The position numbers were made by a program, and so were the translations under genes. This document shows, one piece after another, positions 1 to 64,000 of a stretch of DNA of 64,000 nt. Positions within the stretch are counted from its first letter, which is position 1. Each line of letters opens with the position of its first letter. The DNA lies in the NCBI GenBank assembly GCA_043809585.1, contig JBDROZ010000073.1, positions 42,343 to 106,342 of the forward strand, given 5' to 3'. The stretch is from Candidatus Eiseniibacteriota bacterium (lineage in GTDB: Bacteria; Orphanbacterota; Orphanbacteria; Orphanbacterales; Orphanbacteraceae). Under the pieces are notes generated by a model, which had not been told where the DNA came from, made no database searches, and saw only the letters and a program-made list of their open reading frames with translations.

Positions 1-936
1 CGGAATCCGGATGGTGATCACGTTCAGCCGGTAGTAAAGGTCCTCCCGAAAGCGCTTCGCCGCGATTTCCCCTTCCGGATCCTTGTTGGTCGCGGCGATG
101 ACGCGCACCTTCACGCGGATCGGCCGGGAGCCCCCCACCCTCTCGAACTCCCTCTCCTGCAGGATTCGGAGGACCTTCGACTGGGTGAGAAGACTCATGT
201 CGGCGATCTCGTCGAGGAAGATCGTCCCGCCGTGGGCGAGCTCGAATTTCCCGATCCGCATATCCACGCTGGTCGCCACGTTCTTCTCGATCCCGAACAG
301 TTCGCTCTCGAGAAGGGTCTCGGGAATGGCGGCGCAGTTCACCTTCACGAAGGGTCTGCCGAGGCGGACGCTCTCGTGGTGCACCATCGAGGCGACCAGT
401 TCCTTCCCCGTGCCGCTCTCCCCGAGGATGAGGAGGGACGAGTTCACGTTCAGGACTTTGCGGGCACTCTCGAGAACGTTCTGGATTCCCCGGGAGCGCC
501 CGAGGATCGGGCGGGCGATGGCGTGCCCCCCCTCCTCTCCGGACGCCGGGGCGGGACGGTGGTGCGCCGCGCCGGAGCGTCCGATCGGAGCGCAGGCGAG
601 CTCGACGATGTAGGGGAGCGCCGCGAGGTCGCTTTCCGGCACGTGGGTCCAGGCGACGCCGTCGCCGTCCTCGGCGAAACGGCCCTCTTTCGCCGGTCCG
701 ATGTGGACCATCGGGAGATCGGCGAGGCGGGTCTTCCGCCATCGCCGAAAGAGCGGATCCCGGGCCATGTCCCCGCGGACGATAACCACCGAGAGGTCAG
801 GGCGGGGCAGGATCTCGAGGAGCCGGTTCGCCTCCTCGATGACCAGATAGCGCAAGGGAACCCGTGTGCGCTCCTCCAGGAGCGATCGGATCTCCTCGGC
901 GCCGGCGCCGCAGATAAGAACGCGAGGTACGCTCAT
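1..936 (-). CDS. Sigma-54-interacting AAA+ transcriptional regulator (bEBP) with degenerate receiver-like N-terminus; 3' end runs off the window
   Basis: Manual translation from ATG 936 (not in ORF track): Walker A GESGTGKE, VKVNCAAIPETLLESELFG, GGTIFLDEI, RVIAATN, FREDLYYRLNVITI. Confidence 0.93.
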   Translation of the reverse strand, partial: MSVPRVLICGAGAEEIRSLLEERTRVPLRYLVIEEANRLLEILPRPDLSVVIVRGDMARDPLFRRWRKTRLADLPMVHIGPAKEGRFAEDGDGVAWTHVPESDLAALPYIVELACAPIGRSGAAHHRPAPASGEEGGHAIARPILGRSRGIQNVLESARKVLNVNSSLLILGESGTGKELVASMVHHESVRLGRPFVKVNCAAIPETLLESELFGIEKNVATSVDMRIGKFELAHGGTIFLDEIADMSLLTQSKVLRILQEREFERVGGSRPIRVKVRVIAATNKDPEGEIAAKRFREDLYYRLNVITIRIP

Positions 937-1037
937 AGTGACCACCGGGCGTGAAAGAACAGCCTCGGGCGGGGGGCAAAGCCGTCGTCGGCGGGGAGCG
1001 GGGCTCGTCCTTCGGCATACTGCAGTGATTAAATGAT

Positions 1038-1067
1038 AGTATAGAGGAAGGGGGGCAGCGTTGTCAA
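1038..1067 (-). promoter_or_regulatory. Sigma-70-type promoter for the bEBP gene
   Basis: TTGACA-N18-TATACT on the minus strand. Confidence 0.7.
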
Positions 1068-1113
1068 CGTTCCGTGAGGGGCGCCCCCCGCTTTTTGTAG
1101 GGCGGGGGCGGCG

Positions 1114-1142
1114 TTGACAGCCCGGGGCGATTCCTATATGTT
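1114..1142 (+). promoter_or_regulatory. Sigma-70-type promoter for tRNA-Glu
   Basis: TTGACA-N17-TATGTT, 18 nt upstream of the tRNA. Confidence 0.75.
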
Positions 1143-1160
1143 ACTCCAAGTCTGCGAGGC

Positions 1161-1238
1161 GTCCCCATCGTCTAGCCTGGCCTAGGACACCGCCCTTTCA
1201 CGGCGGCAACACGGGTTCGAATCCCGTTGGGGACGCCA
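1161..1238 (+). tRNA. tRNA-Glu (anticodon TTC)
   Basis: GTCCCCA/TGGGGAC acceptor stem, anticodon arm CCGCC-CTTTCAC-GGCGG, T-loop GGTTCGAATCC, encoded CCA. Confidence 0.98.
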
Positions 1239-1444
1239 ATCGCTTTTCTTCCTGCCCTCCAACACCACCGGGACCGCTTCCTTCTCCGCGATCCTCCCGT
1301 AGTCCCCTGTCCGGCCACGGAGGATTTCGGTCCTGGGGCGAATGGGTGGTCGGACGACGATTGAGGTGAGCGTGCCGCTTCCATGGCGCCATCTGCAGAG
1401 GATCAAAGCGGGTCGCTCTTCGGCAAGCGAGACGTCGACCTCCG

Positions 1445-1666
1445 TCACTCACACCCCTTGCCCCTGCGGATCCGTATCAACCCGGTCACCATGAGCACGA
1501 TGGAGAGGCCGAGGAGAACTCCCGACATCCCGGCGACAAGACCCTCGGCGAAATCCGAGGACGTCAATCTCGAACCGAACCGGGAAAGAACGATACCGAG
1601 AACGAGGCAGACCTGGCCGATGGCGATGCGCCTCCGGGGATCGGCGATGTGGCGCCGGAGCAGCAT
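1445..1666 (-). CDS. Small two-TM membrane protein
   Basis: 73 aa, two hydrophobic helices, SD-like AAAGGGG upstream, last gene of the XRE operon. Confidence 0.7.
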   Translation of the reverse strand: MLLRRHIADPRRRIAIGQVCLVLGIVLSRFGSRLTSSDFAEGLVAGMSGVLLGLSIVLMVTGLIRIRRGKGCE

Positions 1667-1684
1667 GGTGGGTCCCCTTTCCCG

Positions 1685-1882
1685 TCAGTCGATATTGCGG
1701 TAGTAGACCATGGCGCCCAGCTTGATCGCGGCCATGATCAGAAGGATCACGAAGAGATCCCAGCGGGCTTCGTGCTTGATATAATAGAGGTAGGCAAACC
1801 AGAGCCCCAAGGAGACGCCACCCACGACCCCCGCGAGGCTCGTCGACTTCAACCGGTGCATCAGGAACCGTTCATCGACCAC
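1685..1882 (-). CDS. Small two-TM membrane protein
   Basis: 65 aa, two hydrophobic segments, overlaps the stop of the XRE gene. Confidence 0.75.
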   Translation of the reverse strand: MVDERFLMHRLKSTSLAGVVGGVSLGLWFAYLYYIKHEARWDLFVILLIMAAIKLGAMVYYRNID

Positions 1883-2093
1883 GTTTCCCCCCCTTTCTCC
1901 GGAACAGATCGTCCACGGTACATCCGAAAAAGGCGGCCATACGGAACGCGAGCATCAGACTCGGGGTGTACCGGCCCCTCTCGATGGAGATGATGCTCTG
2001 CCGCGACACGCCGAGCTCCCGGGCCAGATCCTCCTGGGTGAGCCCCTCCGCCGTTCGGTGCTCCTTCACTTCGTTCACGATGACTTCCTTCAC
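1872..2093 (-). CDS. XRE-family HTH transcriptional regulator
   Basis: LTQEDLARELGVSRQSIISIERGRYTPSLMLAF; GTG start at 2093 chosen from the SD. Confidence 0.92.
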   Translation of the reverse strand: MKEVIVNEVKEHRTAEGLTQEDLARELGVSRQSIISIERGRYTPSLMLAFRMAAFFGCTVDDLFRRKGGKRGR

Positions 2094-2130
2094 GGGCTCT
2101 GTCCCTTTCCGGATGCCGAGTAACCTTGTC

Positions 2131-2187
2131 GTCAAGCTACCTTTACAAGGATAACCCGACGGGGCTCCGGTGTCAAGCCACCTTTAC
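2131..2187 (-). promoter_or_regulatory. Promoter with two quasi-palindromic operators (probable XRE autoregulation)
   Basis: GTCAAG-N4-CTTTAC at 2131-2146 and 2172-2187; TTGACA(2176-2171)-N17-TATCCT(2153-2148). Confidence 0.75.
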
Positions 2188-2189
2188 CC

Positions 2190-2239
2190 AAAAAAAAGAA
2201 GTGACGGTCACCGGTCTCGAAAAGGGTGACCGTCACCTT
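2190..2239 (-). terminator. Intrinsic terminator after the S41 peptidase gene
   Basis: 12-bp stem GTGACGGTCACC/GGTGACCGTCAC followed by a T-tract on the minus strand. Confidence 0.7.
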
Positions 2240-2291
2240 ACCATGCCCGTGCCCCAGTCCGGGACACCCGGAGTTCCCCCGAGCGGGCCGC

Positions 2292-3719
2292 CTAGCCTCC
2301 CTGAATCACGCGCCTCACCCGCATCGGCTCCCCCATCGGGGAGGGCTCCGCCTCGCCGAGGGCGCCGGTCCGTCGCGATTCATCGGTCATCCCCTGGGCG
2401 TAGTGACCGCGGAGCATGACGGGGCTTCCGCTCTCGTCCGTCACCACCTCGAGCCTGAACCCCTCGATCCCTTCGAGCGTGAAGAGCGCCGGCGACAGTG
2501 GGGTCATCCGGCGTTCCGGCATCTCGCCCCGCCGGTAGAAGAGCGTTCCCTCCCGGTTCTCGATCACCCGGTCCTCGTAGACGCCGGCATAGGAGGCGAG
2601 CACCTCGTCATCGATCTCCACCTCTTTCCCGCCCAGCTCCAGACCTTGGATCGCCCAGTCGAGCCTCTCGGCGTAAAGGGGATCGTCCGTCCTCTCCCGG
2701 ATCTTCTTCAGCGCCTCGAGATGGGCGACGTCGAGGGCCCGCTCTGCTCCGATTTCCATGTCAGGCAGCACGCCGACGCCTTCCCAGTTCGTACCGGTGA
2801 TCGGATTGACGGCCCGGCCGAAGGGGATCTGAGCGCCCACGTGCAGGCTCTTCCAGACGAATCGGTCCACCGGGTGCGCCCCCCCCCACGTTGACTCGCC
2901 GATCAACGTTCCCCGTTTCAGGGATTGCACGTTGTAGGCGAACTCCTCCGCCGCCGATCCGGTGCGAGGGCCGATCAACACGTAGAGGTCCACCTCCGCC
3001 AGGCTCCCGCCGGGCGCGTAGGGGGAGGACCAGAACTGGTCCGTCCGGTCCTCCTTGCGAATGTAGAAGCTGTTCAGGTGGGTCGGCTCGCCCAAGAGGT
3101 ACCCCATCATCAGCTGGATCAGGCTCGGCGAGCCCCCCCCGTTCTGCCGGAGGTCGATGATGAGGGCGTCGCAGTTGCCGAGAAAGTTCATCGCCGCCAC
3201 CGCGGTCGGCCCGGAGAGGCGGGTGTCGATGAAGTTGTCGAGCCGGAGATACCCCACGTTCCCATCGAGGATCTCGACCTTCTTGAACCGGAAGTTCTCC
3301 CGGCGGAGCGTCGCCCGCATCTCCTCCGTCCGGCGGGCCTCCTCCTCTTCCTCTCCCTCCAGCATCCTCGCGATCTCCTCGTCGGGCATGAAGATGACCC
3401 CGAGATGAAGATCGTGGCTCACCCCCCGGACGTCGTCCATGAGGAGCATGGCGAACTCGGCGATCGTGGCCGTCCCGTCGTACTTTCCCTTCTTCAGATT
3501 GCCCCTGATCTCCTTTTCCATCTTCGCCGCCACCTCGGGGAAGACGTAGGTTTCGTTCAGCGCGGTGGAGAGGGAGTCGACGATCGCCTGCCGGAGCGCC
3601 CCGTCCACGGGGAGATCTTGGTCGGGGCGAACGACGATCGGCCCGCTCTCTGCCGAAGCCGGAGCGGCCAAGAGCCAGAGAATCAAGAGAGCGATCAAGA
3701 ACGGCATGGAGCGTTTCAT
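2292..3719 (-). CDS. Secreted S41-family peptidase
   Basis: Signal peptide MKRSMPFLIALL..ASA; GNVGYLRL, LIIDLRQNGGG, TGSAAEEF, NWEGVGVLPD; ATG overlaps the upstream TGA. Confidence 0.92.
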   Translation of the reverse strand: MKRSMPFLIALLILWLLAAPASAESGPIVVRPDQDLPVDGALRQAIVDSLSTALNETYVFPEVAAKMEKEIRGNLKKGKYDGTATIAEFAMLLMDDVRGVSHDLHLGVIFMPDEEIARMLEGEEEEEARRTEEMRATLRRENFRFKKVEILDGNVGYLRLDNFIDTRLSGPTAVAAMNFLGNCDALIIDLRQNGGGSPSLIQLMMGYLLGEPTHLNSFYIRKEDRTDQFWSSPYAPGGSLAEVDLYVLIGPRTGSAAEEFAYNVQSLKRGTLIGESTWGGAHPVDRFVWKSLHVGAQIPFGRAVNPITGTNWEGVGVLPDMEIGAERALDVAHLEALKKIRERTDDPLYAERLDWAIQGLELGGKEVEIDDEVLASYAGVYEDRVIENREGTLFYRRGEMPERRMTPLSPALFTLEGIEGFRLEVVTDESGSPVMLRGHYAQGMTDESRRTGALGEAEPSPMGEPMRVRRVIQGG

Positions 3720-4708
3720 GGCATTCCACCTCCCTCGGACGGCCTCCGGCCGCCCTCCAGTTCCAGAACCATGCGGATCGTGCATCGGGCGTAGGGGATG
3801 GGCCCCCACCGCTTCGAACGGTCTCTCCGGAAACCGAGGGAGCGGTATAAAGCCCCCGCGGCCCGGAGGTCCGGGCTCGTGTGCAGGATCACGGCCGAGG
3901 CGCCCATGCGCTCCGCCCGCGTCAGGGCGGCAAGGGCGAGCGCGCGGCCGATCCCCCGGCCCCGGGCCCCGGCCGTCACGGCCATCTTGGCGAGCTCGAC
4001 CGTTTCGCCGTCCACGGGAATGAGAGCCGCCGTCCCGACCACCTCGCCGTTCACTTTGGCGAAGAGGATCCCCCCCCCCCGCCGGAGGATCCGCCCGTTC
4101 GGGTCCCGGAGAAGCCGCTCGTCGCCCGGCTCCACGGAGAAGTACTCCTCCAGCCACTCCCGATTCAGCCGCTCGAACCACTTCTTGTAGGCGGGCCGGT
4201 ACTCCACGATCTCCGGGTTCACGACCCGGAGCTCCGGCAGGCCCTCGACGATCCGGTCGTACATCTCCCGCTTGTCCAAGAGCCCTTCGATCCGGTCGAG
4301 GGTTCCGAGGAGATCGACGCCCGCCTCCCGGGCTAGGTCCTCCCCCCGTTCCCTCACCACCCGCCAGACCGGCGCGAGGCGATCGGTAAGACGCCGCCCC
4401 TTCGCCGAGAGTCGGAGGAGCCTTCGCCGTTCGTCCCCCCGGCCCTTCCGGGAGGTCACGAGCCCCTTCGACTCGAGGACCGCCGCCGTCTGGTGGACCG
4501 CCGGGTGGGTGAGCCCGAGGGCGCCCGCGATCTCGGTGATGGAGAGCGAGTCGCGCCGCGAAAGAAGGTGGAGGACCGGGAACCAGCGAGGCTCAACTTC
4601 GATCTCCAACTCCCGGTAGATGCGGGCCACGCCCCGGTAGAGACGGTCCGAGAGGCGTTTCAGCCGGCTCGCGAGGGCGAGCCCGCCGAGTCCACGCATG
4701 TAGTCCAC
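3716..4708 (-). CDS. MarR-type winged-HTH / GNAT acetyltransferase fusion
   Basis: N-terminal LASRLKRLSD..ITEIAGALGLTHPAV..DERRRLLRLS; C-terminal ELAKMAV..RGRGIG..LYRSLGF. Confidence 0.92.
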   Translation of the reverse strand: MDYMRGLGGLALASRLKRLSDRLYRGVARIYRELEIEVEPRWFPVLHLLSRRDSLSITEIAGALGLTHPAVHQTAAVLESKGLVTSRKGRGDERRRLLRLSAKGRRLTDRLAPVWRVVRERGEDLAREAGVDLLGTLDRIEGLLDKREMYDRIVEGLPELRVVNPEIVEYRPAYKKWFERLNREWLEEYFSVEPGDERLLRDPNGRILRRGGGILFAKVNGEVVGTAALIPVDGETVELAKMAVTAGARGRGIGRALALAALTRAERMGASAVILHTSPDLRAAGALYRSLGFRRDRSKRWGPIPYARCTIRMVLELEGGRRPSEGGGMP

Positions 4709-4751
4709 GAGTCCCTCCGATCCCCCCCTCCCGGGGCTCTCACTTTTTTAC

Positions 4752-4763
4752 GTAAGTACTTAC
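4752..4763. promoter_or_regulatory. Perfect palindrome, candidate MarR operator
   Basis: GTAAGTACTTAC in an AT-rich patch ~45 nt upstream of the MarR-GNAT start. Confidence 0.6.
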
Positions 4764-4798
4764 CCAAAAGATGCCTCATCGGTTCCGAAAACTCCAAC

Positions 4799-4826
4799 AA
4801 AAAAAAGAACGGCCCGCCGGCCGTCC
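4799..4826 (-). terminator. Intrinsic terminator after pfk
   Basis: ACGGCC-GGCG-GGCCGT hairpin followed by a T-run on the minus strand. Confidence 0.65.
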
Positions 4827-4854
4827 CTCCCGCCACTCGTCGTTATTGCGAGCT

Positions 4855-5883
4855 TTATCCGAAAAAGACCGACGCCACGTCGATCAGGTCCTGGGTCACC
4901 CGCCTCGGCTCCCGGATCGCCTTCTGCACGGGGACGAGCTCGATGTTCTCCCCCTTCAGCGCGACCATCTTTCCGAACTCGCCGTCGTGGACCGCTTCCA
5001 CCGCCTTCACGCCGAACCGGGTCCCCAGGATCCTGTCGAACGCGGTCGGTGTGCCCCCCCGTTGGATGTAGCCGAGCATGGTGACCCGACACTGGATGCC
5101 GGTCCGCTCCTCGATCTGCCGGGCGAGGACCGAGCCGACCCCGCCGAGGTGCACGTGCCCGAAGGCGTCGAGCTTGTGGGACTGGACCACCGGCTCGTCT
5201 TGACCCCGCTCGGTGGCCCCTTCCGCGACCACGACGATCGAGAAGGGCTTCGACTCGTGGCGCTTCTTCAGCGCCCCGCAGAGTTCGTCGACGTCGTAAG
5301 GGATTTCCGGGATGAGGATCGAGTCGGCCCCCCCCGCGAGACCCGACATCAGCGCGATCCAGCCGGTGTGACGCCCCATCACTTCGACCACCATGATCCG
5401 GTGGTGGGATTCGGCCGTCGTATGGAGCCGGTCGATCGCCTCGCTCACGATGTGCACCGCCGTGTGGAACCCGAAAGTGTAGTCCGTCTCGCCGATGTCG
5501 TTGTCGATCGTCTTCGGCACACCGACCGTCTTGCCCCCCAACTTGTTGAGGGCGTAGCAGACCTTAAGCGTATCGTCCCCCCCGATCGGGATGATCGCGT
5601 CGATCTCGTGCTTGGCGATGTTCTCGAGAATCAGGTTCATCTGATCCTCCTTGCCGATCGGGTTCGTGCGCGACGTACCCAGAATCGTCCCCCCCCGGGG
5701 CAGGATGCCGGAGACGGTGGAGAGATCGAGTTCCATGTAGTTGTCTTCGAGAACGCCCTTCCAGCCGTTCCGAAAGCCGATGACCGTGTCTCCGTACGAC
5801 ACGATCGCCTTTCGCGTCACGGCGCGGATGACCGCGTTGAGCCCGGGGCAGTCTCCCCCACCCGTGAGGATTCCGATTCTCAT
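4855..5883 (-). CDS. pfkA: 6-phosphofructokinase (PfkA family, probably PPi-dependent)
   Basis: TGGGDCPGLN, GGTILGTSR, GGDDT, PKTIDND, EVMGRHTGW, LGYIQRGG. Confidence 0.95.
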   Translation of the reverse strand: MRIGILTGGGDCPGLNAVIRAVTRKAIVSYGDTVIGFRNGWKGVLEDNYMELDLSTVSGILPRGGTILGTSRTNPIGKEDQMNLILENIAKHEIDAIIPIGGDDTLKVCYALNKLGGKTVGVPKTIDNDIGETDYTFGFHTAVHIVSEAIDRLHTTAESHHRIMVVEVMGRHTGWIALMSGLAGGADSILIPEIPYDVDELCGALKKRHESKPFSIVVVAEGATERGQDEPVVQSHKLDAFGHVHLGGVGSVLARQIEERTGIQCRVTMLGYIQRGGTPTAFDRILGTRFGVKAVEAVHDGEFGKMVALKGENIELVPVQKAIREPRRVTQDLIDVASVFFG

Positions 5884-6035
5884 CCTCTCTTCTCACCTCC
5901 CGATGGTTTGTCATCAAGCCCACCTTAGCGGGCTCATTGCAGCCGACAATCCCGCTAAGCGTACCGATACGGTTCGCTCCGGGCAACCTCGAAATGAAAA
6001 CGCTTTCCTCCCCCCTCTCCCGGGGGGGCAGCGGC

Positions 6036-7382
6036 TCAAGAGACGGGATAGGTGCCGGCACCGTCCCCGTCGGAAAGGCCTTCGAAGAGGAGCCGGAAGA
6101 GACCTTCCGGGCCGTCGACGACATGAAGCGCCTCGAGCCCGGCTTCCTCCCGCACCCGATCGGGCGTGTAGTCGTCGATCAGGAGCCCGTTCGCCCGGGA
6201 GACCATTTCCGCGGGGATGGCCAGAGCCCCGGAGACTCCCCCCTCCCGGCTCGCCCGGACCAGATCCCGGCCCGAGACGAGGCCCGCCACGGTGACCGCC
6301 GAGCCCAGATACCCGTTTGTCACCGGAAGAAGGGGGAGACGGACACCGAGCTTCTCCTCCGCCCCCCGCAACATCGGGGCGAGAGGGGGAGCGAAGAGCG
6401 CGCCGGTCGCCACCGTCAGGTCCCGGATCCGGGGCCTCCCCTCACGCTCCCTTTCCATCTCCTCGCCGAAGAGGTCTTCGAAGTTCCGGATCATTCCGAT
6501 CCCGTCCTCGAGCATCCCGAACTCCTCGTACGCCTCCGAAGGGGGCAGGGGAAGCTCCGCCTTCAGGTAGAACTCGTCCCCGCCGAAAACGAATCTCGTG
6601 CCCCCCCGATCGAGAAGGCGGTCCTGCCAATCGTGGATCCGCCGGAGCGCTGCCCGCGCGATCTCCTTCGTCACGGACCGGAGCAGGGGATCGGGCTTCC
6701 GATGGTCCGAGAGGCCGAGCGGGACCACGGCGACCCCCTGGAATCCGGGATGACGCCCGAAGAGGGTTTCGATCGTGTCGTCCAGAACATCCCCGTCGTT
6801 CACGCCGGGGCAGAAGACGATCTGCCCCCAAACCTGGATGCCTTCGGAGAGCAACCGGTCGAGGGTCGGCAGGAGCGGCCGCTTCGGCTTCCGGCCGAGC
6901 ATGACATGCCGGACGTCGTCGTTCGTGGCGTGAACGGAGACGTACAGGGGCGAAAGGCGCTGTTCGACGATCCGCTCGATATCCCGGTCCTTCAGGGTCC
7001 CGAGGGTGACGTAGTTCCCGTGGAGGAAGGAAAGACGGTAGTCCTCGTCCTTCACGAGGAGCGACGGGCGGACGCCGGGGGGGAGCTGGTCGATGAAGCA
7101 GAAGATGCACTGGCTGCCGCACCGCTTCGGCCGGATCTCCTCGAACCGCGCCCCCCGAAACGGATAGGACCGCTCGGGAACCCGGAAGCGGAGCTTCTCC
7201 CCCCCGCGGTCCACTTCCAGGTCGAGGTCGCCGAGCGCCCCGTGGAAGCGGACGTCGAGATGGTCCTCCACCTCCCGGCCATTGATCGAAAGAAGGCGGT
7301 CTCCGGCGCGGAGGCCGTCCCGCTCCAACGGCGAGCCCCTTTCGATCTCTTCGACAAGAACGCCCCGAGGCATCTCCGGCAT
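6036..7382 (-). CDS. PDZ + radical SAM-like DUF512 protein
   Basis: N-terminal PDZ (GLRAGDRLLSING), CGSQCIFCFIDQLP, KDEDYRLSFLHGNYVTL, DEFYLKA, TVAGL. Confidence 0.9.
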   Translation of the reverse strand: MPEMPRGVLVEEIERGSPLERDGLRAGDRLLSINGREVEDHLDVRFHGALGDLDLEVDRGGEKLRFRVPERSYPFRGARFEEIRPKRCGSQCIFCFIDQLPPGVRPSLLVKDEDYRLSFLHGNYVTLGTLKDRDIERIVEQRLSPLYVSVHATNDDVRHVMLGRKPKRPLLPTLDRLLSEGIQVWGQIVFCPGVNDGDVLDDTIETLFGRHPGFQGVAVVPLGLSDHRKPDPLLRSVTKEIARAALRRIHDWQDRLLDRGGTRFVFGGDEFYLKAELPLPPSEAYEEFGMLEDGIGMIRNFEDLFGEEMEREREGRPRIRDLTVATGALFAPPLAPMLRGAEEKLGVRLPLLPVTNGYLGSAVTVAGLVSGRDLVRASREGGVSGALAIPAEMVSRANGLLIDDYTPDRVREEAGLEALHVVDGPEGLFRLLFEGLSDGDGAGTYPVS

Positions 7383-7609
7383 CCCCCCTTCCTCTTCCTC
7401 CCTGAGTCTAGTCAGGGAGCTTCGCTTTCTGCAAGCGCCGGGCCGCCCATCTGCAACGCCCCCGGGCGCCCCCCTGTTCAAGAACTCACCAATCCTGATC
7501 GGGAACGGGGCATTTCCCCCCCCGAGGTCCCTCGACGCCGGAGGGACGGAATCCGGAAACCCTCGAAGCCCAGCGAGATAGCGTAGGGTCCCGTCGGGAG
7601 CCCCGTCAT

Positions 7610-7625
7610 TGGCATACCCTATGCG
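7610..7625 (+). promoter_or_regulatory. Candidate sigma-54 (-24/-12) promoter
   Basis: TGGCATACCCTATGCG: GG-N10-GC spacing. Confidence 0.45.
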
Positions 7626-7690
7626 TCATCCCCGAATCCGTACCTCGAAACAACTGGGCTTGCGCATCTCGAACTATGGAGGGATCTACC

Positions 7691-7939
7691 ATGATCAAGT
7701 GGAAAAGGATGATCGCCGTCATCACGCTGGGGGTTCTCCTGCTCCCCTGTGTCGCCGTCGCCGGACAGGCGCCCGGCGTTCAGGACCGGCCGAACCTCGG
7801 AGGTTCCGAACTCGACGTCAAGGAGGGCGTGGGGGCCCAGTACGAGATGCGGGGAACCGTCTCCTGGTTCCAGAACCTCTTCTGGTACCAGATCTACGCG
7901 CTCCTCCGCTGGGTCGACCGCTGGTCGGTCTTCATCTAA
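7691..7939 (+). CDS. Small secreted hypothetical protein
   Basis: SD GGAGGG, signal peptide ending AVA, Trp/Phe-rich C-terminal helix, own terminator. Confidence 0.75.
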   Translation: MIKWKRMIAVITLGVLLLPCVAVAGQAPGVQDRPNLGGSELDVKEGVGAQYEMRGTVSWFQNLFWYQIYALLRWVDRWSVFI

Positions 7940-7975
7940 AGAGCAGGTCCTCACCGGACCCGACAATCCCCGGAC

Positions 7976-8017
7976 GCGCGAAGGCGGTGGAGCCCGGCCC
8001 CACCGCCTCGCGCTTTT
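7976..8017 (+). terminator. Intrinsic terminator between convergent genes
   Basis: GCGCGA-AGGCGGTGG..CCACCGCCT-CGCGC followed by TTTT. Confidence 0.7.
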
Positions 8018-8055
8018 CCGCCCTTTTGGCCGTCCCTTGACAACGTCGTTCCATA

Positions 8056-11001
8056 TCAGCGAAGCAGCGTCATTTTCTTCGCGATCTCCCCGTCGGCGCT
8101 CCGAAGACGGTAAAAGTAAACGCCCGATCCGGCAGGCCGGTTCCCGTCGTCTTTCCCGTCCCAGCTCACCCGGTACGCGCCCGCCGTCTGAACATCGTCC
8201 ACGAGGGCGCGAACCCGGCGGCCCCGGACGTCGAAGACCGCGAGCGAGACCTTCCCCTTCTTCCCGATCTCATAGGCGATCGTCGTGGTCGGGTTGAACG
8301 GGTTCGGGCGGTTCTGGGCGAGGGCGAAGGCCCGGGGAACGCCGCTCCCCGCCTCGGCGTCGGCCACCGAGGTCGACACGTCTCCGGCCGTGAAGATCCG
8401 AAGCTCGTCCACGGCCGCGTGGACTCTCGTCGGGCTTCCCGTGTCGGCGGCGGTGAATCGGAACCGGACGGAGCCGAGCGACGGATAGAGGACGGAGAGA
8501 TCGGCCTCCACCTCGACCCACGATTCGGTCCCCACATTCGTGTTTTCCAGTGATTGCCAGGACGCGCCGCCGTCGTTCGTGACGTCCGCGTTCCAGTAGT
8601 CGTCCCGCCCCTGGAGCGGAGCGACGGCTTCGAAGTCGTTCGAGTACCAGCGGGAGTAGCGGACCGTCACGTCCGTCTTCCCCGAAAGATCGAAGACCGG
8701 CGAGTAGAGGGTGGTCCGGCCGTTCTTCACGTTGCTCGTGTTGCCGGTGACGAAGCAGATCTCGCCGTCTCCGGGAGTCCAATCGTACTCGGGCCGGGTC
8801 AGGTTCCCGACCGGCTCGTCGTTGATCCAAACGCCGTTGGTCGCGTCGTCGGCCGTGTCTCCGAGGGTCCACGCGCCGAGGCTCTCGCACGGATCGTACA
8901 GGAAGGCCACGTCGTAGGTGTGCAGCCCGAGCGGTGCTCCCCCCGGGCTCCAGTTCACGTGGAAGGACGAGTCGGCGGCTTCGATGTAGTACTGCACCCG
9001 GGAGTTCATCGGCGCCGCCGGCAGCGTCGCCTCGTACTCGTCGGCGCCCCCCGCCGGAGTCATGGCGACCTCCGCGAAGGCGGCCCCGTCCACCCGGTAG
9101 AAGAGCTTCACCGAGTTCGGGTCGATGCCGGTGGTGAGGCCTTGGGCCACGGCCGTCACGACCCGCGGCGAGAACTCGTCCTCCGTCGACGGGAGCCCTC
9201 CGTGGGTGATTTGGACGCCGGCGCTGATCACCGGCACGGGGAATCCCTTCTTCGTCGCCGCCGCGGAGAGCTCGGGGAAGTTGGGGGTGCCCGTGTCCAG
9301 GTCGCCGTCATTGTCGTCGTAGATGAAGGTCCAGGTCACCTGGTCCTCCATGTTCGCCGGATGGCCCGACTTCCGGGAGAAGTGCCAGAGACCCGCCACG
9401 ATCGAGTCGGCCGCGGGGACGCCGTATCTCGTGATCAGGTTCGCCCGGGAGGCCCAGAAGTACGCCGCGATCAACTGGCCGTCCGCATGTCCCTCTCCCG
9501 TCAGGTCGTCCGGGTACATGAGCGAGTTATTGGACGTGCGGATCCCCTGGTTGCAGCTTCCTTGCCCGAACCCCGTCCCCAGCATGGAGTTCGACAGGAT
9601 GATCATGGAGATGACGTCCGAGTTCCCCTCGCTCACCGCGCCGTCGTACCCGAAGCCCCCGTAGAGGCGGCCGGTCACGCCGTGGCCGTACTCGTGGTAG
9701 ACCACGTCGCCGAGGCTCGCCGTGTTGGCGAACCCGCCCCCCTCGAGGCAGAAGTTCATGCCCTGGCCGTCCCACCAGGCGTTCCCCGGGCAGTACCCGT
9801 CGACCCGGTTCACCCGCACCCGCATCCGGTAGTCGAGGCCCGTAAACGTCGGGTCGAGGGTCTTCATGAAGTTCCGGACCGTGTAGGAGTGCTTCCATGA
9901 GTCCCGCTCCGCCTTGTCCGAGTTCGCATCGTCCCAGAGCCACTCGACGGGCTCGCCGGGGAGGACCATGATGGTGTCCTTCGAATCGGTCCCCGTGAAG
10001 TAGTCCACGTTGAAGTCGGGGCCGAAGAAGCTCGACCAGAGGCCGATCGAATCGACGCCGGCGTTGGTGACTGTGAAACCGCCTGCCGAATCGCAAATGA
10101 CGCTGGCGCCCCCCACGAGGCCCACATTCGCCATCTGGACGTCCTGGGTCGAAGTGCCGGCGCAGTAGCTCGGCTCGTTCACGATGGACCGGAGCGTGCC
10201 GGTCACATCGGTGAACTCGTACCGGTTCTCCCGCCGAAAGATCTCCCCGGTCCGGGCGTCGATCCACGACTCCCAGAGGCCGAGAGGCTCCTCGACCTGC
10301 TGCGTCACCCGCCAGGCCAGACGATAGGCGTATGCCCCGTCCCGCTCTTCGGGATATACGAAGAGCTCCGCCCCCCGCTGCTCGTCCCGGCCGTCGAGGA
10401 ATCCGAGGTCACCCCCCGCGATCGCCGTCGCCTCCCGTTCCGTGAGGGAAGGAGTGCCGTCGATCGCGATGTCCGGATGAAAGTCGGAGCCGACGGCGTA
10501 GACCCGACCCTTGTCGGTCATCACCACGTGTGCCCGGCCGCCGAGGACGCGGACTCCCTCGTACTGCTCGGGGTAGAGGACGACCCACTTGCCGTGCCCG
10601 CCGGTGGTCTTGGACGCCCCGAGCCGGTCCGGATCGATCATCAGGAGATCGGCGTGCTCGGCGAGAAAGGAGGAGGCAATCTCCGACGCCCGGGCCTCGG
10701 TGTCGATCGTCTCGTTCACGAAATCGACGCCGCTCCCGAGCAGGTGATGGGGCGTACCGAGAATCGGGTCCCGTTGGATCGCCCAAACACCGCCGACCCG
10801 CTCGCGGAAGAGATCGAGGCCTCCGTCGACGTTCTCCTCGCTTCGCACGAAACGTCCGTAAACGCGGGGCGTCTCGTCGGCAAGGCCGATCTCGAAGAGG
10901 TGGTTCGGGCTCTCGGGCGGAACAAAGCCCGAGGCGGCGCTCGCGAGGCCGAGAAGAACGGCGAATGTCGACAGAGCAGTACGGGATACCTTGCGATTCA
11001 T
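8056..11001 (-). CDS. Secreted M4/M36-like zinc metallopeptidase with FTP/PepSY propeptide and C-terminal FlgD-Ig domain
   Basis: Signal peptide; IDARTGEI; NAWW; HEYGH..SEGNSD..H; C-terminal QNRPNPFNP..WDG..SGVYFYRL. Confidence 0.88.
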   Translation of the reverse strand: MNRKVSRTALSTFAVLLGLASAASGFVPPESPNHLFEIGLADETPRVYGRFVRSEENVDGGLDLFRERVGGVWAIQRDPILGTPHHLLGSGVDFVNETIDTEARASEIASSFLAEHADLLMIDPDRLGASKTTGGHGKWVVLYPEQYEGVRVLGGRAHVVMTDKGRVYAVGSDFHPDIAIDGTPSLTEREATAIAGGDLGFLDGRDEQRGAELFVYPEERDGAYAYRLAWRVTQQVEEPLGLWESWIDARTGEIFRRENRYEFTDVTGTLRSIVNEPSYCAGTSTQDVQMANVGLVGGASVICDSAGGFTVTNAGVDSIGLWSSFFGPDFNVDYFTGTDSKDTIMVLPGEPVEWLWDDANSDKAERDSWKHSYTVRNFMKTLDPTFTGLDYRMRVRVNRVDGYCPGNAWWDGQGMNFCLEGGGFANTASLGDVVYHEYGHGVTGRLYGGFGYDGAVSEGNSDVISMIILSNSMLGTGFGQGSCNQGIRTSNNSLMYPDDLTGEGHADGQLIAAYFWASRANLITRYGVPAADSIVAGLWHFSRKSGHPANMEDQVTWTFIYDDNDGDLDTGTPNFPELSAAATKKGFPVPVISAGVQITHGGLPSTEDEFSPRVVTAVAQGLTTGIDPNSVKLFYRVDGAAFAEVAMTPAGGADEYEATLPAAPMNSRVQYYIEAADSSFHVNWSPGGAPLGLHTYDVAFLYDPCESLGAWTLGDTADDATNGVWINDEPVGNLTRPEYDWTPGDGEICFVTGNTSNVKNGRTTLYSPVFDLSGKTDVTVRYSRWYSNDFEAVAPLQGRDDYWNADVTNDGGASWQSLENTNVGTESWVEVEADLSVLYPSLGSVRFRFTAADTGSPTRVHAAVDELRIFTAGDVSTSVADAEAGSGVPRAFALAQNRPNPFNPTTTIAYEIGKKGKVSLAVFDVRGRRVRALVDDVQTAGAYRVSWDGKDDGNRPAGSGVYFYRLRSADGEIAKKMTLLR

Positions 11002-11084
11002 GCCTAACCTCTTTCGGGGAGCGATGCCTTAAGGAGATGTCCACGGCCGCCGGGAGGGACGCCGCTGCGGTGAGAGTCACTTAA

Positions 11085-11113
11085 ATTATATCAAATCGAG
11101 CGGTTGGAGGCAA
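11085..11113 (-). promoter_or_regulatory. Sigma-70-type promoter for the metallopeptidase
   Basis: TTGCCT-N17-TATAAT. Confidence 0.65.
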
Positions 11114-11131
11114 TGGTCTCTTTCCGGGGGG

Positions 11132-12757
11132 TCATTCCAAGTAACCGAGAGCGCGGAGCCGCTCCCGGGTCGCCTCGTCGATGACGATTGTGTCGACCCT
11201 TGCCGGAGCATATCCGGAGATCTCCTTCACCAGGGCCGCGAGCATCTGCCGATGGTCCTCGGCCTCATCCGTCAGGTCCCGGATGGCGTTCCTCATCTCC
11301 GCCGGATCGGCTTCGAGATCGAAAAACTGGTCATCCAGATCCCGGGCCCCCTCGTACTGAAAGGTCATCACGTACTTGTACCGCTCCGACCGGAGCCCCC
11401 GGAGGTCATATGGCCCGTAGCGGTTCAGGATCTCCTCGCAGTAGGCCCGTCGCTCCGGTCCGGGATCGCCGGTGCCGAGCACGAGAGATGCGAGGCTCCT
11501 TCCCCGGACGTTCGGGTCGGGCATGATCCGGAGGTACTCGAGAACGGTCGGAACGATGTCCACGCTCGAGGCGACGTCGCCCACCACGCCGGAGGCGCGC
11601 TTCATTTTCGGGAGCTTCACCGGGGGCGGGAGTGAGATCACGAGGGGCACGCCGATCGACTCCTCGTAGAGGCTCCTGTTGTGCCCCCAGTAGCCGTGCT
11701 CCCAGAACTCCTCCCCGTGATCGGATGTGTAGAGGAAGATCGAGTTCTCCCAGAGTCCCCGTTCGTCGAGGCCCGCAACCAGCTTTCCGAGTTCGGCGTC
11801 CCAAAAGGCGATCGCCCCGTCGTACTGGGCGATTATGTTGCGGAGTGTGGGCGGGTCCGGCTTGTTGTTCGGCCCCTGGTACCAGTCGGTGACCGGTTCC
11901 CCGAGCCACTCCGGATCGAACAGACGCTGGAACTCGGGAGGACAGTTGTACGGGTTGTGCATGTCGATATAGAAGAGAAACCCGAAGACCGGTCTCCCCT
12001 CCTCCCCGTCGATCCACTGGAGAAACCGCCCGTTCACGAACGAGGCCGGCGTCTGGGCCCAACCGGGATCGTATTCGTACGTGTCGAACCCTTGACTGTA
12101 GCCGCTCTGCGGACCGAGATGGGGATTCGTCGCGTAGCCGTACGTCTTGTACCCCCGCTCCCGGAGATACTCGGAGAGGAGCGTGAAATGGGGGGAGAGG
12201 ACCTGGGAGTAGCCGGTGATCCCGTGCTCGCTCGGGTAGCAGGAAGCGAGAATGCACGGCGTGGAGACGATGGTGTGGGACCCCTGGGAGACCATGTTGC
12301 GGAAGAAGACCGCCTCCCCGGCCATCTTCGTAAGGAAGGGGGTCGTCTCCCGCTCGTAGCCGTAGAGAGAGAGATGATCGCGCCGTGTCGTATCCGTGAC
12401 GAGCAGATAGACGTGGGGGAGGCCCCGGACGTTCCAAGGAACAAAGACGAGAAAGAAGAGGAGCGTGAGAGCGACCCCTACGCCGATCGGCACGGCCCGG
12501 GAACCCGCCCCGCCCCTCCTGAGGAGCCGGACGGCGGCGCCGCCGGCGAGGGAGACCGCGATCCCGAGCAGGACGAACGTGGCGATCAACGGGAGCCACT
12601 GGCCGGAGGCGATCACCCCCCACCGGAGAAACCGGACCTGGAGAAACACCGCGAAGAGGCCGAGAACCGCGCCGGCGACGAGCAGGTGGGGAAGGAAGCC
12701 GAGCCAGGGAACCCCCCGGAGTTCGGTCGTGCTCTTCGTTTCGCTGTCGATCGTCAC
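11132..12757 (-). CDS. Membrane-anchored sulfatase-like hydrolase/transferase (alkaline phosphatase superfamily)
   Basis: Three N-terminal TM helices; DTTRRDHL, DMHNPY, YDGAI, TSDHGEEF..H, RLRALGY. Confidence 0.88.
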   Translation of the reverse strand: MTIDSETKSTTELRGVPWLGFLPHLLVAGAVLGLFAVFLQVRFLRWGVIASGQWLPLIATFVLLGIAVSLAGGAAVRLLRRGGAGSRAVPIGVGVALTLLFFLVFVPWNVRGLPHVYLLVTDTTRRDHLSLYGYERETTPFLTKMAGEAVFFRNMVSQGSHTIVSTPCILASCYPSEHGITGYSQVLSPHFTLLSEYLRERGYKTYGYATNPHLGPQSGYSQGFDTYEYDPGWAQTPASFVNGRFLQWIDGEEGRPVFGFLFYIDMHNPYNCPPEFQRLFDPEWLGEPVTDWYQGPNNKPDPPTLRNIIAQYDGAIAFWDAELGKLVAGLDERGLWENSIFLYTSDHGEEFWEHGYWGHNRSLYEESIGVPLVISLPPPVKLPKMKRASGVVGDVASSVDIVPTVLEYLRIMPDPNVRGRSLASLVLGTGDPGPERRAYCEEILNRYGPYDLRGLRSERYKYVMTFQYEGARDLDDQFFDLEADPAEMRNAIRDLTDEAEDHRQMLAALVKEISGYAPARVDTIVIDEATRERLRALGYLE

Positions 12758-12925
12758 ATCCTGTCTCCTCGTCTGTAGGCGAGTCCCGCGGGGGCCCTTG
12801 CGGAGCCTCCGAAGAACCTTCGTGCCCGATCCCCGTCCGGGGCAGGCCTATCCATACCACATCGGAGACTCCCGGGAAACCCCGGGGAAGACCTGTTCTG
12901 CGGTAAGGCGATATCTTCCCCGGAG

Positions 12926-12941
12926 TGGAACGGGGCTTGCA
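12926..12941 (+). promoter_or_regulatory. Candidate sigma-54 promoter for the giant surface protein
   Basis: TGGAACGGGGCTTGCA, close to TGGCAC-N5-TTGC. Confidence 0.6.
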
Positions 12942-13105
12942 AACCTAAAGAGACCGCTCCCCGCGCGCTCGAGAGCGGATCGTGAACTCACTCATTGCCA
13001 GGAGCTTACCGCGGCTCCTCGGTTTCGATCCGCCGGGGCCGACCCGATTTTGAGCAAGGGCGGTCGCATTTTGCACAGGTGCCTGTCGAGGACGGAGCTG
13101 CAACG

Positions 13106-16100
13106 ATGAGCCGACACCTGATCCTCGCCGCCTTGGCGGTGCTGATCGCCCTCCCTTCGGGGACCTCCGCCCGCCGGCGTCCGCCCGATGTGTATCCCCT
13201 CCTCTACCAGCCGATGAAGTCGCGGCTCGAAAAATCGGACTTCGCGCTGATGGCCCGCTACGACGTCGTCGAGGTCGGATGGTGGGGCATCGAAGAGGCA
13301 TCGGGCAACCTCGATTCCCTCCGGGCGATCCGGACGCGGAATCCCGATTTGGTCGTCCTCTCCACCACGACTTCCACCATGCAGTGCGTCAACTGGGCTA
13401 CCGACGAAGTGTACAACAAGTACGCGTGGGCGGAGACCCTCGACGCCCACCCGGAGTGGCTCCTCCGGGACGTGGACGGCGACCTCTTCCTCCTCGCCGG
13501 CGTCGAGGAGACCTGCGACGGCGGACGGCTCAACTACTACCATCCCGAAGCGGCCCGGGCGTTCGCGAGGTTCCTCGCCGAGGCGACGGTGCTCTACCTG
13601 CCCGACGACCTCGACGGCATCATGATCGACGACCTGCAGGCGAACATCTACTACTACAACGGCTGGGGAGCCCTGCGCGCGCCGGGCGTCGACTCCCTCG
13701 ACCTCAACCAAGACGGGATCGCCGACACCAAAGAGCAGATCGACGGCTGGTGGAGCGCGGGGGTGGACACGTTTCTCGTGGCCTTCCGGGAAGTCTCCGG
13801 GCCCGACGTCATCGTCATCGTCAACGGATACGTCCCGGAGGAGGCCTTCCCCTACATGAACGGCCGCTATCATGAGGGCTTCCCCTGGGAGCACGGCGAC
13901 GACTGGGATGTGACCATGCTCGACGCGTACAAAGGCTTCCTCGGTGGGGATACGCTCTATTCGGACGTCCCCCATCGCTTCGCCGGCCTCCTGACGAACA
14001 ACGCGTCCCCCGGCTACAACTACGATCCCGACCATCTCTCCACGAAGGAAGCCCCTTTCCCGCACGTCATGTTTCCCCGGTTCCTCAACTGGACCCTCTC
14101 CTCCTTCCTGCTCGGCGAGGGCTGGTACGCCATGACCGGATGGGGAAACTCGGTCGACTGGAATGGGGAGCGGATCCAGATGCAGTACCAGACTCTCTGG
14201 TGGTTCCCGGTGTACGACACGCTCAAGAGTTACCTCGGCACGCCCGTCGAGGACTACGTGTACTACGACACGGGCGATCACCTCGAACGGTACGAGCGGG
14301 AGTTCACGGGGGGCCGGGTTCGATCGTACCGGATCCACCGCAAGGGCATCTTCGATCTGCGGCCGAGGCCGTCCCTCCGGCGTGACCCGCCGGCGGTTGT
14401 CGCCGCGGGGGAAACGGTCCGCATCGCGTGGGACTCTTTCGACCCCAACGGCGAGAACCAGCCCCTCGACGTGATCCTCCTCCTCTCCGACGACGGCGGA
14501 ACGACCTTCCCGGAGACACTCGGGACCTTCGCCTCGGCCGACACGAGCCACGGGTGGGTTGCGACGGGCCCCCCCCGGGAAGTGGTTTTCCGGGTCGCCG
14601 CGACCGACACGTCGGACCTCACGGGTTTCACCACGTCGCCGCCGGTCACCATCGCCCCCCCCCTCCCCTCCCTGAGCGGCGTGGCCGAGGTGAAGCCGAC
14701 TTTCTGGATCGCCAACACGCCGGCCCTGCTCTGCACGCTCTTCGCGTCCACCTCGGTCGATTCCGGGGCGGACGGGTGGAACCGGGCGAAGATCGTTCTC
14801 CCCGCCGACGTGCAGCTCCTCTCCTTCGCGGGAGCCGAGCGGGACGGCCTCCCCCTCCCCGCTACCGCGACGGTCTCGGGGGACACGGTGACGATCGATC
14901 CGGAAGGGGCGATCGGGGGAGACGCCGTGGTCGGGCTTCGTCTTCTCGTGAGCGCGCCGGCCCTTCCCCTCGAAGACTCGCTCCGGTTCGCCGTCTCCGT
15001 GGACGACACCCTCACGCCGGGGGGAGCCGCGAACCTTCCCGCCGGTGACGGGAACGGCATTCCGGGGGACGGGGACGTCCTGACGGTGGCATGCGATTTC
15101 GGGCCACCGGTCGCCCTCGACATGGTCCCCGAGGCGATCATGGTGAGCGCGGGGGACACGACGCGCTTCGAGACCACCGGCCTCGACGCCGCCGGCAACG
15201 CCTTCGAAGTGACGCCCCTCTGGTCCGTAACCGACACCCTCGGGACCGTGGACGACGAAGGGCTCTTCCGGGCGATCCGGCCGGGGTCGCTCTCGGTGGT
15301 CGCGGAGTTCGCGGGCCTCATGGCGTCCGCCCCGGTCTCCATTCTGCCGGGGGCGCCGCACGAAGTCGTCGTCCAGCCGGAGAGCGTGACCGTCAGCGTC
15401 GAGGAGGACTCGGTCCGGTTCACGGCCCGGGTCTACGACGGGCTCGGCAACCTCGTCGATTCGGCGACCCCCGTGTGGTCGGTGGAGGACACGATCGCCC
15501 GTGTCGACGGTCCGGGTCTCGTGGTCCCCCTCCACCCGGGCGAGACGGGCGTGACCGCCGAGGCGGGGGGCGTCACGGGCCGAGCGGCGCTTCGGATCGA
15601 ACCGGGGGCGCCGGCGACGATCGTGATCGAACCGGACAGCGTTACCGTCACCACCAATACCGACTCGGTCCGGTTCACCGCGACCGTCTATGACGCCTTC
15701 GGCAATCCCTTCGGGGGCGCCTCTATCAGCTGGGCCGTGGAAGACACGATCGCCCGCTTGGACGGACCCGGCCTCGTCATTCCCCTTTACCCGGGGGCGA
15801 CGGGGGTGACCGCGGAGCTCTCCGGCATCACCGCCCGCGCCGGAATCCGGATCCTGTCCGGCAGCGCCGTGAGCGTGGCCATCGTTCCGGAGAGCGTCAC
15901 GGTGACGCCCAACGTCGAATCGGTCTCGTTCTCGGCGCGGGCGTACGACGTTCTTCACTACACCGTCCGGGGGGCGGTCTTCTCATGGACCGTGGAGGAC
16001 ACGATCGTCCGTCTCGACGGACCGGGAGTGGTGGCGCCCCTCGCCGAGGGGAGGACGGGGGTGGCGGCCGAAACGGATTCCGCCTCGGCCCGGGCCGGAA

Positions 16101-19100
16101 TCCTCGTCGAGTCCGGAGCCCCGGTGAGCGTCATCGTCGAACCGGAAAGCGTGACGGTGACGGCCGACGCCGACTCGGTCCGGTTCACGGCGACCGCCTA
16201 CGACGTTCTCGGCCACGCCGCCCCGGGGGCGGAGTTCTCCTGGACCGTGGAGGAGACCCTCGCGGTCCTTCTGGGACCGGGCCTCGTCGCCCCCCGGTAC
16301 GCCGGCGAAGCGACGGTGGCGGCGGAGGCCGGAGGCGTGGAGGCGTCGGCCGCCCTTCGTATCGAGCCCGGCGCCCCCGCGTCGATCGTCGTCGAGCCGG
16401 AGAGCGTCTCCGTGACGACCGACACGGGACCGGTCGAGTTCGCGGCCTTCGTCTACGACGCCCTCGGAAACCTCGTCCCGTCGGCGGAGCCCGCCTGGGC
16501 GGTGGAGGACACGATCGCGATCATGGACGGACCGGGCATCGTGATCCCTCTCCGCCCCGGCGAGACCGGCGTGACGGCCGCCGTGAACGGAGTCACCGCC
16601 CGCGCCGGGATCCGCATCGGCGAGGGGGCGCCCTACGCGATCGTGATCGAACCGGACAGCGCCGCCGTGACCACCGACGCCGACTCGGTCCGGTTCACGG
16701 CCTTCGTGTACGATGCCCTCGGCAACCCGCTCGAATCGGCAGAGCCCGTCTGGGCCGTGGAGGATACGATCGCTCTTCTGGACGGACCCGGCCTCGTTTC
16801 GCCCCGCCGGCCCGGGGAAACCGGAGTGACGGCCGCCTGGAGCGCCGTGGTCGGCCGGGCCGGGCTCCGCGTCGACCCGGGGGCGCCCGCGACCGTGGCG
16901 ATCGCGCCCCAGAACGCCGTGCTCACCGAAAGCGACACCCTCCGCTTCCACCACAATGCGCGGGACCGGTACGGCAACCTCCTCTCGACCGAAGTGGCCT
17001 GGTCGCTTTCGGGAGGAATCGGCGTCATTGATGAAGCCGGCCTCTTCACCGCCGGCGCTCCGGGCGAGGGATTCGCCGTGGTCACGGCGGGGGAAGCCGA
17101 GGCGTCGGCCCACGTGGTCGTCCTCGACGCCCCCGTGACGGCGGCGTTCCTCGCGCCGGCGGGAGCCGTGATCGACGCCGACTCGGCGCTCCAGTTCCAA
17201 TACCGGGGGATCACCTCCGTGGGCGACACGATGATTCTCAACGCCTCTTGGAGCATCCTCGGCGGGGGCGGGTCGATCGACGAGGATGGTCTTTACCTCC
17301 CCGGCCCCGCGGGCGAATTCTCCGTCGTCGCGTCCAAGTACGAATTCACCGACACGGCGTCGGTGGCCGTTCTTCCCGGCGCGCCCCGGTCGATCGAGAT
17401 CGAACCTCCCGCGGCGGAGATCGCGGCGGGCGGTTCCCTCGCCGTCACGGCGCGGGTGGAAGACGCCCACGGGAACCTCGTGTCCGAGACCGCGCCCATC
17501 CGGGCCGAGGGTCTTTGCGAGGGGCCCGTGGACGGACTCTTCACTTGCACGCAGGCGGGCGATGCGATGCTCGTCGCGGAGCACGGGGGGCTCGCGGACA
17601 CGGCGGCGGTTACCATCGTTCCCGGACCGCCCGCCCACCTGGCGGTGCAACCGGCTTCCGCCGAACTCTTTATCGGGGAGACGCTCTTCGTTTCCTCCTC
17701 GGTGTCCGACGGCTACGGAAACCCCTTGGACACGGCGGCGGCCTGGGAGATCGAGGGCGGGTCGTTCGACTCGGGACGGTTCGTTCCCGGCGGCCCGGGA
17801 CCGGCCTCTCTTGTCGCCCGCCTCGGTCCCCTTGCGGACACTTGCGCCGTGACGGTCCGGCGACGGCCGCCCGCGTCGATTACGGTCTCGCCCGGCTCGG
17901 CGTCGCTGGTCGTCGGCGGCACCTTCGATTTTCAGGCGTTCGTCGCGGACGAGGCGGGCAGCCCGTTGGACACGGCCGTCGCCTGGGAGGCGACGGGAGA
18001 AACGGGCACGGTGTCGGACGGGAGGTTCACGGCGACGGGTGCGGGCGAGGGCCGTGTGATCGCCCGCCTCGGATCCCTCGCCGATTCGGCGGAGGTGATC
18101 GTGACCGACACTTCCGCCCCGCCGCCGCCGGTACCGGGCGTGGTCTCGGTGCACGCCTTCAAGCGGACCGTCCCCGGCTCGGAGTGGCTCGACCCTCTCG
18201 CCCTCTCGGGGGCGTATCACGGCGAGGGAGACGACACCCTCGAGGCGCCCGGGCCGGAGTCTCTCACGGTGATCCTCCGACCTCTGGGCGACGGCGTCGC
18301 ATCGTGCGTGCCCGAGCTCCGCTTCCCCGTCGTGCGGGCCCTGCCGGACACCTTCTCCATCCCCCTCGCCGGCCTCGGCGGCCTCGGCGGTTGCGGCCTC
18401 GTGGAGGTCGCTCTCGAAGTTCCCGGCGGGGCCGAGCCCCGGGCCGACACGATCCGGTTCGGGAGTCCCGACCTCTCCGGCGATCTCCGGGTCGGCCTCG
18501 CGGACGTGGCGGCCTTCCTCGCGGCATGGAACGGCGCCGAGGCTTCGAACTGCGCCGACGTGGACGGAGACGGCGCCCTCGGCCGCTCGGATCTCGCCGT
18601 CATCGAAGGGGCGTTCGATCTCGGATGCGGGGCCGAACCGGCGGGAGTCCCCTTCGATAGGGGGATCCCGAACTGGTACTCCTTCGCCGACGCGGTCTGC
18701 GACGATTCCGCGGCGGGGGACGATTCGGTGGCGGCCCGTTTTCTCCTGGAGCCGGCGGGCATCGAGTCCCTCCGGGCGTTGGAAATCACCTTCCCCTCCC
18801 CCGGCGGCGGCGCCGTGGAATGGTCCCCCACCCCGATCTGGACGGCTCCCCGGGTGACCGAACTCCCCTCGGCGGAGGGGGAGGTCCGGGTTCTCCTGAC
18901 CGAGGAAGCGGGTCTCCTCCTGCCCCGGGGATCGGACCTCGTGGAAGTGCGGATCTGCGGCATGTCGGGTGAGGAGTTTACCGGGTCTCTTTCGAAGGTC
19001 CGCGTCGTGGGGGCCGGGTACGAGGCGTCGGCGGCTCTGGACGTCCCGATCCTCCTCCTCCTCGACACGGAGGACACGACCGGCGGCCGGCCGGACACGA

Positions 19101-19405
19101 CGGAGGGCGACCCCGAGGAGCCTCTCCGCTTCGCGCTCCACCCGAACCGGCCGAATCCGTTTCGGGGGGCCACCACGATCCGGTTCAGCGTCCCCGCCCC
19201 CGGCGGCGACGTCCGGCTCTCGGTCTACAATCTCCGCGGGGAAGAGGTCGCTATCCTCAGGCAGGGGGAGGCGGGCGCGGGCGTCCACGCCATCGAGTGG
19301 GACGGAAGAGACCGGCGGGGACGGCCCCTCGCCCCCGGCCTCTACTTCGTCCGTTTCGTCGCGGACCCCATGGCGTCGACGAAGAAGATCGTGCTTCTGC
19401 CCTAG
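13106..19405 (+). CDS. ~2100-aa secreted protein: putative glycoside hydrolase TIM barrel, tandem Ig-like domains, dockerin-like pair, FlgD-Ig C-terminus
   Basis: Signal peptide MSRHLILAAL; HPEWLLRD, DGIMIDD, NGRYHEGF; repeated GAP..V.PESVTV units; DLSGDLRVGLAD/ADVDGDG; PNRPNPF..WDGRD..GLYF. Confidence 0.85.
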   Translation: MSRHLILAALAVLIALPSGTSARRRPPDVYPLLYQPMKSRLEKSDFALMARYDVVEVGWWGIEEASGNLDSLRAIRTRNPDLVVLSTTTSTMQCVNWATDEVYNKYAWAETLDAHPEWLLRDVDGDLFLLAGVEETCDGGRLNYYHPEAARAFARFLAEATVLYLPDDLDGIMIDDLQANIYYYNGWGALRAPGVDSLDLNQDGIADTKEQIDGWWSAGVDTFLVAFREVSGPDVIVIVNGYVPEEAFPYMNGRYHEGFPWEHGDDWDVTMLDAYKGFLGGDTLYSDVPHRFAGLLTNNASPGYNYDPDHLSTKEAPFPHVMFPRFLNWTLSSFLLGEGWYAMTGWGNSVDWNGERIQMQYQTLWWFPVYDTLKSYLGTPVEDYVYYDTGDHLERYEREFTGGRVRSYRIHRKGIFDLRPRPSLRRDPPAVVAAGETVRIAWDSFDPNGENQPLDVILLLSDDGGTTFPETLGTFASADTSHGWVATGPPREVVFRVAATDTSDLTGFTTSPPVTIAPPLPSLSGVAEVKPTFWIANTPALLCTLFASTSVDSGADGWNRAKIVLPADVQLLSFAGAERDGLPLPATATVSGDTVTIDPEGAIGGDAVVGLRLLVSAPALPLEDSLRFAVSVDDTLTPGGAANLPAGDGNGIPGDGDVLTVACDFGPPVALDMVPEAIMVSAGDTTRFETTGLDAAGNAFEVTPLWSVTDTLGTVDDEGLFRAIRPGSLSVVAEFAGLMASAPVSILPGAPHEVVVQPESVTVSVEEDSVRFTARVYDGLGNLVDSATPVWSVEDTIARVDGPGLVVPLHPGETGVTAEAGGVTGRAALRIEPGAPATIVIEPDSVTVTTNTDSVRFTATVYDAFGNPFGGASISWAVEDTIARLDGPGLVIPLYPGATGVTAELSGITARAGIRILSGSAVSVAIVPESVTVTPNVESVSFSARAYDVLHYTVRGAVFSWTVEDTIVRLDGPGVVAPLAEGRTGVAAETDSASARAGILVESGAPVSVIVEPESVTVTADADSVRFTATAYDVLGHAAPGAEFSWTVEETLAVLLGPGLVAPRYAGEATVAAEAGGVEASAALRIEPGAPASIVVEPESVSVTTDTGPVEFAAFVYDALGNLVPSAEPAWAVEDTIAIMDGPGIVIPLRPGETGVTAAVNGVTARAGIRIGEGAPYAIVIEPDSAAVTTDADSVRFTAFVYDALGNPLESAEPVWAVEDTIALLDGPGLVSPRRPGETGVTAAWSAVVGRAGLRVDPGAPATVAIAPQNAVLTESDTLRFHHNARDRYGNLLSTEVAWSLSGGIGVIDEAGLFTAGAPGEGFAVVTAGEAEASAHVVVLDAPVTAAFLAPAGAVIDADSALQFQYRGITSVGDTMILNASWSILGGGGSIDEDGLYLPGPAGEFSVVASKYEFTDTASVAVLPGAPRSIEIEPPAAEIAAGGSLAVTARVEDAHGNLVSETAPIRAEGLCEGPVDGLFTCTQAGDAMLVAEHGGLADTAAVTIVPGPPAHLAVQPASAELFIGETLFVSSSVSDGYGNPLDTAAAWEIEGGSFDSGRFVPGGPGPASLVARLGPLADTCAVTVRRRPPASITVSPGSASLVVGGTFDFQAFVADEAGSPLDTAVAWEATGETGTVSDGRFTATGAGEGRVIARLGSLADSAEVIVTDTSAPPPPVPGVVSVHAFKRTVPGSEWLDPLALSGAYHGEGDDTLEAPGPESLTVILRPLGDGVASCVPELRFPVVRALPDTFSIPLAGLGGLGGCGLVEVALEVPGGAEPRADTIRFGSPDLSGDLRVGLADVAAFLAAWNGAEASNCADVDGDGALGRSDLAVIEGAFDLGCGAEPAGVPFDRGIPNWYSFADAVCDDSAAGDDSVAARFLLEPAGIESLRALEITFPSPGGGAVEWSPTPIWTAPRVTELPSAEGEVRVLLTEEAGLLLPRGSDLVEVRICGMSGEEFTGSLSKVRVVGAGYEASAALDVPILLLLDTEDTTGGRPDTTEGDPEEPLRFALHPNRPNPFRGATTIRFSVPAPGGDVRLSVYNLRGEEVAILRQGEAGAGVHAIEWDGRDRRGRPLAPGLYFVRFVADPMASTKKIVLLP
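15347..16876 (+). repeat. Six tandem 255-bp (85-aa) Ig-like repeat units
   Basis: Units start at about 15347, 15602, 15857, 16112, 16367, 16622, each with W.VEDTI..DGPG. Confidence 0.85.
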
Positions 19406-19479
19406 CCTGCGCCGCCCACCCGCTCCCGCGGCCTTGGCGCCCCGCGGGCCATGCCCCGGAAACAGCGCGGAAACGAGGA

Positions 19480-20289
19480 TCAGTACTGCCCGAGGGTTCC
19501 GTCCCGCCGGGCCCGGCGGATGGCGAACCGCGCGGCCAGCCATCCGAGGAGGAGGGAGAAGACCGTGAAGAGGGCCCGCGCGCCCAGCTCCCTCTTCAGA
19601 TCGCCGAGTCCCTTCCCCGAGAGCAGCGCCATCCGCATCCCTTCGAGAGAGTAGGTGAGGGGGATCACGCAGGCCGCCTTTTGGAGCCACCCCGGCAGGA
19701 TCGCCACCGGGTAGTAGACACCCCCGAGGAGCCGGGAGAGGGACGTGAACAACCAGTTCACGGGGTTCCCCCTCTTCAGCACCAGGATGAAGCTCGCCGC
19801 GAGAACCCCGAGGCTGGAGAAGGCGACCACCGTGAGGGCGAGAAAGAGAAGGGCCGCTCCGTAGTTCGGATTCCGGAGTTCGAGCCCGAAAAAGAGGAGG
19901 CCGAGCAGAAGGTAGATCACGATCTGGAACGATGCCCAGAGAAAGCTCCAGAGAGAGGAGGAGAGAAGGTACGTGGAGAAGCGTGTCGGCGTCGCGAGGA
20001 CGGCCTCGAGGGTGCCGAGCACCTGCTCGTCCCGGATCCGGTTGGAAAAGGAGTTCAGGCCCGTAGAGAGATAATTCGAGACCGCCACCCCGATGAGGAC
20101 GAAGGAGAAGTAGTCCCCGCCGTACGATTCGAGATGGGGATTCATGGTCGTGTCGATGAGTCGGGAGAGAAAATAGAAGAGGGTGAGCGTGAATCCGATG
20201 CCGAACACCTGCAGGAGGAAGGCGAGCCGGTAACTCGTCGCCACCTGCAGGTCCTTGTGGAGAAAGGCGAGGGGTTTCTCGAAGCTCAC
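19480..20289 (-). CDS. ABC-2 type exporter permease
   Basis: Six TM helices, GTLEAVLATP, YYPVAILPGWLQ..PLTY. Confidence 0.92.
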   Translation of the reverse strand: MSFEKPLAFLHKDLQVATSYRLAFLLQVFGIGFTLTLFYFLSRLIDTTMNPHLESYGGDYFSFVLIGVAVSNYLSTGLNSFSNRIRDEQVLGTLEAVLATPTRFSTYLLSSSLWSFLWASFQIVIYLLLGLLFFGLELRNPNYGAALLFLALTVVAFSSLGVLAASFILVLKRGNPVNWLFTSLSRLLGGVYYPVAILPGWLQKAACVIPLTYSLEGMRMALLSGKGLGDLKRELGARALFTVFSLLLGWLAARFAIRRARRDGTLGQY

Positions 20290-21293
20290 TCGTCCCCCCC
20301 CGCGTACCTCTTGTAAAGCTCCTCCAGCGATCCCCGGCGCACCTCGAGGCGCCGGACCGGTCCGCAGCGATCCAACAGTGCCGGGAGAAAGGCGGAGAGA
20401 TCGAAGGAACGCTCGTCCACGCGAACGCGGCCCCGTCCGCGGGCCTCGTCATCACCCGACACCACGACCTCCAAGACCCCGGCCAGCGTCTCGAGGGCCC
20501 CCTTCCATCCGGGCCGATGTTCCGCGAACTCCACCTCGATCTCCCGGGGAATGTGGAACCGGTCGAGGACTTCGTCCGGCGGCCCGTCGGCGAGGAGTTC
20601 CCCCTTGTGAAGAAAGAGCAGACGATCCGCGACCTTCTCGACCGCGCCGAGATCGTGGCTCGCGAGGAGGATCGCCCGGCCTTCCTCTCCCGCCAGCCGG
20701 CGGAGCCTCCCGAGGAAGCGGGATGCCGTGTAGGGGTCGAGTCCGCGGGTCGGCTCGTCGAGGAGAAGCACGGGCCGGGCGCCGAGCAGAGACCGGGCGA
20801 CGCCGAGTTTCTGCCGGGTCCCCGTCGAGTAGGTCATGAACCGGTCGTCGATCTCACCGATGCCGAGAAGGTCGGCGCCGTCGTCGATCTCCTCCTCCAG
20901 GCGGGCGCGGGGGACGCCGAGGAGGCGGCCGAAGAATCGGAGGTTCTGCCGTCCGGTCAGACGGTAGTAGAAGCTCCGCTCCTCGCTCATGCAGATCCCG
21001 ATGTGCGCCCGGGTCTCCAGGGAATGACGCTCCACGTCCCGCCCTCTGATGAACGCAATCCCCTCGGTGGGGAGCACCAGCGAGGCGAGGATCTTGAGGA
21101 GCGTCGATTTTCCCGAGCCGTTCGGGCCGAGAAGCGCGACGATTTCCCCTCCCCGAAGATCGAAGCGGACCTGGTGAAGGGCCCGGATCGTCTCCTTGCG
21201 GAAGGGCCGGCGGACCGAAGCGCCGAGACTCCTCCGGAGGGGATACCGCTTCGAAACTCCTTCCACGCGGAGAGCGGCGCCCCGGCCCTTCAC
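20286..21293 (-). CDS. ABC exporter ATP-binding subunit
   Basis: GPNGSGKST, YSTGTRQK signature, LLLDEPTRGLD, SH switch. Confidence 0.95.
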   Translation of the reverse strand: MKGRGAALRVEGVSKRYPLRRSLGASVRRPFRKETIRALHQVRFDLRGGEIVALLGPNGSGKSTLLKILASLVLPTEGIAFIRGRDVERHSLETRAHIGICMSEERSFYYRLTGRQNLRFFGRLLGVPRARLEEEIDDGADLLGIGEIDDRFMTYSTGTRQKLGVARSLLGARPVLLLDEPTRGLDPYTASRFLGRLRRLAGEEGRAILLASHDLGAVEKVADRLLFLHKGELLADGPPDEVLDRFHIPREIEVEFAEHRPGWKGALETLAGVLEVVVSGDDEARGRGRVRVDERSFDLSAFLPALLDRCGPVRRLEVRRGSLEELYKRYAGGDE

Positions 21294-22480
21294 GGCCGGG
21301 CCCGGAAGCGCGAGAGGAGGAGGTGGGCGGCGAGGTCGGTGAGTGAGGCAAGACCGGCGAAGAATCGTCTCACCCGGCCGGAGGCCCGGTCCGGCCCCTC
21401 TTCGCTGAAGAACATCTTCGCCCGGAAGTCTTCGTCAGGAAAGAGAAGTCGCCCCATGAACGATCCGGGGCTCCGACCCCCGAAGTGGTAACCGTTCCAG
21501 AGACGGAGTCGGATCTCCCGGCTCGCCCCCACCCCGAAGAAATCTCTCCCCCGGAAGCGCGAGGCGAACCGCCGGACCCATCCGTTCCCGGCGACCCCCG
21601 GGAACGCCCCTTCTTCCCCCCAGAACCGTTCGAGAAGATAAAGAGAAGCGGCGACCTCCCGGGGAATGCCCCACGATTCGCCGCGCCGGAGAATTTCCCC
21701 GGCCGGCGTCACGCGGCGGAGGCGCCGAGCCATGCGCTCGAGATCGACCATCCGCTTGAGCGAGGCGAACTGGGCCATGCGGAGACTCGCGCAGAGGTGA
21801 GCGACCTCGTCCAGCGGGGAGAGCACGCGAACCGGAATCCCCCGATGTTCGTAGGATCCCGCTTCCCGGAAGAGGGCTTCCGTGTCGACCGCGAGTCCTT
21901 CGGGGTGGGGAAGCAGATTCCAGTGGAGTTCGACCACGTCCACGCCGAGCCCCCGCCGGGCGTAGACGACATGGAAATGGTGGCGCCGGTAGTAGGCGCG
22001 GGAGTGAATCCCCTCGAAGAGCGTGTATCCGAGCCCCGTGAGTGTCCGCTCCGCCCCGGTCAGGTACTCGAAGGGAACGAGGAGATCGAGGTCCCTCGTC
22101 TCCCGGAGCGATTCCTCGGCGTAGAATCTGCCGGCGAAGCAGAGCCCCTTCAGAACGATCGACGGGATGCGGGAGTCGTCGAAGGCGGAAAGAACCTGGC
22201 GGAGTTCCCTCTCCTTCAAGAGGGACCGGGCCACCGTCTTCTCCCCCTCCGCCGTGATTCGCCGCGCGAGCCCCTCGGGAACCAGTTCGGCGAAGGAGGA
22301 GCCGGGGCCGAAACGGTGGGCGACCACCGGCACGACGCGGGAGGTGAAGAGGATCTCCTCGAAGTAATCCCAGTCGAACCACTCATTCTCGCGCCGGATC
22401 CGTTCGAGCGTCAGACGGTCCGGATCCCCCCGGAGGAGCTCCCGGAGGAACGCGATCTCCCCGTCCAAACGAAACCCCAC
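21290..22480 (-). CDS. Nucleotidyltransferase family protein (NTP_transf_5 type, RiPP-associated)
   Basis: LKG..FY....R.T.DLDLLV, VELHW. Confidence 0.88.
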   Translation of the reverse strand: MGFRLDGEIAFLRELLRGDPDRLTLERIRRENEWFDWDYFEEILFTSRVVPVVAHRFGPGSSFAELVPEGLARRITAEGEKTVARSLLKERELRQVLSAFDDSRIPSIVLKGLCFAGRFYAEESLRETRDLDLLVPFEYLTGAERTLTGLGYTLFEGIHSRAYYRRHHFHVVYARRGLGVDVVELHWNLLPHPEGLAVDTEALFREAGSYEHRGIPVRVLSPLDEVAHLCASLRMAQFASLKRMVDLERMARRLRRVTPAGEILRRGESWGIPREVAASLYLLERFWGEEGAFPGVAGNGWVRRFASRFRGRDFFGVGASREIRLRLWNGYHFGGRSPGSFMGRLLFPDEDFRAKMFFSEEGPDRASGRVRRFFAGLASLTDLAAHLLLSRFRARP

Positions 22481-22502
22481 GGCACGGCTCCTTCCCGGAG
22501 GA

Positions 22503-22967
22503 TCAGTCGGCGCGAGGGAGGGTGAACACGCAGGTATAGCCCCGCCAACTCTCCTCGTTCTCGAGAAAGGGAGTCCCGTCCACCGCGAGCCAGGAGTGAC
22601 CCCGCAGGTCTCCCTCCCCCCGGCTGACGCCGAAGCAGATGCTCACTTCGATCCCGCTCTTACGGAGAAGATGGGCCAACAGCAGGGAGCGGCGCAAGCA
22701 CGTTCTGCGGAACGGGAACCACGGGGACCGGAGAAGTTTCTCGGCGAGGGCGTGGGAAATGGCGGCCCATTCGAGGTCCGCCTCCCGGACCGCGCCCGGA
22801 GGGGCCGGCGGATGAAACGTCTCGACGCGGCGGAAAGGAAGGAGGACGAAGATGCGAAAGGCGGCGCCCACCCCCTCGAGGAGGAACTTCAAGTTGCGAG
22901 AGCGCAGAAGGACGCGGGACGGGAGCGGTCTCTCGAGGATCGTTTTTTCCAGTTCTTCCGAATCCAC
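22503..22967 (-). CDS. Lasso peptide B2 leader peptidase (transglutaminase-like)
   Basis: TCLRRSLLL..L...G....ICFGV......GHSWL.VDG. Confidence 0.88.
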   Translation of the reverse strand: MDSEELEKTILERPLPSRVLLRSRNLKFLLEGVGAAFRIFVLLPFRRVETFHPPAPPGAVREADLEWAAISHALAEKLLRSPWFPFRRTCLRRSLLLAHLLRKSGIEVSICFGVSRGEGDLRGHSWLAVDGTPFLENEESWRGYTCVFTLPRAD

Positions 22968-22997
22968 CCGTTCCTCCGAACCGCCGGCGACCGACGC

Positions 22998-23963
22998 TCA
23001 GGAGACCTCGGCCATGAACCGCTCGATCCGGTAAGGGAGGCGCCGAAGGTCGCGCCCGAAGAGAAGGCGGTGGCTCCGGACTTGGCCCACCAGATCCCTC
23101 AGGAGGGAGATGTGCTCCTCCACCCGATCCCGGTCGGCGGGAAGAACCGATTGGGGGAGGAGCCGAACCATCGCCTCGTGGGGCGAGAGGGATTCGAATT
23201 CGCTCCGGTCCGAATCGTGAATCTCAGGGAACAAGAGAAGCTCGGGCCGAACGCCCGAAATCCGGCCGGGGGGGGGCAGGAGATCCTCTCCGAGAAGGAA
23301 CTTGCGGCCCTTCTGCACGAGGCGCCCTTTCCACTCGGGAAAGTAGGCCGCCGTTCCCCGGCCGACCTTGACCGGTTCGGGGAAGGGATCGAGGAGAACC
23401 TCCCCGCCGGCGCGGGTCAGGAACAGCGTGTCGTCGGAAGCGAAAGGACAGCCCGCGGCGATCGCCGCGAGGGCGGCGGTCGACTTGCCGACGCCGCTCG
23501 ACCCGCACACCACCACGCCCCGGCCGCCGACGCGGAAGCACGACCCGTGCAGGGGGAACCGGCCTCGGTCCCGGAGCCACTCGAGGAGGGGGATGAAGAA
23601 GAGGCGGTGGCCCACGACCCATCCATCCTCGAGGTGGTCGGGATGGACGTAGCCTTCCACCCGCCCCGACGGGAGGTCGTAACGGGCGGCCGACTTCTCT
23701 TCCACGGCCACCCAACTTTCCCCCGCCCGGCCGTAGAGAGTGAAATCCCCGCACGCCGACTCGGCCTTCCGTTCCCACCCCGCGAAGTCGGGTACGGGAT
23801 CTCCGTCGCCGCGCACCCGGAGGTCGAAGGAAAGATCGGGAGAATCGTCGAAGGGGTCCCGAACCAGGAGGAACGCCGCCTCGAGAACACCCTCCCGAAT
23901 CCGATCCCCGCCGCAGAGAACCCGGATCCGGTGTCCTAGGAGTTCGAGAAAAAGCGTGTCCAT
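22998..23963 (-). CDS. HPr-kinase-like peptide kinase
   Basis: PLHGSC..GSSGVGKST..ASDD. Confidence 0.85.
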   Translation of the reverse strand: MDTLFLELLGHRIRVLCGGDRIREGVLEAAFLLVRDPFDDSPDLSFDLRVRGDGDPVPDFAGWERKAESACGDFTLYGRAGESWVAVEEKSAARYDLPSGRVEGYVHPDHLEDGWVVGHRLFFIPLLEWLRDRGRFPLHGSCFRVGGRGVVVCGSSGVGKSTAALAAIAAGCPFASDDTLFLTRAGGEVLLDPFPEPVKVGRGTAAYFPEWKGRLVQKGRKFLLGEDLLPPPGRISGVRPELLLFPEIHDSDRSEFESLSPHEAMVRLLPQSVLPADRDRVEEHISLLRDLVGQVRSHRLLFGRDLRRLPYRIERFMAEVS

Positions 23964-23973
23964 AACGATCCGA

Positions 23974-24258
23974 TCAGGAGGCGACGGATACGATCAGACC
24001 TTGCTCCTGCAGGCGGCCCGCGAGTTCGATGCAATCCTGCAGGGCCGTGCCCTCGTCCACGTCGAATTGCTCCACCACGCGGCGCGCGATCTCCGCCAGG
24101 CTTCGCTCCCCGTCGATCTGTCCCCAGATGAACTGTCCGGTCTTGTTCAGGCTGAAGTAATAGCCGCTCTCGAGATCCACCAGAATCCCTTTGCCGTCAA
24201 TGGTCCTCCAGGGCACGTTCGGAGAACGTTTCACCACCGTAGAAGCTTGAAGCGTCAC
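23974..24258 (-). CDS. PqqD-family RiPP recognition element (lasso B1/E)
   Basis: YYFSLNKTGQFIW..IDG..SLAEI......FDVD....QD....L.EQGLI; GTG start after GAGGA. Confidence 0.92.
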   Translation of the reverse strand: MTLQASTVVKRSPNVPWRTIDGKGILVDLESGYYFSLNKTGQFIWGQIDGERSLAEIARRVVEQFDVDEGTALQDCIELAGRLQEQGLIVSVAS

Positions 24259-24327
24259 AGGCGTTTCCTCTTCGCCGCTCCGCCCCCCCCCTTGTCGGGG
24301 GACGGCCCGAGCCGCGTGATTCACGAG

Positions 24328-24366
24328 AAAAAAGCGGGGGAGCCCCGTAGGCCCGGTCTCCCCCGC
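24328..24366 (-). terminator. Intra-operon terminator/stabilising hairpin between precursor and RRE
   Basis: 9-bp stem GCGGGGGAG/CTCCCCCGC followed by T6 on the minus strand. Confidence 0.7.
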
Positions 24367-24394
24367 GCTTCGCCTTCCATCCCGGAACCGTTCG

Positions 24395-24544
24395 TTACGA
24401 ACCCCCGCCGCCGGTCGGGTGATGATCATCGCCCACGAAGAGTTCGCGCCGGGAAAGAAGCGTGATGTCCTTCAGCGTGCCGTGCCTTACGAGCTCCGGC
24501 TTTTCGTAGAAGCGGTGCTCCTGTCGCTGCTCTCGGTTCTCCAA
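24395..24544 (-). CDS. Lasso-type RiPP precursor peptide, 49 aa: MENREQRQEHRFYEKPELVRHGTLKDITL-LSRRELFVGDDHHPTGGGGS
   Basis: TTG start 6 nt after AGGAGG; YxxPxLxxxGxxxxxT leader motif; directly upstream of the RRE; too short for the ORF track. Confidence 0.9.
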   Translation of the reverse strand: MENREQRQEHRFYEKPELVRHGTLKDITLLSRRELFVGDDHHPTGGGGS

Positions 24545-24699
24545 GACGCACCTCCTAGGGGTTCACCCGGTCCGGCGGGGCAGGAACCCCGAAGAGGCCG
24601 GGAGGAACCTCTCTCTGCCGCGGAACCTCCGGTAGAGGGGCAAGACCGACGCGGCGGTCGGACCGTCCCGGGCTTCGCGGCTCATCTCATTCCGAGGGC

Positions 24700-24728
24700 A
24701 GTCTACTTCGCCCCCTTCCGACTGTCAA
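24700..24728 (-). promoter_or_regulatory. Sigma-70-type promoter of the RiPP operon
   Basis: TTGACA-N17-TAGACT. Confidence 0.72.
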
Positions 24729-24774
24729 TCCCATTTATTCGATTAGAGGCTGTATCTAGTTGAGAAACAGTCGG

Positions 24775-25356
24775 CTATAGCGTTTCAAAGGCAAATGGAT
24801 CCGATCCCTCGGGCCCACCGGCCCGGACCGCATACCAGTAGAAGGCGGCCACGACCAGCGCGTGAGCAATCTCTCCCTCCCGGATCATCCGCCACACCTC
24901 CGCCTCCCGCACCCGGAAGACCTCGATCTCTTCCCCCGGATCGAGCCGCTGGGGGCCGCGGAGAACGGCGTTTTCGGCGAGGTAGGTGAAACAACGGTTC
25001 GTCTGGAACGCCGGGTTCGGCTCCACTGTTCCGATGTGCACCAGCCGTTCCGCTTCGTATCCCGTCTCCTCGCCCAGTTCCCGGCCGGCCGCCTCCGCGC
25101 CGTCCCGGTCGGCCCGGTCGATTCCCCCCCCGGGGATTTCAATCGTGTAGGCCCCTGTCCCGTGACGGTACTGGCGAATGAGCACGATCTCCCCCTCGGG
25201 CGTGACGGGCACGACGTTCACCCAGTCGTTGCTCTCGAGGACGGTCCACTCCTTCTCGAATCCGGTTTCGGGGGAGACGGACCGGTCGAGCCGTAGCGTG
25301 AAGATCGAAAAGTCCCCGGCGGGACGGGTTTCCGTGGTCTTCCAATCCCGTTTCAT
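24775..25356 (-). CDS. Nudix hydrolase (ADP-ribose pyrophosphatase-like)
   Basis: LIRQYRHG..EIPGGGID..AAGRELGEETGY; LDPGEEI. Confidence 0.92.
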   Translation of the reverse strand: MKRDWKTTETRPAGDFSIFTLRLDRSVSPETGFEKEWTVLESNDWVNVVPVTPEGEIVLIRQYRHGTGAYTIEIPGGGIDRADRDGAEAAGRELGEETGYEAERLVHIGTVEPNPAFQTNRCFTYLAENAVLRGPQRLDPGEEIEVFRVREAEVWRMIREGEIAHALVVAAFYWYAVRAGGPEGSDPFAFETL

Positions 25357-25730
25357 CGTTCCCCTCTTCCCCTGGAACGGGTCTCCCAACCTCCCTTCCT
25401 CCGCGATCGACCGCAAGGCCACAGGGCGGCGTCCTCGGGCAAGACGTCCGATCGGCCTTCGTGGGCCTCCTCCGGGCGTTCTCACCCTCGACCTCGCCGG
25501 CCGGCCATTCGCACGATCTGGCCACGAAGGAAGTCATGAAACCGACTCGGAGGTTTTTCGAATTATAGTCGCGCCCCAGGAACCGGGCAAGGAGGTCGCA
25601 ATTGACTTCTGCTCCCCCGGCGATGTAATGTGATGGAGCGTCGACGACTATCGGGGCGTAGTGAAATTGCCCGCGGCGCCCCTCGGTTCCACACCCCGGT
25701 CCGTCCCGGACCGGCAGCACCGGGATCATC

Positions 25731-26480
25731 ATGGAATTCTATCCCGAAGACAGCGGTCTCCCTTCCTACCTGATCGTTCCCGTCAGGGAGAGCGAGAGGA
25801 TCCGCCTCCTCCACGATGACGAAGATCCTCTTTGGAAGAAGGATCGGATCCTCGCCTTCGACGACTGGGAGGAAGCGGCCGCGTTCACACGCCGGCGGTG
25901 GCGGAAGAAGGTTCACTTCCTCCTCGTCGACGGCGCGGCCTTGGACGAAGGCCGGTTCCGCCTCCGCCGCGACAACGGCCTCCTCTGGATCGACGGGGCG
26001 GTCCCCCGACGTTACGTCCTCAACATCGACATTCCGACGCGCCGGCAGATCAGCGCCGGCGGAGTCCTTCGATTTGACGGCGCGGGCACCCCCCGTCTCG
26101 CCCTCATCCAGGTGGAACGGAACGGCGTCCTCCGGTGGGAATTGCCGAAGGGCAAACTTCGCCGTCGCGAATCGTCGACCCGAGCGGCGGAACGGGAGGT
26201 GAGGGAAGAAACGGGCATCGACGTCCCCCTCGAGGTGGGGAAGGCGATCGGCCGCGTGAATTACACGTTCCAGGCGAACGACGGGCGCCTGTATTACAAG
26301 ACGGTGCGCTATTTTCTCCTCCGCGCCCGGGGCGAGGGTGATCTCCGGCCCCGGGACGAGGAAGGGATCGTGGACGCCCGCTGGTTCCCTCACGAGAACG
26401 CCTGCGAAATCGTCTCCTTTCCCAATCTCCGTCCCATCCTCCGGCGGGCTTCCGCCGCGCCGGTGGACGCGGGAAAATAA
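25731..26480 (+). CDS. Nudix hydrolase with N-terminal degenerate KptA/Tpt1-like domain
   Basis: SAGGV, WELPKGK..E....AAEREVREETG; N-terminal ~100 aa resembles the KptA C-terminal domain by eye. Confidence 0.85.
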   Translation: MEFYPEDSGLPSYLIVPVRESERIRLLHDDEDPLWKKDRILAFDDWEEAAAFTRRRWRKKVHFLLVDGAALDEGRFRLRRDNGLLWIDGAVPRRYVLNIDIPTRRQISAGGVLRFDGAGTPRLALIQVERNGVLRWELPKGKLRRRESSTRAAEREVREETGIDVPLEVGKAIGRVNYTFQANDGRLYYKTVRYFLLRARGEGDLRPRDEEGIVDARWFPHENACEIVSFPNLRPILRRASAAPVDAGK

Positions 26481-26482
26481 CC

Positions 26483-27613
26483 GTGCGCATCACCATGTTC
26501 CTCTTTCACACGTTCCGGAACGACCACCGGGTGCTGAAAGAGGCGCGAAGCCTGATCGGCGCCGGCCACCGGGTCACGTTGATCGCCCTCCGGGAAGACG
26601 ACTCGCTGCCCGCCGAAAGTACGGAAGAGGGGATCCGTGTGATCCGCCTCCGCATTCGCCGGTGGGGATGGAAGAAAGGACGGTACGCCGAGTATTTCCT
26701 CCGCGCGGCCCTCGCGGGGTTCGGGACCGGGGCGGACGTCTACCACGCCCACGATCTCGATACGCTTCTCCCCGCGTCCATCGCCTCTCGGCTCCGGCGA
26801 CGCCCCCTCGTCTACGACTCCCACGAGCTTTTCACGGAAACCCACTTCCTCGTCGGGCGGGAGAAGGAGCGGCGGATCTGGTCGCGCATCGAGCGGGCTC
26901 TGATCGGCCGGGCCCGGCGAATCATCACCGTGTCGGAGCCCATCGCGGACGAGCTGACCCGGCGGTACGGCGTGGAGCCCCCCCGGGTGATCCGCAACTG
27001 TCCCGCCTATCATCCGCCGCCCGAGCCGGTCCGCCCGGAAGGGGCCGCACCGGACGAGCCGATCCTCCTCTGCCAGGGGTACATGCAGAAAGGGCGGGGC
27101 CTCGAGGCCCTCGTGGGGGCCATGAATCACCTCTCCCGAGGCCGGTTGGTCCTCCTCGGAGACGGGGAGATGAAGGAAGAACTGGCGAATCTCGTCGGTC
27201 TCTTGGAGCTCGAGTCCCGCGTCTCGCTCCACCCCGCCGTGCCGATCGAGGACCTCCCCCCCCGCACGGCGGCCGCGACCCTCGGATTCATCGTGTACTC
27301 GGGCGCATCCCTCAACTTCCTCTACGCCCTTCCGAACAAGTTCTTCGAATACCTCATGGCCGGCGTCCCGGTGGTCGCCTCCCCCCTGCCGGAGATCGTG
27401 AAGCTCGTGAAAGAGCACGGCGTCGGCCGCATCGTCGATCCGGTCACGCCGGAGAACATCGCAAAGGTCGTCGGCGATCTTCTGGACCACCCCGAAGAAC
27501 TCGCCCGCATGCGCGAGAACTGTCTCAGGGCCGCCAAGGACCTGCATTGGGGAATCGAGGAGCGAAAGCTGCTGGAAATCTACGAATCCCTCCCCCCGCC
27601 CACCGGAAACTGA
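26483..27613 (+). CDS. Glycosyltransferase family 4
   Basis: NDHRVLKEA, HAHDL, YDSHE, PNKFFEYLMAGVPVV. Confidence 0.92.
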   Translation: MRITMFLFHTFRNDHRVLKEARSLIGAGHRVTLIALREDDSLPAESTEEGIRVIRLRIRRWGWKKGRYAEYFLRAALAGFGTGADVYHAHDLDTLLPASIASRLRRRPLVYDSHELFTETHFLVGREKERRIWSRIERALIGRARRIITVSEPIADELTRRYGVEPPRVIRNCPAYHPPPEPVRPEGAAPDEPILLCQGYMQKGRGLEALVGAMNHLSRGRLVLLGDGEMKEELANLVGLLELESRVSLHPAVPIEDLPPRTAAATLGFIVYSGASLNFLYALPNKFFEYLMAGVPVVASPLPEIVKLVKEHGVGRIVDPVTPENIAKVVGDLLDHPEELARMRENCLRAAKDLHWGIEERKLLEIYESLPPPTGN

Positions 27614-27759
27614 GTTCCCCTCGGGGGGGACAGAGAAGCGACGGCGCCCGTTCCATCGCGAAGCCGACCGAAGGCGGGGCGGAGGCCGCGGGAGAGGGAG
27701 GCGGAATCGTGGACCGGTCGATCCGGGCTTCGCCGCGGGCAGACGAGAAGAACCCTCGA

Positions 27760-28371
27760 TCAGATTTTTCGGAAGAGCCCCGTCACCTTCCCCACGATCC
27801 TGAATTCACCGTCCGTTGGATCGACGACGATGGGAGGCATGGTCCTGTTCTCGGGATGCAGCTCCACCCGGTTTCCCTTCCGGTAGAACCTCTTGACCGT
27901 CGCCTCGTCGCCGATGAGCGCGACCACGATCTCCCCGTTCCTCGCCTCGTTCGCCGGGCGCACCAGGATGAGGTCGCCGTCGGCGATGTGTGCTTCGATC
28001 ATGCTCTCCCCGTTTACACGAAGGAGGAATTCGTCCTTTCCCTGGAGAAACGAGGGATCGATCGTGATTCGATCCTCCACGTTCTCCTCCGCCAGGAGCG
28101 GGGCGCCGGCGGCGATACGGCCGATGAGCGGCACGCCGGCGTTACCCTCCTCGAGTACGGGACCGAGAAGCTCCACGGCCCTCGATTTCCCCATCACCCG
28201 GCGGATGTGCCCTTTCCGTTCGAGGGCGGTCAGGTGATCGACCACCCCTTTGGTGGAGCGGATTCCGAAACGGAACCCGATCTCCCGGATGGTCGGCGGA
28301 TACCCGTTCTCCCGGTAGTACTCGACGAGGTAGTCGTAGATTTCCTGCTGCCTCGTTGTCAGCGACTTCAT
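27760..28371 (-). CDS. lexA: SOS repressor LexA
   Basis: LTTRQQEI, GYPPTIREI, IAAG cleavage site, GESM (Ser), ATVKR (Lys). Confidence 0.97.
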   Translation of the reverse strand: MKSLTTRQQEIYDYLVEYYRENGYPPTIREIGFRFGIRSTKGVVDHLTALERKGHIRRVMGKSRAVELLGPVLEEGNAGVPLIGRIAAGAPLLAEENVEDRITIDPSFLQGKDEFLLRVNGESMIEAHIADGDLILVRPANEARNGEIVVALIGDEATVKRFYRKGNRVELHPENRTMPPIVVDPTDGEFRIVGKVTGLFRKI

Positions 28372-31079
28372 CGTGCCTCCCCTCGGGACATGGAACGGCG
28401 GCCCCTTCCGGGGCCCTTCCGGTCGACAGAGTCTAAGAAAGAGAATGCGGTCTGGGCGCTCGCCCTCCTGCTTCTCTTCTTGCGGGGGGCGGGGTCTCTC
28501 CGGTCGGCGCGGACCGCCTCCGGACTATAGTCCCCGGCCTCCTCCTTGGCGATCGATCTCTTCTCGTCCTCCCGTTCCATGGTCATCCTTTCCTCCCGGC
28601 CACGGAAGACGCGGGCCAGTTCGAGAACGAGGGGGCGCGGAAAGCGCCGTGCCGCCAGGCGCTCGAGAAGGTCCGCGGTGCTCCGGAATTCCCCCCGGAT
28701 CTCCCGCTCCTCCTCGAACCGGGCGGCCCATTCCGCCGTCATTCCCCGTACGATCCCCAGTCCGGCCCTCACCCGGTCCCCTTCCCGCCGGAAGCGGTAG
28801 CAGCTCCGGTTCATATGGAGAGGGAGGAACGTGACGCCTTCCCGCCGGAGGCCGGCGGCGAGCCCCCGGGGGTCTTTCGCATCGATGATTCGGGCGGAGA
28901 GGGCGGCGGCCGCGAATCCGACCGGGTCCGCCCCTTTCCTCCGCGCCCCTTCGACGATTCTCCCGGCGACGGGCTCGAAGTCTCCGCGGCAAGGGGCGTC
29001 CGGCGCGAGGGCGAGCAAGAGGGAAAAGAAACGGGACACCACGGTCCCGTCCGCACCCCGGTCCGCCGCCTTTCGCAGGAAGAGGGCCCGCTCCCGGGCG
29101 AGGGAAGCCCCATCCTCCCCGGAGACCGCATCGAAGAGTCGTTCCGTTCGGCCGGCGTCGTATCCCGCGAAGTGGCGGACCACGGCGGCGAGCTGCTCCC
29201 GGAAGAAGGGGATCCCCCCCGTTTCCGCGAGAAATGCTCCCGACTCGGGGATCGTGAGAGGCGCGGGGCGATCACCGGAACGGACGGCGGCGATCCTCTC
29301 GAAGAGATCCATCCTCGTTCGCCGCTTCGCCCCGGTCGCCAAGAGCACGGCGAGGTCATTCACCGACTCCGGCGGGAGAATCCGGAGAAGATCACGGAAA
29401 GGGGGCATCCCGGAGGGAGCGAGCCCGGCCAGGGCGCCCCGCCGGATCAATTCCCAGGGACGGCCGCCTTCCTCGGACCCCCGGGCGAGATTCCGGGTCT
29501 CCCGGAGAACGCCGAGGAGGGAAGAATCGGAAACGCGAAGCAGTACGGCGGCGGAACCGGCCGGCCCGGTCGACAGGGCAAAATCCCAGAGACGGACCGG
29601 GTCCTCGGCCCATAGGAGGGTGCGGCGATCCCGGCGATAACCGGCGATCACACGTTCGAAGACCCGTCGCTCTCGAACCCCCGGAAGAGGAACCGGACCG
29701 CGGTTCCCCCGGTGGGTAACGCCGGAGGGGCTCGCGGTGGGTGGGTGTGGTTTCGGTCCGGTATCCTCTCCCGGGAGGGGACGCTCTTCCGCCTTCTCGA
29801 ACTCCGACGGGTCCGGCGTGTCGGGGATCAGCAGGGTCGCCGTCTCCCCCGGATGACGTTCTTCGACGAGCTTCCGGAGACGGGTCGCCGTCCGGCGATC
29901 GGCCTCCACTTGTAAGACCCGCGAACCGGCGGAGGAGAGCGGCGCCATCAAGTAACCCCGATCGATCGGATCCGTATCCTGGAGATCGAGCAGGTATCCG
30001 AGCAAACTCCCCGACAGGAAGGTCGTCATGATTTCCACGTCAGGTTCGGCGTTTCGAAGACTCCTAAAAAGCCGGGAAAGACGGATGGCGAACCGGTGGA
30101 GCCCCGCCCCCTCGATCCGCCAGAATTCGTCCCAGAACCGGCTCTCGATCTCCTTCCGGCGCGAGTGAAACCGGCCGCCGTACCTTTTCGCGAGGCGTTC
30201 GATGCAGAGGCGGATCAGCTCGTCCGTTTCCCGGCCGCCCGCGGGGGGGGACTCTTCCCATGCCGCGCCCCGGCACCGTTCGACGATCTCCGAAGTCGCG
30301 GCAAGCGCGTCCGGGGCGTCTTCGTAGCGCCGCTCCCACTCCTCCCTCGAAGGAAGATGGGCCGCGATTTCGTCGGCGAACGGATCGGTCGGGTCTTCCG
30401 AGGTCGAGGGCGGAACGGTTCGCATCACCCGCTCCCAGAGACGCCTCTCTCCGGCTTCGAGATAGCGGACCGGGTCCGCGGCGAGCCGACGGAGTCCGTG
30501 CCGCTCCGCGATCTCGCCGAGAAACGGTTCGACCAGACGCTCCCTCTCCGAACCGGCCCGGGTGGTTTCGAGGAAGAAGCGCTTCGCTCCGAAGCGCCCG
30601 GCGAGAAGTCGGGCGAGCCGGCGGGCGTCCCCCACCCGTCCTCGGGCGAAAGCGCCCGACACGGGTCCGGCCAGTCCACCGCTCCCGACGATCCAACCGT
30701 TCGCGGCGTCGGCGAATTCGTCCCACTCCGCGGCCCCCCGGATCCTCTCCGGGCGGTCGTCCCGCCAGATCTTCTCCAAGAGCCGGGAGAGCGCCTTCAT
30801 TCCCTCGGTCGATTCAGGAAAGACGGTGAGGACATAAGCGGGCGGAGGGAGACCGCCCCCGGGACGCGAAAACCGCACCACCACCTCCGCCCCGGCCACG
30901 AGAGCGATCCCCTCATCCTCGAATGACGCGCGGGCCTCCGCGAATCCGAAGAGCACCCCCCGGTCGACGATCGCCCCGCCGTCGTACCCGGCCCGTCTCA
31001 GGGCGGCGGCGAGATCGGCGGGCTCCACGATCGACCGGCGGGCCGAGTACCTTGTCTGGATTCGAAGAGGCGCGGGCAT
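28368..31079 (-). CDS. Degenerate DNA polymerase III alpha (DnaE)-like protein, catalytic motifs apparently lost
   Basis: DnaE-like landmarks in order: PHP-like start (QTRYS..AIVDRG..G), SGSLLGYLL...TDPI, ETGGIPFFREQ, LPLHMNRS, GLGIVRG, RGEFRS; ATG 31079 after GGAGGG. Confidence 0.75.
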   Translation of the reverse strand: MPAPLRIQTRYSARRSIVEPADLAAALRRAGYDGGAIVDRGVLFGFAEARASFEDEGIALVAGAEVVVRFSRPGGGLPPPAYVLTVFPESTEGMKALSRLLEKIWRDDRPERIRGAAEWDEFADAANGWIVGSGGLAGPVSGAFARGRVGDARRLARLLAGRFGAKRFFLETTRAGSERERLVEPFLGEIAERHGLRRLAADPVRYLEAGERRLWERVMRTVPPSTSEDPTDPFADEIAAHLPSREEWERRYEDAPDALAATSEIVERCRGAAWEESPPAGGRETDELIRLCIERLAKRYGGRFHSRRKEIESRFWDEFWRIEGAGLHRFAIRLSRLFRSLRNAEPDVEIMTTFLSGSLLGYLLDLQDTDPIDRGYLMAPLSSAGSRVLQVEADRRTATRLRKLVEERHPGETATLLIPDTPDPSEFEKAEERPLPGEDTGPKPHPPTASPSGVTHRGNRGPVPLPGVRERRVFERVIAGYRRDRRTLLWAEDPVRLWDFALSTGPAGSAAVLLRVSDSSLLGVLRETRNLARGSEEGGRPWELIRRGALAGLAPSGMPPFRDLLRILPPESVNDLAVLLATGAKRRTRMDLFERIAAVRSGDRPAPLTIPESGAFLAETGGIPFFREQLAAVVRHFAGYDAGRTERLFDAVSGEDGASLARERALFLRKAADRGADGTVVSRFFSLLLALAPDAPCRGDFEPVAGRIVEGARRKGADPVGFAAAALSARIIDAKDPRGLAAGLRREGVTFLPLHMNRSCYRFRREGDRVRAGLGIVRGMTAEWAARFEEEREIRGEFRSTADLLERLAARRFPRPLVLELARVFRGREERMTMEREDEKRSIAKEEAGDYSPEAVRADRRDPAPRKKRSRRASAQTAFSFLDSVDRKGPGRGRRSMSRGEAR

Positions 31080-31102
31080 CACGGTCGTTCCCTCCACGGG
31101 CG

Positions 31103-31152
31103 GTTCACAGACTACTGAACAAAAGATACTAGACATTTGTTTCCGGCGTCAA
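31103..31152 (-). promoter_or_regulatory. Promoter of the dnaE-like/lexA operon with candidate LexA operators
   Basis: TTGACG-N18-TATCTT; AAAC-AAAT-GTCT within the spacer; GTTCA-N8-TGAAC palindrome just downstream. Confidence 0.55.
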
Positions 31153-31346
31153 GAGGAAAAAGGGGGGGAGAGGAGGAAATGGATCTAACTCCATGTAATT
31201 CAGGTGGTTTTGGGAGCAGACCGAGGCCCTGGTGCCGGCTTCGGTATCGAAAGGAAGGAGGGGAACCGGTCCCGTCTTCATCGGAGGGGGGAATCGGGGG
31301 GCGGGAACGGAGAGGGATCGACGCCCCGTCCCTGCTCATTCTCGCC

Positions 31347-31383
31347 AAAGAAGACGCCCGGGGGCGGTCCCCCCGGGCGTTCA
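31347..31383 (-). terminator. Intrinsic terminator after the sulfotransferase gene
   Basis: ACGCCCGGGGG/CCCCCGGGCGT stem followed by CTTCTTT on the minus strand. Confidence 0.6.
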
Positions 31384-31406
31384 AGTTCATTCGAGCGAGA
31401 CGGCTC

Positions 31407-32030
31407 TTACGACTTCGCCTCCGCCCGGTTCCGGTAGAGGTTCCGGTCGGCGACGGACGCCATCTTTTCGACATCGAGGCTTGTACCGAGGAAGTCGCGG
31501 ATCTTCTCCGCGTTCCCCTTCGGGTCCTCGAGGACGCCCGTGTAGTCGACGAAGAGGACATCCATGTTGGGACGGCGCTCCATGAGGGAGAAGACCTGTT
31601 TCAGATGGTCCTGGTAAATCTCCCTCATCTTATCGTCGGGCGTCTCGTTCGCCTCTTTCCGGTGGTCGAGCATCTTGTTTTGCGAGGCGAGCACTTCGTC
31701 GAGATGGCGGCGCATGAAGACGATCTTGTAGTGATTCTCGTCGGGCAAATCCTTGATGAGGAAAGAGATCACCTTGAGGGCCCTGCCCCGGGCGTCCTTC
31801 ACCCACGCCTTGTCCGCCATCTTGTGCAGGTCCTTGACCCGCTCGTCCTCGTAGTACCCCTTCGGGTTGTCCACGTCCGCCGTGCGGATGCCGTCGATGA
31901 TCTGGCTCATGCCGCCCGCGTCGAGCATCTTCATCGCCAGGGAAGTGCCCGAGCGCGGGAGCCCGGACACGATCACGACCGGCTCGCCCCTGGACGAGAA
32001 CGAATCCTTCAGCTTCTTCAAGAGAGACAT
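31407..32030 (-). CDS. Sulfotransferase-family (P-loop) protein
   Basis: VSGLPRSGTS, DNPKGYYE, FMRR..EVLASQ. Confidence 0.88.
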   Translation of the reverse strand: MSLLKKLKDSFSSRGEPVVIVSGLPRSGTSLAMKMLDAGGMSQIIDGIRTADVDNPKGYYEDERVKDLHKMADKAWVKDARGRALKVISFLIKDLPDENHYKIVFMRRHLDEVLASQNKMLDHRKEANETPDDKMREIYQDHLKQVFSLMERRPNMDVLFVDYTGVLEDPKGNAEKIRDFLGTSLDVEKMASVADRNLYRNRAEAKS

Positions 32031-32210
32031 CTCGATCTTCCTCTTCGTCAAAGGCCCTCGGTCCCCGGCGGCCCTTCCTCACGAAGGGGGAATCGGGGCC
32101 GCATCTCATGAGACCAAGAGGATACCATTCGGCCCCCCTCCTGCCAAGGATCGCCCGGCGGGGGTAGTGGGATATTTTGATTCCCCTCCGACTCATGGGA
32201 GAGAATTGGT

Positions 32211-33092
32211 ATGATAAATAACAGGTCACTTCCGATAGCCCAATGGAGCCTCTTTGACCTAGGGGATCTCTTGAAGAGATTCGATCCAGAAATGCTCGCG
32301 AGCGCGGTGTCCCTAGAAGCCATTGTTCACGGCATGTTGCTGAACCATGCCCCAGGAGACCATTGGCATAAACTACGGAATACTATGTTTGGCACGGCGA
32401 AGTCTTGTGCTGATGCCGGACTATCGGTCACTTCAAGGACAATTGTCAACGCTATCCGCTTGCTTGACGATGGCTTAATAGACGGAATTCCCGGAGCACT
32501 CGCCGGACTTCGGAGAACCGTATGTTCCGAGTGCCAAGACCATCTATTCATCAAGATAACCAACGGGCGAGAGAGGTTTTACGATGATGCGGCCAAAGAG
32601 ATCAGGACCGAGATATTAGAGACGTTTCCAGATACCGGAGAAGAGATTCGGGCCGCCGGAAGATGTTACGCCCTAGAAGAGCCGGCGGCCTGTGTCTTTC
32701 ACCTAATGCGTGCCGTAGAGCCCGGCCTTGAAGCACTAGCAAAGCACGTTCTGGACCCCAGAGAGTACGCAGAAATCAAAGACTCGGTGTGGGGAACAGT
32801 CATCAAGAAGGTCGAGAAGGAGATACAGGGCAGAATTGGAGCAGCCAAGAAGAACGAAGAACGAAGGGCGCTGGCTCCATACGCGGCTTTGGCGTCTCAG
32901 TTCCGGTATTTCAAGGATGCTTGGAGAAACTTGGCCTCTCACAAAATCGTGCAGTTCTCAGACAGAAAGGCAAAGACGGTCTTTGATGCCGTTCTTGGAT
33001 TCCTGAATGAACTCCCGGAAATACCGGGAATCTGCTTGACAGATAGCCCCGATATGTCCGATAAAGACCGTTCGCCCGAAACGCCCCTGTAA
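32211..33092 (+). CDS. IS passenger: putative HEPN-domain protein
   Basis: Helical protein with EI..A..C......AC.FHLMRAVE and an Rx4H motif (WRNLASH). Confidence 0.7.
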   Translation: MINNRSLPIAQWSLFDLGDLLKRFDPEMLASAVSLEAIVHGMLLNHAPGDHWHKLRNTMFGTAKSCADAGLSVTSRTIVNAIRLLDDGLIDGIPGALAGLRRTVCSECQDHLFIKITNGRERFYDDAAKEIRTEILETFPDTGEEIRAAGRCYALEEPAACVFHLMRAVEPGLEALAKHVLDPREYAEIKDSVWGTVIKKVEKEIQGRIGAAKKNEERRALAPYAALASQFRYFKDAWRNLASHKIVQFSDRKAKTVFDAVLGFLNELPEIPGICLTDSPDMSDKDRSPETPL

Positions 33093-33155
33093 ATCAACGG
33101 ATAGAGGGCCGGAATACTACTCCGGCAAATCCCGGTTCGACTCCGGGTAGGGGCT
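33083..33155 (+). ncRNA. tRNA-like cloverleaf (Arg-like body, anticodon ACT, weak D-stem, no CCA)
   Basis: GCCCCTG/TAGGGGC acceptor; D-loop AACGGATA; CCGGA-ATACTAC-TCCGG; CCCGG-TTCGACT-CCGGG; canonical 73-nt spacing. Confidence 0.75.
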
Positions 33156-33234
33156 AGAAAAGAAAAGGGGTGCCTGGTGCGGTAACACCCGACACCCCAC
33201 AACCCCGACGGCCCGTGCAAGACCGTGGTCGGGA

Positions 33235-33291
33235 TTGAGCCGTAAGGCCGACCTCAGTATAACACTCTTGCGCGGGCTCCGGTAGGAGCCC
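33235..33291 (+). promoter_or_regulatory. Transposase promoter and SD-sequestering hairpin
   Basis: TTGAGC-N17-TATAAC; GGGCTCC-GGTA-GGAGCCC stem buries the GGAG SD just before the ATG. Confidence 0.6.
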
Positions 33292-33294
33292 AAG

Positions 33295-34119
33295 ATGAAC
33301 GTCCTAAAATCCGAGAAACAACTTGCCGTAATCTCTGCCCTGGTCGAAGGAAACTCTGTCCGGTCCGTCTCTCGAATGACCGGGGTCCACAAGGCGACGA
33401 TCCTCAAACTCCTAGTCCGGGTCGGGGAGAATTGTCAGGAAATCCACAACGACAGTATGTGGAATCTCTCGTTTGAGGCCATAGAGGCCGACGAGATTTG
33501 GACCTTCGTCCGGAAGAAGCAACGGCAACTCACCCGGTCCGAGCGGAGAAACCCCGATATTGGGGATCAATACTGCTTTGTGGCGCTCGACCCTGTTTCC
33601 AAGTTGATCCCGGCCTATACCATCGGGAAACGGAACATGGAAACTACTCTTGCGTTCGTCCACGAATTGCGGGCGAGAACGCGGGGGCGGCTCCAAATCA
33701 GTACAGACGGCTTTGAGCCCTATGTAGACGCCGTGGAACGGGCTTTCGGGGCAGAGGCCGACTATGCCCAAATCATCAAGGCCTATTCCTCCGAATGGGC
33801 CGGAAGGGGAAGGTATGCCCCGCCCAAGATTTCAGAGGTCCAGGTCACCCCGATTTCGGGGACGCCGAAAAGGGATCGGGTCTGCACATCCTATGTGGAG
33901 CGGCAAAACCTGACGATGCGGATGCAAATGAGGAGGTTTACGAGACTTACCAATGCGTTCTCGAAGAAGATCGAGAACCTACGGGCGGCCCTTGCCTTGC
34001 ACTTCGCCCATTATAACTTTTGCAGGATTCACAAGACCTTGTGGGTTACTCCCGCCATGGCGGCGGGGGTTACGGATAGGCTTTGGTCAGTAGAAGACCT
34101 AATCATTCCTCAGGCGTGA
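33295..34119 (+). CDS. IS1-family DDE transposase (single ORF)
   Basis: N-terminal HTH ([16 protein letters not shown]); [41 protein letters not shown]. Confidence 0.93.
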
Positions 34120-34858
34120 CTGTAAGCGGGCTTTGTCTGTTCGGTCTGCTTACAACAAAGGTCTTTTCGTGTTTTCCGGCACCATCCCCAATGGCGGAAA
34201 CAGTAAGGCGATACTCTCCAAAACTAAGTCTGCTCCGCACCCCATTCCCCCGCTCGGTATGGAGAATCCATATCCCATTCCCCTCACCGGGGCGATCCGA
34301 CAGCACAAGGCCAAATCGCCTATAGTCCTCGGCTACAAACTCGAAGACCTTTGCCGGCGAGTGTACGTTGTCATGAACCTCTTGGAGTGGAAGCGGAAGA
34401 GTAAGAGTGTCAATCGGTTTGTCAATACCTACCAATCGAATCCGGGCACCGCCTATCTTCTTCTTCCCGCCGTTCGCAACCTCGATCTCAAACATCGTGC
34501 CATTTTGAATAGCGACAAAGGGATCAATTAGATCGTGGTAGATGTTCGGATGTGATTCGTATACATCCCCTATCTTCAATAGAGTCTCCGGCTTCCCTAT
34601 GAAATTTCCCAAGAACCAGATAACTCCATTAGTGGCCCAAACCACGCCAACAAAGGCCACAAGAGCAAGGACAGCAACGACAGGGCCGGGAAGATTGGCC
34701 ATGGAAGCCCAAATTGCCGCAGATGAGGCAGCAATCATCCCGACAATCGTCCCAAGAACATCCTTGGTGGAAACCACGGACCCGGGGAGCGTGACGATAT
34801 GAATGATCTGCCAAATACGCCCGACCACTCGCTTGACATTGTGGGTGGAGTCTCCCAT
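34103..34858 (-). CDS. IS passenger: membrane protein of unknown function
   Basis: 251-aa ORF inside the right TIR, two N-terminal hydrophobic helices plus a beta-rich domain; overlaps the transposase 3' end convergently. Confidence 0.7.
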
Positions 34859-35019
34859 CCCCCCATTCTATCTCTCACGGCCACCCCCTCAAATCAAAAT
34901 GTCCCACTACCCCGGCGGGGCGGTTCGCCTGAGCCCATTTCGGGGGGGACGGGAAGGGGTGGAATTGGTAGGCTGCGGGAGGAGTCTTGGCCATGATTCC
35001 CCGAACCCGAGGAGACGAC

Positions 35020-36866
35020 ATGGCTTCTGGAGGAGCGATCCGGTTCTTTCTCTCCATGCTTCTCGTCGCTCTGCTCGCCGCGCCGCCCGCGCACGCCCTT
35101 CCCCGCGCGCGGGAGAAGTGGATCGAAGTCCGCACCGAAAATTTCTTTCTCTTCAGCGACGCCCGCGAGAAGGACGTTCGAGAGATCGGTCTCAATCTCG
35201 AGCGTCTCCGATTTTGTCTCCAGGTCATGTTCCGGACCATGCGGGTCAATTCGCCCCATCCCACTTACATCTACGTCTTCAAGGACAATGATTCGTTTCG
35301 GCGGTACATCGAATCCGTCGATCCCGATTACCCGACGCTCGGCGCTTTCCTGGAACGGTCGGACGGGAACTACGTCGTCGTCGACCGCCGGGCCGGCCTC
35401 GCATCCACTCGGGTCGTCTACCACGAGTACCTCCACTACTTCGTGCACAACAACGTGAACGTGCCGCTTCCGGTCTGGCTGGACGAGGGGCTCGCCGACT
35501 ACTACAGCTCCTTCCAGGTCGAGGGAAACGAACTGGACGCCGGCATGCCGCTCCCCTGGGCCATCTCCCTGCTCCGGGCGGAATCGCCGATGCCGCTCGA
35601 GAGCCTCTTCGAGGTTGACCGTTCCTCGCCCGTCTACCACGGCGGAAAGGAGCGGGGCGTCTTCTACGCCCAGTCGTGGGCCCTCACTCATCTGCTTCTC
35701 ACCCAGCCCGACCGGGAGAAGAAAGTCGCGCGGTTCCTTGAATTGTTGCACGAAGGGAAGCCCGCGACCGCCTCCATCTGCGAGGCATTTCAAGTCTCGC
35801 GGGGGGCCTCGAGAAGGCCCTGGAGGAGTATCTATGGAAGCCCGGTTACAAGTACATCACGCTCACCTTCGACGACATCCCGATCGAGGAGGAGGCGGCC
35901 GTCCGGAAGATGACGCCGGGCGAGGTCCTTTACCGCCTCGGAGACCTGCTCGCCCACATCGGCCCGGAGCGGCGGGAAGAGGCGGAGTCTCACTTCAGAA
36001 AAGCGATCGAGGAGAACGAAAACAACGCGGGCGCCCTCGCCGGAATGGGCAACCTCCTGATCCAGGGGGCGGAATTCGATCAAGCGGCGCCCTTCCTGGA
36101 GCGGTCCGTGGCGATGGACGACGAGAACTACATGACCCATTACTATCTCGCGTCGAATCAGTGGGGACTGTTTCGGCGGGCGGAGGAGGACGACTCCCCG
36201 ACGTCGCGCCGTCTGCTCGAGTCGGCCCGGGAGCACTACCTGCGATCGATGGTATTGAATCCTCACTTCGCCTCCTCCTTCCAGGGATACGGGATCACAT
36301 TCCTGTTCGAGGAGGAGGGGGGCGACTTCACTCTGGGAATCCAGGCGATGCTCCGCGCGCGCATGCTGAAGCCGACCGACTCGAACCTGGCCTACGAGCT
36401 CTTCCTGCTCTATCTGAAGGCCGGCGAGGTGGACGCGGCGAAGGACCTGGAAGAGACGTTCCTCCGTCGCGCCTTCGACGAGGCGCTCGCGGAGCGGGCC
36501 TGGGAAGCCCTCCTTCGGTACCGCCTGGACGAAGCGAGCGAGCTCTTCCAGAAGGGCGACCTCGAGGAGGGACTCACGGTCATCGAAGAGGTGATGGTGA
36601 GCACGGGCGACGAACCGTTCCGGGAGGAATTGAATCGGAGGGCGGTGGAGGTCCGCGCACTCATCCGGAACAACCGGGCCGTCGATCTGTACAACCGCGC
36701 GGTCGACGCGGCGAAGGAACGCGACTACGCGCTCGCGGAGAAGTTCCTCTCCGAGGCTCTCGAGTTCGTCGTCGACCCGGATCTTCGCCTCCAGGCGGAG
36801 GACTTCCGGGGCAACATGAGGGAACTGCAGGGGCTCCCGAGGGAGTCGCCGGCGATCTCCCGGTGA
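35020..36866 (+). pseudogene. Secreted HExxH (DUF1570-like) + TPR protein split by a frameshift in a G6 run (possibly a sequencing error)
   Basis: W.EVRT.NF, HEYLH..WLDEGLADY, FYAQSW; one extra G at 35801-35806 joins ORF 34987-35913 to the TPR ORF 35910-36866. Confidence 0.8.
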
Positions 36867-36926
36867 ATCGCACCACGAACCGGCGGCGCCCCCTCCTCCC
36901 GCCTGGACAGGGCATCCCCCCCGGTG

Positions 36927-37121
36927 CTAGCCTTAATCGGGCAGAAAATCGCAAGTGAAAACGCGCGAGAGTGCGTCAGATGCTGCAGCGCGGAGCATTC
37001 ACCAAGCGGAGCATATCCAACGATATGTGAGCATTGGTGAATGCGAGCACTGTCGCAGATGGCGTGCTACCGCGCGAGCGGCAGCGATTTGCACCGGGAT
37101 TTTTTGCCGGATTAAGGCTAG
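36927..37121 (+). ncRNA. Rod-shaped palindromic element (structured ncRNA and/or MITE)
   Basis: Nested inverted repeats around a CAAC loop at 37018-37021; several G.U pairs that work on the + strand; CTAG at both ends; lower GC than flanks. Confidence 0.6.
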
Positions 37122-37165
37122 GTTGATGGCGTCGCCCCGAGCGCCATCCACCGGAGGAGATCGCC

Positions 37166-39070
37166 ATGGCCCCGCCCGGATTCGCCCGGTTCACCGTCTT
37201 GTCGTTCGTTGTCTCGCTTCTCTCCCTCCCCCCGTCCGCCCACGCCGTCGATCCGGCGGGCGGTTTCGGCGGGGGCCCGATCGCCGGTGCCATCACGGTC
37301 ACGGTGATCGACGAGTTCACCGGCCTCCCCCTGGAGGACGCCTACGTCCAGATCGGCCCCGCCCCCTCCCTCCCCTTCCCCGGCAACACGGGGCGCACCG
37401 ATTCGACCGGGTCGATCACATTCCTCTCGTCCGGCCTGGCGGGGCCGGTCACGGTCACCGCCGGGAAGGAGATGCACTCGTTCACTACGGTCGTCGACAT
37501 CGACGCATCGATCCTCGTCCTGCCGGTCCGGCCCCGCGGCGGCGCCTACGAGCGCCCCACCTACACGGGCGACATCACCTCCGGATTCGACATCAGCTGG
37601 AACGACGGCCTCTGGGACTTGGCGGTCGTGTGGCACACGTTCCCGATCCGGGAGCTGCTCCCCATGATCGACGACCTGACGTCGGGCCGACTCTCGCGAC
37701 TCTCGCCGTCGGTGATCGAGAACTTCCCCCTCGTCGGCGAGGCGGACATTCCGGGTTCGATCTACGTCCCCTTCCAGATCGAGCTCCTCCTCTACCCCCT
37801 CGAGAGGACGCCCTACGTGATCTACGTGGAGGACCAGCAGACGACCGACCTCTGGGCGATCTACGGGCGGATCGGGGTCTTCACGGTCCTCGGCGAGCTG
37901 GTGAAGCCGACGCCCGATCTCTTCAAGCTGATCCTCGAATTCGACATCCGGGGGTACGGACTCGAAGAGGGGGTGATGGTGAACGGCCCCGGGACCCGGG
38001 ACTTCGACCTCACCGTCGAACGGGGGGGGAACATCTGGATCCCGACGGCGGGGGACGTTCCGGACGTGAACGTCCTCGTCGCGGGGGTCGCCGACCTGGA
38101 CGGGCTCGCGGGGGACGGGCGCCTCTTCCCGAGCGGTTTCGCGGCGGCGCCCGGAGACAGCGCGGCCCTTCTCGGCATTCCGACCCTCGGCGCGGGCGTT
38201 CCGGGCGATCCGAACTACATCTTCGGCGTGGTCATGACCGATACCACCCAGGTTCTCGGCACGAGCGCCGTCCTCGTCCGCTCCGGTCTGGCCCCGGGGG
38301 ACACGGCGGCGGCGCCCTCGTTCCTCGAGCTCACGACCGTGACGGCCACCGAGTCGCTCATCTCCTGGACCTCCCTGGCGAACACGGACGCCGGACTCTT
38401 CCCCGACGCCCACGAGATACGGATCAACTACGTGGTCTCGGAGCCGGACACTTCTCCCCAGGCGGAACCGGGCGACTCGATCGACGTGGGCGAGCTGGTC
38501 TGGATGTTCCACGTGGACGGCGCGGCGACGGGCATCTCCATTCCGCTCCTCGGAGCGGGGGCGCCGGGAGTCTTCGCCGATCCGGACACGACGCCCGAAC
38601 CGGACCGATACGACGCCGGATTGACGGGCTTTCTGGTGGGGGGGGCGCCCGGCGGATTCGATTACGACCAGTGGGACCTCGCCGACCGGAGCCGCTACGG
38701 GACGCACTTCGCCGGGAACACGGCCGACTCGATTCCCGTCCCCCTCTCCCCGTTCACGTCCGTGGAGAATCCCGGCGGGGAAACCGCGGGGCGGACCCCC
38801 GTTTTGGGCCTCCCCTCGCCGAACCCGTTCCGGGACGGGACCACGATCCGCCTCGGCCTCTCGGGACCGTGGATCGAGCCCCGGCTCGCCGTCTACGACG
38901 TCTCGGGGAGACGGGTCCGCGAACTCTCCGCCGTCGCGCGCCCGGGGACGTTCGCCGTCACGTGGGACGGCCGGGACGACACGGGCCGCGCGGTCCCTTC
39001 CGGCATCTACCTGATTCGCATGGAAGGGGAAGGAATGACCGCCACCCGGAAGGTCGTCAAGACGAAGTAG
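37166..39070 (+). CDS. Secreted protein with carboxypeptidase-regulatory-like N-domain and FlgD-Ig C-terminus
   Basis: SD GGAGGAG, signal peptide (AHA), V.DEFTGLPLEDA.V..TDSTG, PNPF..WDGRD..SGIY. Confidence 0.85.
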   Translation: MAPPGFARFTVLSFVVSLLSLPPSAHAVDPAGGFGGGPIAGAITVTVIDEFTGLPLEDAYVQIGPAPSLPFPGNTGRTDSTGSITFLSSGLAGPVTVTAGKEMHSFTTVVDIDASILVLPVRPRGGAYERPTYTGDITSGFDISWNDGLWDLAVVWHTFPIRELLPMIDDLTSGRLSRLSPSVIENFPLVGEADIPGSIYVPFQIELLLYPLERTPYVIYVEDQQTTDLWAIYGRIGVFTVLGELVKPTPDLFKLILEFDIRGYGLEEGVMVNGPGTRDFDLTVERGGNIWIPTAGDVPDVNVLVAGVADLDGLAGDGRLFPSGFAAAPGDSAALLGIPTLGAGVPGDPNYIFGVVMTDTTQVLGTSAVLVRSGLAPGDTAAAPSFLELTTVTATESLISWTSLANTDAGLFPDAHEIRINYVVSEPDTSPQAEPGDSIDVGELVWMFHVDGAATGISIPLLGAGAPGVFADPDTTPEPDRYDAGLTGFLVGGAPGGFDYDQWDLADRSRYGTHFAGNTADSIPVPLSPFTSVENPGGETAGRTPVLGLPSPNPFRDGTTIRLGLSGPWIEPRLAVYDVSGRRVRELSAVARPGTFAVTWDGRDDTGRAVPSGIYLIRMEGEGMTATRKVVKTK

Positions 39071-39422
39071 GGGGATCGATCCGGATCCGGTCGCCGGGCT
39101 CCGTCCCCGAGCGTCCGATCATCCCGACCGGGCCTTCGATCACCGTGTCGGCGCGCCCCCCGCCGAAGCGCATCCGCCACGGTTTCACGTTCGGGAAGAC
39201 GCGAACGGCCACGCCCTCCACGTCGATGAAGACCACGTCGATCGGCATGCGCATCCAGTGGGTGTGGATCGACTCGCACGGGCGGATGACGAGCCCCTCC
39301 TCCGCGCCGAGGATCTTCCGCCCCATGAGGCCGGCGAGGCGCTCCTTCCAGTGGACCGCCATCCGGCCCTCCGCGAGAAGCACGGTCCCGCGGTTCCCGT
39401 TGGTCACGACGACCGGTTTCAC
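39057..39422 (-). CDS. DUF192-family protein
   Basis: RLAGLMGR, PC.SIHT.WM..PIDVVF.D, KPWR, VIE.P.G. Confidence 0.85.
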   Translation of the reverse strand: MKPVVVTNGNRGTVLLAEGRMAVHWKERLAGLMGRKILGAEEGLVIRPCESIHTHWMRMPIDVVFIDVEGVAVRVFPNVKPWRMRFGGGRADTVIEGPVGMIGRSGTEPGDRIRIDPPTSS

Positions 39423-40078
39423 GCCCCCTCCCCCCCCTCCGGGCCCTTTCGAGCCCCGCCGGTCCCCGGGCTCTTCTCCCGGAGTTCCGCCGGGGTGACG
39501 ATCCCCCCGGACAGAATCAGCTTCAGCGCCGCCTCCACGGGGAGGTCGAGATAGATCAGCTCGGCGACGGGCACGACGATCAGGTGACCCGTCGTCGGAA
39601 TCGGCGGCGTCGGCACGAGCACGTTCGCGAGGCGCTCCGCCTCCCCGGCCGGTCCCCTGCGCACCGTGTAGCTCGTGACGAAGGCGTACGAGTAGATCCC
39701 CTTCCGCGGATACTCGACCAGGACCACCTCCCGGAAAGGCTGCCTCTCCGGCGCGGCGAGGGCGTGGATGATCTCCCGGGCCGGTTGGTACACGGTGCGC
39801 ACGAGGGGGAGGGCGGCGAGCATCTTCTCGCCGAACTCGAAGAGCCGGCGTCCGGCCAGGCTCGCCGCGAGCACCCCGACGGCGAGTACGATCACCAGCG
39901 TCGCCAGGAGACCGAATCCGGGCACGTTTCGCCCGACGAGCCCCGCCACCGCGGGTCCGAGGACGCCGTCCACGGTCTGAAAGAGGAAACGGAGCGCCAA
40001 ATAGGTGATGATGAGGGGCACCGTCACCAACACCCCCGCCAGGAAGCGGCTTCGGAGCGAACCGCTCCAGCGTCCCAT
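39419..40078 (-). CDS. DUF502-family membrane protein
   Basis: FLAGVLVTVPLIIT, LPLVRTVY, VVLVEYPRKG, VPTPP.PTTG, ILSGG. Confidence 0.9.
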   Translation of the reverse strand: MGRWSGSLRSRFLAGVLVTVPLIITYLALRFLFQTVDGVLGPAVAGLVGRNVPGFGLLATLVIVLAVGVLAASLAGRRLFEFGEKMLAALPLVRTVYQPAREIIHALAAPERQPFREVVLVEYPRKGIYSYAFVTSYTVRRGPAGEAERLANVLVPTPPIPTTGHLIVVPVAELIYLDLPVEAALKLILSGGIVTPAELREKSPGTGGARKGPEGGEGA

Positions 40079-40114
40079 CTCACTCCCCCCTTTCCCCTCG
40101 GCGAACGCCCTCCG

Positions 40115-41065
40115 CTACGGCGGGGGCATCCCATAGAGAACCCAACCGTACGCCGCGAAGCCCGCGAGGAACAGGCCCCCTTCCCAACGGGCGATGGTCC
40201 TTCCCGTGAAGAAGACGGGGAGGCACGCGAGGGCGGCGACGAGCATCACGGGGCCGTCCACGAGGAGCATGGACCTTTCCACCGCGATTCCGGCGGGGGG
40301 GAGCGCCGCGGCGAGACCGAGCACGCCCAGCAGATTAAACACGTTGCTCCCCACCACGTTGCCGACCGCGATGTCCCGTTCCCCCCGGACCGCGGCGACC
40401 AGGGACGTCGCGAGCTCCGGAAGCGAAGTCCCCGCGGCGACGATGGTGAGCCCCACGACGCGGTCGGAGACGCCGAGGGAGTAGGCGGCCGCCGTCGCCC
40501 CGTCCACGAGCCAGCGCGAACCGAGGACGAGCAGGGCGAGCCCGGCCACGACCCCCGTCCCCGCCACCAGGAGCCGGCCGGGTCCGCCCGGCCTCCCCGT
40601 CCCCTTCGCCGGTTCGCTCCGACCCTTCCCTATCAGGAGCGTCGTGTAGAGGATGAAAAGGGCGATGAGAAGGAGCCCCTCCCCGCGCCCGACCGATCCG
40701 CCGGCGCCGATCAAGAAGAAGAGGCAACTCACGCCGATCATCACCGGCACGTCGAAGCGCACGAGCCGTTCGCGAACGGCGAGGGGGCGGATCAGCGCCG
40801 ACAACCCGAGAACGACGAGAACGTTGAAGATGTTGCTCCCGAGAACGTTTCCGAGAGCGATCCCGCCGAGACCTTCGTACCCGGCCCGGACGCTCACGAC
40901 GAGTTCGGGCGCACTCGTTCCGAAGGCGACGACCGTGAGTCCGATCACCAGCGGCGGGACCCGGGCCGCCGCCGCGATCCGGACCGAGCCTCGAACGAGC
41001 GCCTCCGCGCCCACCACCAACATCGCGAGGCCCGGCAGCACCAGCATCGGCGACGAACCGTTCAT
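40115..41065 (-). CDS. Calcium/sodium antiporter (CaCA, YrbG-like)
   Basis: Two alpha repeats: GTSAPEL..GNVLGSNIFN and GTSLPEL..GNVVGSNVFN. Confidence 0.93.
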   Translation of the reverse strand: MNGSSPMLVLPGLAMLVVGAEALVRGSVRIAAAARVPPLVIGLTVVAFGTSAPELVVSVRAGYEGLGGIALGNVLGSNIFNVLVVLGLSALIRPLAVRERLVRFDVPVMIGVSCLFFLIGAGGSVGRGEGLLLIALFILYTTLLIGKGRSEPAKGTGRPGGPGRLLVAGTGVVAGLALLVLGSRWLVDGATAAAYSLGVSDRVVGLTIVAAGTSLPELATSLVAAVRGERDIAVGNVVGSNVFNLLGVLGLAAALPPAGIAVERSMLLVDGPVMLVAALACLPVFFTGRTIARWEGGLFLAGFAAYGWVLYGMPPP

Positions 41066-41250
41066 CCGCGATCCCCTTCCCCTCGGAGGTGATCCCCTTC
41101 CATCGAATCCCCAGCGCTCCCCCCGAGCCCGAACCGTCCCGGGGCACGGTGTCCCCCGTGAAGGGAGGGCCCGTCTCGGCATTCCCCTCGAATGCCCTCC
41201 CGGAGGAGATCATGTCTCACGCCCCCCCCTTACCCATCGCCCGGCGCTTC

Positions 41251-42210
41251 TCAATCCGCCCAGCGGGTATGTTCCCCCCGGGTGTCCACGTGCACGAACG
41301 GCCCGTGGTTGTACGTCCTCTTGTATGTTCCGAGGCCCCCGACGAAGGGAGACCACCACGGTCGCCGATAGAGGCGGTCGATGATCTCGTAGAGGACCGC
41401 CGCATCGTCGACGTCGGTCCGGCCGTCCCCGTTCAGGTCGTCCATCATGCCGTCCTTCGGGTCCTCGTCGATGTAGATGTCCGCCGCGCCCCCCCAGACG
41501 TGGCGGCTGTACTTCACGTTCCCGATCGCCTTGTTGTACCACGGCGTCCGGTAGCCCGAGAGGATCCCGAACGTATCGCACCGGAACCCGGCGGCGTTGG
41601 TCGCCTCGAGGATCCGCTCCAGCTTCCGGAGGAACCGGGGCCGGAGGACGAGGTACTTCGGGTAGCCCCCCTGCTGCTTGCAGAGGAAGCGCCCCAGCGT
41701 GAAGTGGGGGGAGACGTGGGTCGTCTCGTTCTCGGCGGTCGCTTCCATGAGACCGGGCGGCGGCCGGTACATCGCCTTGTCCCACGGCTTCGCCCAGAAA
41801 TAGTCCCCGATCCTGTATCCGTTCAGGGAATCGTCCGCGATCTTCTTCGTCGGCACGGTTACGAAGAGATGGAGGGTCATGATCTCCTCCGAATCGGCCG
41901 GATGGATCCGGAGGTCGTACCGCCCCGTCCGGGCGGGGGCCGTCCACTCCCACGATCTCCCCCCCGTTTTCCGGAGCGGTCCCTCTTCCGCGCGGACGAC
42001 GTATTCCCGGACGCCGGCACTGTCGACGACCTCGAAGCCGAAGTTCTCTTCCGGAAGGACCGGCACCGCGAGGACCCGGTAGGGGGACATCTCGTTCTTG
42101 AACTTCACATGGAAAGAGAGGCGGCCCGAGTCGAAGGGGGGCCTCTCGGCGCGGGCGAACGCGCACGGGACGAGAAGGAGCGCGAGAACGGGCGCGGGTC
42201 GAATTCTCAC
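41251..42210 (-). CDS. Secreted peptidase M15A-type (YcbK/MepK-like) metalloprotein
   Basis: Signal peptide; SPHFTL.RF.CK, SGYRTP.YN, SRH..G.AADI, FVHVDTRG; GTG overlaps the upstream stop. Confidence 0.88.
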   Translation of the reverse strand: MRIRPAPVLALLLVPCAFARAERPPFDSGRLSFHVKFKNEMSPYRVLAVPVLPEENFGFEVVDSAGVREYVVRAEEGPLRKTGGRSWEWTAPARTGRYDLRIHPADSEEIMTLHLFVTVPTKKIADDSLNGYRIGDYFWAKPWDKAMYRPPPGLMEATAENETTHVSPHFTLGRFLCKQQGGYPKYLVLRPRFLRKLERILEATNAAGFRCDTFGILSGYRTPWYNKAIGNVKYSRHVWGGAADIYIDEDPKDGMMDDLNGDGRTDVDDAAVLYEIIDRLYRRPWWSPFVGGLGTYKRTYNHGPFVHVDTRGEHTRWAD

Positions 42211-43937
42211 CGGCTCTCCCTCCCCCCTCCCGCCGGAACGTCCTCCGGTTCGGGCGGGTCCTCCCGGAGCGCCTCGTCGAGCAACCGGTCCCGTCCGTAA
42301 ATGTCCCGCCGGAAGTGCTCGGCCCCCTCTTCGTCGACCCACGCCGTCCAGTAGAGAAGATGGACGGGGATCGGGACGGGCAGCTTCACCGTCCGCTCCT
42401 CTCCCGTCCCGATCGCCGTCTCGAGGGCGGTCTCGTTTCCGAGGGGGTACCCCCGCAGCACGTACCGGGCGAGGTCGAGGGGACGCTCGACGCGGATGCA
42501 GCCCGAACTGAACGCCCGCTCCGGCTTCCGGAAGAGTTCCTTGGCCGGCGTGTCGTGGAGGTAGACGGAAAACCGGTTCGGGAACATGAACTTCACGCGG
42601 CCGAGGGCGTTCGCGGGGCCGGGAAGCTGGCGGAGCCGGTAGGGGAAGGAGCCGCGGGAGAGCGCCCCCCAATCGATGTCGTCCGGATCGAGCGGCCCGT
42701 CGGTCCCCCCCCACCCGGCGAACACCTGGAAGCGGAGGCGCTCGACGTACGACGGGTCTTTCCGGATCTCGGGGAGGACGTCCATGACCGCCAATTGATG
42801 GGGCACCTCCCAAGTCGGGTTCAGGACCAGATAGGTCATCGTCCCCGTGAAGACCGGCGTCCGGCGGTAGTCCCGCCCGACGATGACCGCCATATCCAGG
42901 ACGGGACGGCCGTTCTCCACTGCCTGGAGGCGGAAGTCGGCGATGTTCACCCGGAGATGGCGGGGGCCGAGGTCTTGGGGGAGCCACCGCCATCGTTCCA
43001 GATTGAGAAGAATCTGCCGGGCCCGTTTCGAGGGGGGCGTGTTCAGTGCCTCGATCGTCTTCGGGCCGACCACGCCGTCCGCATCGAGCCCGTGTCTCGC
43101 CTGGAACCGGCGGACCGCCGCCGCCAAACCCCGGTCGTACAGGTCGGGGACGGGGACCGCCGTCGTGTCGAGGTCCCCCACCTTGTAAAGGAGGAAGCGC
43201 ATCCCGAGGACCCTCGGGCCCTGGTCCCCCGGGTGGATCATCTCCCCCGCCGCCACCGTGTCCCAGTCGACGGAGGCCGCGATCTTCCGGTACTTCGCGA
43301 AGGCCTCCCGAAGTCGGCCGTAGCCCGGCGCGTCGGGCAACAGATCGTCGAGCGCCTCCGCGACCCGTCCCGCGGCGAGGGCCCCTTCGAGGGCGGCGGC
43401 CAGATCGACCTCCCTCCGCTTGGCGACCCACTCGGCGTCGATCGTCTCCGGGTTTACCCTCCCCGAAACCCGGTGCGCCCCGTAGAGGAGCCACGCGTCG
43501 GTGAGAAGGATGTCCAGATCGACGAGATCCTCGTTCCCGAGGGGGCCGGCCTCCTCGCTCCGGCGGAGGAGATCCCGGAGCGCCTCGAGGTGGTAGTCGC
43601 CGGGCCGGAGCCCCTCTTCGCCGGCCCTTTCGATCGAACGGATCAGTTCCTCCGCCGCCGTTCCGCCGCCCCCGGAGGCGACCCAAGCGGGACCCATGCC
43701 CCGGGCCCGGTAGAACGGGACGGCGGTCTCCGCGGCGTGGACCCGTTCACCGGCGGCGACCGGCTCGGCCGTGGCGGCCATCGCCTCCACGCGGAAGCAA
43801 AGCCGGTCCCGGAGGGCGTCTTCCGGGGAGCGCGCGGAAATCTCCGCCGATGCCCCCCCCGGGAGGAGAAAGACGGCGAGAGCGGACAAGGGGGCGCTCC
43901 GAAGGAGGCGAAGCGGAAAACGGGTACGATCGATCAC
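42207..43937 (-). CDS. L,D-transpeptidase (YcbB/LdtD-like) with peptidoglycan-binding domain
   Basis: FQARHGL.ADG.VG, NLERWRW, NPTWEVP, NALGRVKFMFPN, YLHDTP..SSGCIRV. Confidence 0.93.
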   Translation of the reverse strand: MIDRTRFPLRLLRSAPLSALAVFLLPGGASAEISARSPEDALRDRLCFRVEAMAATAEPVAAGERVHAAETAVPFYRARGMGPAWVASGGGGTAAEELIRSIERAGEEGLRPGDYHLEALRDLLRRSEEAGPLGNEDLVDLDILLTDAWLLYGAHRVSGRVNPETIDAEWVAKRREVDLAAALEGALAAGRVAEALDDLLPDAPGYGRLREAFAKYRKIAASVDWDTVAAGEMIHPGDQGPRVLGMRFLLYKVGDLDTTAVPVPDLYDRGLAAAVRRFQARHGLDADGVVGPKTIEALNTPPSKRARQILLNLERWRWLPQDLGPRHLRVNIADFRLQAVENGRPVLDMAVIVGRDYRRTPVFTGTMTYLVLNPTWEVPHQLAVMDVLPEIRKDPSYVERLRFQVFAGWGGTDGPLDPDDIDWGALSRGSFPYRLRQLPGPANALGRVKFMFPNRFSVYLHDTPAKELFRKPERAFSSGCIRVERPLDLARYVLRGYPLGNETALETAIGTGEERTVKLPVPIPVHLLYWTAWVDEEGAEHFRRDIYGRDRLLDEALREDPPEPEDVPAGGGRESR

Positions 43938-44119
43938 GATGCCGGCACCTCTCCGAAAAGGGAGAACGGGGACCATGGTAGCACAGGGGGGCCTGAAGTC
44001 ACGTCTCTCCCGCCTTGTCCCCCCGCCGATCGCCTGGTATAGTCGGCGCTGCCCACCGTCCCGCCCGGCGCGGCGTTCCGTGCCGAATACACCCGTTGCC
44101 CCGACCGGAGGATGCGAAA

Positions 44120-45499
44120 TTGAACGACCGGCACCGCGAGAGCAAAGGCAAACGTTCCTTGTCACGGCGGAGGTTCTTCCAAATCGGAGGTGCGGTCGCC
44201 TTGGGGAGCGCCCTCCCCGCCGGGGCCGGTCTCGCGCGGGCGGATGAGGGGGGGGGCGCGGCGAAGGAGACGCCGAAGACGAAGCGGTTCCGGACCCTCG
44301 GCCGCACCGGCTTCGAGGTGGGCGACATCTCCATCGGATGCGGCGGCGTGAAGGAGGCGAACGTCATCCGGTACGCCTACGACCACGGCGTCAACTATTT
44401 CGACACCGCCGAAGGCTACGGAAACGGCGGGTCCGAGACGGCCATCGGGGAGGCAATGCCCCACCTGGACCGGAAGAAGATCTTTATCACCACCAAGCTC
44501 CCGCTGAACGAGGACGAGACGGAACAGACGATCCGGGAACGGTTCGCAAAATGCCTCGAGCGGCTGAAGACCCCCTACGTGGACGCCCTTTTCATTCACG
44601 GCGTCTCCCGGCTGGACGAGGTGACGAGCGAAGCGTTCCACGGTGCGGCGGCGAAGCTGAAGGCGGACGGCAAGGTCCGGCACCTCGGCATCTCCTCTCA
44701 CGGCCCCCGGGGGGATGAAGGGGATTCGATGGAGAAGGTCCTCGTGGCGGCGGCCGAGGACGGGCGTTTCGACCTGATGCTCCTCTCTTACAACTGGCTG
44801 AACAAGGACGAGGCGGAGCGGGTGCTCGCGGCGTGCAAGGCGAAGAACATCGGCACCACGGCGATGAAGACCATGCCCGGCTACATCGAACTGAAGCCGT
44901 ACGACCCGGACAATCCGAACGAAGAGTACGAGGAGTTCATCGAAAGCCAGGTGGAGCAGGGGAACACCCGGGAATCGGCGATCGAGCGGATCGACCGGTG
45001 GGTCGAACGGGAGTCGGCGAAGATCGCGGACTTCCGGCCGTACCTCGACAGGTACGGGATCAAGACCGACGACGAGCTCCGGGCGAAGAGCGTGCAGTGG
45101 GTTCTCGGAAACACCGACATGCACACCGTCTGCGTCAGCATGAACGACTTCGACACGATCGACGAGGTTGTCCCTCTCTCGGGCACCGAACTCACCCGGG
45201 CCGATTCCGAGTTCCTCCGGGGTTGGGAGTACGCCTACGGCGGGCTTTACTGCCGGCACGGGTGCACCGCCTGCCTGTCGAACTGCCCGGCCCGCGTGCC
45301 GGTCAGCACGATCATGCGCTACTCGTACTATTTCGCCCGCCAGGGCCGGGAGAAGCACGGGATGCTGAAGTACGCCCGCCTCGGCGCTCGGAACGCGGCC
45401 CCCTGCCTCGGCTGCGCGGCCCCCTGCGGGGGGGCGTGCCCCCACGGCGTCGACATCCAGTCGAACCTGGTCCGGGCCCACGGCCTATTGACGGTGTAG
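44120..45499 (+). CDS. Tat-signal aldo/keto reductase with C-terminal 4Fe-4S domain
   Basis: LSRRRFFQ, RTLGRTG, GVNYFDTAEGY, ITTK, CxxCxxC..CP and CxxC..C...CP; TTG start after GGAGG. Confidence 0.9.
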   Translation: MNDRHRESKGKRSLSRRRFFQIGGAVALGSALPAGAGLARADEGGGAAKETPKTKRFRTLGRTGFEVGDISIGCGGVKEANVIRYAYDHGVNYFDTAEGYGNGGSETAIGEAMPHLDRKKIFITTKLPLNEDETEQTIRERFAKCLERLKTPYVDALFIHGVSRLDEVTSEAFHGAAAKLKADGKVRHLGISSHGPRGDEGDSMEKVLVAAAEDGRFDLMLLSYNWLNKDEAERVLAACKAKNIGTTAMKTMPGYIELKPYDPDNPNEEYEEFIESQVEQGNTRESAIERIDRWVERESAKIADFRPYLDRYGIKTDDELRAKSVQWVLGNTDMHTVCVSMNDFDTIDEVVPLSGTELTRADSEFLRGWEYAYGGLYCRHGCTACLSNCPARVPVSTIMRYSYYFARQGREKHGMLKYARLGARNAAPCLGCAAPCGGACPHGVDIQSNLVRAHGLLTV

Positions 45500-45594
45500 G
45501 AGGGACCGAGCCGAACGTAGCCCAGGAATCCGTCCCCCTCCGGACGGATATCGCGCACGAGCAAAGATGTTCCCAGGTGCAGAAGAGGAGCCCG

Positions 45595-46425
45595 ATGAAG
45601 ACATATGGAGCGCTCGTTTCCCTTCTCCTCCCCGCCCTCGCCTTCGGGGCCTTTCCCGATCTCGAGGGGTGGACGCCGGTGGGCGAGCCCCGGTCCTACG
45701 GCCCGGACAATCTCTGGGAGGAGATCGACGGAGCCGCCGAGCCGATCCTCGCCTACGGATTCCAGGGTCTCGAGGCTCGGGAGGTGGAATCGGACGGCAT
45801 CGGCGTCACCGTCGCCATCTACGACATGGGAACGCCGCTCAGCGCCTTCGGCCTCTTCCGGGCCGAGTGTGCGACGGGCATGGACACGATCCCCATCGGC
45901 ACGGCGGCCTCCATCTACGCCCCCTATCAGGCCCTGATGCTGAAGGACCGCTTCTTCGTGAAAGTATCCCCCCTGAGCGGAACGGCGGCGAAGTTCCGGT
46001 TCCGGGAGGTTCTGGAGGCGATCGATCACGCCATCCCCGGGATCACGGATTTCCCCGACGAGCTCGACCTCCTCCCTTTGGAATTCCGGGAGCCCCGGAC
46101 CGAGGAGTACACCCCGGAATCCTATCTCGGCCTGAAGGAGCTCGGGAACTGCGTCTGGGCCCGCTACCTCGATGATGGGCACCGGAAGTACCGGGTCTTC
46201 GCCATCGCGTCGAAGGATGGCGGCGTGCTCGAGGAGGCGTGGGCGAAACTCGCCGGGTCCTGGTCCCCCCGCCAGGTCGGCGTCCCGAAGGTCCTCGTCC
46301 GGGAGATCCCTTACGAAGGTCCGATCGCCGCCGCCCACACGGGAAAGATGATCATCGGCATCGCGGGCCTCGACAGGGAGGAGATTCTTCTGAAAAAACT
46401 GGTGGCCCTGGCCGCCGGCGGCTGA
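45595..46425 (+). CDS. Secreted hypothetical protein (DUF6599-like)
   Basis: SD GAGGAG, signal peptide, NLWEEIDGAAE..YGF, IYDMG..SAFGLF. Confidence 0.75.
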   Translation: MKTYGALVSLLLPALAFGAFPDLEGWTPVGEPRSYGPDNLWEEIDGAAEPILAYGFQGLEAREVESDGIGVTVAIYDMGTPLSAFGLFRAECATGMDTIPIGTAASIYAPYQALMLKDRFFVKVSPLSGTAAKFRFREVLEAIDHAIPGITDFPDELDLLPLEFREPRTEEYTPESYLGLKELGNCVWARYLDDGHRKYRVFAIASKDGGVLEEAWAKLAGSWSPRQVGVPKVLVREIPYEGPIAAAHTGKMIIGIAGLDREEILLKKLVALAAGG

Positions 46426-46669
46426 TCCCACAAGACGGCGACCTTGATTCCGGCGGGCGGGAGCCAGGGGGTCACGGCCGGCTTGCTTCGACGGTCCTCA
46501 CGCGCCGGCCCGGGCATTCCGGCGTTCCGCCACATAGGGTGAGGCCGGCGCCCTCCCTATCTCTTTTTCCTTTGAACCATTCCTTCGATCTGCTACGGTC
46601 GGGCGTGCGGGATGCGCCGCCCCCCTTCCGCGGCGGAACGGGCGAATCTGAGGGAAACAGGAAAGGGCC

Positions 46670-48142
46670 ATGAACGTACTTCTGGTTTCGCCGAAGACGC
46701 GCGACACCTTTTGGAGCTTCCGGCACGCCCTACCGTTCATCGGGAAGAAGGCCGCCTATCCCCCCCTCGGGCTCCTCACCGTCGCCGGCTTCCTCCCCCG
46801 GGAGTGGAATCTGAAACTCGTCGATCTCGACGTCTGCCGGCTCGGCGACGACAAGATCCTCTGGGCCGACTACGTCCTGGTGGGCGCCATGATCGTGCAC
46901 AGCGATTCGGTGCAGGAGATCGCCGCCCGCTGCCGGGACCTCCACCGCCCCCTGATCGCCGGCGGGCCCCTCTTCTCGACGAACCGCGACCGGTTCCCCC
47001 AGATTCCCCACTTCGCCGTGGGCGAGGTGGAAGAGTACATGGATGTCCTGATTCGGGACATGGAAGAGGGACGGGTCGGCGCCCTGTACGAGCCGGACGG
47101 CTACCCGAAGCTCGACGATTCCCCCATCCCCCTCTGGAAGCTGATCGACATCGGCGACTACGCGAACATGTCGATCCAGTTCTCCCGGGGCTGCCCCTTC
47201 GACTGCGAGTTCTGCGACATCACGTTCCTGAACGGCCGGGTGCCCCGCACGAAGACGCCGGAGCAGGTGATCGCCGAGCTCGACTCGCTCTGCGAGGCGG
47301 GATGGAAGGGCTCGGTATTCGTGGTAGACGATAACTTCCTCGGCCATAAACGGAAAGTGAAGGAGCTTCTTCGCGTCATGATCGAGTGGCGGAAGAGGAA
47401 GAGCCCGAAGGTCGAGTTCCTGACCGAGGCTTCCCTCAATCTCGCCGAAGAGACGGAGCTCCTCGAACTCGCCGTGGAGGCCGGTTTCCGGACCGTCTTC
47501 CTCGGCATCGAGACGCCCGACGTGGACAGCCTCGTGGCGTGCAACAAGAAACAGAACACGAAGCGGGACCTGCTCGACTCGGTGCGGGCCATCCAGAAGG
47601 CGGGCCTCGAGGTGATGGGCGGATTCATCATCGGCTTCGACAGCGACAAGCCGGACATCTTCGAGCGCCAGTTCCGCTTCATCCAGGAGGCGGGCGTGGT
47701 GACCGCCATGGTCGGGCTCCTGAACGCGATCCCGGGGACGAAACTGCACAAGCGCCTCGCGTCGGAAGGGCGCCTTCTCTCGACGAGCACGGGGAACCAC
47801 ACCGAGGCGGACCTGAACTTCGTCACCACCCTCGGAAGGGAGAAGCTGATCTCCGGATACCGGGAGTTGATGAAGCGCCTTTACGAGCCGCGCGCGTACT
47901 ACGACCGGGCGAAGACGCTCCTCCGGAACTGGCGTCCCCGGGGGGCCTACGCCTTCCAAGGAAGGCGGGACATCCGCGCCCTCTTCCACGGCCTCTGGCG
48001 CCTCGGCGTCCGGGACGCCGGCCGCCGCCACTTCTGGGCGTTCCTCGGCCACACCCTGGTCCATCACCCCCGGGCGTTCACCGCGGCCATGACCTTCGCC
48101 GTCTGCGGCCACCACCTCCGGATGGTGGCGAAGTCGATCTAG
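46670..48142 (+). CDS. B12-binding radical SAM protein (DUF4070 C-terminus)
   Basis: TFWSF..PPLGLLTVA, SRGCPFDCEFCDI, VDDNF, GFIIGFD.D. Confidence 0.93.
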   Translation: MNVLLVSPKTRDTFWSFRHALPFIGKKAAYPPLGLLTVAGFLPREWNLKLVDLDVCRLGDDKILWADYVLVGAMIVHSDSVQEIAARCRDLHRPLIAGGPLFSTNRDRFPQIPHFAVGEVEEYMDVLIRDMEEGRVGALYEPDGYPKLDDSPIPLWKLIDIGDYANMSIQFSRGCPFDCEFCDITFLNGRVPRTKTPEQVIAELDSLCEAGWKGSVFVVDDNFLGHKRKVKELLRVMIEWRKRKSPKVEFLTEASLNLAEETELLELAVEAGFRTVFLGIETPDVDSLVACNKKQNTKRDLLDSVRAIQKAGLEVMGGFIIGFDSDKPDIFERQFRFIQEAGVVTAMVGLLNAIPGTKLHKRLASEGRLLSTSTGNHTEADLNFVTTLGREKLISGYRELMKRLYEPRAYYDRAKTLLRNWRPRGAYAFQGRRDIRALFHGLWRLGVRDAGRRHFWAFLGHTLVHHPRAFTAAMTFAVCGHHLRMVAKSI

Positions 48143-48318
48143 CGTAGTGCCCGGACGGCGAACCCGGCCGGCCACGGGCGCCCCGTCGACCGATTCCCGC
48201 CCCCATCCTCCCATCATGGGCGGGTTGATTTCCGGTTTCTCTGCATCCATTATCACGAGAAAGGCGGGAAGACCGGGACCGGGGCGGAGCGGCCCCCCGG
48301 GCGCGGGCGGGAGAAGCC

Positions 48319-49272
48319 ATGACGGAGAATGGAGCGCGGGCGGATCGGAAGGAAGGCGCGATCAGCGTGGTCATCCCGACGCACCGGCGCGCGGCCACGC
48401 TCCGAAAGGTCATGCCCACTTACCTCGGCCAGCAGGGGGTGAAGGAGATCCTCGTCGTCCACGACCCGGCCGACGACGGGACGGAGGAGTTCGTCCGGGA
48501 TCTCTCCGCGAAAGACCCCCGGGTCCGATATATCGGGAATCCCCGCCCCCTCGGGCTCCCCGGCTCGCGGAACGCGGGGGTCGACCACGCCGGGGGGACC
48601 CATGTTCTCTTCGGCGAGGACGATCTCGAGTTCGGCCCCGGCTACGCGGAGAAGCTCCTCGCGTGCCTCGAGAAGCGGGGCGCCTCCATCGCGGGAGGGC
48701 GGATCGTCTATCCCTTCCCGGGGGAGAGCCATGACGAGGCCCTCCGGCGGACCGACGGGCCGCCGCGGGAGGAGCGGCTCGATCCGTACCGGCTCATCTT
48801 CGATACCACCTCTCCCGCCCCCGGCCCGATGCGGGTCCCTTTCATCCACGCGATCTCCCTCATCCGGCGGGATGTCTTCGACGACGTTCGCTTCGACGAC
48901 GCCTACCGGGGGGGCGCCTACCGGGAGGAGACCGATTTCTACCTCCGGGCGACGCGGGCGGGCCACGAGATCGACTACTGCCCCGAGGCGGTCTGCTTCC
49001 ACCTCCCCCGGGAGGTGAAGGAGCTCGGCGGCTGCATGTCCGACGGAATCTGGGCGCACAAGTACTGGGTTCTCCGGAACAACTGGCGCTTTCTCCGGCG
49101 GAACCACGGGTACCTGCGGAACCAGGGGATCGTCCGCCACGGACGGCTCACGATGATGCTCTTCGTGGCCGCCACGGAGCTCCCGAAGATCGGGACCTTC
49201 TACCTCCGCCGCTACGCCCCCGGCCTCTACACGGCCCTGGCGAAGCGGATCCACAAGCGGGGCGCGGCGTGA
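48319..49272 (+). CDS. Glycosyltransferase family 2
   Basis: SVVIPT..R, DDGT, SRNAG, EDD, REETDF. Confidence 0.9.
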   Translation: MTENGARADRKEGAISVVIPTHRRAATLRKVMPTYLGQQGVKEILVVHDPADDGTEEFVRDLSAKDPRVRYIGNPRPLGLPGSRNAGVDHAGGTHVLFGEDDLEFGPGYAEKLLACLEKRGASIAGGRIVYPFPGESHDEALRRTDGPPREERLDPYRLIFDTTSPAPGPMRVPFIHAISLIRRDVFDDVRFDDAYRGGAYREETDFYLRATRAGHEIDYCPEAVCFHLPREVKELGGCMSDGIWAHKYWVLRNNWRFLRRNHGYLRNQGIVRHGRLTMMLFVAATELPKIGTFYLRRYAPGLYTALAKRIHKRGAA

Positions 49273-50630
49273 GCGGCGGCGGGACAAGCGAGACGGCCCG
49301 CCCCCCCCTCGGAAGACGCCTTTTCAGCAACACCGCCTTCGCCCTCGCCGACCGGATCGGGAACAAAGCGGCGACGACGATCGCCTTCGTCCTACTCGTC
49401 CGTCTCCTGCCCCCCCAAGAGATCGCCGTGATCGGGATCGCCACCGGCTACCTCGCCCTCGCCGCCTATCTCGAGGTCGGGCCGATCCGGGTGCTTCTCC
49501 GGGACTACCCGAAGATCGCCGCCGACCGGATCCAACGGGACCGTCTCCTCACGGCACTCTTCTCCTTCTGGGGAATGCAGTCGGCGGCCATGGTCCTTCT
49601 CTTTCTTCTGCTCCGGCCTTTCGTCTTCCGGCCGATGGATCTTCCGGGGCTCTCCTTTCTCTACCTCGGGATGCTCGCCGACTTCATCGCCCTCTCCCTG
49701 CACGGGTGGATCAAGACCGTCTTCTACGCCGACTTCCGGCAGCCCTTCGCGACGAAACTGAGTCTCGCCCTCGAGGTCCCGAGGCTCCTCTCCTACGGGC
49801 TCCTTCTCCTCTCCCCCTCCCTCGTCACCTACTCGTGGATCCTGATCGTGGTCGCCCTTCTCACATCGACGGTCTGGGCGGCGGTCTTCGCGAGGGCGTT
49901 CCGCTTCCGGCCCCGCTTCGACCGGCGCCTCCCCTCGCTCCTCGGGGAGAGCCTGAACAGCTACGGCCTCTGGGACCACCTGAACCGGGTCGCCATCGAA
50001 ACGCTCCTCGCCATCGACGCGGTCGTGCTCAGCTGGTTCGCCCTCTCCCGGATCGGCGAGATCGGCGATTACACCGTCGCGCTCCGCTTCGTGAGCCTCT
50101 TCTTTCTCGTGCCGATGCAGCTCCACGTCGCCCTGCAGCTCGCCCTCGCGAACCTGGAGGAACGTCCCCGGAAGGTGGAGGCGATCGGCGTGTTCCTGAA
50201 GGCCAACACCGCCGTCACGGTCGGCCAGCTCCTCTTTCTGTTTCTCGGCGGAGGCTGGCTCCTCCGGCTCCTCTTCGGGACGCGCACCGCGGCGGGCGCC
50301 CTTCCCTACGCCCTCCTCCTCGGGACGGCGGTGTCGATCCTGAACTTCGCCTATCCGTTCCTCAGCGTCGTGAACAACCAGTGCCGGCTCCGGAGCGCCT
50401 TCTTCCGGCTCTTCCTCCCCGCCCTCGTGGTCGGAATGGGGCTCTACTCGATCGGGGCCCGGTTCGCCGGCCCCATGGGAATCGCCTGGGCGAACATCGC
50501 GGTCTATGGGCTGCTCACGGCCGGCATCGTACTCTTCACGCTCCGGTGCTTCCCCTTCCGCATCGAGGGGGGACTCTTCGGCGCGAGGGAGCGGAAGCTG
50601 TTCGCCCAGCTGCTCCGGGGACGCCGGTGA
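49269..50630 (+). CDS. Wzx-like oligosaccharide flippase
   Basis: About 12 TM helices; LVRLL...E, G.Y.VA.R; lies between glycosyltransferases. Confidence 0.8.
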   Translation: MSGGGTSETARPPLGRRLFSNTAFALADRIGNKAATTIAFVLLVRLLPPQEIAVIGIATGYLALAAYLEVGPIRVLLRDYPKIAADRIQRDRLLTALFSFWGMQSAAMVLLFLLLRPFVFRPMDLPGLSFLYLGMLADFIALSLHGWIKTVFYADFRQPFATKLSLALEVPRLLSYGLLLLSPSLVTYSWILIVVALLTSTVWAAVFARAFRFRPRFDRRLPSLLGESLNSYGLWDHLNRVAIETLLAIDAVVLSWFALSRIGEIGDYTVALRFVSLFFLVPMQLHVALQLALANLEERPRKVEAIGVFLKANTAVTVGQLLFLFLGGGWLLRLLFGTRTAAGALPYALLLGTAVSILNFAYPFLSVVNNQCRLRSAFFRLFLPALVVGMGLYSIGARFAGPMGIAWANIAVYGLLTAGIVLFTLRCFPFRIEGGLFGARERKLFAQLLRGRR

Positions 50631-51769
50631 CCGGCGGGGGCCTCAGGATCGCGCTGCTCACGCCGTTCCCCCTCGACCGGCCGGGGGGTGTGGAGAGCGT
50701 CTCGGCGCTCCTCCGCGAGGTCCTCGAGGGGGCGGGACACCGGGTCGAGGTCTTCGACATCACCCGCTCGAAGAAGCGCTATGACGGCCTCTTCGACTTC
50801 CGTCTCTTCGGCCAGTACCGTCTCGCCCGCCATCTCGGCGCGCTCTTCCACGAAAGGCGGGGAGAGTTCGACCTCGCCATCTGCAACGGCATCTACGGGT
50901 GGAACGTCGACTTCCCGAAGGCGATCGTCATCCTCCACGGGAACATCGCCGCCTACGCCGCGGCGTGCCGGGACCTCCTCGGCCCCGTCGCCTACGCCAA
51001 GACCCGGTACCTCGACTCGTGGTTCTTCACCCGGAGCTTCCGGGGGAAGACGCTCGTCGTCTCGTCGAAGACGACCGGTCGGGAGGCGGAACGGTACAAC
51101 GGCGTGAGACACTGCACGGTGATCGGGAACGCGGTCGACACGGAGATCTTCCGGCCCCGCGAGGACAAGAAGGCCCTCCGGGCGCGGCTCGGACTGCCCG
51201 ACTCGGAGTTTCTCACCCTCTTCGTCGGACGCCCGGTCCGCGTGAAGGGTGTGGACCTGATCGAGAAGATCGCCGCGCGGCTTGCCGGTCCCCTGCGGAT
51301 CGTCGCCGCCGGACCGGAGCCGTTCTTCCGGGGCGACCGGATCCTCGAGAAGACCGGACTCTCCCGGGAAGAGATGCCGCTCCTCTACGCCGCGTGCGAC
51401 GCCTTCCTCCTCCCCTCGCGCTACGAGGGGTGTTCGATCGCCCTCCTCGAAGCGCTCTCGACCGGCCTCCCCCTCGCGGCCGGCGCCGTCGGAACCGCGG
51501 CGGACCTCCGGGAGGAGGACGACGCCCTCGCCGCGGGCGTGCTCTCGGGCCGGACTCCGGAGGAGTACGCGGCGCGGATCGAGAGCCTCGCGTCGATGGG
51601 GGACGAGGAGCGCACCCGGATCGGAGCGCGGGGACGGGAGTACGCCCTCCGGGAACACGGCCGGGAGATCTACGGAGAGCGCTACCTCGCTCTCGTCGGG
51701 CGGGTCCTCCGGGGAGAGACCCGGACCGCCTACGACGACGGACCGGCGGCGAAGGAGAGGGCGGAATGA
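50627..51769 (+). CDS. Glycosyltransferase family 4
   Basis: GGVE, NAVDTEIF, FVGR..VKG, PSRYEG..LLEA; GTG overlaps the flippase stop. Confidence 0.9.
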   Translation: MTGGGLRIALLTPFPLDRPGGVESVSALLREVLEGAGHRVEVFDITRSKKRYDGLFDFRLFGQYRLARHLGALFHERRGEFDLAICNGIYGWNVDFPKAIVILHGNIAAYAAACRDLLGPVAYAKTRYLDSWFFTRSFRGKTLVVSSKTTGREAERYNGVRHCTVIGNAVDTEIFRPREDKKALRARLGLPDSEFLTLFVGRPVRVKGVDLIEKIAARLAGPLRIVAAGPEPFFRGDRILEKTGLSREEMPLLYAACDAFLLPSRYEGCSIALLEALSTGLPLAAGAVGTAADLREEDDALAAGVLSGRTPEEYAARIESLASMGDEERTRIGARGREYALREHGREIYGERYLALVGRVLRGETRTAYDDGPAAKERAE

Positions 51770-52899
51770 GCGGAATCGCCCGCATTCGAAAGGCGCTCTT
51801 CGCCCCCGCCTATTTCCGGGATCGGGCGGGGAGCCTTCCCGCCGTCCCGGCCTACTTCTTCCACCAGCCGGGTGCCGCGTCCTTCGGCCGACTCGCCCGG
51901 GCCCTCGGGGGGGGACGATTCGAGACGCCCTTCTTCGAAAGGCTCCTCGGCGGCGGCCCGGCGAGGAAGAGCGAGGTGATTCTCTCCTTCGACGACGGTT
52001 GGTCGTCGGTCTTCTCCGTCGCCTTCCCCCTCGCCCGGCGTTTCGGTCTCCGGTTCACCCTCTTCGCGGCCCCCGCGAACCTGGAGGACTCGGACGAGAC
52101 CCGTTCGACCCTGGACGACGGCGCCGATCCCGCGGAACTCGGGGCGCGCGACTCCGGACCCCGGGGAACGCTGACATGGGGAGAGGTCCGGGCCATGCAG
52201 GGGAGCGGCCTCGTGTCGGTCCAATCCCACTCCCTCCATCACGGCCAGGTCTTCACCTCCGAGCGGCCGATCGATTTCGCCCGGAAGGGCCGTCCCCTCC
52301 CCCTTCAGGGGCGGGCCCCCCTCCTGGAGCGCCGGGACGGATCGGACCGTCCCGTCTTCGCCCTCCCCGCGGGGACCCCCCTCCACGAAGCGGGGGGCGC
52401 CCTCTTCGCGACGCGGCGCTATCTGGAGAGTGAAGAGGCCCGGCAGGCGTGCGTCCGGCACGTGGCGGACGGGGGGGGCGACGATTTCTTCCGGCGCGGC
52501 GATTGGCGGACGGAACTGGAGAAGGTCTTCCGGGGAGCGCGGCCGGGGCGATGGGAGACGGACGAGGAGAGGAGAGAGCGCTTCCGGGACGACCTTCGGG
52601 CGGCGAAGGAAACGCTCGAGTCGAAGGTGCCGGGACTCCGGGTCTGTATGGTCGCCCCTCCCTGGGGCGCTTTCCATCCCGATCTCCCCCCCATCGCCGC
52701 CGAGACCGGCCACGAACTGATGGTCCTCGCCGATCCGCTCCCGGGGCGGGCGGCGGAAGACTCGCCGGTCCCCCTCTACCCCCGCCTCAAGGGGGACGGA
52801 ATCTGGTTCCTCCTCCGCGGCCCCCTCGGCGGCTGGGTTCCCTGGGTCCGCGCCGCCCGCGAATCGAAGGCGCGCGTCCGGAGCGGCGGAGTTCCTTGA
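51766..52899 (+). CDS. Polysaccharide deacetylase family protein
   Basis: LSFDDGW, LTWGEV..M, QSHSLHH, PWG; ATGA coupling. Confidence 0.87.
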   Translation: MSGIARIRKALFAPAYFRDRAGSLPAVPAYFFHQPGAASFGRLARALGGGRFETPFFERLLGGGPARKSEVILSFDDGWSSVFSVAFPLARRFGLRFTLFAAPANLEDSDETRSTLDDGADPAELGARDSGPRGTLTWGEVRAMQGSGLVSVQSHSLHHGQVFTSERPIDFARKGRPLPLQGRAPLLERRDGSDRPVFALPAGTPLHEAGGALFATRRYLESEEARQACVRHVADGGGDDFFRRGDWRTELEKVFRGARPGRWETDEERRERFRDDLRAAKETLESKVPGLRVCMVAPPWGAFHPDLPPIAAETGHELMVLADPLPGRAAEDSPVPLYPRLKGDGIWFLLRGPLGGWVPWVRAARESKARVRSGGVP

Positions 52900-52969
52900 G
52901 CGGAAGAAAGAGGGGACCGGCCTTCCCCCGCTCGTTGACCGGGGCCGCTCGATCGCTTATTCCTTACCC

Positions 52970-53734
52970 ATGACCCGCCAAGAGACGACCCCTGTTCACG
53001 CCGAGCTTCTCGACCACCGGGTGGTTCACGAGCTCCCCGGCGACTGGGATTCCGGCGACCTCCGGGCCCTTCTGGAGATGATGGAGGTGGACCCGGGGGA
53101 CACGTCCGACGAAGACCTCGGGGGTCTCGTCGAGATGGCCCTCGCCGATCTCGACACGGACGAGGCGGGGGACTTCGTGCTCCGCCGGGTGTTCGGCGAT
53201 TCCATGACCGCCGGCGTCCGCCAGAACGTCGTCTCCGACCTGGAAGGGGACGCCCCGTGGGAGGACTTCGCGGACATCGGGCGTCACGCCGGAATCTTCA
53301 CCGCCGTCGGGATGATGGGGCGGGCCTTCCCTACGCGCTACGGAAAACCGGAGGCCGTACGGGCCCTCGTCCGGATTCGGGCCGCCGAGTCGATCGGCGC
53401 GGCGCCCCTCGCGAAAGGGGACCCGGCATTCCTTCTTCGAGTCCTCGCCGCGGGGATGCAGAAGACCGCCATGCTTCGAAGGCTCTACGGGGATGCCCTC
53501 CACGGCGGGGCTTTCCCCGAGGCGGCCCCCATTCTCTGGCGGATCAAGGTGGAGCCGGACGGTGGGGATCCTTCCGGACGGACCTTCCTCGCCCGGGTCC
53601 ACTCCTCCCTTTCGTGGATCGGTCCCCTCGAGGAGGCAGGAACGTGGGACGCCCGGATCCCCGTGGATGTCCCGAAGGAGGGGGAGTATTTTCCTCGCGG
53701 CCCCCGCCGGGGGGCGGGAAACCCCTCTGGATGA
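52970..53734 (+). CDS. Hypothetical protein (probably leaderless)
   Basis: 254-aa ORF with host-like codon use; TTGACC-N17-TATTCC ends 6 nt before the ATG. Confidence 0.75.
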   Translation: MTRQETTPVHAELLDHRVVHELPGDWDSGDLRALLEMMEVDPGDTSDEDLGGLVEMALADLDTDEAGDFVLRRVFGDSMTAGVRQNVVSDLEGDAPWEDFADIGRHAGIFTAVGMMGRAFPTRYGKPEAVRALVRIRAAESIGAAPLAKGDPAFLLRVLAAGMQKTAMLRRLYGDALHGGAFPEAAPILWRIKVEPDGGDPSGRTFLARVHSSLSWIGPLEEAGTWDARIPVDVPKEGEYFPRGPRRGAGNPSG

Positions 53735-53761
53735 GTTCGGAAAACGTGCTATTCTGAATCC

Positions 53762-53962
53762 ATGAATGAGCGAACGCGGGCCGTCCGAATCCTGCGGGCT
53801 TCCGACCGGAACGAAGACGAGGAAGTCCTCCGGCTCACGCCGGAAGAGCGTATCGACATGATGTGGAGACTCGCTCTCGACGCGTGGGCTTTCCTGGGAG
53901 ATTCCGATGCTGAATCCCGACTTCCGCGACATGTTGTCCGCGTTGTGCGAGGAAGAGGCTGA
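53762..53962 (+). CDS. Small protein, candidate partner/antitoxin of the downstream nucleotidyltransferase
   Basis: 66 aa, LTPEERIDMMW.L; overlaps the next gene by 56 nt. Confidence 0.7.
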   Translation: MNERTRAVRILRASDRNEDEEVLRLTPEERIDMMWRLALDAWAFLGDSDAESRLPRHVVRVVRGRG

Positions 53963-54350
53963 GTTCCTCGTCGTCGGCGCCTACGCCCTCGCCGCCCACG
54001 GCCTCCCCCGCGCGACGGGTGATCTCGACATCTGGGTTCGACCGACCGAGGAGAACGGTGAGAGGGTGCTGAAGGCCCTCGTCCGTTTCGGCGCCCCCCT
54101 CCACGATCTTCGAATTGAAGATCTGAGGACTTCGGAGGTCGTCTATCAGATCGGCGTTCCGCCCCGCCGGATCGACATCCTCACCTCGATCGACGGCGTC
54201 CCGTTCGACGAAGCATGGCCCCGTCGGCTCGATCTCGAGATCGAGGGACTCCGTTTTCCCGTTCTCGGGCGGGAGGAGATGATCCGGAACAAGCGGGCCA
54301 GCGGCCGTCCCCAGGACCTCGCCGACGTGGAGCGGCTCGAAGCCGGGTAG
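53907..54350 (+). CDS. Minimal nucleotidyltransferase (DUF6036-like)
   Basis: VVGAYALAAHG.PRATGDLDIWV, RIDILT.IDG, NK.ASGRPQD.AD. Confidence 0.85.
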   Translation: MLNPDFRDMLSALCEEEAEFLVVGAYALAAHGLPRATGDLDIWVRPTEENGERVLKALVRFGAPLHDLRIEDLRTSEVVYQIGVPPRRIDILTSIDGVPFDEAWPRRLDLEIEGLRFPVLGREEMIRNKRASGRPQDLADVERLEAG

Positions 54351-54373
54351 CTCCGAGCCGTTCCGGGCTTCCT

Positions 54374-57300
54374 CTATTTTAGCAGCACCATCTTCCGGAC
54401 CGCCGCGAAGTCACCGGCCCGGAGCCGCGCGAAGTAGACGCCGGAGCCGGCGGAGCGCCCCGACTCATCCACTCCCCGCCAGACCCGCTCGAACGCGCCG
54501 GGGCCGAAACGTCCGTCGGCGAGGGTCGCCACCCGGCGGCCGGAGACGTCGTAGACGAATAGCGTCACCCGCTCTTCTCTCGGCAGGTCGAAGCGGATCG
54601 TCGTCGCCGGGTTGAACGGGTTCGGCCGGTTCGCGTACAGCTTGTGGGCCGGCGGCGCGGGGGGCGTCTCTTCGGCGACGCCGGTCACTTCGCAGCCGAC
54701 GCCGCGCGCACCGACGAGGCCGCACGTCGGTTGCTGGGCGGGCGCGCAATCCGACGCGCCGTCGATGGAATACCGATCGCCCGGGGCGTTCCCGAGGCAG
54801 AAGAGCGGATCGGAGGACCAGTTCCCGTTCACGCCTTCCTGTCCGGCGAGGCACCCCGTGAAATCGCCCCCCGAGTTTCCGTAGACGTCGGAGCATGCGA
54901 GGTTGATGAATCCCGTGCCGCTGCAGAGGATCGCGACGCCCCCCTCGTTGAAGGCGACGATGGACCGCTCCAACGTCACGGTCCCCGAGGTGACGTACAT
55001 CGCCGCCCCCGTGGAGGCGCACTCGTTTTCCGCGATCGTACCCTGGGTGATCGAGAGGGTGGTTCCGGACGCGTGGATTCCCCCTCCCGCGTTGGTCGCG
55101 GCGTTCCCCGCCACGAGGCAGCTCTCGAGCACCGCGGTCGACGTGATGACGCTGAGCCCCCCGCCGGAGAGTGCCTCGTTTCCCGTGAAGTCGCAGCCCC
55201 GGAAGACCGGATCGCAGCCGTAGACCCGGACCCCGCCGCCGTACGACGTCGCCCGGTTCCCGGTGAAAACGCACCGCTCGAAGGTCATGTCCGAACCGGT
55301 GACGTAGCACCCTCCCCCGTTGACCTGGACGCCCCCCGTGAAGGTGATGCCGATGACCGCGGTCGCGGCGTCGAGGCCGGAGCAGGAAATACCCCTGCCG
55401 AGCGAGTCCGCGTCGACCGTGACGTCCGCCGGGTTCCCCGTCGCTCCCCGGAGCACGACGCCCGATTTCATGACGATGTTCCCCTCGTGGTACATGCCGG
55501 GGGCGACGATCACCGTGTCCGGCGCCTGGGCCGAGTCGAGCGCCGCCTTGATGGTCGGCGCGTCCACCGGCACCCTCCACGACCGGGGGGCCCGGGCGAC
55601 GCCGACGGTCACCCACGCCGAGTCGACGCCCCCCTGGCAATCGGTCACGGTGTAGCCGATCGAGTCCCGCCCGATGAACCCGGCGGCGGGCGTGTAGAGG
55701 AGGGTCGTGTCGTTCACGCCGATGGTCACGGCCCCCACGGTCATGCCCGTCCGGATCGTGGCGATCCGGATCGGGTCCAGGTCGGCGTCCGAGTCGTTTC
55801 CGAGGGGGTGGATCACGATCGGAGTGCCGCTCACGGTGCTGTCGAAGTCGGCCGCCGCCGTCGGACGCGTGTTGCCCGACACGCTGTCCCTCGCCACGAG
55901 CGCGAAGAGGTCCATCTCCTGCACCGGCTCGAGGAAGACGCTGTCCGAGGCGTCGAACCCCGAGAAGCAGTCGAAGTCGGTCCGGGGCCCCACCCCTCCC
56001 GTGAGAAGGATCACGGCGAACGAGTCGTCGACCACCGGCACGAAGCCGTTCACGAGGTCGACGTACATCGCTCCGTCGAAAGCGGCGTTCCCCGTGATGA
56101 CGAGGCGGTCGTATTCCGCTCCGGGCGCGGTCCCTCCGAGTTCGACCTCGAATTCGGCGGTGGGAGTCTGGGTGAAGTCCCCGAGGAACGTGAAGATCCC
56201 CGTGGAAGATCCGGGACGGATCACGCCCCCTCCCGTGAAGGTCCCGAGGGTGTTGTCGAAGGTTCCGGATCCCTGGAGGATGCCGTTCTCTTCGAGATCG
56301 AAGTCACCCCGGTTGGTCAGCACCGATCCGCTGTCGAGGGCGACCCGCCCGTGGTTCACGAACCGGGCCATCGAGTCGACGGTCACCGTTCCGGCGATGC
56401 GCCAGGCGCCCCCCGCGTAGGTCGTCGCGAGGCCGGGCACCCGGGCCGCTCCTTCCGCCCGGTCCGACCCCCTGAAGGGCCCGTCCCCCGGATCGAAGAG
56501 CATCTCCGCCGCCGTGTTCACGAAGCAGCTTCCCGAATTGGTGAACTCCTCCTCCATCCAGAGCACGCCGTCGTCCACGATGATCGCGCCGTCGCCGGGA
56601 TCGTCGGACCGATTATCGAAGGCGACCCCCACGTGCCCGATCGCGCGGCTCTTCATCGGGTCCCCTTTCCGGAAGAGACCGTAGTTGTGGAACGAGCCGG
56701 TGCCGGTGATCTCCGCGTTTCCCCACATCGATACCGTGCCGCCGAACCCGTTCTTGAATACCGTCGAGGGCCCCTCGATCGTGAGCGACGCCCCTTCCCG
56801 GACGACCACCACGTTCGTGTTGGTGAAGAGGTCGGCCCTGATCGGGCCGTCCCCCGGATCGAGCATCATCTGCGACGACGTGGAGACGAAACACGACCCG
56901 GCGTTCGTGAACTCTTCCTCCACGAGAAGGACGCCGTCGTTCACGCGGACCGCCCCGTCCCCCGGATCGTCGTGGCGGTTTTCGAAGTCTACCGAGAGCG
57001 TGCCCGTCGCCCGGAGGTTCTTCATCGGGTCCTCCTTGACGAAGAGCCCGTAGTTGTGGATCGCGCCGGTCCCGTCGATCAGCCCCCGTCCCCTGGAGGC
57101 GGATCTCGGCGCCGAGGAGGTTCCGGAGCACCGAGATCGGATCGTTGATGAGAAGCGTCCCCCCCGACTCGACGGTGATGACGCCCGAGTTCACGAGCAC
57201 GTCCCCCCGGAGGGGCCCGTCGCCGGGGTCGAAGGTCGCCGTCGCCCCGTCCCTCACGATGATCTCGCCGTCGTTCGTCACCGGCGCTTCGAAGGCGAGG

Positions 57301-59249
57301 GTCCCCCCCGCCACCTCGATCGCCCCGTCCCCCGGATCGTCCGCCCGGTTCTCGAAGTCGGCGGAGACGACGCCGATCGACCGGCTCTTCATGGGATCGG
57401 ACTTGGTGAAAGCGCCCCCGTTGACGAACAGCCCCGGACCGGAAACCCCGCCATCCAAGAGGTCGACCTCGGCGCCCGGTCCGTTCTCGAACTCGGCCCC
57501 TGCTCCGATCTGGAGAAATCCTCCGGCATCGATCTCGACAGCGGCGGCCGCCGAGGCCGATCCGCCGTTCGTCACGGTGAGCGTGTCGCCGCCGATGTAG
57601 AGCCACGGTTCGGAGCCCGGACCGCCGAGGGTGAGGCGCCCCACCGTCTGCCGGGACTGGACCTGCACGTAGAAGCTGACCGGATTGTCGAGGTAGACAT
57701 CGTCGTCCGGGCCCGGCACGCCGTAGGGGTCCCAGTTATCCGGATCCTCCCAACTGATGCCGTCGCCCCCGCCGAACCACTGTTTGGCGGTGCCGCACCC
57801 GACCGAGTCGGCGCCGATCAGGCCGCACGAATCGGTCGCGCAGGGGGAGGCCGCCTGAAGAGAGTACGGACGGGACGGGTTCCCCCCCGCCCCGCAGAAG
57901 AGAGGATCGGCGTGGAAGTTGCCGTCGACACTGTCCAACGGTGCGATCTCGCCGACCCAGTCGCCGCCCGAGTTCCCGTAGATGTCCGTGCAGGCGATGC
58001 CGGCGGTGCTCCCCATGTCTTGGTAGAGGCCCTCGGCCCCCTCGTTGAACGCGACGATCGAATTCCGTACGGAGCACACCGCTTCGTCTATGACCGCAAG
58101 CCCGGAACCTTGAAACTCGCTGTACGTTCCCGCCGCCTGCCCGCCGTTGTCCGCGCTCGTACAGGAGACGAACTCGGGTATGCCGCCGGAAGTGGAGACG
58201 CCCCCTCCGAAGGCGTAGGCGTCATGGCCGGCGGCGCCCGCATACACGTTGTTCCCGGCGATCAGGCACCCGGTGAATCTCGGACTCGAGTTGATGAGCG
58301 CCACGCCTCCGCCGTAGGCATAGGCGTCCCCGCTGACCGAAGTGCAAACAGCCGTGTTGCCGGTGATGACGCACGAGAAGAACCGGGGATAGGAATCGTA
58401 GCAAGAGACTCCTCCCCCTTCGGAGGGAGACGTACCGTGAAGATAGCCGCCCGTGAGCGTGAGTCCCTCGACGACGGCGTTGCTGTCCACGAGATCGAAA
58501 TAGAGAACCCTCCCGAGGGAGTCGGCGTCGATGATCACGTCCGCCGGATCGCCGGTCGCCCCCCGGAGGTAGACGCCGGATTTCATGATGATGTCGTGCT
58601 CGTGGTAAGTGCCGGCCGCGACCGTCACCGTGTCGCCGTAGAGGGCGAGGTCGATCCCCCCCTGGATCGTCGCCGCGTCGCCGGGCACCAGAATGTTCAC
58701 GGGGACCGCCGGGCAATCGCCCGCCGGGGGCGCCACCCAGACCCCGCCGTGACCGGAGGGATCGCTCCGGACGCACCAGTAGTCGTAGGGGCCCTCGCTG
58801 CAATCGACCACCGCGGTGCTGTCCGCCGACGGATGGGGAAGAAGCCGGAGGACACCCGACGTGTTGTAGTAGAAGAAGCTGAGATCGGCGACGGCGACCC
58901 GCCCGCCGATGTCGGGCAACTGGCACGAGGTCCACACGATGTAGTAGCCCGTTTCCTGGTCGCCGAGGAGGAGCCCCCCGTTCCGGGCCGTGATGTCGAG
59001 CAGATCCCCCTCGAAGGTCCATTCGAACTGAAAGGCGATCCCCTCCGTGCCCCCGCCGGGACCGAAGTTCTCGAGATAGATCGTGGCGCCGAAAGTCGTG
59101 TAGATCACCGGCTCGATGTAGTTCGAGTCGTTGTCGAACTCGATGAAGGCGCGGATGTTCGGATTGTCGCCGGCCAGGACGGGAGAGATGGTGACGAGAG
59201 TGGTGAGCAGCAGGAAAAGCAGACGGTGGCGGAGTCGGGGGGTAATCAC
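54374..59249 (-). pseudogene. ~1620-aa secreted beta-helix/Ig protein with FlgD-Ig C-terminus, frameshifted near 57085 (possibly a sequencing error)
   Basis: GTG start after GAGGAGG; ORFs 56613-59324 and 54374-57025 join if one base of the C5 run at 57083-57087 is removed; VP.D..TI..A, GGG beta-helix repeats, DPLFC, NRPNPFNP. Confidence 0.82.
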
Positions 59250-59451
59250 CAGGCACCTCCTCAGCGGAAAGTTTGAGGAATGTCGATTGTCCGCCGGGGT
59301 GGGTGCGCCGGGCCTGGCGCTCATTGAAGTCTATTTTATCATCCGTTACAACCTAAGCGCAAGCGACGTCTCACGATAGCACGAAGCGGCCGGCCCGGAC
59401 CCGTGGGCCCGCGCCGACCGCGTCGTGAAGCGCCGTCGCTCTGTCTCGATT

Positions 59452-62400
59452 TCACCTCACGAGCGTGACCCGCCTCGTGTCGACGCTCTTCCCCATCTCG
59501 AGTCGGAGGAAGTAGACGCCGGGCGCGACCATCCGTCCCGCTCCGTTTCGTCCATCCCACCGAATCGTGCCGGTGGGGGCGGCGATGTCGTACTCCTTCA
59601 CCTTCCGCCCCGAAACGTCGTAGACCACGATCCTGCCCTCCGCCGCCGCCGGCCGGGCCCAGGCGATCGTGAGGCCGTCCCGCGCCGGATTCGGGAAGAC
59701 GTGGAAGAAGGCCCGCGCCCCGGCCTCCCCTTCCGCGGCCGCCACGCCGGTGCTCAGGGTATCGGGGAAGTCGCCCTCGCCGAACCACTCCCCTTCGATC
59801 GAGAGATGACCCCAGCATCCGACGCCGTAGGCGCCGACAAGATCGTCCGGGGGAGTGAAGAAGCAGGGGGAATCGTAGTCGATCCGGTAGTCGCCGGCCG
59901 ACGTGGGCGCGTCCCCCGGCGGCAGGGCGCCGCAGAAGAGCGGATCGGCATAGATCACGGCTCCTCCGATGGGGATCGATCCGAGACCGGCCAACCCGTT
60001 CGAGTCGACGGCGGCGTCCAAGAAGGCGAGCACCCCGAAAGCGGCCACGTACGCGTCGGTTCCGCTCGTCCCCCCGTTCCCCCGGAGGATCCCCCGGTCG
60101 ACGAGCGCCCCCCCCTGCACGTAGAGTCCGCCACCGTTTCCGCCGGCCCGATTGCCGGAGAAAGTGCACTGCCGGAAGACGGGATGGGACGATCCATCGA
60201 CCAACACGCCGCCTCCGTTCCCCGTCGAGGCGTTCCCGGCGAAGGCGACCCGGCGGAATTCGGGCCCCGCGCCGTTCACGCAGACGAGCCCCCCGCCGTT
60301 CGAAGCGGCGCCGCCCGCCACGGTCAAACCTTCGATCAACGTCCCCGGATCGACGCCGTCGCAGATCAGGCCCCGCCCCAGCCCCCCGGCGTCGATGGTG
60401 ACGCAGCCGGCGAGGCGCTCCTCGCTCCGGAGGTGAACCCCCGACTTCATCGTCACGTCCGATTCATCGTAGACGCCGCACGCGACGACCACCGTGTCGC
60501 CGGGGAACGCGGAGTCGATTCCCGCCTGGATCGTCGGCGCGTCGCCCGGCACGTTCCATACCCGGGGATCGCTCGACACGAAGACCGCGACCAGCGACGA
60601 ATCGGCGCCCCCCTCGCAGTCGGTCACGATGTAGGCGAACCCGTCCACCCCGGCAAAACCGTCGGCGGGTGTGTAGGTGATCGAAGAGTCCCCGTCATCG
60701 ATCTCCACGAACCCCGTCGTGAGCCCCGTGGCGACACCGACGATCCGGAGCTGGTCCCCGTCGGGGTCCACGTCGTTCAGCAGCGCTTCGATCACCACCG
60801 GGACACCCGTGTCGGTGGAGGCGAGGTCGAATGCCGCCACCGGGGACCCGTTCGTCGTGACCGAGTCGACGGTCACGAGGACGAGAGCGTTCGTCTCCTC
60901 CAAGGGCTGAAGGAACAAGCCGCCCGGGACGTCCAGACCTCCGAAGCAGTCGAGGGATGTGAATGTCTTGCCGATCCCGTTCATCCCCGCGATGACATCG
61001 AACCGGTCCGCGATCTCCGGCGTGAAACCGAGAAGCGCGACCTGAAGGGCCCCGCCGAACGTGACCTGGCCTTCCACGTACAGCTGATCGTATTCGGTCC
61101 CGGCGGCGTTCCCCGCGATCTGCACCCAGACTTCACTGACCGGCTGCAACGCGAGGTCCCCCACGAAGGTCAGGCGGCCGACCGGGAGCCCCGGGCGGAA
61201 GATGCCCGAGGCGAGGAACTGGCCCGCGCTGTTGTCGACCATGCCGTTCCCCGCGATCGTCCCGTTCTCCCGGTGGAGGAAATCGCCCCGGTTGTCCACC
61301 ACGGCGCTCTCCCCGAGGGCGAGAAGCCCCCGATTCTCGAAGGTCCCCGCGGACCGCCCGTCGTTTTCGATATGAAGAGCGGCGCCCGGCCCGACGAGAG
61401 TGGCTCCCCTCTGGTACCAGATGGCGCCGGGATCGACCGTCGCCTCCCCCTGGAGATTCACGACCCCCTGGATCCCGATGAAGACGGCCGACCGGTTCAG
61501 GAGGTTCGCCCCCGCGGCCACGTCGACGAACCCGCGGTTCACGAGGAGGCCCGGTCCCCCGGTCAAGGCCGTCGTGTCGGGGTCCACCTCGAGGGTGGCC
61601 CCGCTGTCCACGGTCACGTCCGATCGGTTCAGCAGCGAATCCTGGATCGCCAGTATCCCCTCCCCGACGATGATCGCCCCATCCCCCGGATCGTCCTGCC
61701 GGTTCTCGACGACCATGTTGAAACCGGACCGGGAGGAGGTCCGGAAGGGGAAGGCTTCGGTCTTCTTGATCAGGCCGTTGTTGACGAGCCGGCCGTCACC
61801 GACGAGATCACCCCCCTGGAACTCCATCACGCCGGTCGGACCGTTGGCGAAGACGAGGCCCGCATCGACCACGCCCAGCGTCGCACCGTCCTCCACGATG
61901 ATCTGCCCGTTGTTCGTGATCTCCGTGACGACGAAGGGGCCGTCGGCGGGATCGAAGAGAGCGCTCGATCCACTGTTGACGGTCACGGTGCCCGAATTGG
62001 AGAACTCGTCTTCGATGGAGAGGACGCCTTCTCCGACGGTCAGCGCTCCGTCCGCCGGGTCGTCGTTCCGGTTGTCGAAGGAGACGGAGATGACGCTCAC
62101 CGTGGAGGTGAAGACCCCCTCCGGATCGATCTTGTTCACGAGCCCGATGTTGTCGAGCGCGCCGTCGCCGAGGAGGTCGCCGCCGAGAAGCCGGAGTTCC
62201 CCTCCGGCGAGGTTCGCGAAGAGGGCGCCGTCCGCGAAGACTATGGAGGAACCGTCTTCGAGCAGGACGAGCCCGCTGTTCCGGAAGAACCCCCCTTCCG
62301 TGAGCGGCCCGTCCGCGGGATCGAGGAACATCGAGGAGGAGGAGTTGGCGCTGACGGTTCCCGAGTTCTCCACCGGGGCCTCGAAGACGAGGACCCCCTC

Positions 62401-63048
62401 GCCCACGACGATCGCCCCGTCCGCGGGATCGTCCTGGATGTTCACCATCCCCATGGAGACGGTGCTGACCGCCCTGGCGATTCCGGCCGGATCGGTCTTG
62501 ACCAGGAGGCCTTCGTTCACGAAGGTCCCGCCGCCGGCGAGATTGCCGCCGACCAGGCGAACCTCACCCTCCGGACCGTTCGTGAAGATTCCCCCGTCCA
62601 GAACCTCGAAGGCCGCGCCCGGCCCGATCATGATGTCGCCCGTGTTCGAGCCGCCCATTTCCGCGGTGAGCGTGTCTTGCTCGATCGCGAGGGTGGCGTC
62701 GCCGGTCTCGGAGCCGATGGTGAGGCTCCGCACCCGGGCCCGGTCCTCCAGCGTCACCGCCACGTTGAAGAACGGAGCCGGAGCATTGATCGTATCCGGG
62801 AAGGCGACGTGGATGTACACGTCGTCCCCCGCGCCGGGGACGCCCGCCGGAAGCCAGTTCGCCGGATCGGTCCAGGAGACGCCGTCGCCGGCGCCGGTCC
62901 AATCCCGCCGTACCCCCGGGTCCACGATGGGCGGGTCGACTCCCCCCCCCTCGGGGGCGGGTGCGGTCCCTACCGAGACGCCGGCCGACGGGAGGAGGAG
63001 GAAGACACAAATCGACAAGAGCCCCAGTCTACGAAACTTAGGATTCAC
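59452..63048 (-). CDS. Secreted beta-helix/Ig protein with FlgD-Ig C-terminus, paralogue of the neighbour
   Basis: GTG start after GGAGG; WTGAGDG.SW.DPANW, three DDP[AG]DG repeats, LLND.DPDGD, VPGD.PTIQ, FPNP..WDG..GVYF. Confidence 0.87.
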   Translation of the reverse strand: MNPKFRRLGLLSICVFLLLPSAGVSVGTAPAPEGGGVDPPIVDPGVRRDWTGAGDGVSWTDPANWLPAGVPGAGDDVYIHVAFPDTINAPAPFFNVAVTLEDRARVRSLTIGSETGDATLAIEQDTLTAEMGGSNTGDIMIGPGAAFEVLDGGIFTNGPEGEVRLVGGNLAGGGTFVNEGLLVKTDPAGIARAVSTVSMGMVNIQDDPADGAIVVGEGVLVFEAPVENSGTVSANSSSSMFLDPADGPLTEGGFFRNSGLVLLEDGSSIVFADGALFANLAGGELRLLGGDLLGDGALDNIGLVNKIDPEGVFTSTVSVISVSFDNRNDDPADGALTVGEGVLSIEDEFSNSGTVTVNSGSSALFDPADGPFVVTEITNNGQIIVEDGATLGVVDAGLVFANGPTGVMEFQGGDLVGDGRLVNNGLIKKTEAFPFRTSSRSGFNMVVENRQDDPGDGAIIVGEGILAIQDSLLNRSDVTVDSGATLEVDPDTTALTGGPGLLVNRGFVDVAAGANLLNRSAVFIGIQGVVNLQGEATVDPGAIWYQRGATLVGPGAALHIENDGRSAGTFENRGLLALGESAVVDNRGDFLHRENGTIAGNGMVDNSAGQFLASGIFRPGLPVGRLTFVGDLALQPVSEVWVQIAGNAAGTEYDQLYVEGQVTFGGALQVALLGFTPEIADRFDVIAGMNGIGKTFTSLDCFGGLDVPGGLFLQPLEETNALVLVTVDSVTTNGSPVAAFDLASTDTGVPVVIEALLNDVDPDGDQLRIVGVATGLTTGFVEIDDGDSSITYTPADGFAGVDGFAYIVTDCEGGADSSLVAVFVSSDPRVWNVPGDAPTIQAGIDSAFPGDTVVVACGVYDESDVTMKSGVHLRSEERLAGCVTIDAGGLGRGLICDGVDPGTLIEGLTVAGGAASNGGGLVCVNGAGPEFRRVAFAGNASTGNGGGVLVDGSSHPVFRQCTFSGNRAGGNGGGLYVQGGALVDRGILRGNGGTSGTDAYVAAFGVLAFLDAAVDSNGLAGLGSIPIGGAVIYADPLFCGALPPGDAPTSAGDYRIDYDSPCFFTPPDDLVGAYGVGCWGHLSIEGEWFGEGDFPDTLSTGVAAAEGEAGARAFFHVFPNPARDGLTIAWARPAAAEGRIVVYDVSGRKVKEYDIAAPTGTIRWDGRNGAGRMVAPGVYFLRLEMGKSVDTRRVTLVR

Positions 63049-63220
63049 CAGAGTACCTCCGCACGGGGGGAAGGTTATCGGTCGTTTCGGATGGAATCAG
63101 AGATGCCTTGTCCGGCCCGCCCGTCCCCGGACCGGGCCCAGACACTCGGATAATAGCACATAACTACAAACATTTCAAAGGGATTCACCTAAAGAGCCGA
63201 TCCGGCTCCGGCGGCGACCT

Positions 63221-64000
63221 TTAAGAGGGAGCGTCCACGTTCTCGAGGAGCCGGCGGAAGTCGGGGTCTCTTCGGAGCGGATCCCAGATCGGATCGAGCC
63301 GGAGCAGGGCGGGCGAGACCCGCGAGGGGACGTCGAGAAGGCTCTCGAGCTCCCCGATCGCTTCCTTCTTCTTTCCGATGCGGGCATAGATCTCGGCGAG
63401 GCGTTCCACTTGATAGGGCCCGCTGACCGCGTCCTTCGAGATCGGCAGGAGATCGACCGCCGCCTCTCCTTCCCGCACGGCGTCGCCGTGGCGGCCGATC
63501 GCCGCCAGGGCGAGGCCGAGGTAACTGTGGAGGTAACCGGCGCTCGGCTGCCTCTCCATATGCTCCTCGATGTACGCCACCACCGTGTCGGAGAGTGTGT
63601 AGGCCGTGAGGGCATCCCCGCGGGCAAAAGCGATTTCCGCCTTGTACAGATAGCAGAAGACCGTGTCCGACGCGGTGTCGATGCCCGAGGTCGCGAGATT
63701 GATCTGCCGGAACACGGGCTCGAACACGTCGGGCATCACCCGCACCAGAGAGAAGGGCGTGGCCGGGAGGAACTCGACCGGGTTGATTCTCCCGACCGCA
63801 TTCTTGATCACCTCCTTCGCCCGCGCCGGGTCGTCGTCCCAGGCGACGTACATGAGCGCCTTGTCGATGTAGGGGAAGACCATCTGGGGTACCATGGCGA
63901 TCGCGCGGTCGAGATAACTCTCCGCCTCGGAGAAGCGGCGCATGCGGGCCAGGGTCATGCCGGTGGTGAGATTCAGCGTCGGGTCCCGGGGGTTCAGCTG
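63221..64000 (-). CDS. TPR-repeat C-terminus of a larger protein (typical of Ser/Thr kinase-TolB-like-TPR proteins); 5' end outside the window
   Basis: TPR helices; C-terminal LAEIYAR.G...AI..L..LL..LRLDPIWDPLR.DP.F. Confidence 0.8.
   Translation of the reverse strand, partial: QLNPRDPTLNLTTGMTLARMRRFSEAESYLDRAIAMVPQMVFPYIDKALMYVAWDDDPARAKEVIKNAVGRINPVEFLPATPFSLVRVMPDVFEPVFRQINLATSGIDTASDTVFCYLYKAEIAFARGDALTAYTLSDTVVAYIEEHMERQPSAGYLHSYLGLALAAIGRHGDAVREGEAAVDLLPISKDAVSGPYQVERLAEIYARIGKKKEAIGELESLLDVPSRVSPALLRLDPIWDPLRRDPDFRRLLENVDAPS

Follow-up and report, generated by a model that had tools for sequence, protein, structure and literature searches.

A cyclase-less, lasso-type RiPP operon of Candidatus Eisenbacteria with a proposed linear phosphopeptide product

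The operon found at 19480-24728 of the window (the whole stretch of 64,000 nucleotides that was analysed) probably encodes a lasso-derived RiPP pathway without a cyclase, operating in the manner of the LPP pathway of Bacillota (LPP: Linear Polyphosphorylated Peptides). This reading is drawn by analogy, and its probability is put at roughly 0.6. The most likely products, on the same analogy, are short linear phosphorylated peptides resembling LPPs. Behind a promoter-like site on the minus strand, it encodes a precursor of 49 aa, an RRE of the PqqD type, an HprK-like kinase (K), a lasso B2 protease, a nucleotidyltransferase of the NTP_transf_5 family (N) and an ABC-2 exporter. An ORF check found every part named in the original prediction on this strand and at the positions claimed; K and N are the sole modifying enzymes of the operon.

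All features of the operon are given in order of transcription. The promoter-like site (24700-24728; sigma-70-like, TTGACA-17-TAGACT) is located upstream of the precursor gene and is a consensus match only: it matches the consensus at 10 of 12 positions, and one such site was observed where 0.2 were expected from shuffles. The precursor gene (24395-24544) has a TTG start, with AGGAGG at 24556-24551, 6 nt upstream. A weak terminator-like hairpin followed by a T-run (24335-24347) is found 48 nt past the precursor stop; sites of this kind number 10 in the region and 5.7 +/- 2.6 in shuffles. It is possibly an attenuator between the precursor gene and the enzyme genes. The RRE gene (23974-24327; discrete, PqqD-like, lasso B1 type; PF05402) has an uncertain start codon. 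As listed, its ORF (151 aa, starting at 24429) runs into the precursor gene; the true start is probably downstream of the hairpin (24347-24335). Then come the genes of K, an HprK-like P-loop kinase of 321 aa (22998-23963; PF07475, Hpr_kinase_C), of B2, a lasso-type transglutaminase-like cysteine protease of 154 aa (22503-22967; NF033537), and of N, 396 aa (21290-22480; PF14907). The exporter is encoded by two genes: a DrrA-like ABC transporter ATPase (20286-21293; PF00005) and a DrrB-like ABC-2 type permease (19480-20289; PF01061), which is the final gene of the operon. Beyond it, a convergent ORF of 2136 aa ends at 19405.

The front end of the pathway is of lasso type. The RRE matches PqqD (PF05402) at 66.7 bits, with a domain at about 23992-24186; against NF033530 and NF033536, the PqqD models for lasso systems, it scores weakly and under cut-off. 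In a phmmer search of the PDB, it matched TbiB1 (25.6 bits), PbaB1 (9x90; 25.3 bits) and TfuB1 (24.4 bits); at E<=10, LppB (9x8z) gave no match. The precursor scores 23.4 bits against NCBIfam NF033521 (lasso_leader_L3; cut-off 19). Its leader carries Y13, P16, L18, H21, L24, I27 and T28, and the spacing that had been predicted (Y-17, P-14, L-12, G-8, T-2) and the core positions are read straight off the translation. YxxP and a Thr at -2 are thus found alongside an RRE (B1) and a B2, the combination by which a system is assigned to the lasso type (PF05402, NF033537, NF033521). Residues Y13, P16, H21, I27, T28 and S31 are invariant in an alignment of 13 precursors. S31 is core position 2, provided that B2 cuts after Thr-x.

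The predicted lack of a cyclase was borne out at the scale of whole genomes. No match to Asn_synthase (PF00733) was found on the contig of the window, and no AsnB-like gene in the 8 syntenic loci. The cut-off of the lasso cyclase model NF033535 was reached in none of the 9 family genomes (top score 250 bits).

The closest published counterparts are the LPPs of Bacillota, cyclase-less, lasso-related RiPPs whose systems include a kinase and an NTP transferase (Popov et al., Nat Commun, May 2026; PMC13381572). They are stated there to be restricted to Bacillota. The class can therefore no longer be called unknown, as had been suggested; what sets the operon apart from it are the protease, the exporter and the phylum. 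Both have a stand-alone RRE, an HprK-like kinase and an NTP transferase (the transferases being matched by description) and lack a cyclase; both have hypervariable C-terminal cores and one to three precursors per system. The LPP leader consensus is YxxPxVLxHQxIxFETxxS, with Y-16, P-13, T-1 and a phosphorylated S3 (PMC13381572). Counted from Tyr, Y0, P3, a hydrophobic residue at 5, H8, a hydrophobic residue at 11, T15 and S18 are shared and (near-)invariant, so that the Tyr-to-Thr (15) and Tyr-to-Ser (18) distances are equal; Q9, F13 and E14 are absent here. In LPP systems, the kinase was shown experimentally to polyphosphorylate this leader-adjacent Ser, S3 (PMC13381572). Ser is found at core position 2 in 16/16 family cores and in 110/119 cores of the wider set. 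Spacing and invariance suggest, by analogy, phosphorylation at Ser2.

Other features separate the two. LPP protease: LppS, an SpI-like serine peptidase (SipW-like, archaeal-type signal peptidase I), whereas that of the operon is a lasso B2 cysteine protease. LPP exporter: an MsbA-like pump, whereas that of the operon is a two-gene ABC-2 type (DrrA-like ATPase and permease). The LPP hosts are Bacillota and the host here is Candidatus Eisenbacteria; LPPs have a patchy distribution, whereas the Eisenbacteria operon is vertical and syntenic; unlike those of LPPs, its precursors are partly encoded in trans. Since the RRE matches lasso B1 structures and, at E<=10, not the LPP RRE (LppB), the likeness to LPP may be convergent and not by descent.

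The proposed pathway would run as follows, its order, the role of N and the export step being modelled on the known systems. The discrete RRE would bind the leader motif YxxPx[L/I]. K would phosphorylate the invariant Ser (core position 2, 18 residues past Tyr), perhaps more than once, and B2 would cut the leader off beside the invariant Thr. N may decorate the phosphate, either with a sugar or with a group derived from a nucleotide. The ABC-2 transporter would export the short linear peptide. A second, distant precursor, encoded away from the operon in the same genome and whose core begins x-S-F-x-P-P, would be served by the same enzymes.

K scores 33.2 bits against Hpr_kinase_C (PF07475), marginally below the cut-off of 33.3, and its similarity to HPrK structures is confined to the P-loop. 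The P-loop and the DD motif are conserved (invariant: H139, G154, G159, K160, D177, D178), and the kinase is present in 8/8 family genomes. In the kinase tree, the Eisenbacteria clade (100/100) is nested in a 14-row clade (99/96) in which every locus is cyclase-less. The nearest census relatives of K are mostly found in clusters that bear a radical SAM gene, of the type of the cassettes with an HprK-like kinase, a PqqD and a radical SAM enzyme (NCBIfam: SynChlorMet ScmC/ScmD, GeoRSP, HprK-related kinase A/B). These are also cyclase-less and often have a B2-like protease. K may, in this lineage, be an accessory to another modification. It is conceivable, though unlikely, that K and N are accessory and that the class-defining modification comes from an enzyme encoded elsewhere, e.g. 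a radical SAM enzyme, the product then not being a simple phosphopeptide. Radical SAM genes are found in sister loci of the kinase clade (L030, L070, L085), and precursor genes of the family can sit far from the enzyme genes, so trans-acting parts are plausible. Against this, the cassettes encode a radical SAM enzyme and their cores are mostly rich in Cys, whereas the operon has no radical SAM/SPASM maturase and Cys is found in 0/16 family cores. In the genome of the window itself, the kinase-linked radical SAM enzyme has no close homologue (best match E 1.2e-6, 25-26% identity), and the scores of the operon proteins against the SynChlorMet, GeoRSP and HprK-related kinase models of NCBIfam are all far under cut-off. 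The operon is compact and has the same layout in all family loci, with no inserted genes, and the neighbours of the orphan precursor are secreted proteins rather than enzymes.

Still less probable is the reading of the original prediction, in which, as in paeninodin and pseudomycoidin, a linear peptide would receive its phosphate and further decoration on a C-terminal Ser, here that of the GGGG-Ser tail. The target of the HprK-like kinases of lasso clusters is a C-terminal Ser (PMC8498205); the likenesses to the operon described there are the B1/B2 processing, the HprK-like kinase, an NTP-transferase gene beside B2 and a transporter. Those systems have an asparagine-synthetase-like cyclase, Asp/Glu at 7-9 and, as the target, a C-terminal Ser that is conserved; none of the three applies to the operon. 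The adjacent precursor of the window does end in Ser, and its core lacks the SFxPP motif common to most relatives; a C-terminal phosphorylation site may exist for this peptide alone. However, a C-terminal Ser is found in only 4/16 family cores and 19/119 wider relatives, far fewer than have Ser2, and the second precursor of the same genome (L039) does not end in Ser. Kinases of the paeninodin/pseudomycoidin type are in the opposite half of the kinase tree, K being outside this lasso-associated half. Of the original prediction, the linear product of a system without a cyclase almost certainly stands; the GGGG-Ser tail as the handle of modification is not supported.

A true lasso peptide, with a cyclase that is unrecognised or acts in trans (e.g. 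an AsnB paralogue, or N as the adenylating enzyme), is improbable in the extreme, despite the lasso-type leader, RRE and B2. Two AsnB-like genes of the genome might serve as trans cyclases. PF00733 has 4 matches in this genome (97.5% complete), all off-contig and 2 of them strong. With 461.9 and 451.2 bits, the two strong ones exceed the cut-off of the AsnB equivalog TIGR01536 (267.1); with 199.8 and 225.8 bits, they stay far below that of the lasso cyclase model (525). Both also keep the Met-Cys-Gly amidotransferase start (Cys1 nucleophile); they were rejected as cyclases and are ordinary AsnB. A cut one residue later, as had been proposed, would give a Ser1-Asp9 ring in the peptide of the window, but the relatives do not follow: numbered from the invariant Ser, an acid is found at 7-9 in 9/16 family cores and 39/119 wider cores. 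With the usual numbering, Asp/Glu at core 7-9 is at chance level (7/16 family cores; 7.3 expected by shuffling). By contrast, in the cyclase-bearing loci of the census, 6/7 precursors have Asp/Glu at position 8 or 9 (judged by eye). In the wider set (119 cores), 39 have no acidic residue and 49 have at most 8 residues, too short to thread. A lasso is therefore impossible for the many related cores of 7-8 residues or without an acid. Many of the cores are also proline-rich, which counts against a knot.

Six family loci carry the whole operon in synteny, and 2 more, limited by their contigs, carry part of it (identity 42-82%). Synteny spans 6 genera of Candidatus Eisenbacteria, with the seven genes intact and their order kept, and the operon is inherited vertically within a syntenic chromosomal region; 6 metagenome loci also carry it. 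It is hence not a decayed copy, and the homologous clusters of the family are conserved and cyclase-less, with invariant catalytic residues in K, B2 and N. A functionless remnant left to decay after the loss of a cyclase, which the missing cyclase and an adjacent core that breaks the ring rule might suggest, is barely credible given the intact genes in 6 genera and metagenomes, the invariant catalytic residues and a cyclase-less state common to the whole kinase clade.

If the LPP-like reading holds, linear phosphopeptide RiPPs extend beyond Bacillota to uncultured Gram-negative phyla, and a lasso B2 protease can serve a non-lasso pathway, intermediate between lasso and LPP clusters. In the B2 census, 15 of the 27 loci with full context have no nearby cyclase, so B1/B2 alone should not be taken as "lasso" in genome mining. 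NCBI names 3 of the 120 listed precursors as leader peptides of the lasso family, a label that probably misleads. With tails only a few residues long, the invariant x-S-F-x-P-P core would be a simple and testable substrate for probing the kinase and the uncharacterised nucleotidyltransferase. More tentatively, and with the odds somewhat against all of it holding jointly, the operon would be the enzyme set of a large unrecognised family of linear peptides of 7-23 residues (core: x-pSer-Phe-x-Pro-Pro) in Eisenbacteria, Krumholzibacteriota and relatives. These would be matured by B1/B2 and never knotted, and would stem from a kinase lineage common to radical-SAM RiPP clusters, with an origin separate from that of the Bacillota LPPs. 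The family would belong to the core genome, its main precursor always being encoded at one locus, with a secreted protein on either side; within this reading, such retention and the fixed locus would point to a role in housekeeping signalling or the cell envelope rather than as an antibiotic.

The remaining proteins were assigned as follows. B2: 66.7 bits against NF033537 (cut-off 33); C90, H124 and W126 are invariant, canonical lasso B2 proteins included, and the copy of the operon is the only B2 of its genome. N: 129.5 bits against PF14907; K111, G112, R126, D130, D132, H186 and D246 are invariant. The AF2 model of N (pLDDT 87, pTM 0.86) has MenT1, LnuA and ANT(2'')-Ia as closest folds (TM by target 0.60-0.68), and its core is, as modelled, of the small-molecule/tRNA nucleotidyltransferase type. 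LppN was inactive in the published heterologous system (PMC13381572), and the role of N is therefore unproven even in the LPP family. ATPase: 98.4 bits against PF00005; the top NCBIfam match is TIGR01188 (drrA; 175.9 bits, under its cut-off). Permease: 68.3 bits against PF01061, with 73-82% identity across the family. The one S24-type protein near the operon is LexA (27760-28371).

The operon is a single compact minus-strand unit spanning 19480-24728, and every gene assignment in it is backed by Pfam and NCBIfam. A promoter-like sigma-70 site (24728-24700, minus strand; consensus resemblance) precedes the gene of a 49-aa precursor (24395-24544; TTG start, AGGAGG box 6 nt 5'), which passes NF033521, the NCBIfam lasso leader model. 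The following genes encode, in order, a PqqD-type leader binder (RRE, between precursor and kinase), an HprK-like kinase (22998-23963; 33.2 bits for a Pfam cut-off of 33.3, P-loop and Asp-Asp motif kept), a lasso-type B2 protease (22503-22967; passes NF033537), an NTP_transf_5 nucleotidyltransferase (21290-22480), an ABC ATPase (20286-21293) and an ABC-2 permease (19480-20289). This gene order and the leader numbering, read straight off the translation, bear out the original prediction. A plus-strand ORF of 2136 aa (12995-19405), rich in Ig-like repeats and ending in a sorting-type domain, converges on the operon and ends at 19405; a 1490-aa antisense ORF (15983-20455) is a high-G+C artefact overlapping real genes. 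The RRE ORF, in its long reading, includes a short hairpin, rich in G+C and followed by a T-run (24335-24347, minus strand), 48 nt past the precursor stop; this may act as an attenuator that tunes the precursor-to-enzyme ratio.

No lasso cyclase was found in the genome of the window (4.24-Mb assembly, 97.5% complete): the strong matches of the whole-genome Asn_synthase search are AsnB-type genes, in line with the cyclase absence claimed earlier. Four matches occur genome-wide, none on contig 73 (the contig of the window), and two of them are weak, below the cut-off. The other two match strongly: with 461.9 and 451.2 bits they clear the 267.1-bit cut-off of the AsnB equivalog TIGR01536, and against NF033535, the model for lasso cyclases, they stay far short of the required 525 bits (199.8 and 225.8). 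Both start with the Met-Cys-Gly of an amidotransferase nucleophile; lasso cyclases are usually without this N-terminal Cys. B2 is found once in this genome, as is PF14907 above its cut-off. The lasso cyclase cut-off is reached in none of the nine genomes of the family Orphanbacteraceae, that of the window included (top score 250 bits), and the two AsnB queries have no match in eight syntenic family loci (L007, L008, L023-L028).

A decayed copy of a lasso cluster is ruled out by the intact gene order across the family and by the invariant catalytic motifs: C90 and H124 in B2, KG...R...DxD in the nucleotidyltransferase and the P-loop in the kinase. The order NUDIX, precursor or gap, RRE, kinase, B2, nucleotidyltransferase, ATPase, permease is kept in six loci (L023-L028), and in L007 and L008 as far as their contigs extend, with 42-82% identity over the eight; the operon thus stands as the conserved cyclase-less unit originally proposed. 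The kinase has a homologue in all eight other family genomes. The organisms are named as Candidatus Eisenbacteria, with two records submitted under the label Gemmatimonadetes. The operon is also found on six metagenome contigs; the related-locus search used a seven-row kinase alignment, whose patterns reach close relatives only. Synteny runs many kb on either side (GT4 glycosyltransferase, LexA, DnaE2-like polymerase, sulfatase), which marks the operon as an old piece of the chromosome, passed on by vertical inheritance.

Precursors are encoded beside the enzymes in the window, in three other family genomes (G003, G001 and G005, the last with two copies) and in metagenome loci. The precursor profile finds more copies far from the enzymes. 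One of them lies in the window's own genome, on contig 21 (L039:1501-1629, outside the window): it has the same leader family and a core beginning x-S-F-x-P-P, and sits between a T9SS-type secreted protein (FlgD_ig) and a BNR/sortilin-like protein, a flanking pair shared by seven of the eight orphan loci from other family genomes with which L039 was compared. Y13, P16, H21, I27, T28 and S31 are invariant across 13 aligned precursors. A search of 5.8 billion proteins gave 121 relatives, the best 120 of which were fetched; 119 of these have YxxP with Thr at +15 and provide the wider cores. Eisenbacteria and Krumholzibacteriota are among the sources named for them, and some are entered at NCBI as lasso RiPP leader peptides.

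Counts are given for the 16 distinct family cores, then for the 119 wider cores (best 120 of 121 relatives). Ser is found at core position 2 in 16 and 110, Phe at position 3 in 9 and 96, and the start x-S-F-x-[P/A]-P in 6 and 88. Asp or Glu at positions 7-9, which a lasso ring requires, occurs in 7 (shuffle expectation 7.3) and 46 (30.8 expected); cores with no acidic residue number 1 and 39, and cores of at most 8 residues, 0 and 49. Cys is found in 0 and 9. A C-terminal Ser is found in only 4 and 19: the GGGG-Ser tail of the adjacent precursor, formerly proposed as the modification site, was probably the wrong choice, Ser2 being present in all family cores. Cyclase-bearing loci of the B2 census served as a control; six of their seven precursors have Asp or Glu at 8 or 9 after Thr-x (by eye), and ring-rule loss therefore accompanies cyclase absence, a covariation that the original prediction had raised. 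Judged by their sequences, the precursors, as a family, cannot be lasso peptides. Cyclase absence and non-lasso cores together point to a linear product, as first proposed. Eight relatives (P0100, P0104, P0107-P0109, P0114, P0117, P0120) share the leader and do not have the invariant Ser; their core is of a Cys-x-x-W-Q-C type with a proline-rich tail, probably a different modification class on the same leader.

The nearest published system is that of the Linear Polyphosphorylated Peptides (LPPs) of Bacillota, made without a cyclase (Popov et al., Nat Commun 2026; PMC13381572). That paper gives YxxPxVLxHQxIxFETxxS (Y-16, P-13, T-1) as the leader consensus; core Ser3 receives up to four phosphates from the kinase, which S3A abolishes; the unphosphorylated precursor is poorly cleaved; the NTP transferase was inactive in the authors' host; and LPPs are said to be confined to Bacillota. 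The precursors analysed here show exactly the spacing of the leader so described, with Thr 15 and Ser 18 residues after the Tyr and with His at +8. By the same description, the operon differs in its protease, B2 in place of an SpI-like peptidase, and in its exporter, an ABC-2 pair in place of an MsbA-like pump. A PDB search with its RRE hits TbiB1, PbaB1 and TfuB1, all of them lasso B1 structures, at about 25 bits each; LppB, the LPP RRE, is not matched at E<=10. Compared with LPP by published description and leader spacing, the operon is not a clean LPP member; by analogy, it is best described as an LPP-like variant in its mode of working, which may have arisen independently of LPP. A locus with RRE, kinase and nucleotidyltransferase (L031; no B2, low G+C) was considered as a possible true LPP cluster and set aside: neither an SpI-like gene nor a precursor was seen by eye.

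Since the leader distances are identical to those of LPP, the following pathway is proposed by analogy. The RRE would bind the leader YxxP; the kinase would phosphorylate the invariant Ser; B2 would cut the leader off beside the invariant Thr; the nucleotidyltransferase may extend the phosphate; and the ABC-2 pump would export the product. Lasso B2 proteases normally cut after Thr-x, and such a cut would place the Ser second in the core. The nucleotidyltransferase was modelled confidently (pLDDT 87, pTM 0.86), and the core of the model is nearest to MenT1, LnuA and ANT(2'')-Ia (TM by target 0.60-0.68), which transfer a nucleotide to a hydroxyl group. According to a review (PMC8498205), the homologue in pseudomycoidin clusters adds a hexose to the phosphate. 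The predicted kinase-precursor complex scores 0.02, for a mark of 0.32, and weighs neither for nor against the pathway. A search for sequencing runs listed three of DNA type, all from a single study, and none of RNA. The linear phosphopeptide is a predicted product.

In a tree of 39 census kinases (rows under 230 residues and the duplicate L045 left out), the kinases of Eisenbacteria group together in a single clade (100/100), nested in a 14-row clade (99/96) of which all rows come from loci where no cyclase was found; the tree's other half has 18 rows, 15 of them from cyclase-bearing loci. The branches are long, which leaves the deeper joins unsure. Sister loci of the Eisenbacteria kinases often have a radical SAM enzyme and Cys-rich cores, neither of which is found in the Eisenbacteria operon. 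Four loci of other genomes (L030, L070, L085, L081) are cyclase-less and have a B2-like protease and an HprK-like kinase, with radical SAM in the first three; L030 also holds a sulfotransferase and a GHMP kinase, L085 has SPASM, a nucleotidyltransferase and an ABC-2 transporter, and L081 has three Cys-rich precursors, with no radical SAM in the ORFs that were scanned. Most of the kinase homologues P0121-P0145 bear the precomputed Pfam label PF27840.1.

B2 matches were found in 46 of the 401 genomes sampled. The 45 B2 places outside the family were scored with in-house profiles built from the sequences of this analysis, and 17 of them have an AsnB-like gene at most 10 kb away. At 27 loci, both flanks extend for at least 8 kb; 12 of these have such a gene and 15 have none, and among the 15 a kinase is present in 8, a nucleotidyltransferase homologue in 5 and an RRE in 10. 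This agrees with a remark made in the paper on RRE-Finder (PMC7470986), by which about half of discrete lasso-type RREs (~4,000 of ~8,000) are without peptidase and cyclase. Literature searches for B2/kinase systems that have no cyclase and come from other phyla than Bacillota gave only this remark and Popov et al. 2026, whose Supplementary Data 1-2 may include B2-linked or non-Bacillota cases. The novelty assumed at first is smaller, a close functional analogue (LPP) having been published in May 2026. Still new are a form that depends on B2, its phylum, its place in the core genome with precursors supplied in trans, and a family of over 100 very short cores of the x-S-F-x-P-P kind (best 120 of 121 relatives).

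A divergent NUDIX pair (24775-25485, minus strand; 25731-26480, plus strand) is found directly upstream of the operon and is syntenic in the family. Membership of the first in the cluster is unproven, its adjacency being unspecific because synteny covers the entire region. Further on, 27760-31136 (minus strand) encodes LexA (S24 peptidase and DNA-binding domain) and, immediately after it, a 922-aa PHP/HHH_6/pol III finger protein; the two look like an SOS mutagenesis polymerase pair. G+C is 0.55-0.58 at 32001-36000, versus 0.64-0.72 in the rest of the window.

What the first reader, a model, noticed from the sequence alone, without database searches (positions are those of the whole stretch)
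33083..33155. tRNA-like RNA with an ACU anticodon fused to the stop codon of a HEPN cargo gene inside an IS
Seen: a 73-nt cloverleaf with canonical spacing, paired acceptor (7 bp, one G.U), anticodon (5 bp, 7-nt loop AUACUAC) and T arms (UUCGACU). The D-stem has two A.G mismatches and there is no CCA. Its first 10 nt overlap the end of the Rx4H gene, including its TAA. The D-loop AACGGAUA carries A20 and the anticodon has C35/U36, which are Arg identity elements, but ACU would read Ser AGU, and A34 is very rare in bacteria outside tRNA-Arg(ACG). Established: many HEPN RNases cleave tRNA. Inference: a co-transcribed tRNA mimic acting as decoy, antitoxin or sensor for the HEPN protein (an RNA-regulated toxin/defence module on an IS), or an RNase P/Z processing signal separating cargo from transposase transcripts.
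Basis: partly seen in the sequence, partly recalled or inferred. Interest (0 to 1): 0.85.

Follow-up and report, generated by a model that had tools for sequence, protein, structure and literature searches.

The report
Odd tRNA gene inside an insertion sequence
A real but atypical tRNA-shaped gene sits just upstream of the transposase gene of a cargo-carrying IS1-type insertion sequence, and related insertion sequences carry similar tRNA-like elements there without the neighbouring HEPN gene, so it goes with the transposase rather than the HEPN protein.

Summary
The 73-nt cloverleaf at 33083-33155 is real: ARAGORN calls a tRNA with anticodon ACU, and Rfam tRNA scores 43.2 bits against a cut-off of 29. 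It lies inside a 2749-bp IS1-family element (32163-34911) with 19/20 terminal inverted repeats and an 8-bp target duplication, present once in the genome.

Of 160 related IS1-type loci, 41 carry a tRNA or tRNA-like element upstream of tnp, and all but one other (L048) are on the tnp strand. Six sequences of the window's type are each nearest to tRNA-Arg, and three lineages have ACU. They keep the cloverleaf through compensatory changes (94% paired; 12 of 21 pairs changed on both sides).

The HEPN-like gene family occurs in only 1 of the 160 loci, and that locus has no tRNA-like element. The overlap with the stop codon is a run-on of the ORF into U8-A9-A10.

The HEPN decoy or antitoxin reading is therefore not supported. 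The best reading is a tRNA-shaped RNA co-transcribed with tnp and cut out by tRNA-processing enzymes, standing where sister elements have the tnp promoter. A decoding, possibly mistranslating, tRNA is not excluded. No expression data exist.

The parts
32155..32162 (.). Left copy of the 8-bp target-site duplication, CCGGCGGG
   Evidence: Read. The same 8 bp follows the right end. Related elements also show 8-bp duplications.
32163..32182 (+). Left terminal inverted repeat of the IS (starts GGTAGTG)
   Evidence: One search reports inverted-repeat pair I1 (31 nt, 90%), which includes the part-palindromic duplication. Trimmed to 20 nt it matches the right end 19/20. The same GGTAGTG... ends occur in 44 of 80 related genome loci.
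32211..33092 (+). Passenger gene ORF1, 293 aa, HEPN-like (RNxxxH at 239-244), with a C-terminal run-on into the tRNA
   Evidence: The protein itself has no Pfam hit, but 21 of 50 homologues hit PF05168.
33036..33065 (+). Candidate promoter: TTGACA, 18 nt, GATAAA. Inference only.
   Evidence: Read. It was not reported by the scan, which requires T at position 6 of the -10 hexamer. It is not conserved in L003 or L025.
33083..33155 (+). tRNA-shaped gene with anticodon ACU, a tRNA-Arg-like body, a weak D stem and no CCA
33167..33198 (+). First hairpin of the tnp leader. It starts 12 nt after the tRNA 3' end, and a C-rich stretch follows it.
   Evidence: Fold. Homologous hairpin plus ACACCCC.CAACCCC in L003, L084, L085 and L096.
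33274..33291 (+). 7-bp hairpin GGGCUCC-GGUA-GGAGCCC. Its 3' arm holds the SD-like GGAG, 6-9 nt before the tnp AUG.
   Evidence: Read. Function is inferred.
33295..34119 (+). IS1-family transposase gene, 274 aa
   Evidence: PF03400: E 1.5e-6, 29.1 bits against a cut-off of 24.1. NF033558 IS1 transposase: 64 bits, below its cut-off of 100. More than 570 relatives in each of two collections.
34103..34858 (-). Passenger ORF3, 251 aa, hydrophobic by eye, with no family match
   Evidence: No relative in the 160 loci.
34892..34911 (-). Right terminal inverted repeat
34912..34919 (.). Right copy of the target-site duplication, CCGGCGGG

Best explanation
The 73-nt element is a tRNA-Arg-derived, tRNA-shaped RNA gene that belongs to the transposase side of a cargo-carrying IS1-family insertion sequence. 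It is most likely transcribed on the same RNA as tnp. The host's tRNA-processing enzymes would then cut it out: RNase P at 33083, and a 3' endonuclease just after 33155. That would separate the upstream passenger message from the tnp message and give the tnp mRNA a defined 5' end 12 nt before its first leader hairpin. This is the same place where sister elements start their tnp transcript from a promoter of their own. Shown here: the tRNA shape, its conservation with compensatory changes, its position and strand, and its independence from the HEPN gene. Inferred: co-transcription, cleavage, and any effect on transposase level. Whether the released RNA is also charged and decodes is left open.
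For: (1) The cloverleaf is real.

(2) Six sequences of this type (window, L003, L025, L100, L096, L013; L025 and L100 are near-identical, so about five lineages) keep the cloverleaf. 94.4% of cells are paired against 73.7% in shuffles. 12 of 21 pairs changed on both sides. The covariation score is 0.613 against 0.197, reached by 0 of 500 shuffles, and slid registers give at most 0.171.

(3) Place and strand. With default ARAGORN on 161 sequences, 14 of 31 tRNAs lie within 1 kb upstream of tnp on its strand, 2 on the other strand there, and 15 elsewhere. 41 of 160 related loci have such an element, and all 24 whose IS ends are known have it inside the IS.

(4) What is kept is what processing enzymes need, the acceptor stem and T arm. 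Decoding parts decay: two mismatched D-stem pairs in the window, a 16-nt D-loop insert in L003, a 6-nt anticodon loop in L096, C at position 33 in L013, and no true D arm in the 67-72-nt form.

(5) No terminator-like site lies between ORF1, the tRNA and tnp on the + strand, and no promoter-like site was reported between the tRNA and tnp.

(6) In the sister elements L084, L085 and L096 a strong promoter (TTGACA-17-TATACT or CATACT, 10-11 of 12) ends 16-17 nt before the homologous leader hairpin. In the window and in L003 the tRNA 3' end stands at that place.

(7) The IS's own genes barely use AGU (0, 2 and 1 codons), so supplying a rare tRNA for itself is not supported.
Against: There are no RNA data. 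No RNA run holds the locus, so neither co-transcription nor cleavage has been seen.

The anticodon ACU is shared by three diverged lineages (window, L003, L025/L100). UAU is shared by four diverged Ser-like tRNAs in another clade. This points to selection on the anticodon, which a pure processing signal does not need.

One Ser-like UAU tRNA (L048) lies on the opposite strand inside its IS. In L084 and L096 a divergent ORF and a promoter separate the tRNA from tnp. In some relatives, therefore, the tRNA is an independent gene and not part of the tnp leader.

The window copy has the weakest D stem and scores below the other 43 matches of 49 bits or more in its genome, so it may be decaying.

The sample of loci is the best 80 of more than 570 relatives in each collection, so it is biased towards the window's transposase.
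Confidence: 0.45

Rival explanations
1. It is a working decoder tRNA carried as cargo, as phages carry tRNAs. Either it reads AGU faithfully, or, because its body looks like tRNA-Arg while ACU pairs with the Ser codon AGU, it mistranslates a rare codon.
For: The loop has 7 nt with U33 and A37, G18-G19 are present and the T loop is canonical. ACU is kept in three diverged lineages. All class A sequences are nearest to tRNA-Arg(CCU/UCU) among the host's 45 other tRNAs, and the D loop ends GGAUA as the host's tRNA-Arg genes do. That A20, C35 and U36 are ArgRS identity elements is recalled knowledge. Other IS-borne tRNAs also pair one body with another anticodon: a Ser-like class II body with UAU in L109, L114, L148/L154 and L048, and a Leu-like body with UUA in L084. 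The codons they would read are among the rarest in the host: AGT 1.9, ATA 1.9 and TGT 1.5 per 1000. Natural A34 tRNAs with mismatched identity exist (tRNAProX, PMC10404621, passages read). Phage class II tRNA-Ser(ACU) genes exist: 21 of 29 pattern hits in viral contigs.
Against: AGT codons in the transposases of ACU-bearing elements sit at columns where relatives have Ser or Thr (for example 142 of 157 Ser). ATA codons sit at Ile/Val columns. There is thus no sign of recoding, and mischarged tRNAs would damage the element's own transposase. The short variable loop rules out ordinary bacterial Ser identity (recalled). Two lineages of the same tRNA type have loops unfit for decoding. The window D stem has only two standard pairs. 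The IS genes hardly use AGU.
Confidence: 0.25
2. In this copy it is a decaying relic with no present function, inherited from an ancestor in which the tRNA mattered.
For: It scores 43.2 bits, below the other 43 matches of 49 bits or more in the genome. It has two A.G mismatches in the D stem, no CCA, and a U discriminator where the five relatives have A. Close transposase relatives (L083, L085, L160) lack any tRNA. The element is single-copy.
Against: The acceptor, anticodon and T stems are perfect or G.U paired. The family shows compensatory change, which means selection on the fold. The transposase ORF, both inverted repeats and the target duplication are intact, so the element is young.
Confidence: 0.2
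3. One reading: a tRNA mimic that acts as decoy, antitoxin or sensor for the HEPN-like ORF1 protein.
For: ORF1 belongs to a family with an invariant RNxxxH motif, and 21 of 50 members hit Pfam HEPN. ORF1 and the tRNA are adjacent and overlap by 10 nt. That many HEPN RNases cut tRNA is recalled knowledge.
Against: The gene family and the tRNA co-occur only in the window. The family is in 1 of 160 related loci (L014), which has no tRNA-like element. 41 loci have tRNA-like elements without it. 8 of 9 viral loci with ORF1 relatives have no tRNA within 1.5 kb. The overlap is explained by a run-on of the ORF. There is no PADLOC match.
Confidence: 0.05

Closest known systems
tRNA genes carried by mobile elements (phage and plasmid tRNA sets)
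   Same: A tRNA-shaped gene on a mobile element of lower G+C than its host (about 52% against 65-70%), with an anticodon for an A/U-rich codon. Phage class II tRNA-Ser(ACU) genes were found here.
   Different: The carrier is a 2.7-kb insertion sequence, not a phage. The body is class I and Arg-like, not Ser-like. The gene is fixed just upstream of tnp on its strand. The element's own genes hardly use the codon.
tRNA-mRNA co-transcripts and tRNA-like processing signals (bacterial tRNA-tufB type operons; the mascRNA at the MALAT1 3' end). Recalled; Rfam RF01684 gave weak hits to the short form.
   Same: A tRNA fold between two messages on one strand with no terminator. The acceptor and T arms are kept while the other arms vary.
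   Different: No processing has been shown here. The setting, an IS between passenger gene and transposase gene, has not been described in the papers I could search.
tRNAProX, natural mistranslating bacterial tRNAs with A34 (PMC10404621; passages read)
   Same: A34 anticodon joined to a body whose likeness points to a different amino acid.
   Different: tRNAProX has A33, G21 and A15:A48 and often a dedicated ProRSx. The window tRNA has U33 and an Arg-like body. No synthetase is linked to it. Charging is untested.
tmRNA tRNA-like domain and viral 3' tRNA-like structures
   Same: The 67-72-nt form in related IS (not the window's) matches both ends of the Rfam tmRNA model: 41.1 and 34.1 bits, below the cut-off of 47. 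It shows G3:U70, A73 and, in some copies, an encoded CCA.
   Different: It has no mRNA-like domain, lies in a 5' leader and carries an invariant UACA loop. The window's element is a full cloverleaf and is not matched by that model at E<=0.01.
IS1 family insertion sequences with passenger genes (ISfinder's single-ORF and long IS1 subgroups; recalled)
   Same: DDE transposase with an IS1 Pfam match, ends starting GGT, and 8-bp target duplication.
   Different: No RNA gene or tRNA-like leader is part of the family description as I recall it. A search for the subgroup name ISMhu11 found no paper.

Membership tests
tRNA (Rfam RF00005) | Cloverleaf scoring above the curated gathering score | tested here: met
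   43.2 bits against 29, model positions 1-71. ARAGORN also calls it.
tRNA (Rfam RF00005) | All four stems made of standard pairs | tested here: not met
   The D stem has two non-standard A.G pairs (NC line 'vv'). The other three stems pair fully.
tRNA (Rfam RF00005) | Fold kept by compensatory changes in homologues | tested here: met
   94.4% paired, 12 of 21 pairs changed on both sides, 0 of 500 shuffles as high (6 sequences, about 5 lineages).
tRNA (Rfam RF00005) | Anticodon and body that agree on one amino acid | tested here: inconclusive
   ACU pairs with Ser AGU. The body is class I and nearest to the host's tRNA-Arg(CCU) at 52/73. The identity rules are recalled, not tested.
tRNA (Rfam RF00005) | Expressed, processed and aminoacylated | not testable with these tools
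   No RNA run holds the locus.
IS1 family insertion sequence | IS1-type DDE transposase | tested here: met
   PF03400 at 29.1 bits against a cut-off of 24.1. NF033558 at 64 bits is below its cut-off of 100, so it is a distant member.
IS1 family insertion sequence | Terminal inverted repeats and 8-9-bp target duplication | tested here: met
   19/20 inverted repeats and the duplication CCGGCGGG. The same ends and 8-bp duplications occur in relatives.
HEPN domain (PF05168), for ORF1 | Rx4-6H motif | tested here: met
   R239, N240 and H244 are invariant in 50 sequences.
HEPN domain (PF05168), for ORF1 | Profile match of the protein itself | tested here: not met
   0 Pfam families at E<=0.1. 21 of 50 homologues do match, best E 1.1e-5.
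HEPN domain (PF05168), for ORF1 | HEPN fold | tested here: inconclusive
   The model has pLDDT 87.3. Foldseek against the PDB gave nothing below E 0.1; Csx1 and Csm6 chains appear only at E of about 1.
RNA-regulated toxin module (toxin plus cognate RNA) | RNA and toxin gene travel together in homologous loci | tested here: not met
   They co-occur only in the window. 1 of 160 loci has the gene and it lacks the RNA. 8 of 9 viral loci have the gene without a tRNA.
tRNA-like processing signal within a polycistronic RNA | Intact acceptor and T arms, same strand as flanking genes, no terminator between them | tested here: met
tRNA-like processing signal within a polycistronic RNA | RNase P/Z-dependent cleavage products | not testable with these tools
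   No RNA data.

The most novel reading that the evidence does not exclude
A clade of IS1-family insertion sequences carries tRNAs whose body and anticodon disagree: an Arg-like body with ACU, Ser-like bodies with UAU, a Leu-like body with the ochre anticodon UUA, and G3:U70 mini-tRNAs with a UACA loop. On this reading these tRNAs are charged and deliberately misread rare codons or a stop codon. That would make an insertion sequence a mobile modifier of the genetic code, or a self-limiting brake on its own transposase.
Probability: 0.12. Interest if true: 0.85.

Novelty: new variant of a known kind. Interest (0 to 1): 0.6.

Why it matters
Insertion sequences are thought of as a transposase gene between two repeats, sometimes with protein-coding passengers. 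Here about a quarter of a sampled IS1 clade, spread over several phyla, carries a tRNA or tRNA-like RNA at one fixed place upstream of tnp. The fold is kept by compensatory change and the anticodons are odd.

If the RNA is a processing signal, this is a new way for an IS to uncouple transposase expression from passenger or outside transcription. It would be a bacterial counterpart of tRNA punctuation.

If the RNAs are charged, they would be mobile, identity-mismatched tRNAs. Either outcome can be tested with standard RNA end-mapping and transposition assays.

The result also removes a tempting but unsupported link between a HEPN protein and a neighbouring tRNA mimic.

Tried and rejected
- **RNA evidence.** No RNA holder is listed for the locus.
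- **DNA contigs.** Laying the DNA contigs of three runs gave only short low-depth pieces. There was no joint and no empty site, so it says nothing about mobility.
- **Relatives in the phylum.** The window's phylum has only 10 genomes in the collection, and none but its own holds the tRNA plus leader.
- **Fold search for ORF1.** Nothing significant.
- **PADLOC and NCBIfam for ORF1 and ORF3.** Nothing.
- **Consensus fold of the tnp leader.** Seven elements aligned too poorly and gave 0 pairs. The leader homology I cite is by eye.
- **Recoding test.** AGT, ATA and TGT codons in transposases lie at Ser/Thr, Ile/Val and Cys/Ser columns, so recoding is rejected.
- **Rare tRNA for the IS's own genes.** Rejected.
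- **Host tRNA gaps.** ARAGORN and Infernal find no tRNA-Arg(ACG) or tRNA-Ser(GCU). CGY, CGA and AGC codons are common, so I take this as assembly gaps and not as a role for the IS tRNA.
- **Anticodon-loop pairing.** Pairing of the loop with the leader or the IS ends gave a 5-nt match in the window and a 7-nt match in L025 but none in L003. I judged this to be chance.
- **First minihelix script.** It was mis-indexed and was replaced.
- **Class B model against the window.** It does not match the window's tRNA at E<=0.01.
- **Literature.** Six searches found no description of tRNA-like elements in IS1-type elements. Motif-catalogue papers were seen only as search listings, and their supplements were not opened.
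Full report

Yes. ARAGORN reports two tRNAs in the window: a tRNA-Glu at 1161-1238, and a 73-nt tRNA with anticodon ACT at exactly 33083-33155 on the + strand. Rfam's tRNA model matches the same bases end to end at 43.2 bits (gathering score 29, E 5.4e-7). It is the only Rfam match at E<=1 in 31000-35500.

The alignment shows a 7-bp acceptor stem with one G.U, a 5-bp anticodon stem, the loop AUACUAC, a 5-bp T stem and the loop UUCGACU. Two D-stem pairs are non-standard, there is no CCA, and the discriminator is U. The ORF 32211-33092 ends in TAA at 33090-33092, inside the first 10 nt of the tRNA.

In a whole-genome scan the element is one of 46 matches. Its 43.2 bits is lower than the other 43 matches, which score 49 bits or more. 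It is therefore real but atypical.

**2. The setting is a bona fide insertion sequence.**

G+C falls from 0.64-0.71 to about 0.51-0.58 between roughly 32150 and 34850. An inverted-repeat pair lies at 32152-32182 and 34892-34922.

Read against the sequence, the ends are 20-nt repeats starting GGTAGTG at 32163-32182 and 34892-34911, matching 19/20. They are flanked by a direct 8-bp duplication, CCGGCGGG. The element is 2749 bp long. It holds:
- ORF1 (293 aa, + strand);
- the tRNA;
- a 274-aa transposase with an IS1 Pfam match (PF03400, 29.1 bits against a cut-off of 24.1; NF033558 at 64 bits, below its cut-off);
- ORF3 (251 aa, - strand).

It occurs once in the 4.24-Mb assembly. None of the other 9 genomes held for the phylum has the tRNA plus leader.

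**3. Relatives.**

The transposase has more than 570 confirmed relatives in each of two collections. The best 80 of each were fetched (L003-L082; L083-L162), at 50-62% identity.

Near-identical ends (GGTAGTGTCCTAATTTG) with 8-bp duplications bound elements of 2-5 kb in 44 of the 80 genome loci, and in 76 of all 160 loci. This is a clade of IS1-type elements with passenger genes, found in MAGs labelled Methylomirabilia, Nitrospirota, Desulfobacterota-like, Aminicenantes, Acidobacteriota, Bacteroidota and others.

**4. tRNA-like elements recur upstream of tnp.**

With default ARAGORN on the 160 loci plus the window, 31 tRNAs are found. Of these, 14 lie within 1 kb upstream of tnp on its strand, 2 on the opposite strand there, and 15 elsewhere. 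Pooling ARAGORN, a profile search and a covariance model gives 41 of 160 loci with at least one such element. All 24 whose IS ends I could place have it inside the IS. There are four forms.

- **Form A, the window's type.** A class I tRNA in the window, L003 (Rfam 41.7 bits, with a 16-nt D-loop insert), L025 (64 bits) and its near-twin L100, all with anticodon ACU. Relatives with aberrant loops occur in L096 (46.2 bits, 6-nt loop) and L013 (43.4 bits, C33). Each is nearest to tRNA-Arg(CCU/UCU) among the host's 45 other tRNAs.
- **Form B.** A 67-72-nt mini tRNA-like element ending 22-69 nt before the tnp AUG, in 27-28 loci, always on the + strand. It has G3:U70, A73 and an invariant UACA in a 9-nt loop. 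Rfam sees only weak likeness to the two ends of tmRNA or to mascRNA.
- **Form C.** Ser-like class II tRNAs with UAU in a Bacteroidota/Ignavibacteria clade, at 50-54 bits. One of them, in L048, is on the opposite strand.
- **Form D.** Others, including a Leu-like tRNA with UUA in L084 at 52.8 bits.

On a FastTree of 158 transposases, form B marks 27 of 39 rows of one starred clade and form C lies in another clade. The window groups with L003, next to L083-L085 and L096. A 54-row Acidobacteria clade has none (many forks are weakly supported).

**5. Covariation.**

For form A, I imposed the cloverleaf on a MAFFT alignment of six sequences. L025 and L100 are near-identical, so there are about five lineages.
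- 94.4% of cells pair, against 73.7% in shuffles.
- 12 of 21 pairs changed on both sides.
- The covariation score is 0.613 against 0.197, reached by 0 of 500 shuffles.
- Slid registers give at most 0.171.

For form B, on 28 model-aligned sequences, 88% of cells pair against 73%, and the score is 0.341 against 0.092, reached by 0 of 500 shuffles. That alignment was fitted to the model, and its acceptor register is partly off.

The fold is under selection in this family.

**6. The HEPN link.**

ORF1 has 304 homologues. In an alignment of 50 that I chose from the top of the list, R239, N240 and H244 are invariant, and 21 of the 50 hit Pfam HEPN. ORF1 itself hits nothing, and the fold search was uninformative. 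'HEPN-like' is thus reasonable.

The gene does not travel with the tRNA, however.
- A profile of the family hits 1 of 160 loci, L014. There a minus-strand ORF, not a tRNA, lies between it and tnp.
- Of 9 viral contigs with relatives, 8 have no tRNA within 1.5 kb.
- In many other elements the gene before the tRNA-like element is instead a small coiled-coil protein with a winged-helix domain (HARE-HTH, WH_Rok).

The overlap with the stop codon is incidental. 43 of 49 homologues end at ORF1 residues 270-278. The window's ORF runs on through a low-confidence tail until U8-A9-A10 of the tRNA reads TAA. That most tRNAs read UAG or UAA at positions 8-10 in one frame is recalled knowledge.

**7. What it most likely does.**

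Several observations bear on this.
- The acceptor and T arms are always intact, while the D and anticodon regions decay in several lineages (section 4).
- The elements share the strand of tnp in all but one case.
- In the window no terminator-like site separates ORF1, the tRNA and tnp, and no promoter-like site was reported between the tRNA and tnp.
- In the sister elements L084, L085 and L096 a strong promoter (10-11 of 12 consensus positions) ends 16-17 nt before the first leader hairpin. In the window and in L003 the tRNA 3' end stands at that spot, 12 nt before the homologous hairpin.

I therefore favour a tRNA-shaped RNA co-transcribed with tnp and released by RNase P and a 3' endonuclease. 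This would separate the passenger and tnp messages and set the 5' end of the tnp leader. A candidate promoter (TTGACA, 18 nt, GATAAA at 33036-33065) and a 7-bp hairpin that holds the SD-like GGAG just before the AUG are read directly from the sequence. Both are unverified. I put this reading at about 0.45.

**8. Rivals.**

A decoding role is not excluded (0.25). The window's loop is fit for decoding. ACU is shared by three diverged lineages and UAU by four Ser-like tRNAs. One UAU tRNA is on the opposite strand, and so is an independent gene.

Body and anticodon disagree in every form, as in the mistranslating tRNAProX family (PMC10404621, passages read). The codons concerned are among the host's rarest. 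This fits either purposeful misreading or selection for the least harmful anticodon.

Against recoding: AGT and ATA codons in the elements' own transposases sit at Ser/Thr and Ile/Val columns, and the IS genes use AGT 0, 2 and 1 times.

The window copy may also simply be decaying (0.2). The HEPN decoy reading I put at 0.05.

**9. Novelty and limits.**

Six full-text searches found no account of tRNA or tRNA-like elements in IS1-type elements. Rfam 15 has no family for form B. Supplements of motif surveys were not seen.

There are no expression data, and the DNA contigs were uninformative. The loci are a sample biased towards the window's transposase. One search covered 100 of the 161 sequences, leaving out mostly the clade without profile hits. 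Identity rules for ArgRS, SerRS and AlaRS are recalled, not tested.

**Verdict.** This is a new variant of a known kind, with interest 0.6.

Noticed in passing
L004:3881-3950, L013:3882-3951, L063:3887-3960 and about 25 further loci: A 67-72-nt mini tRNA-like element lies 22-69 nt upstream of the tnp AUG in 27-28 related IS. It has G3:U70, A73, a D-like hairpin around an invariant GG, and a 9-nt loop with invariant UACA. It shows strong covariation and has no Rfam family. It looks like an undescribed RNA motif.
   Followed up: partly
L004:3740-3880, L009, L013, L086 (upstream of the mini tRNA-like element): Between a consensus promoter and the mini tRNA-like element lies a conserved stretch: an SD-like AGGAGG, then AUGAGAAGAG, then a hairpin whose loop (GAAUCGCC) can pair with a downstream GGCGAUUC. 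This may be a pseudoknot. The apparent short ORF is not conserved in length.
   Followed up: no
L109:1254-1343, L114:2494-2581, L148:2773-2862, L154:1809-1898, L048:3339-3426 (- strand): Ser-like class II tRNAs (G73, long variable arm) with anticodon UAU sit inside IS of a Bacteroidota/Ignavibacteria clade. Their transposase genes have two adjacent ATA codons and a third four codons later, around residues 177-184.
   Followed up: partly
L084:2432-2512; L096:2327-2402 and 2407-2491: L084 has a Leu-like tRNA with anticodon UUA (ochre-suppressor type). L096 has a tandem pair: an Arg-like tRNA with a 6-nt loop, and a second UUA tRNA seen by ARAGORN only and not by Rfam at E<=0.1.
   Followed up: partly
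L167-L190 (viral contigs): 21 of 29 hits to the ACU anticodon-arm pattern in IMG/VR are class II tRNA-Ser(ACU) genes with CCA, lying in phage tRNA clusters. A34 serine tRNAs are therefore not rare in phages.
   Followed up: partly
whole genome G000: Neither ARAGORN nor Infernal finds tRNA-Arg(ACG) or tRNA-Ser(GCU), although CGT+CGC+CGA make up 63 and AGC 9 codons per 1000. This is probably an assembly gap (123 contigs, 97.5% complete).
   Followed up: partly
G000:C73:4005-4075 (outside the window): A weak tRNA-like match (29.2 bits) lies 175 nt upstream of a tRNA-Pro. ARAGORN does not call it.
   Followed up: no
L003:3298-3723, L011:3232-3612, L013:3271-3765, L025:3178-3681, L109:785-1171: A small gene with a coiled-coil and a winged-helix domain (HARE-HTH or WH_Rok in two of them) recurs just before the tRNA-like element. 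It is absent from the window.
   Followed up: partly
L199:2780-2854: ARAGORN reports an odd tRNA-like call with a 2-nt anticodon, about 800 nt downstream of an ORF1-family HEPN-like gene in a viral contig.
   Followed up: no
window 34270-34291: An internal 22-nt stretch, 82% complementary to the left IS end, lies inside ORF3. It may be chance or the relic of an older right end.
   Followed up: no
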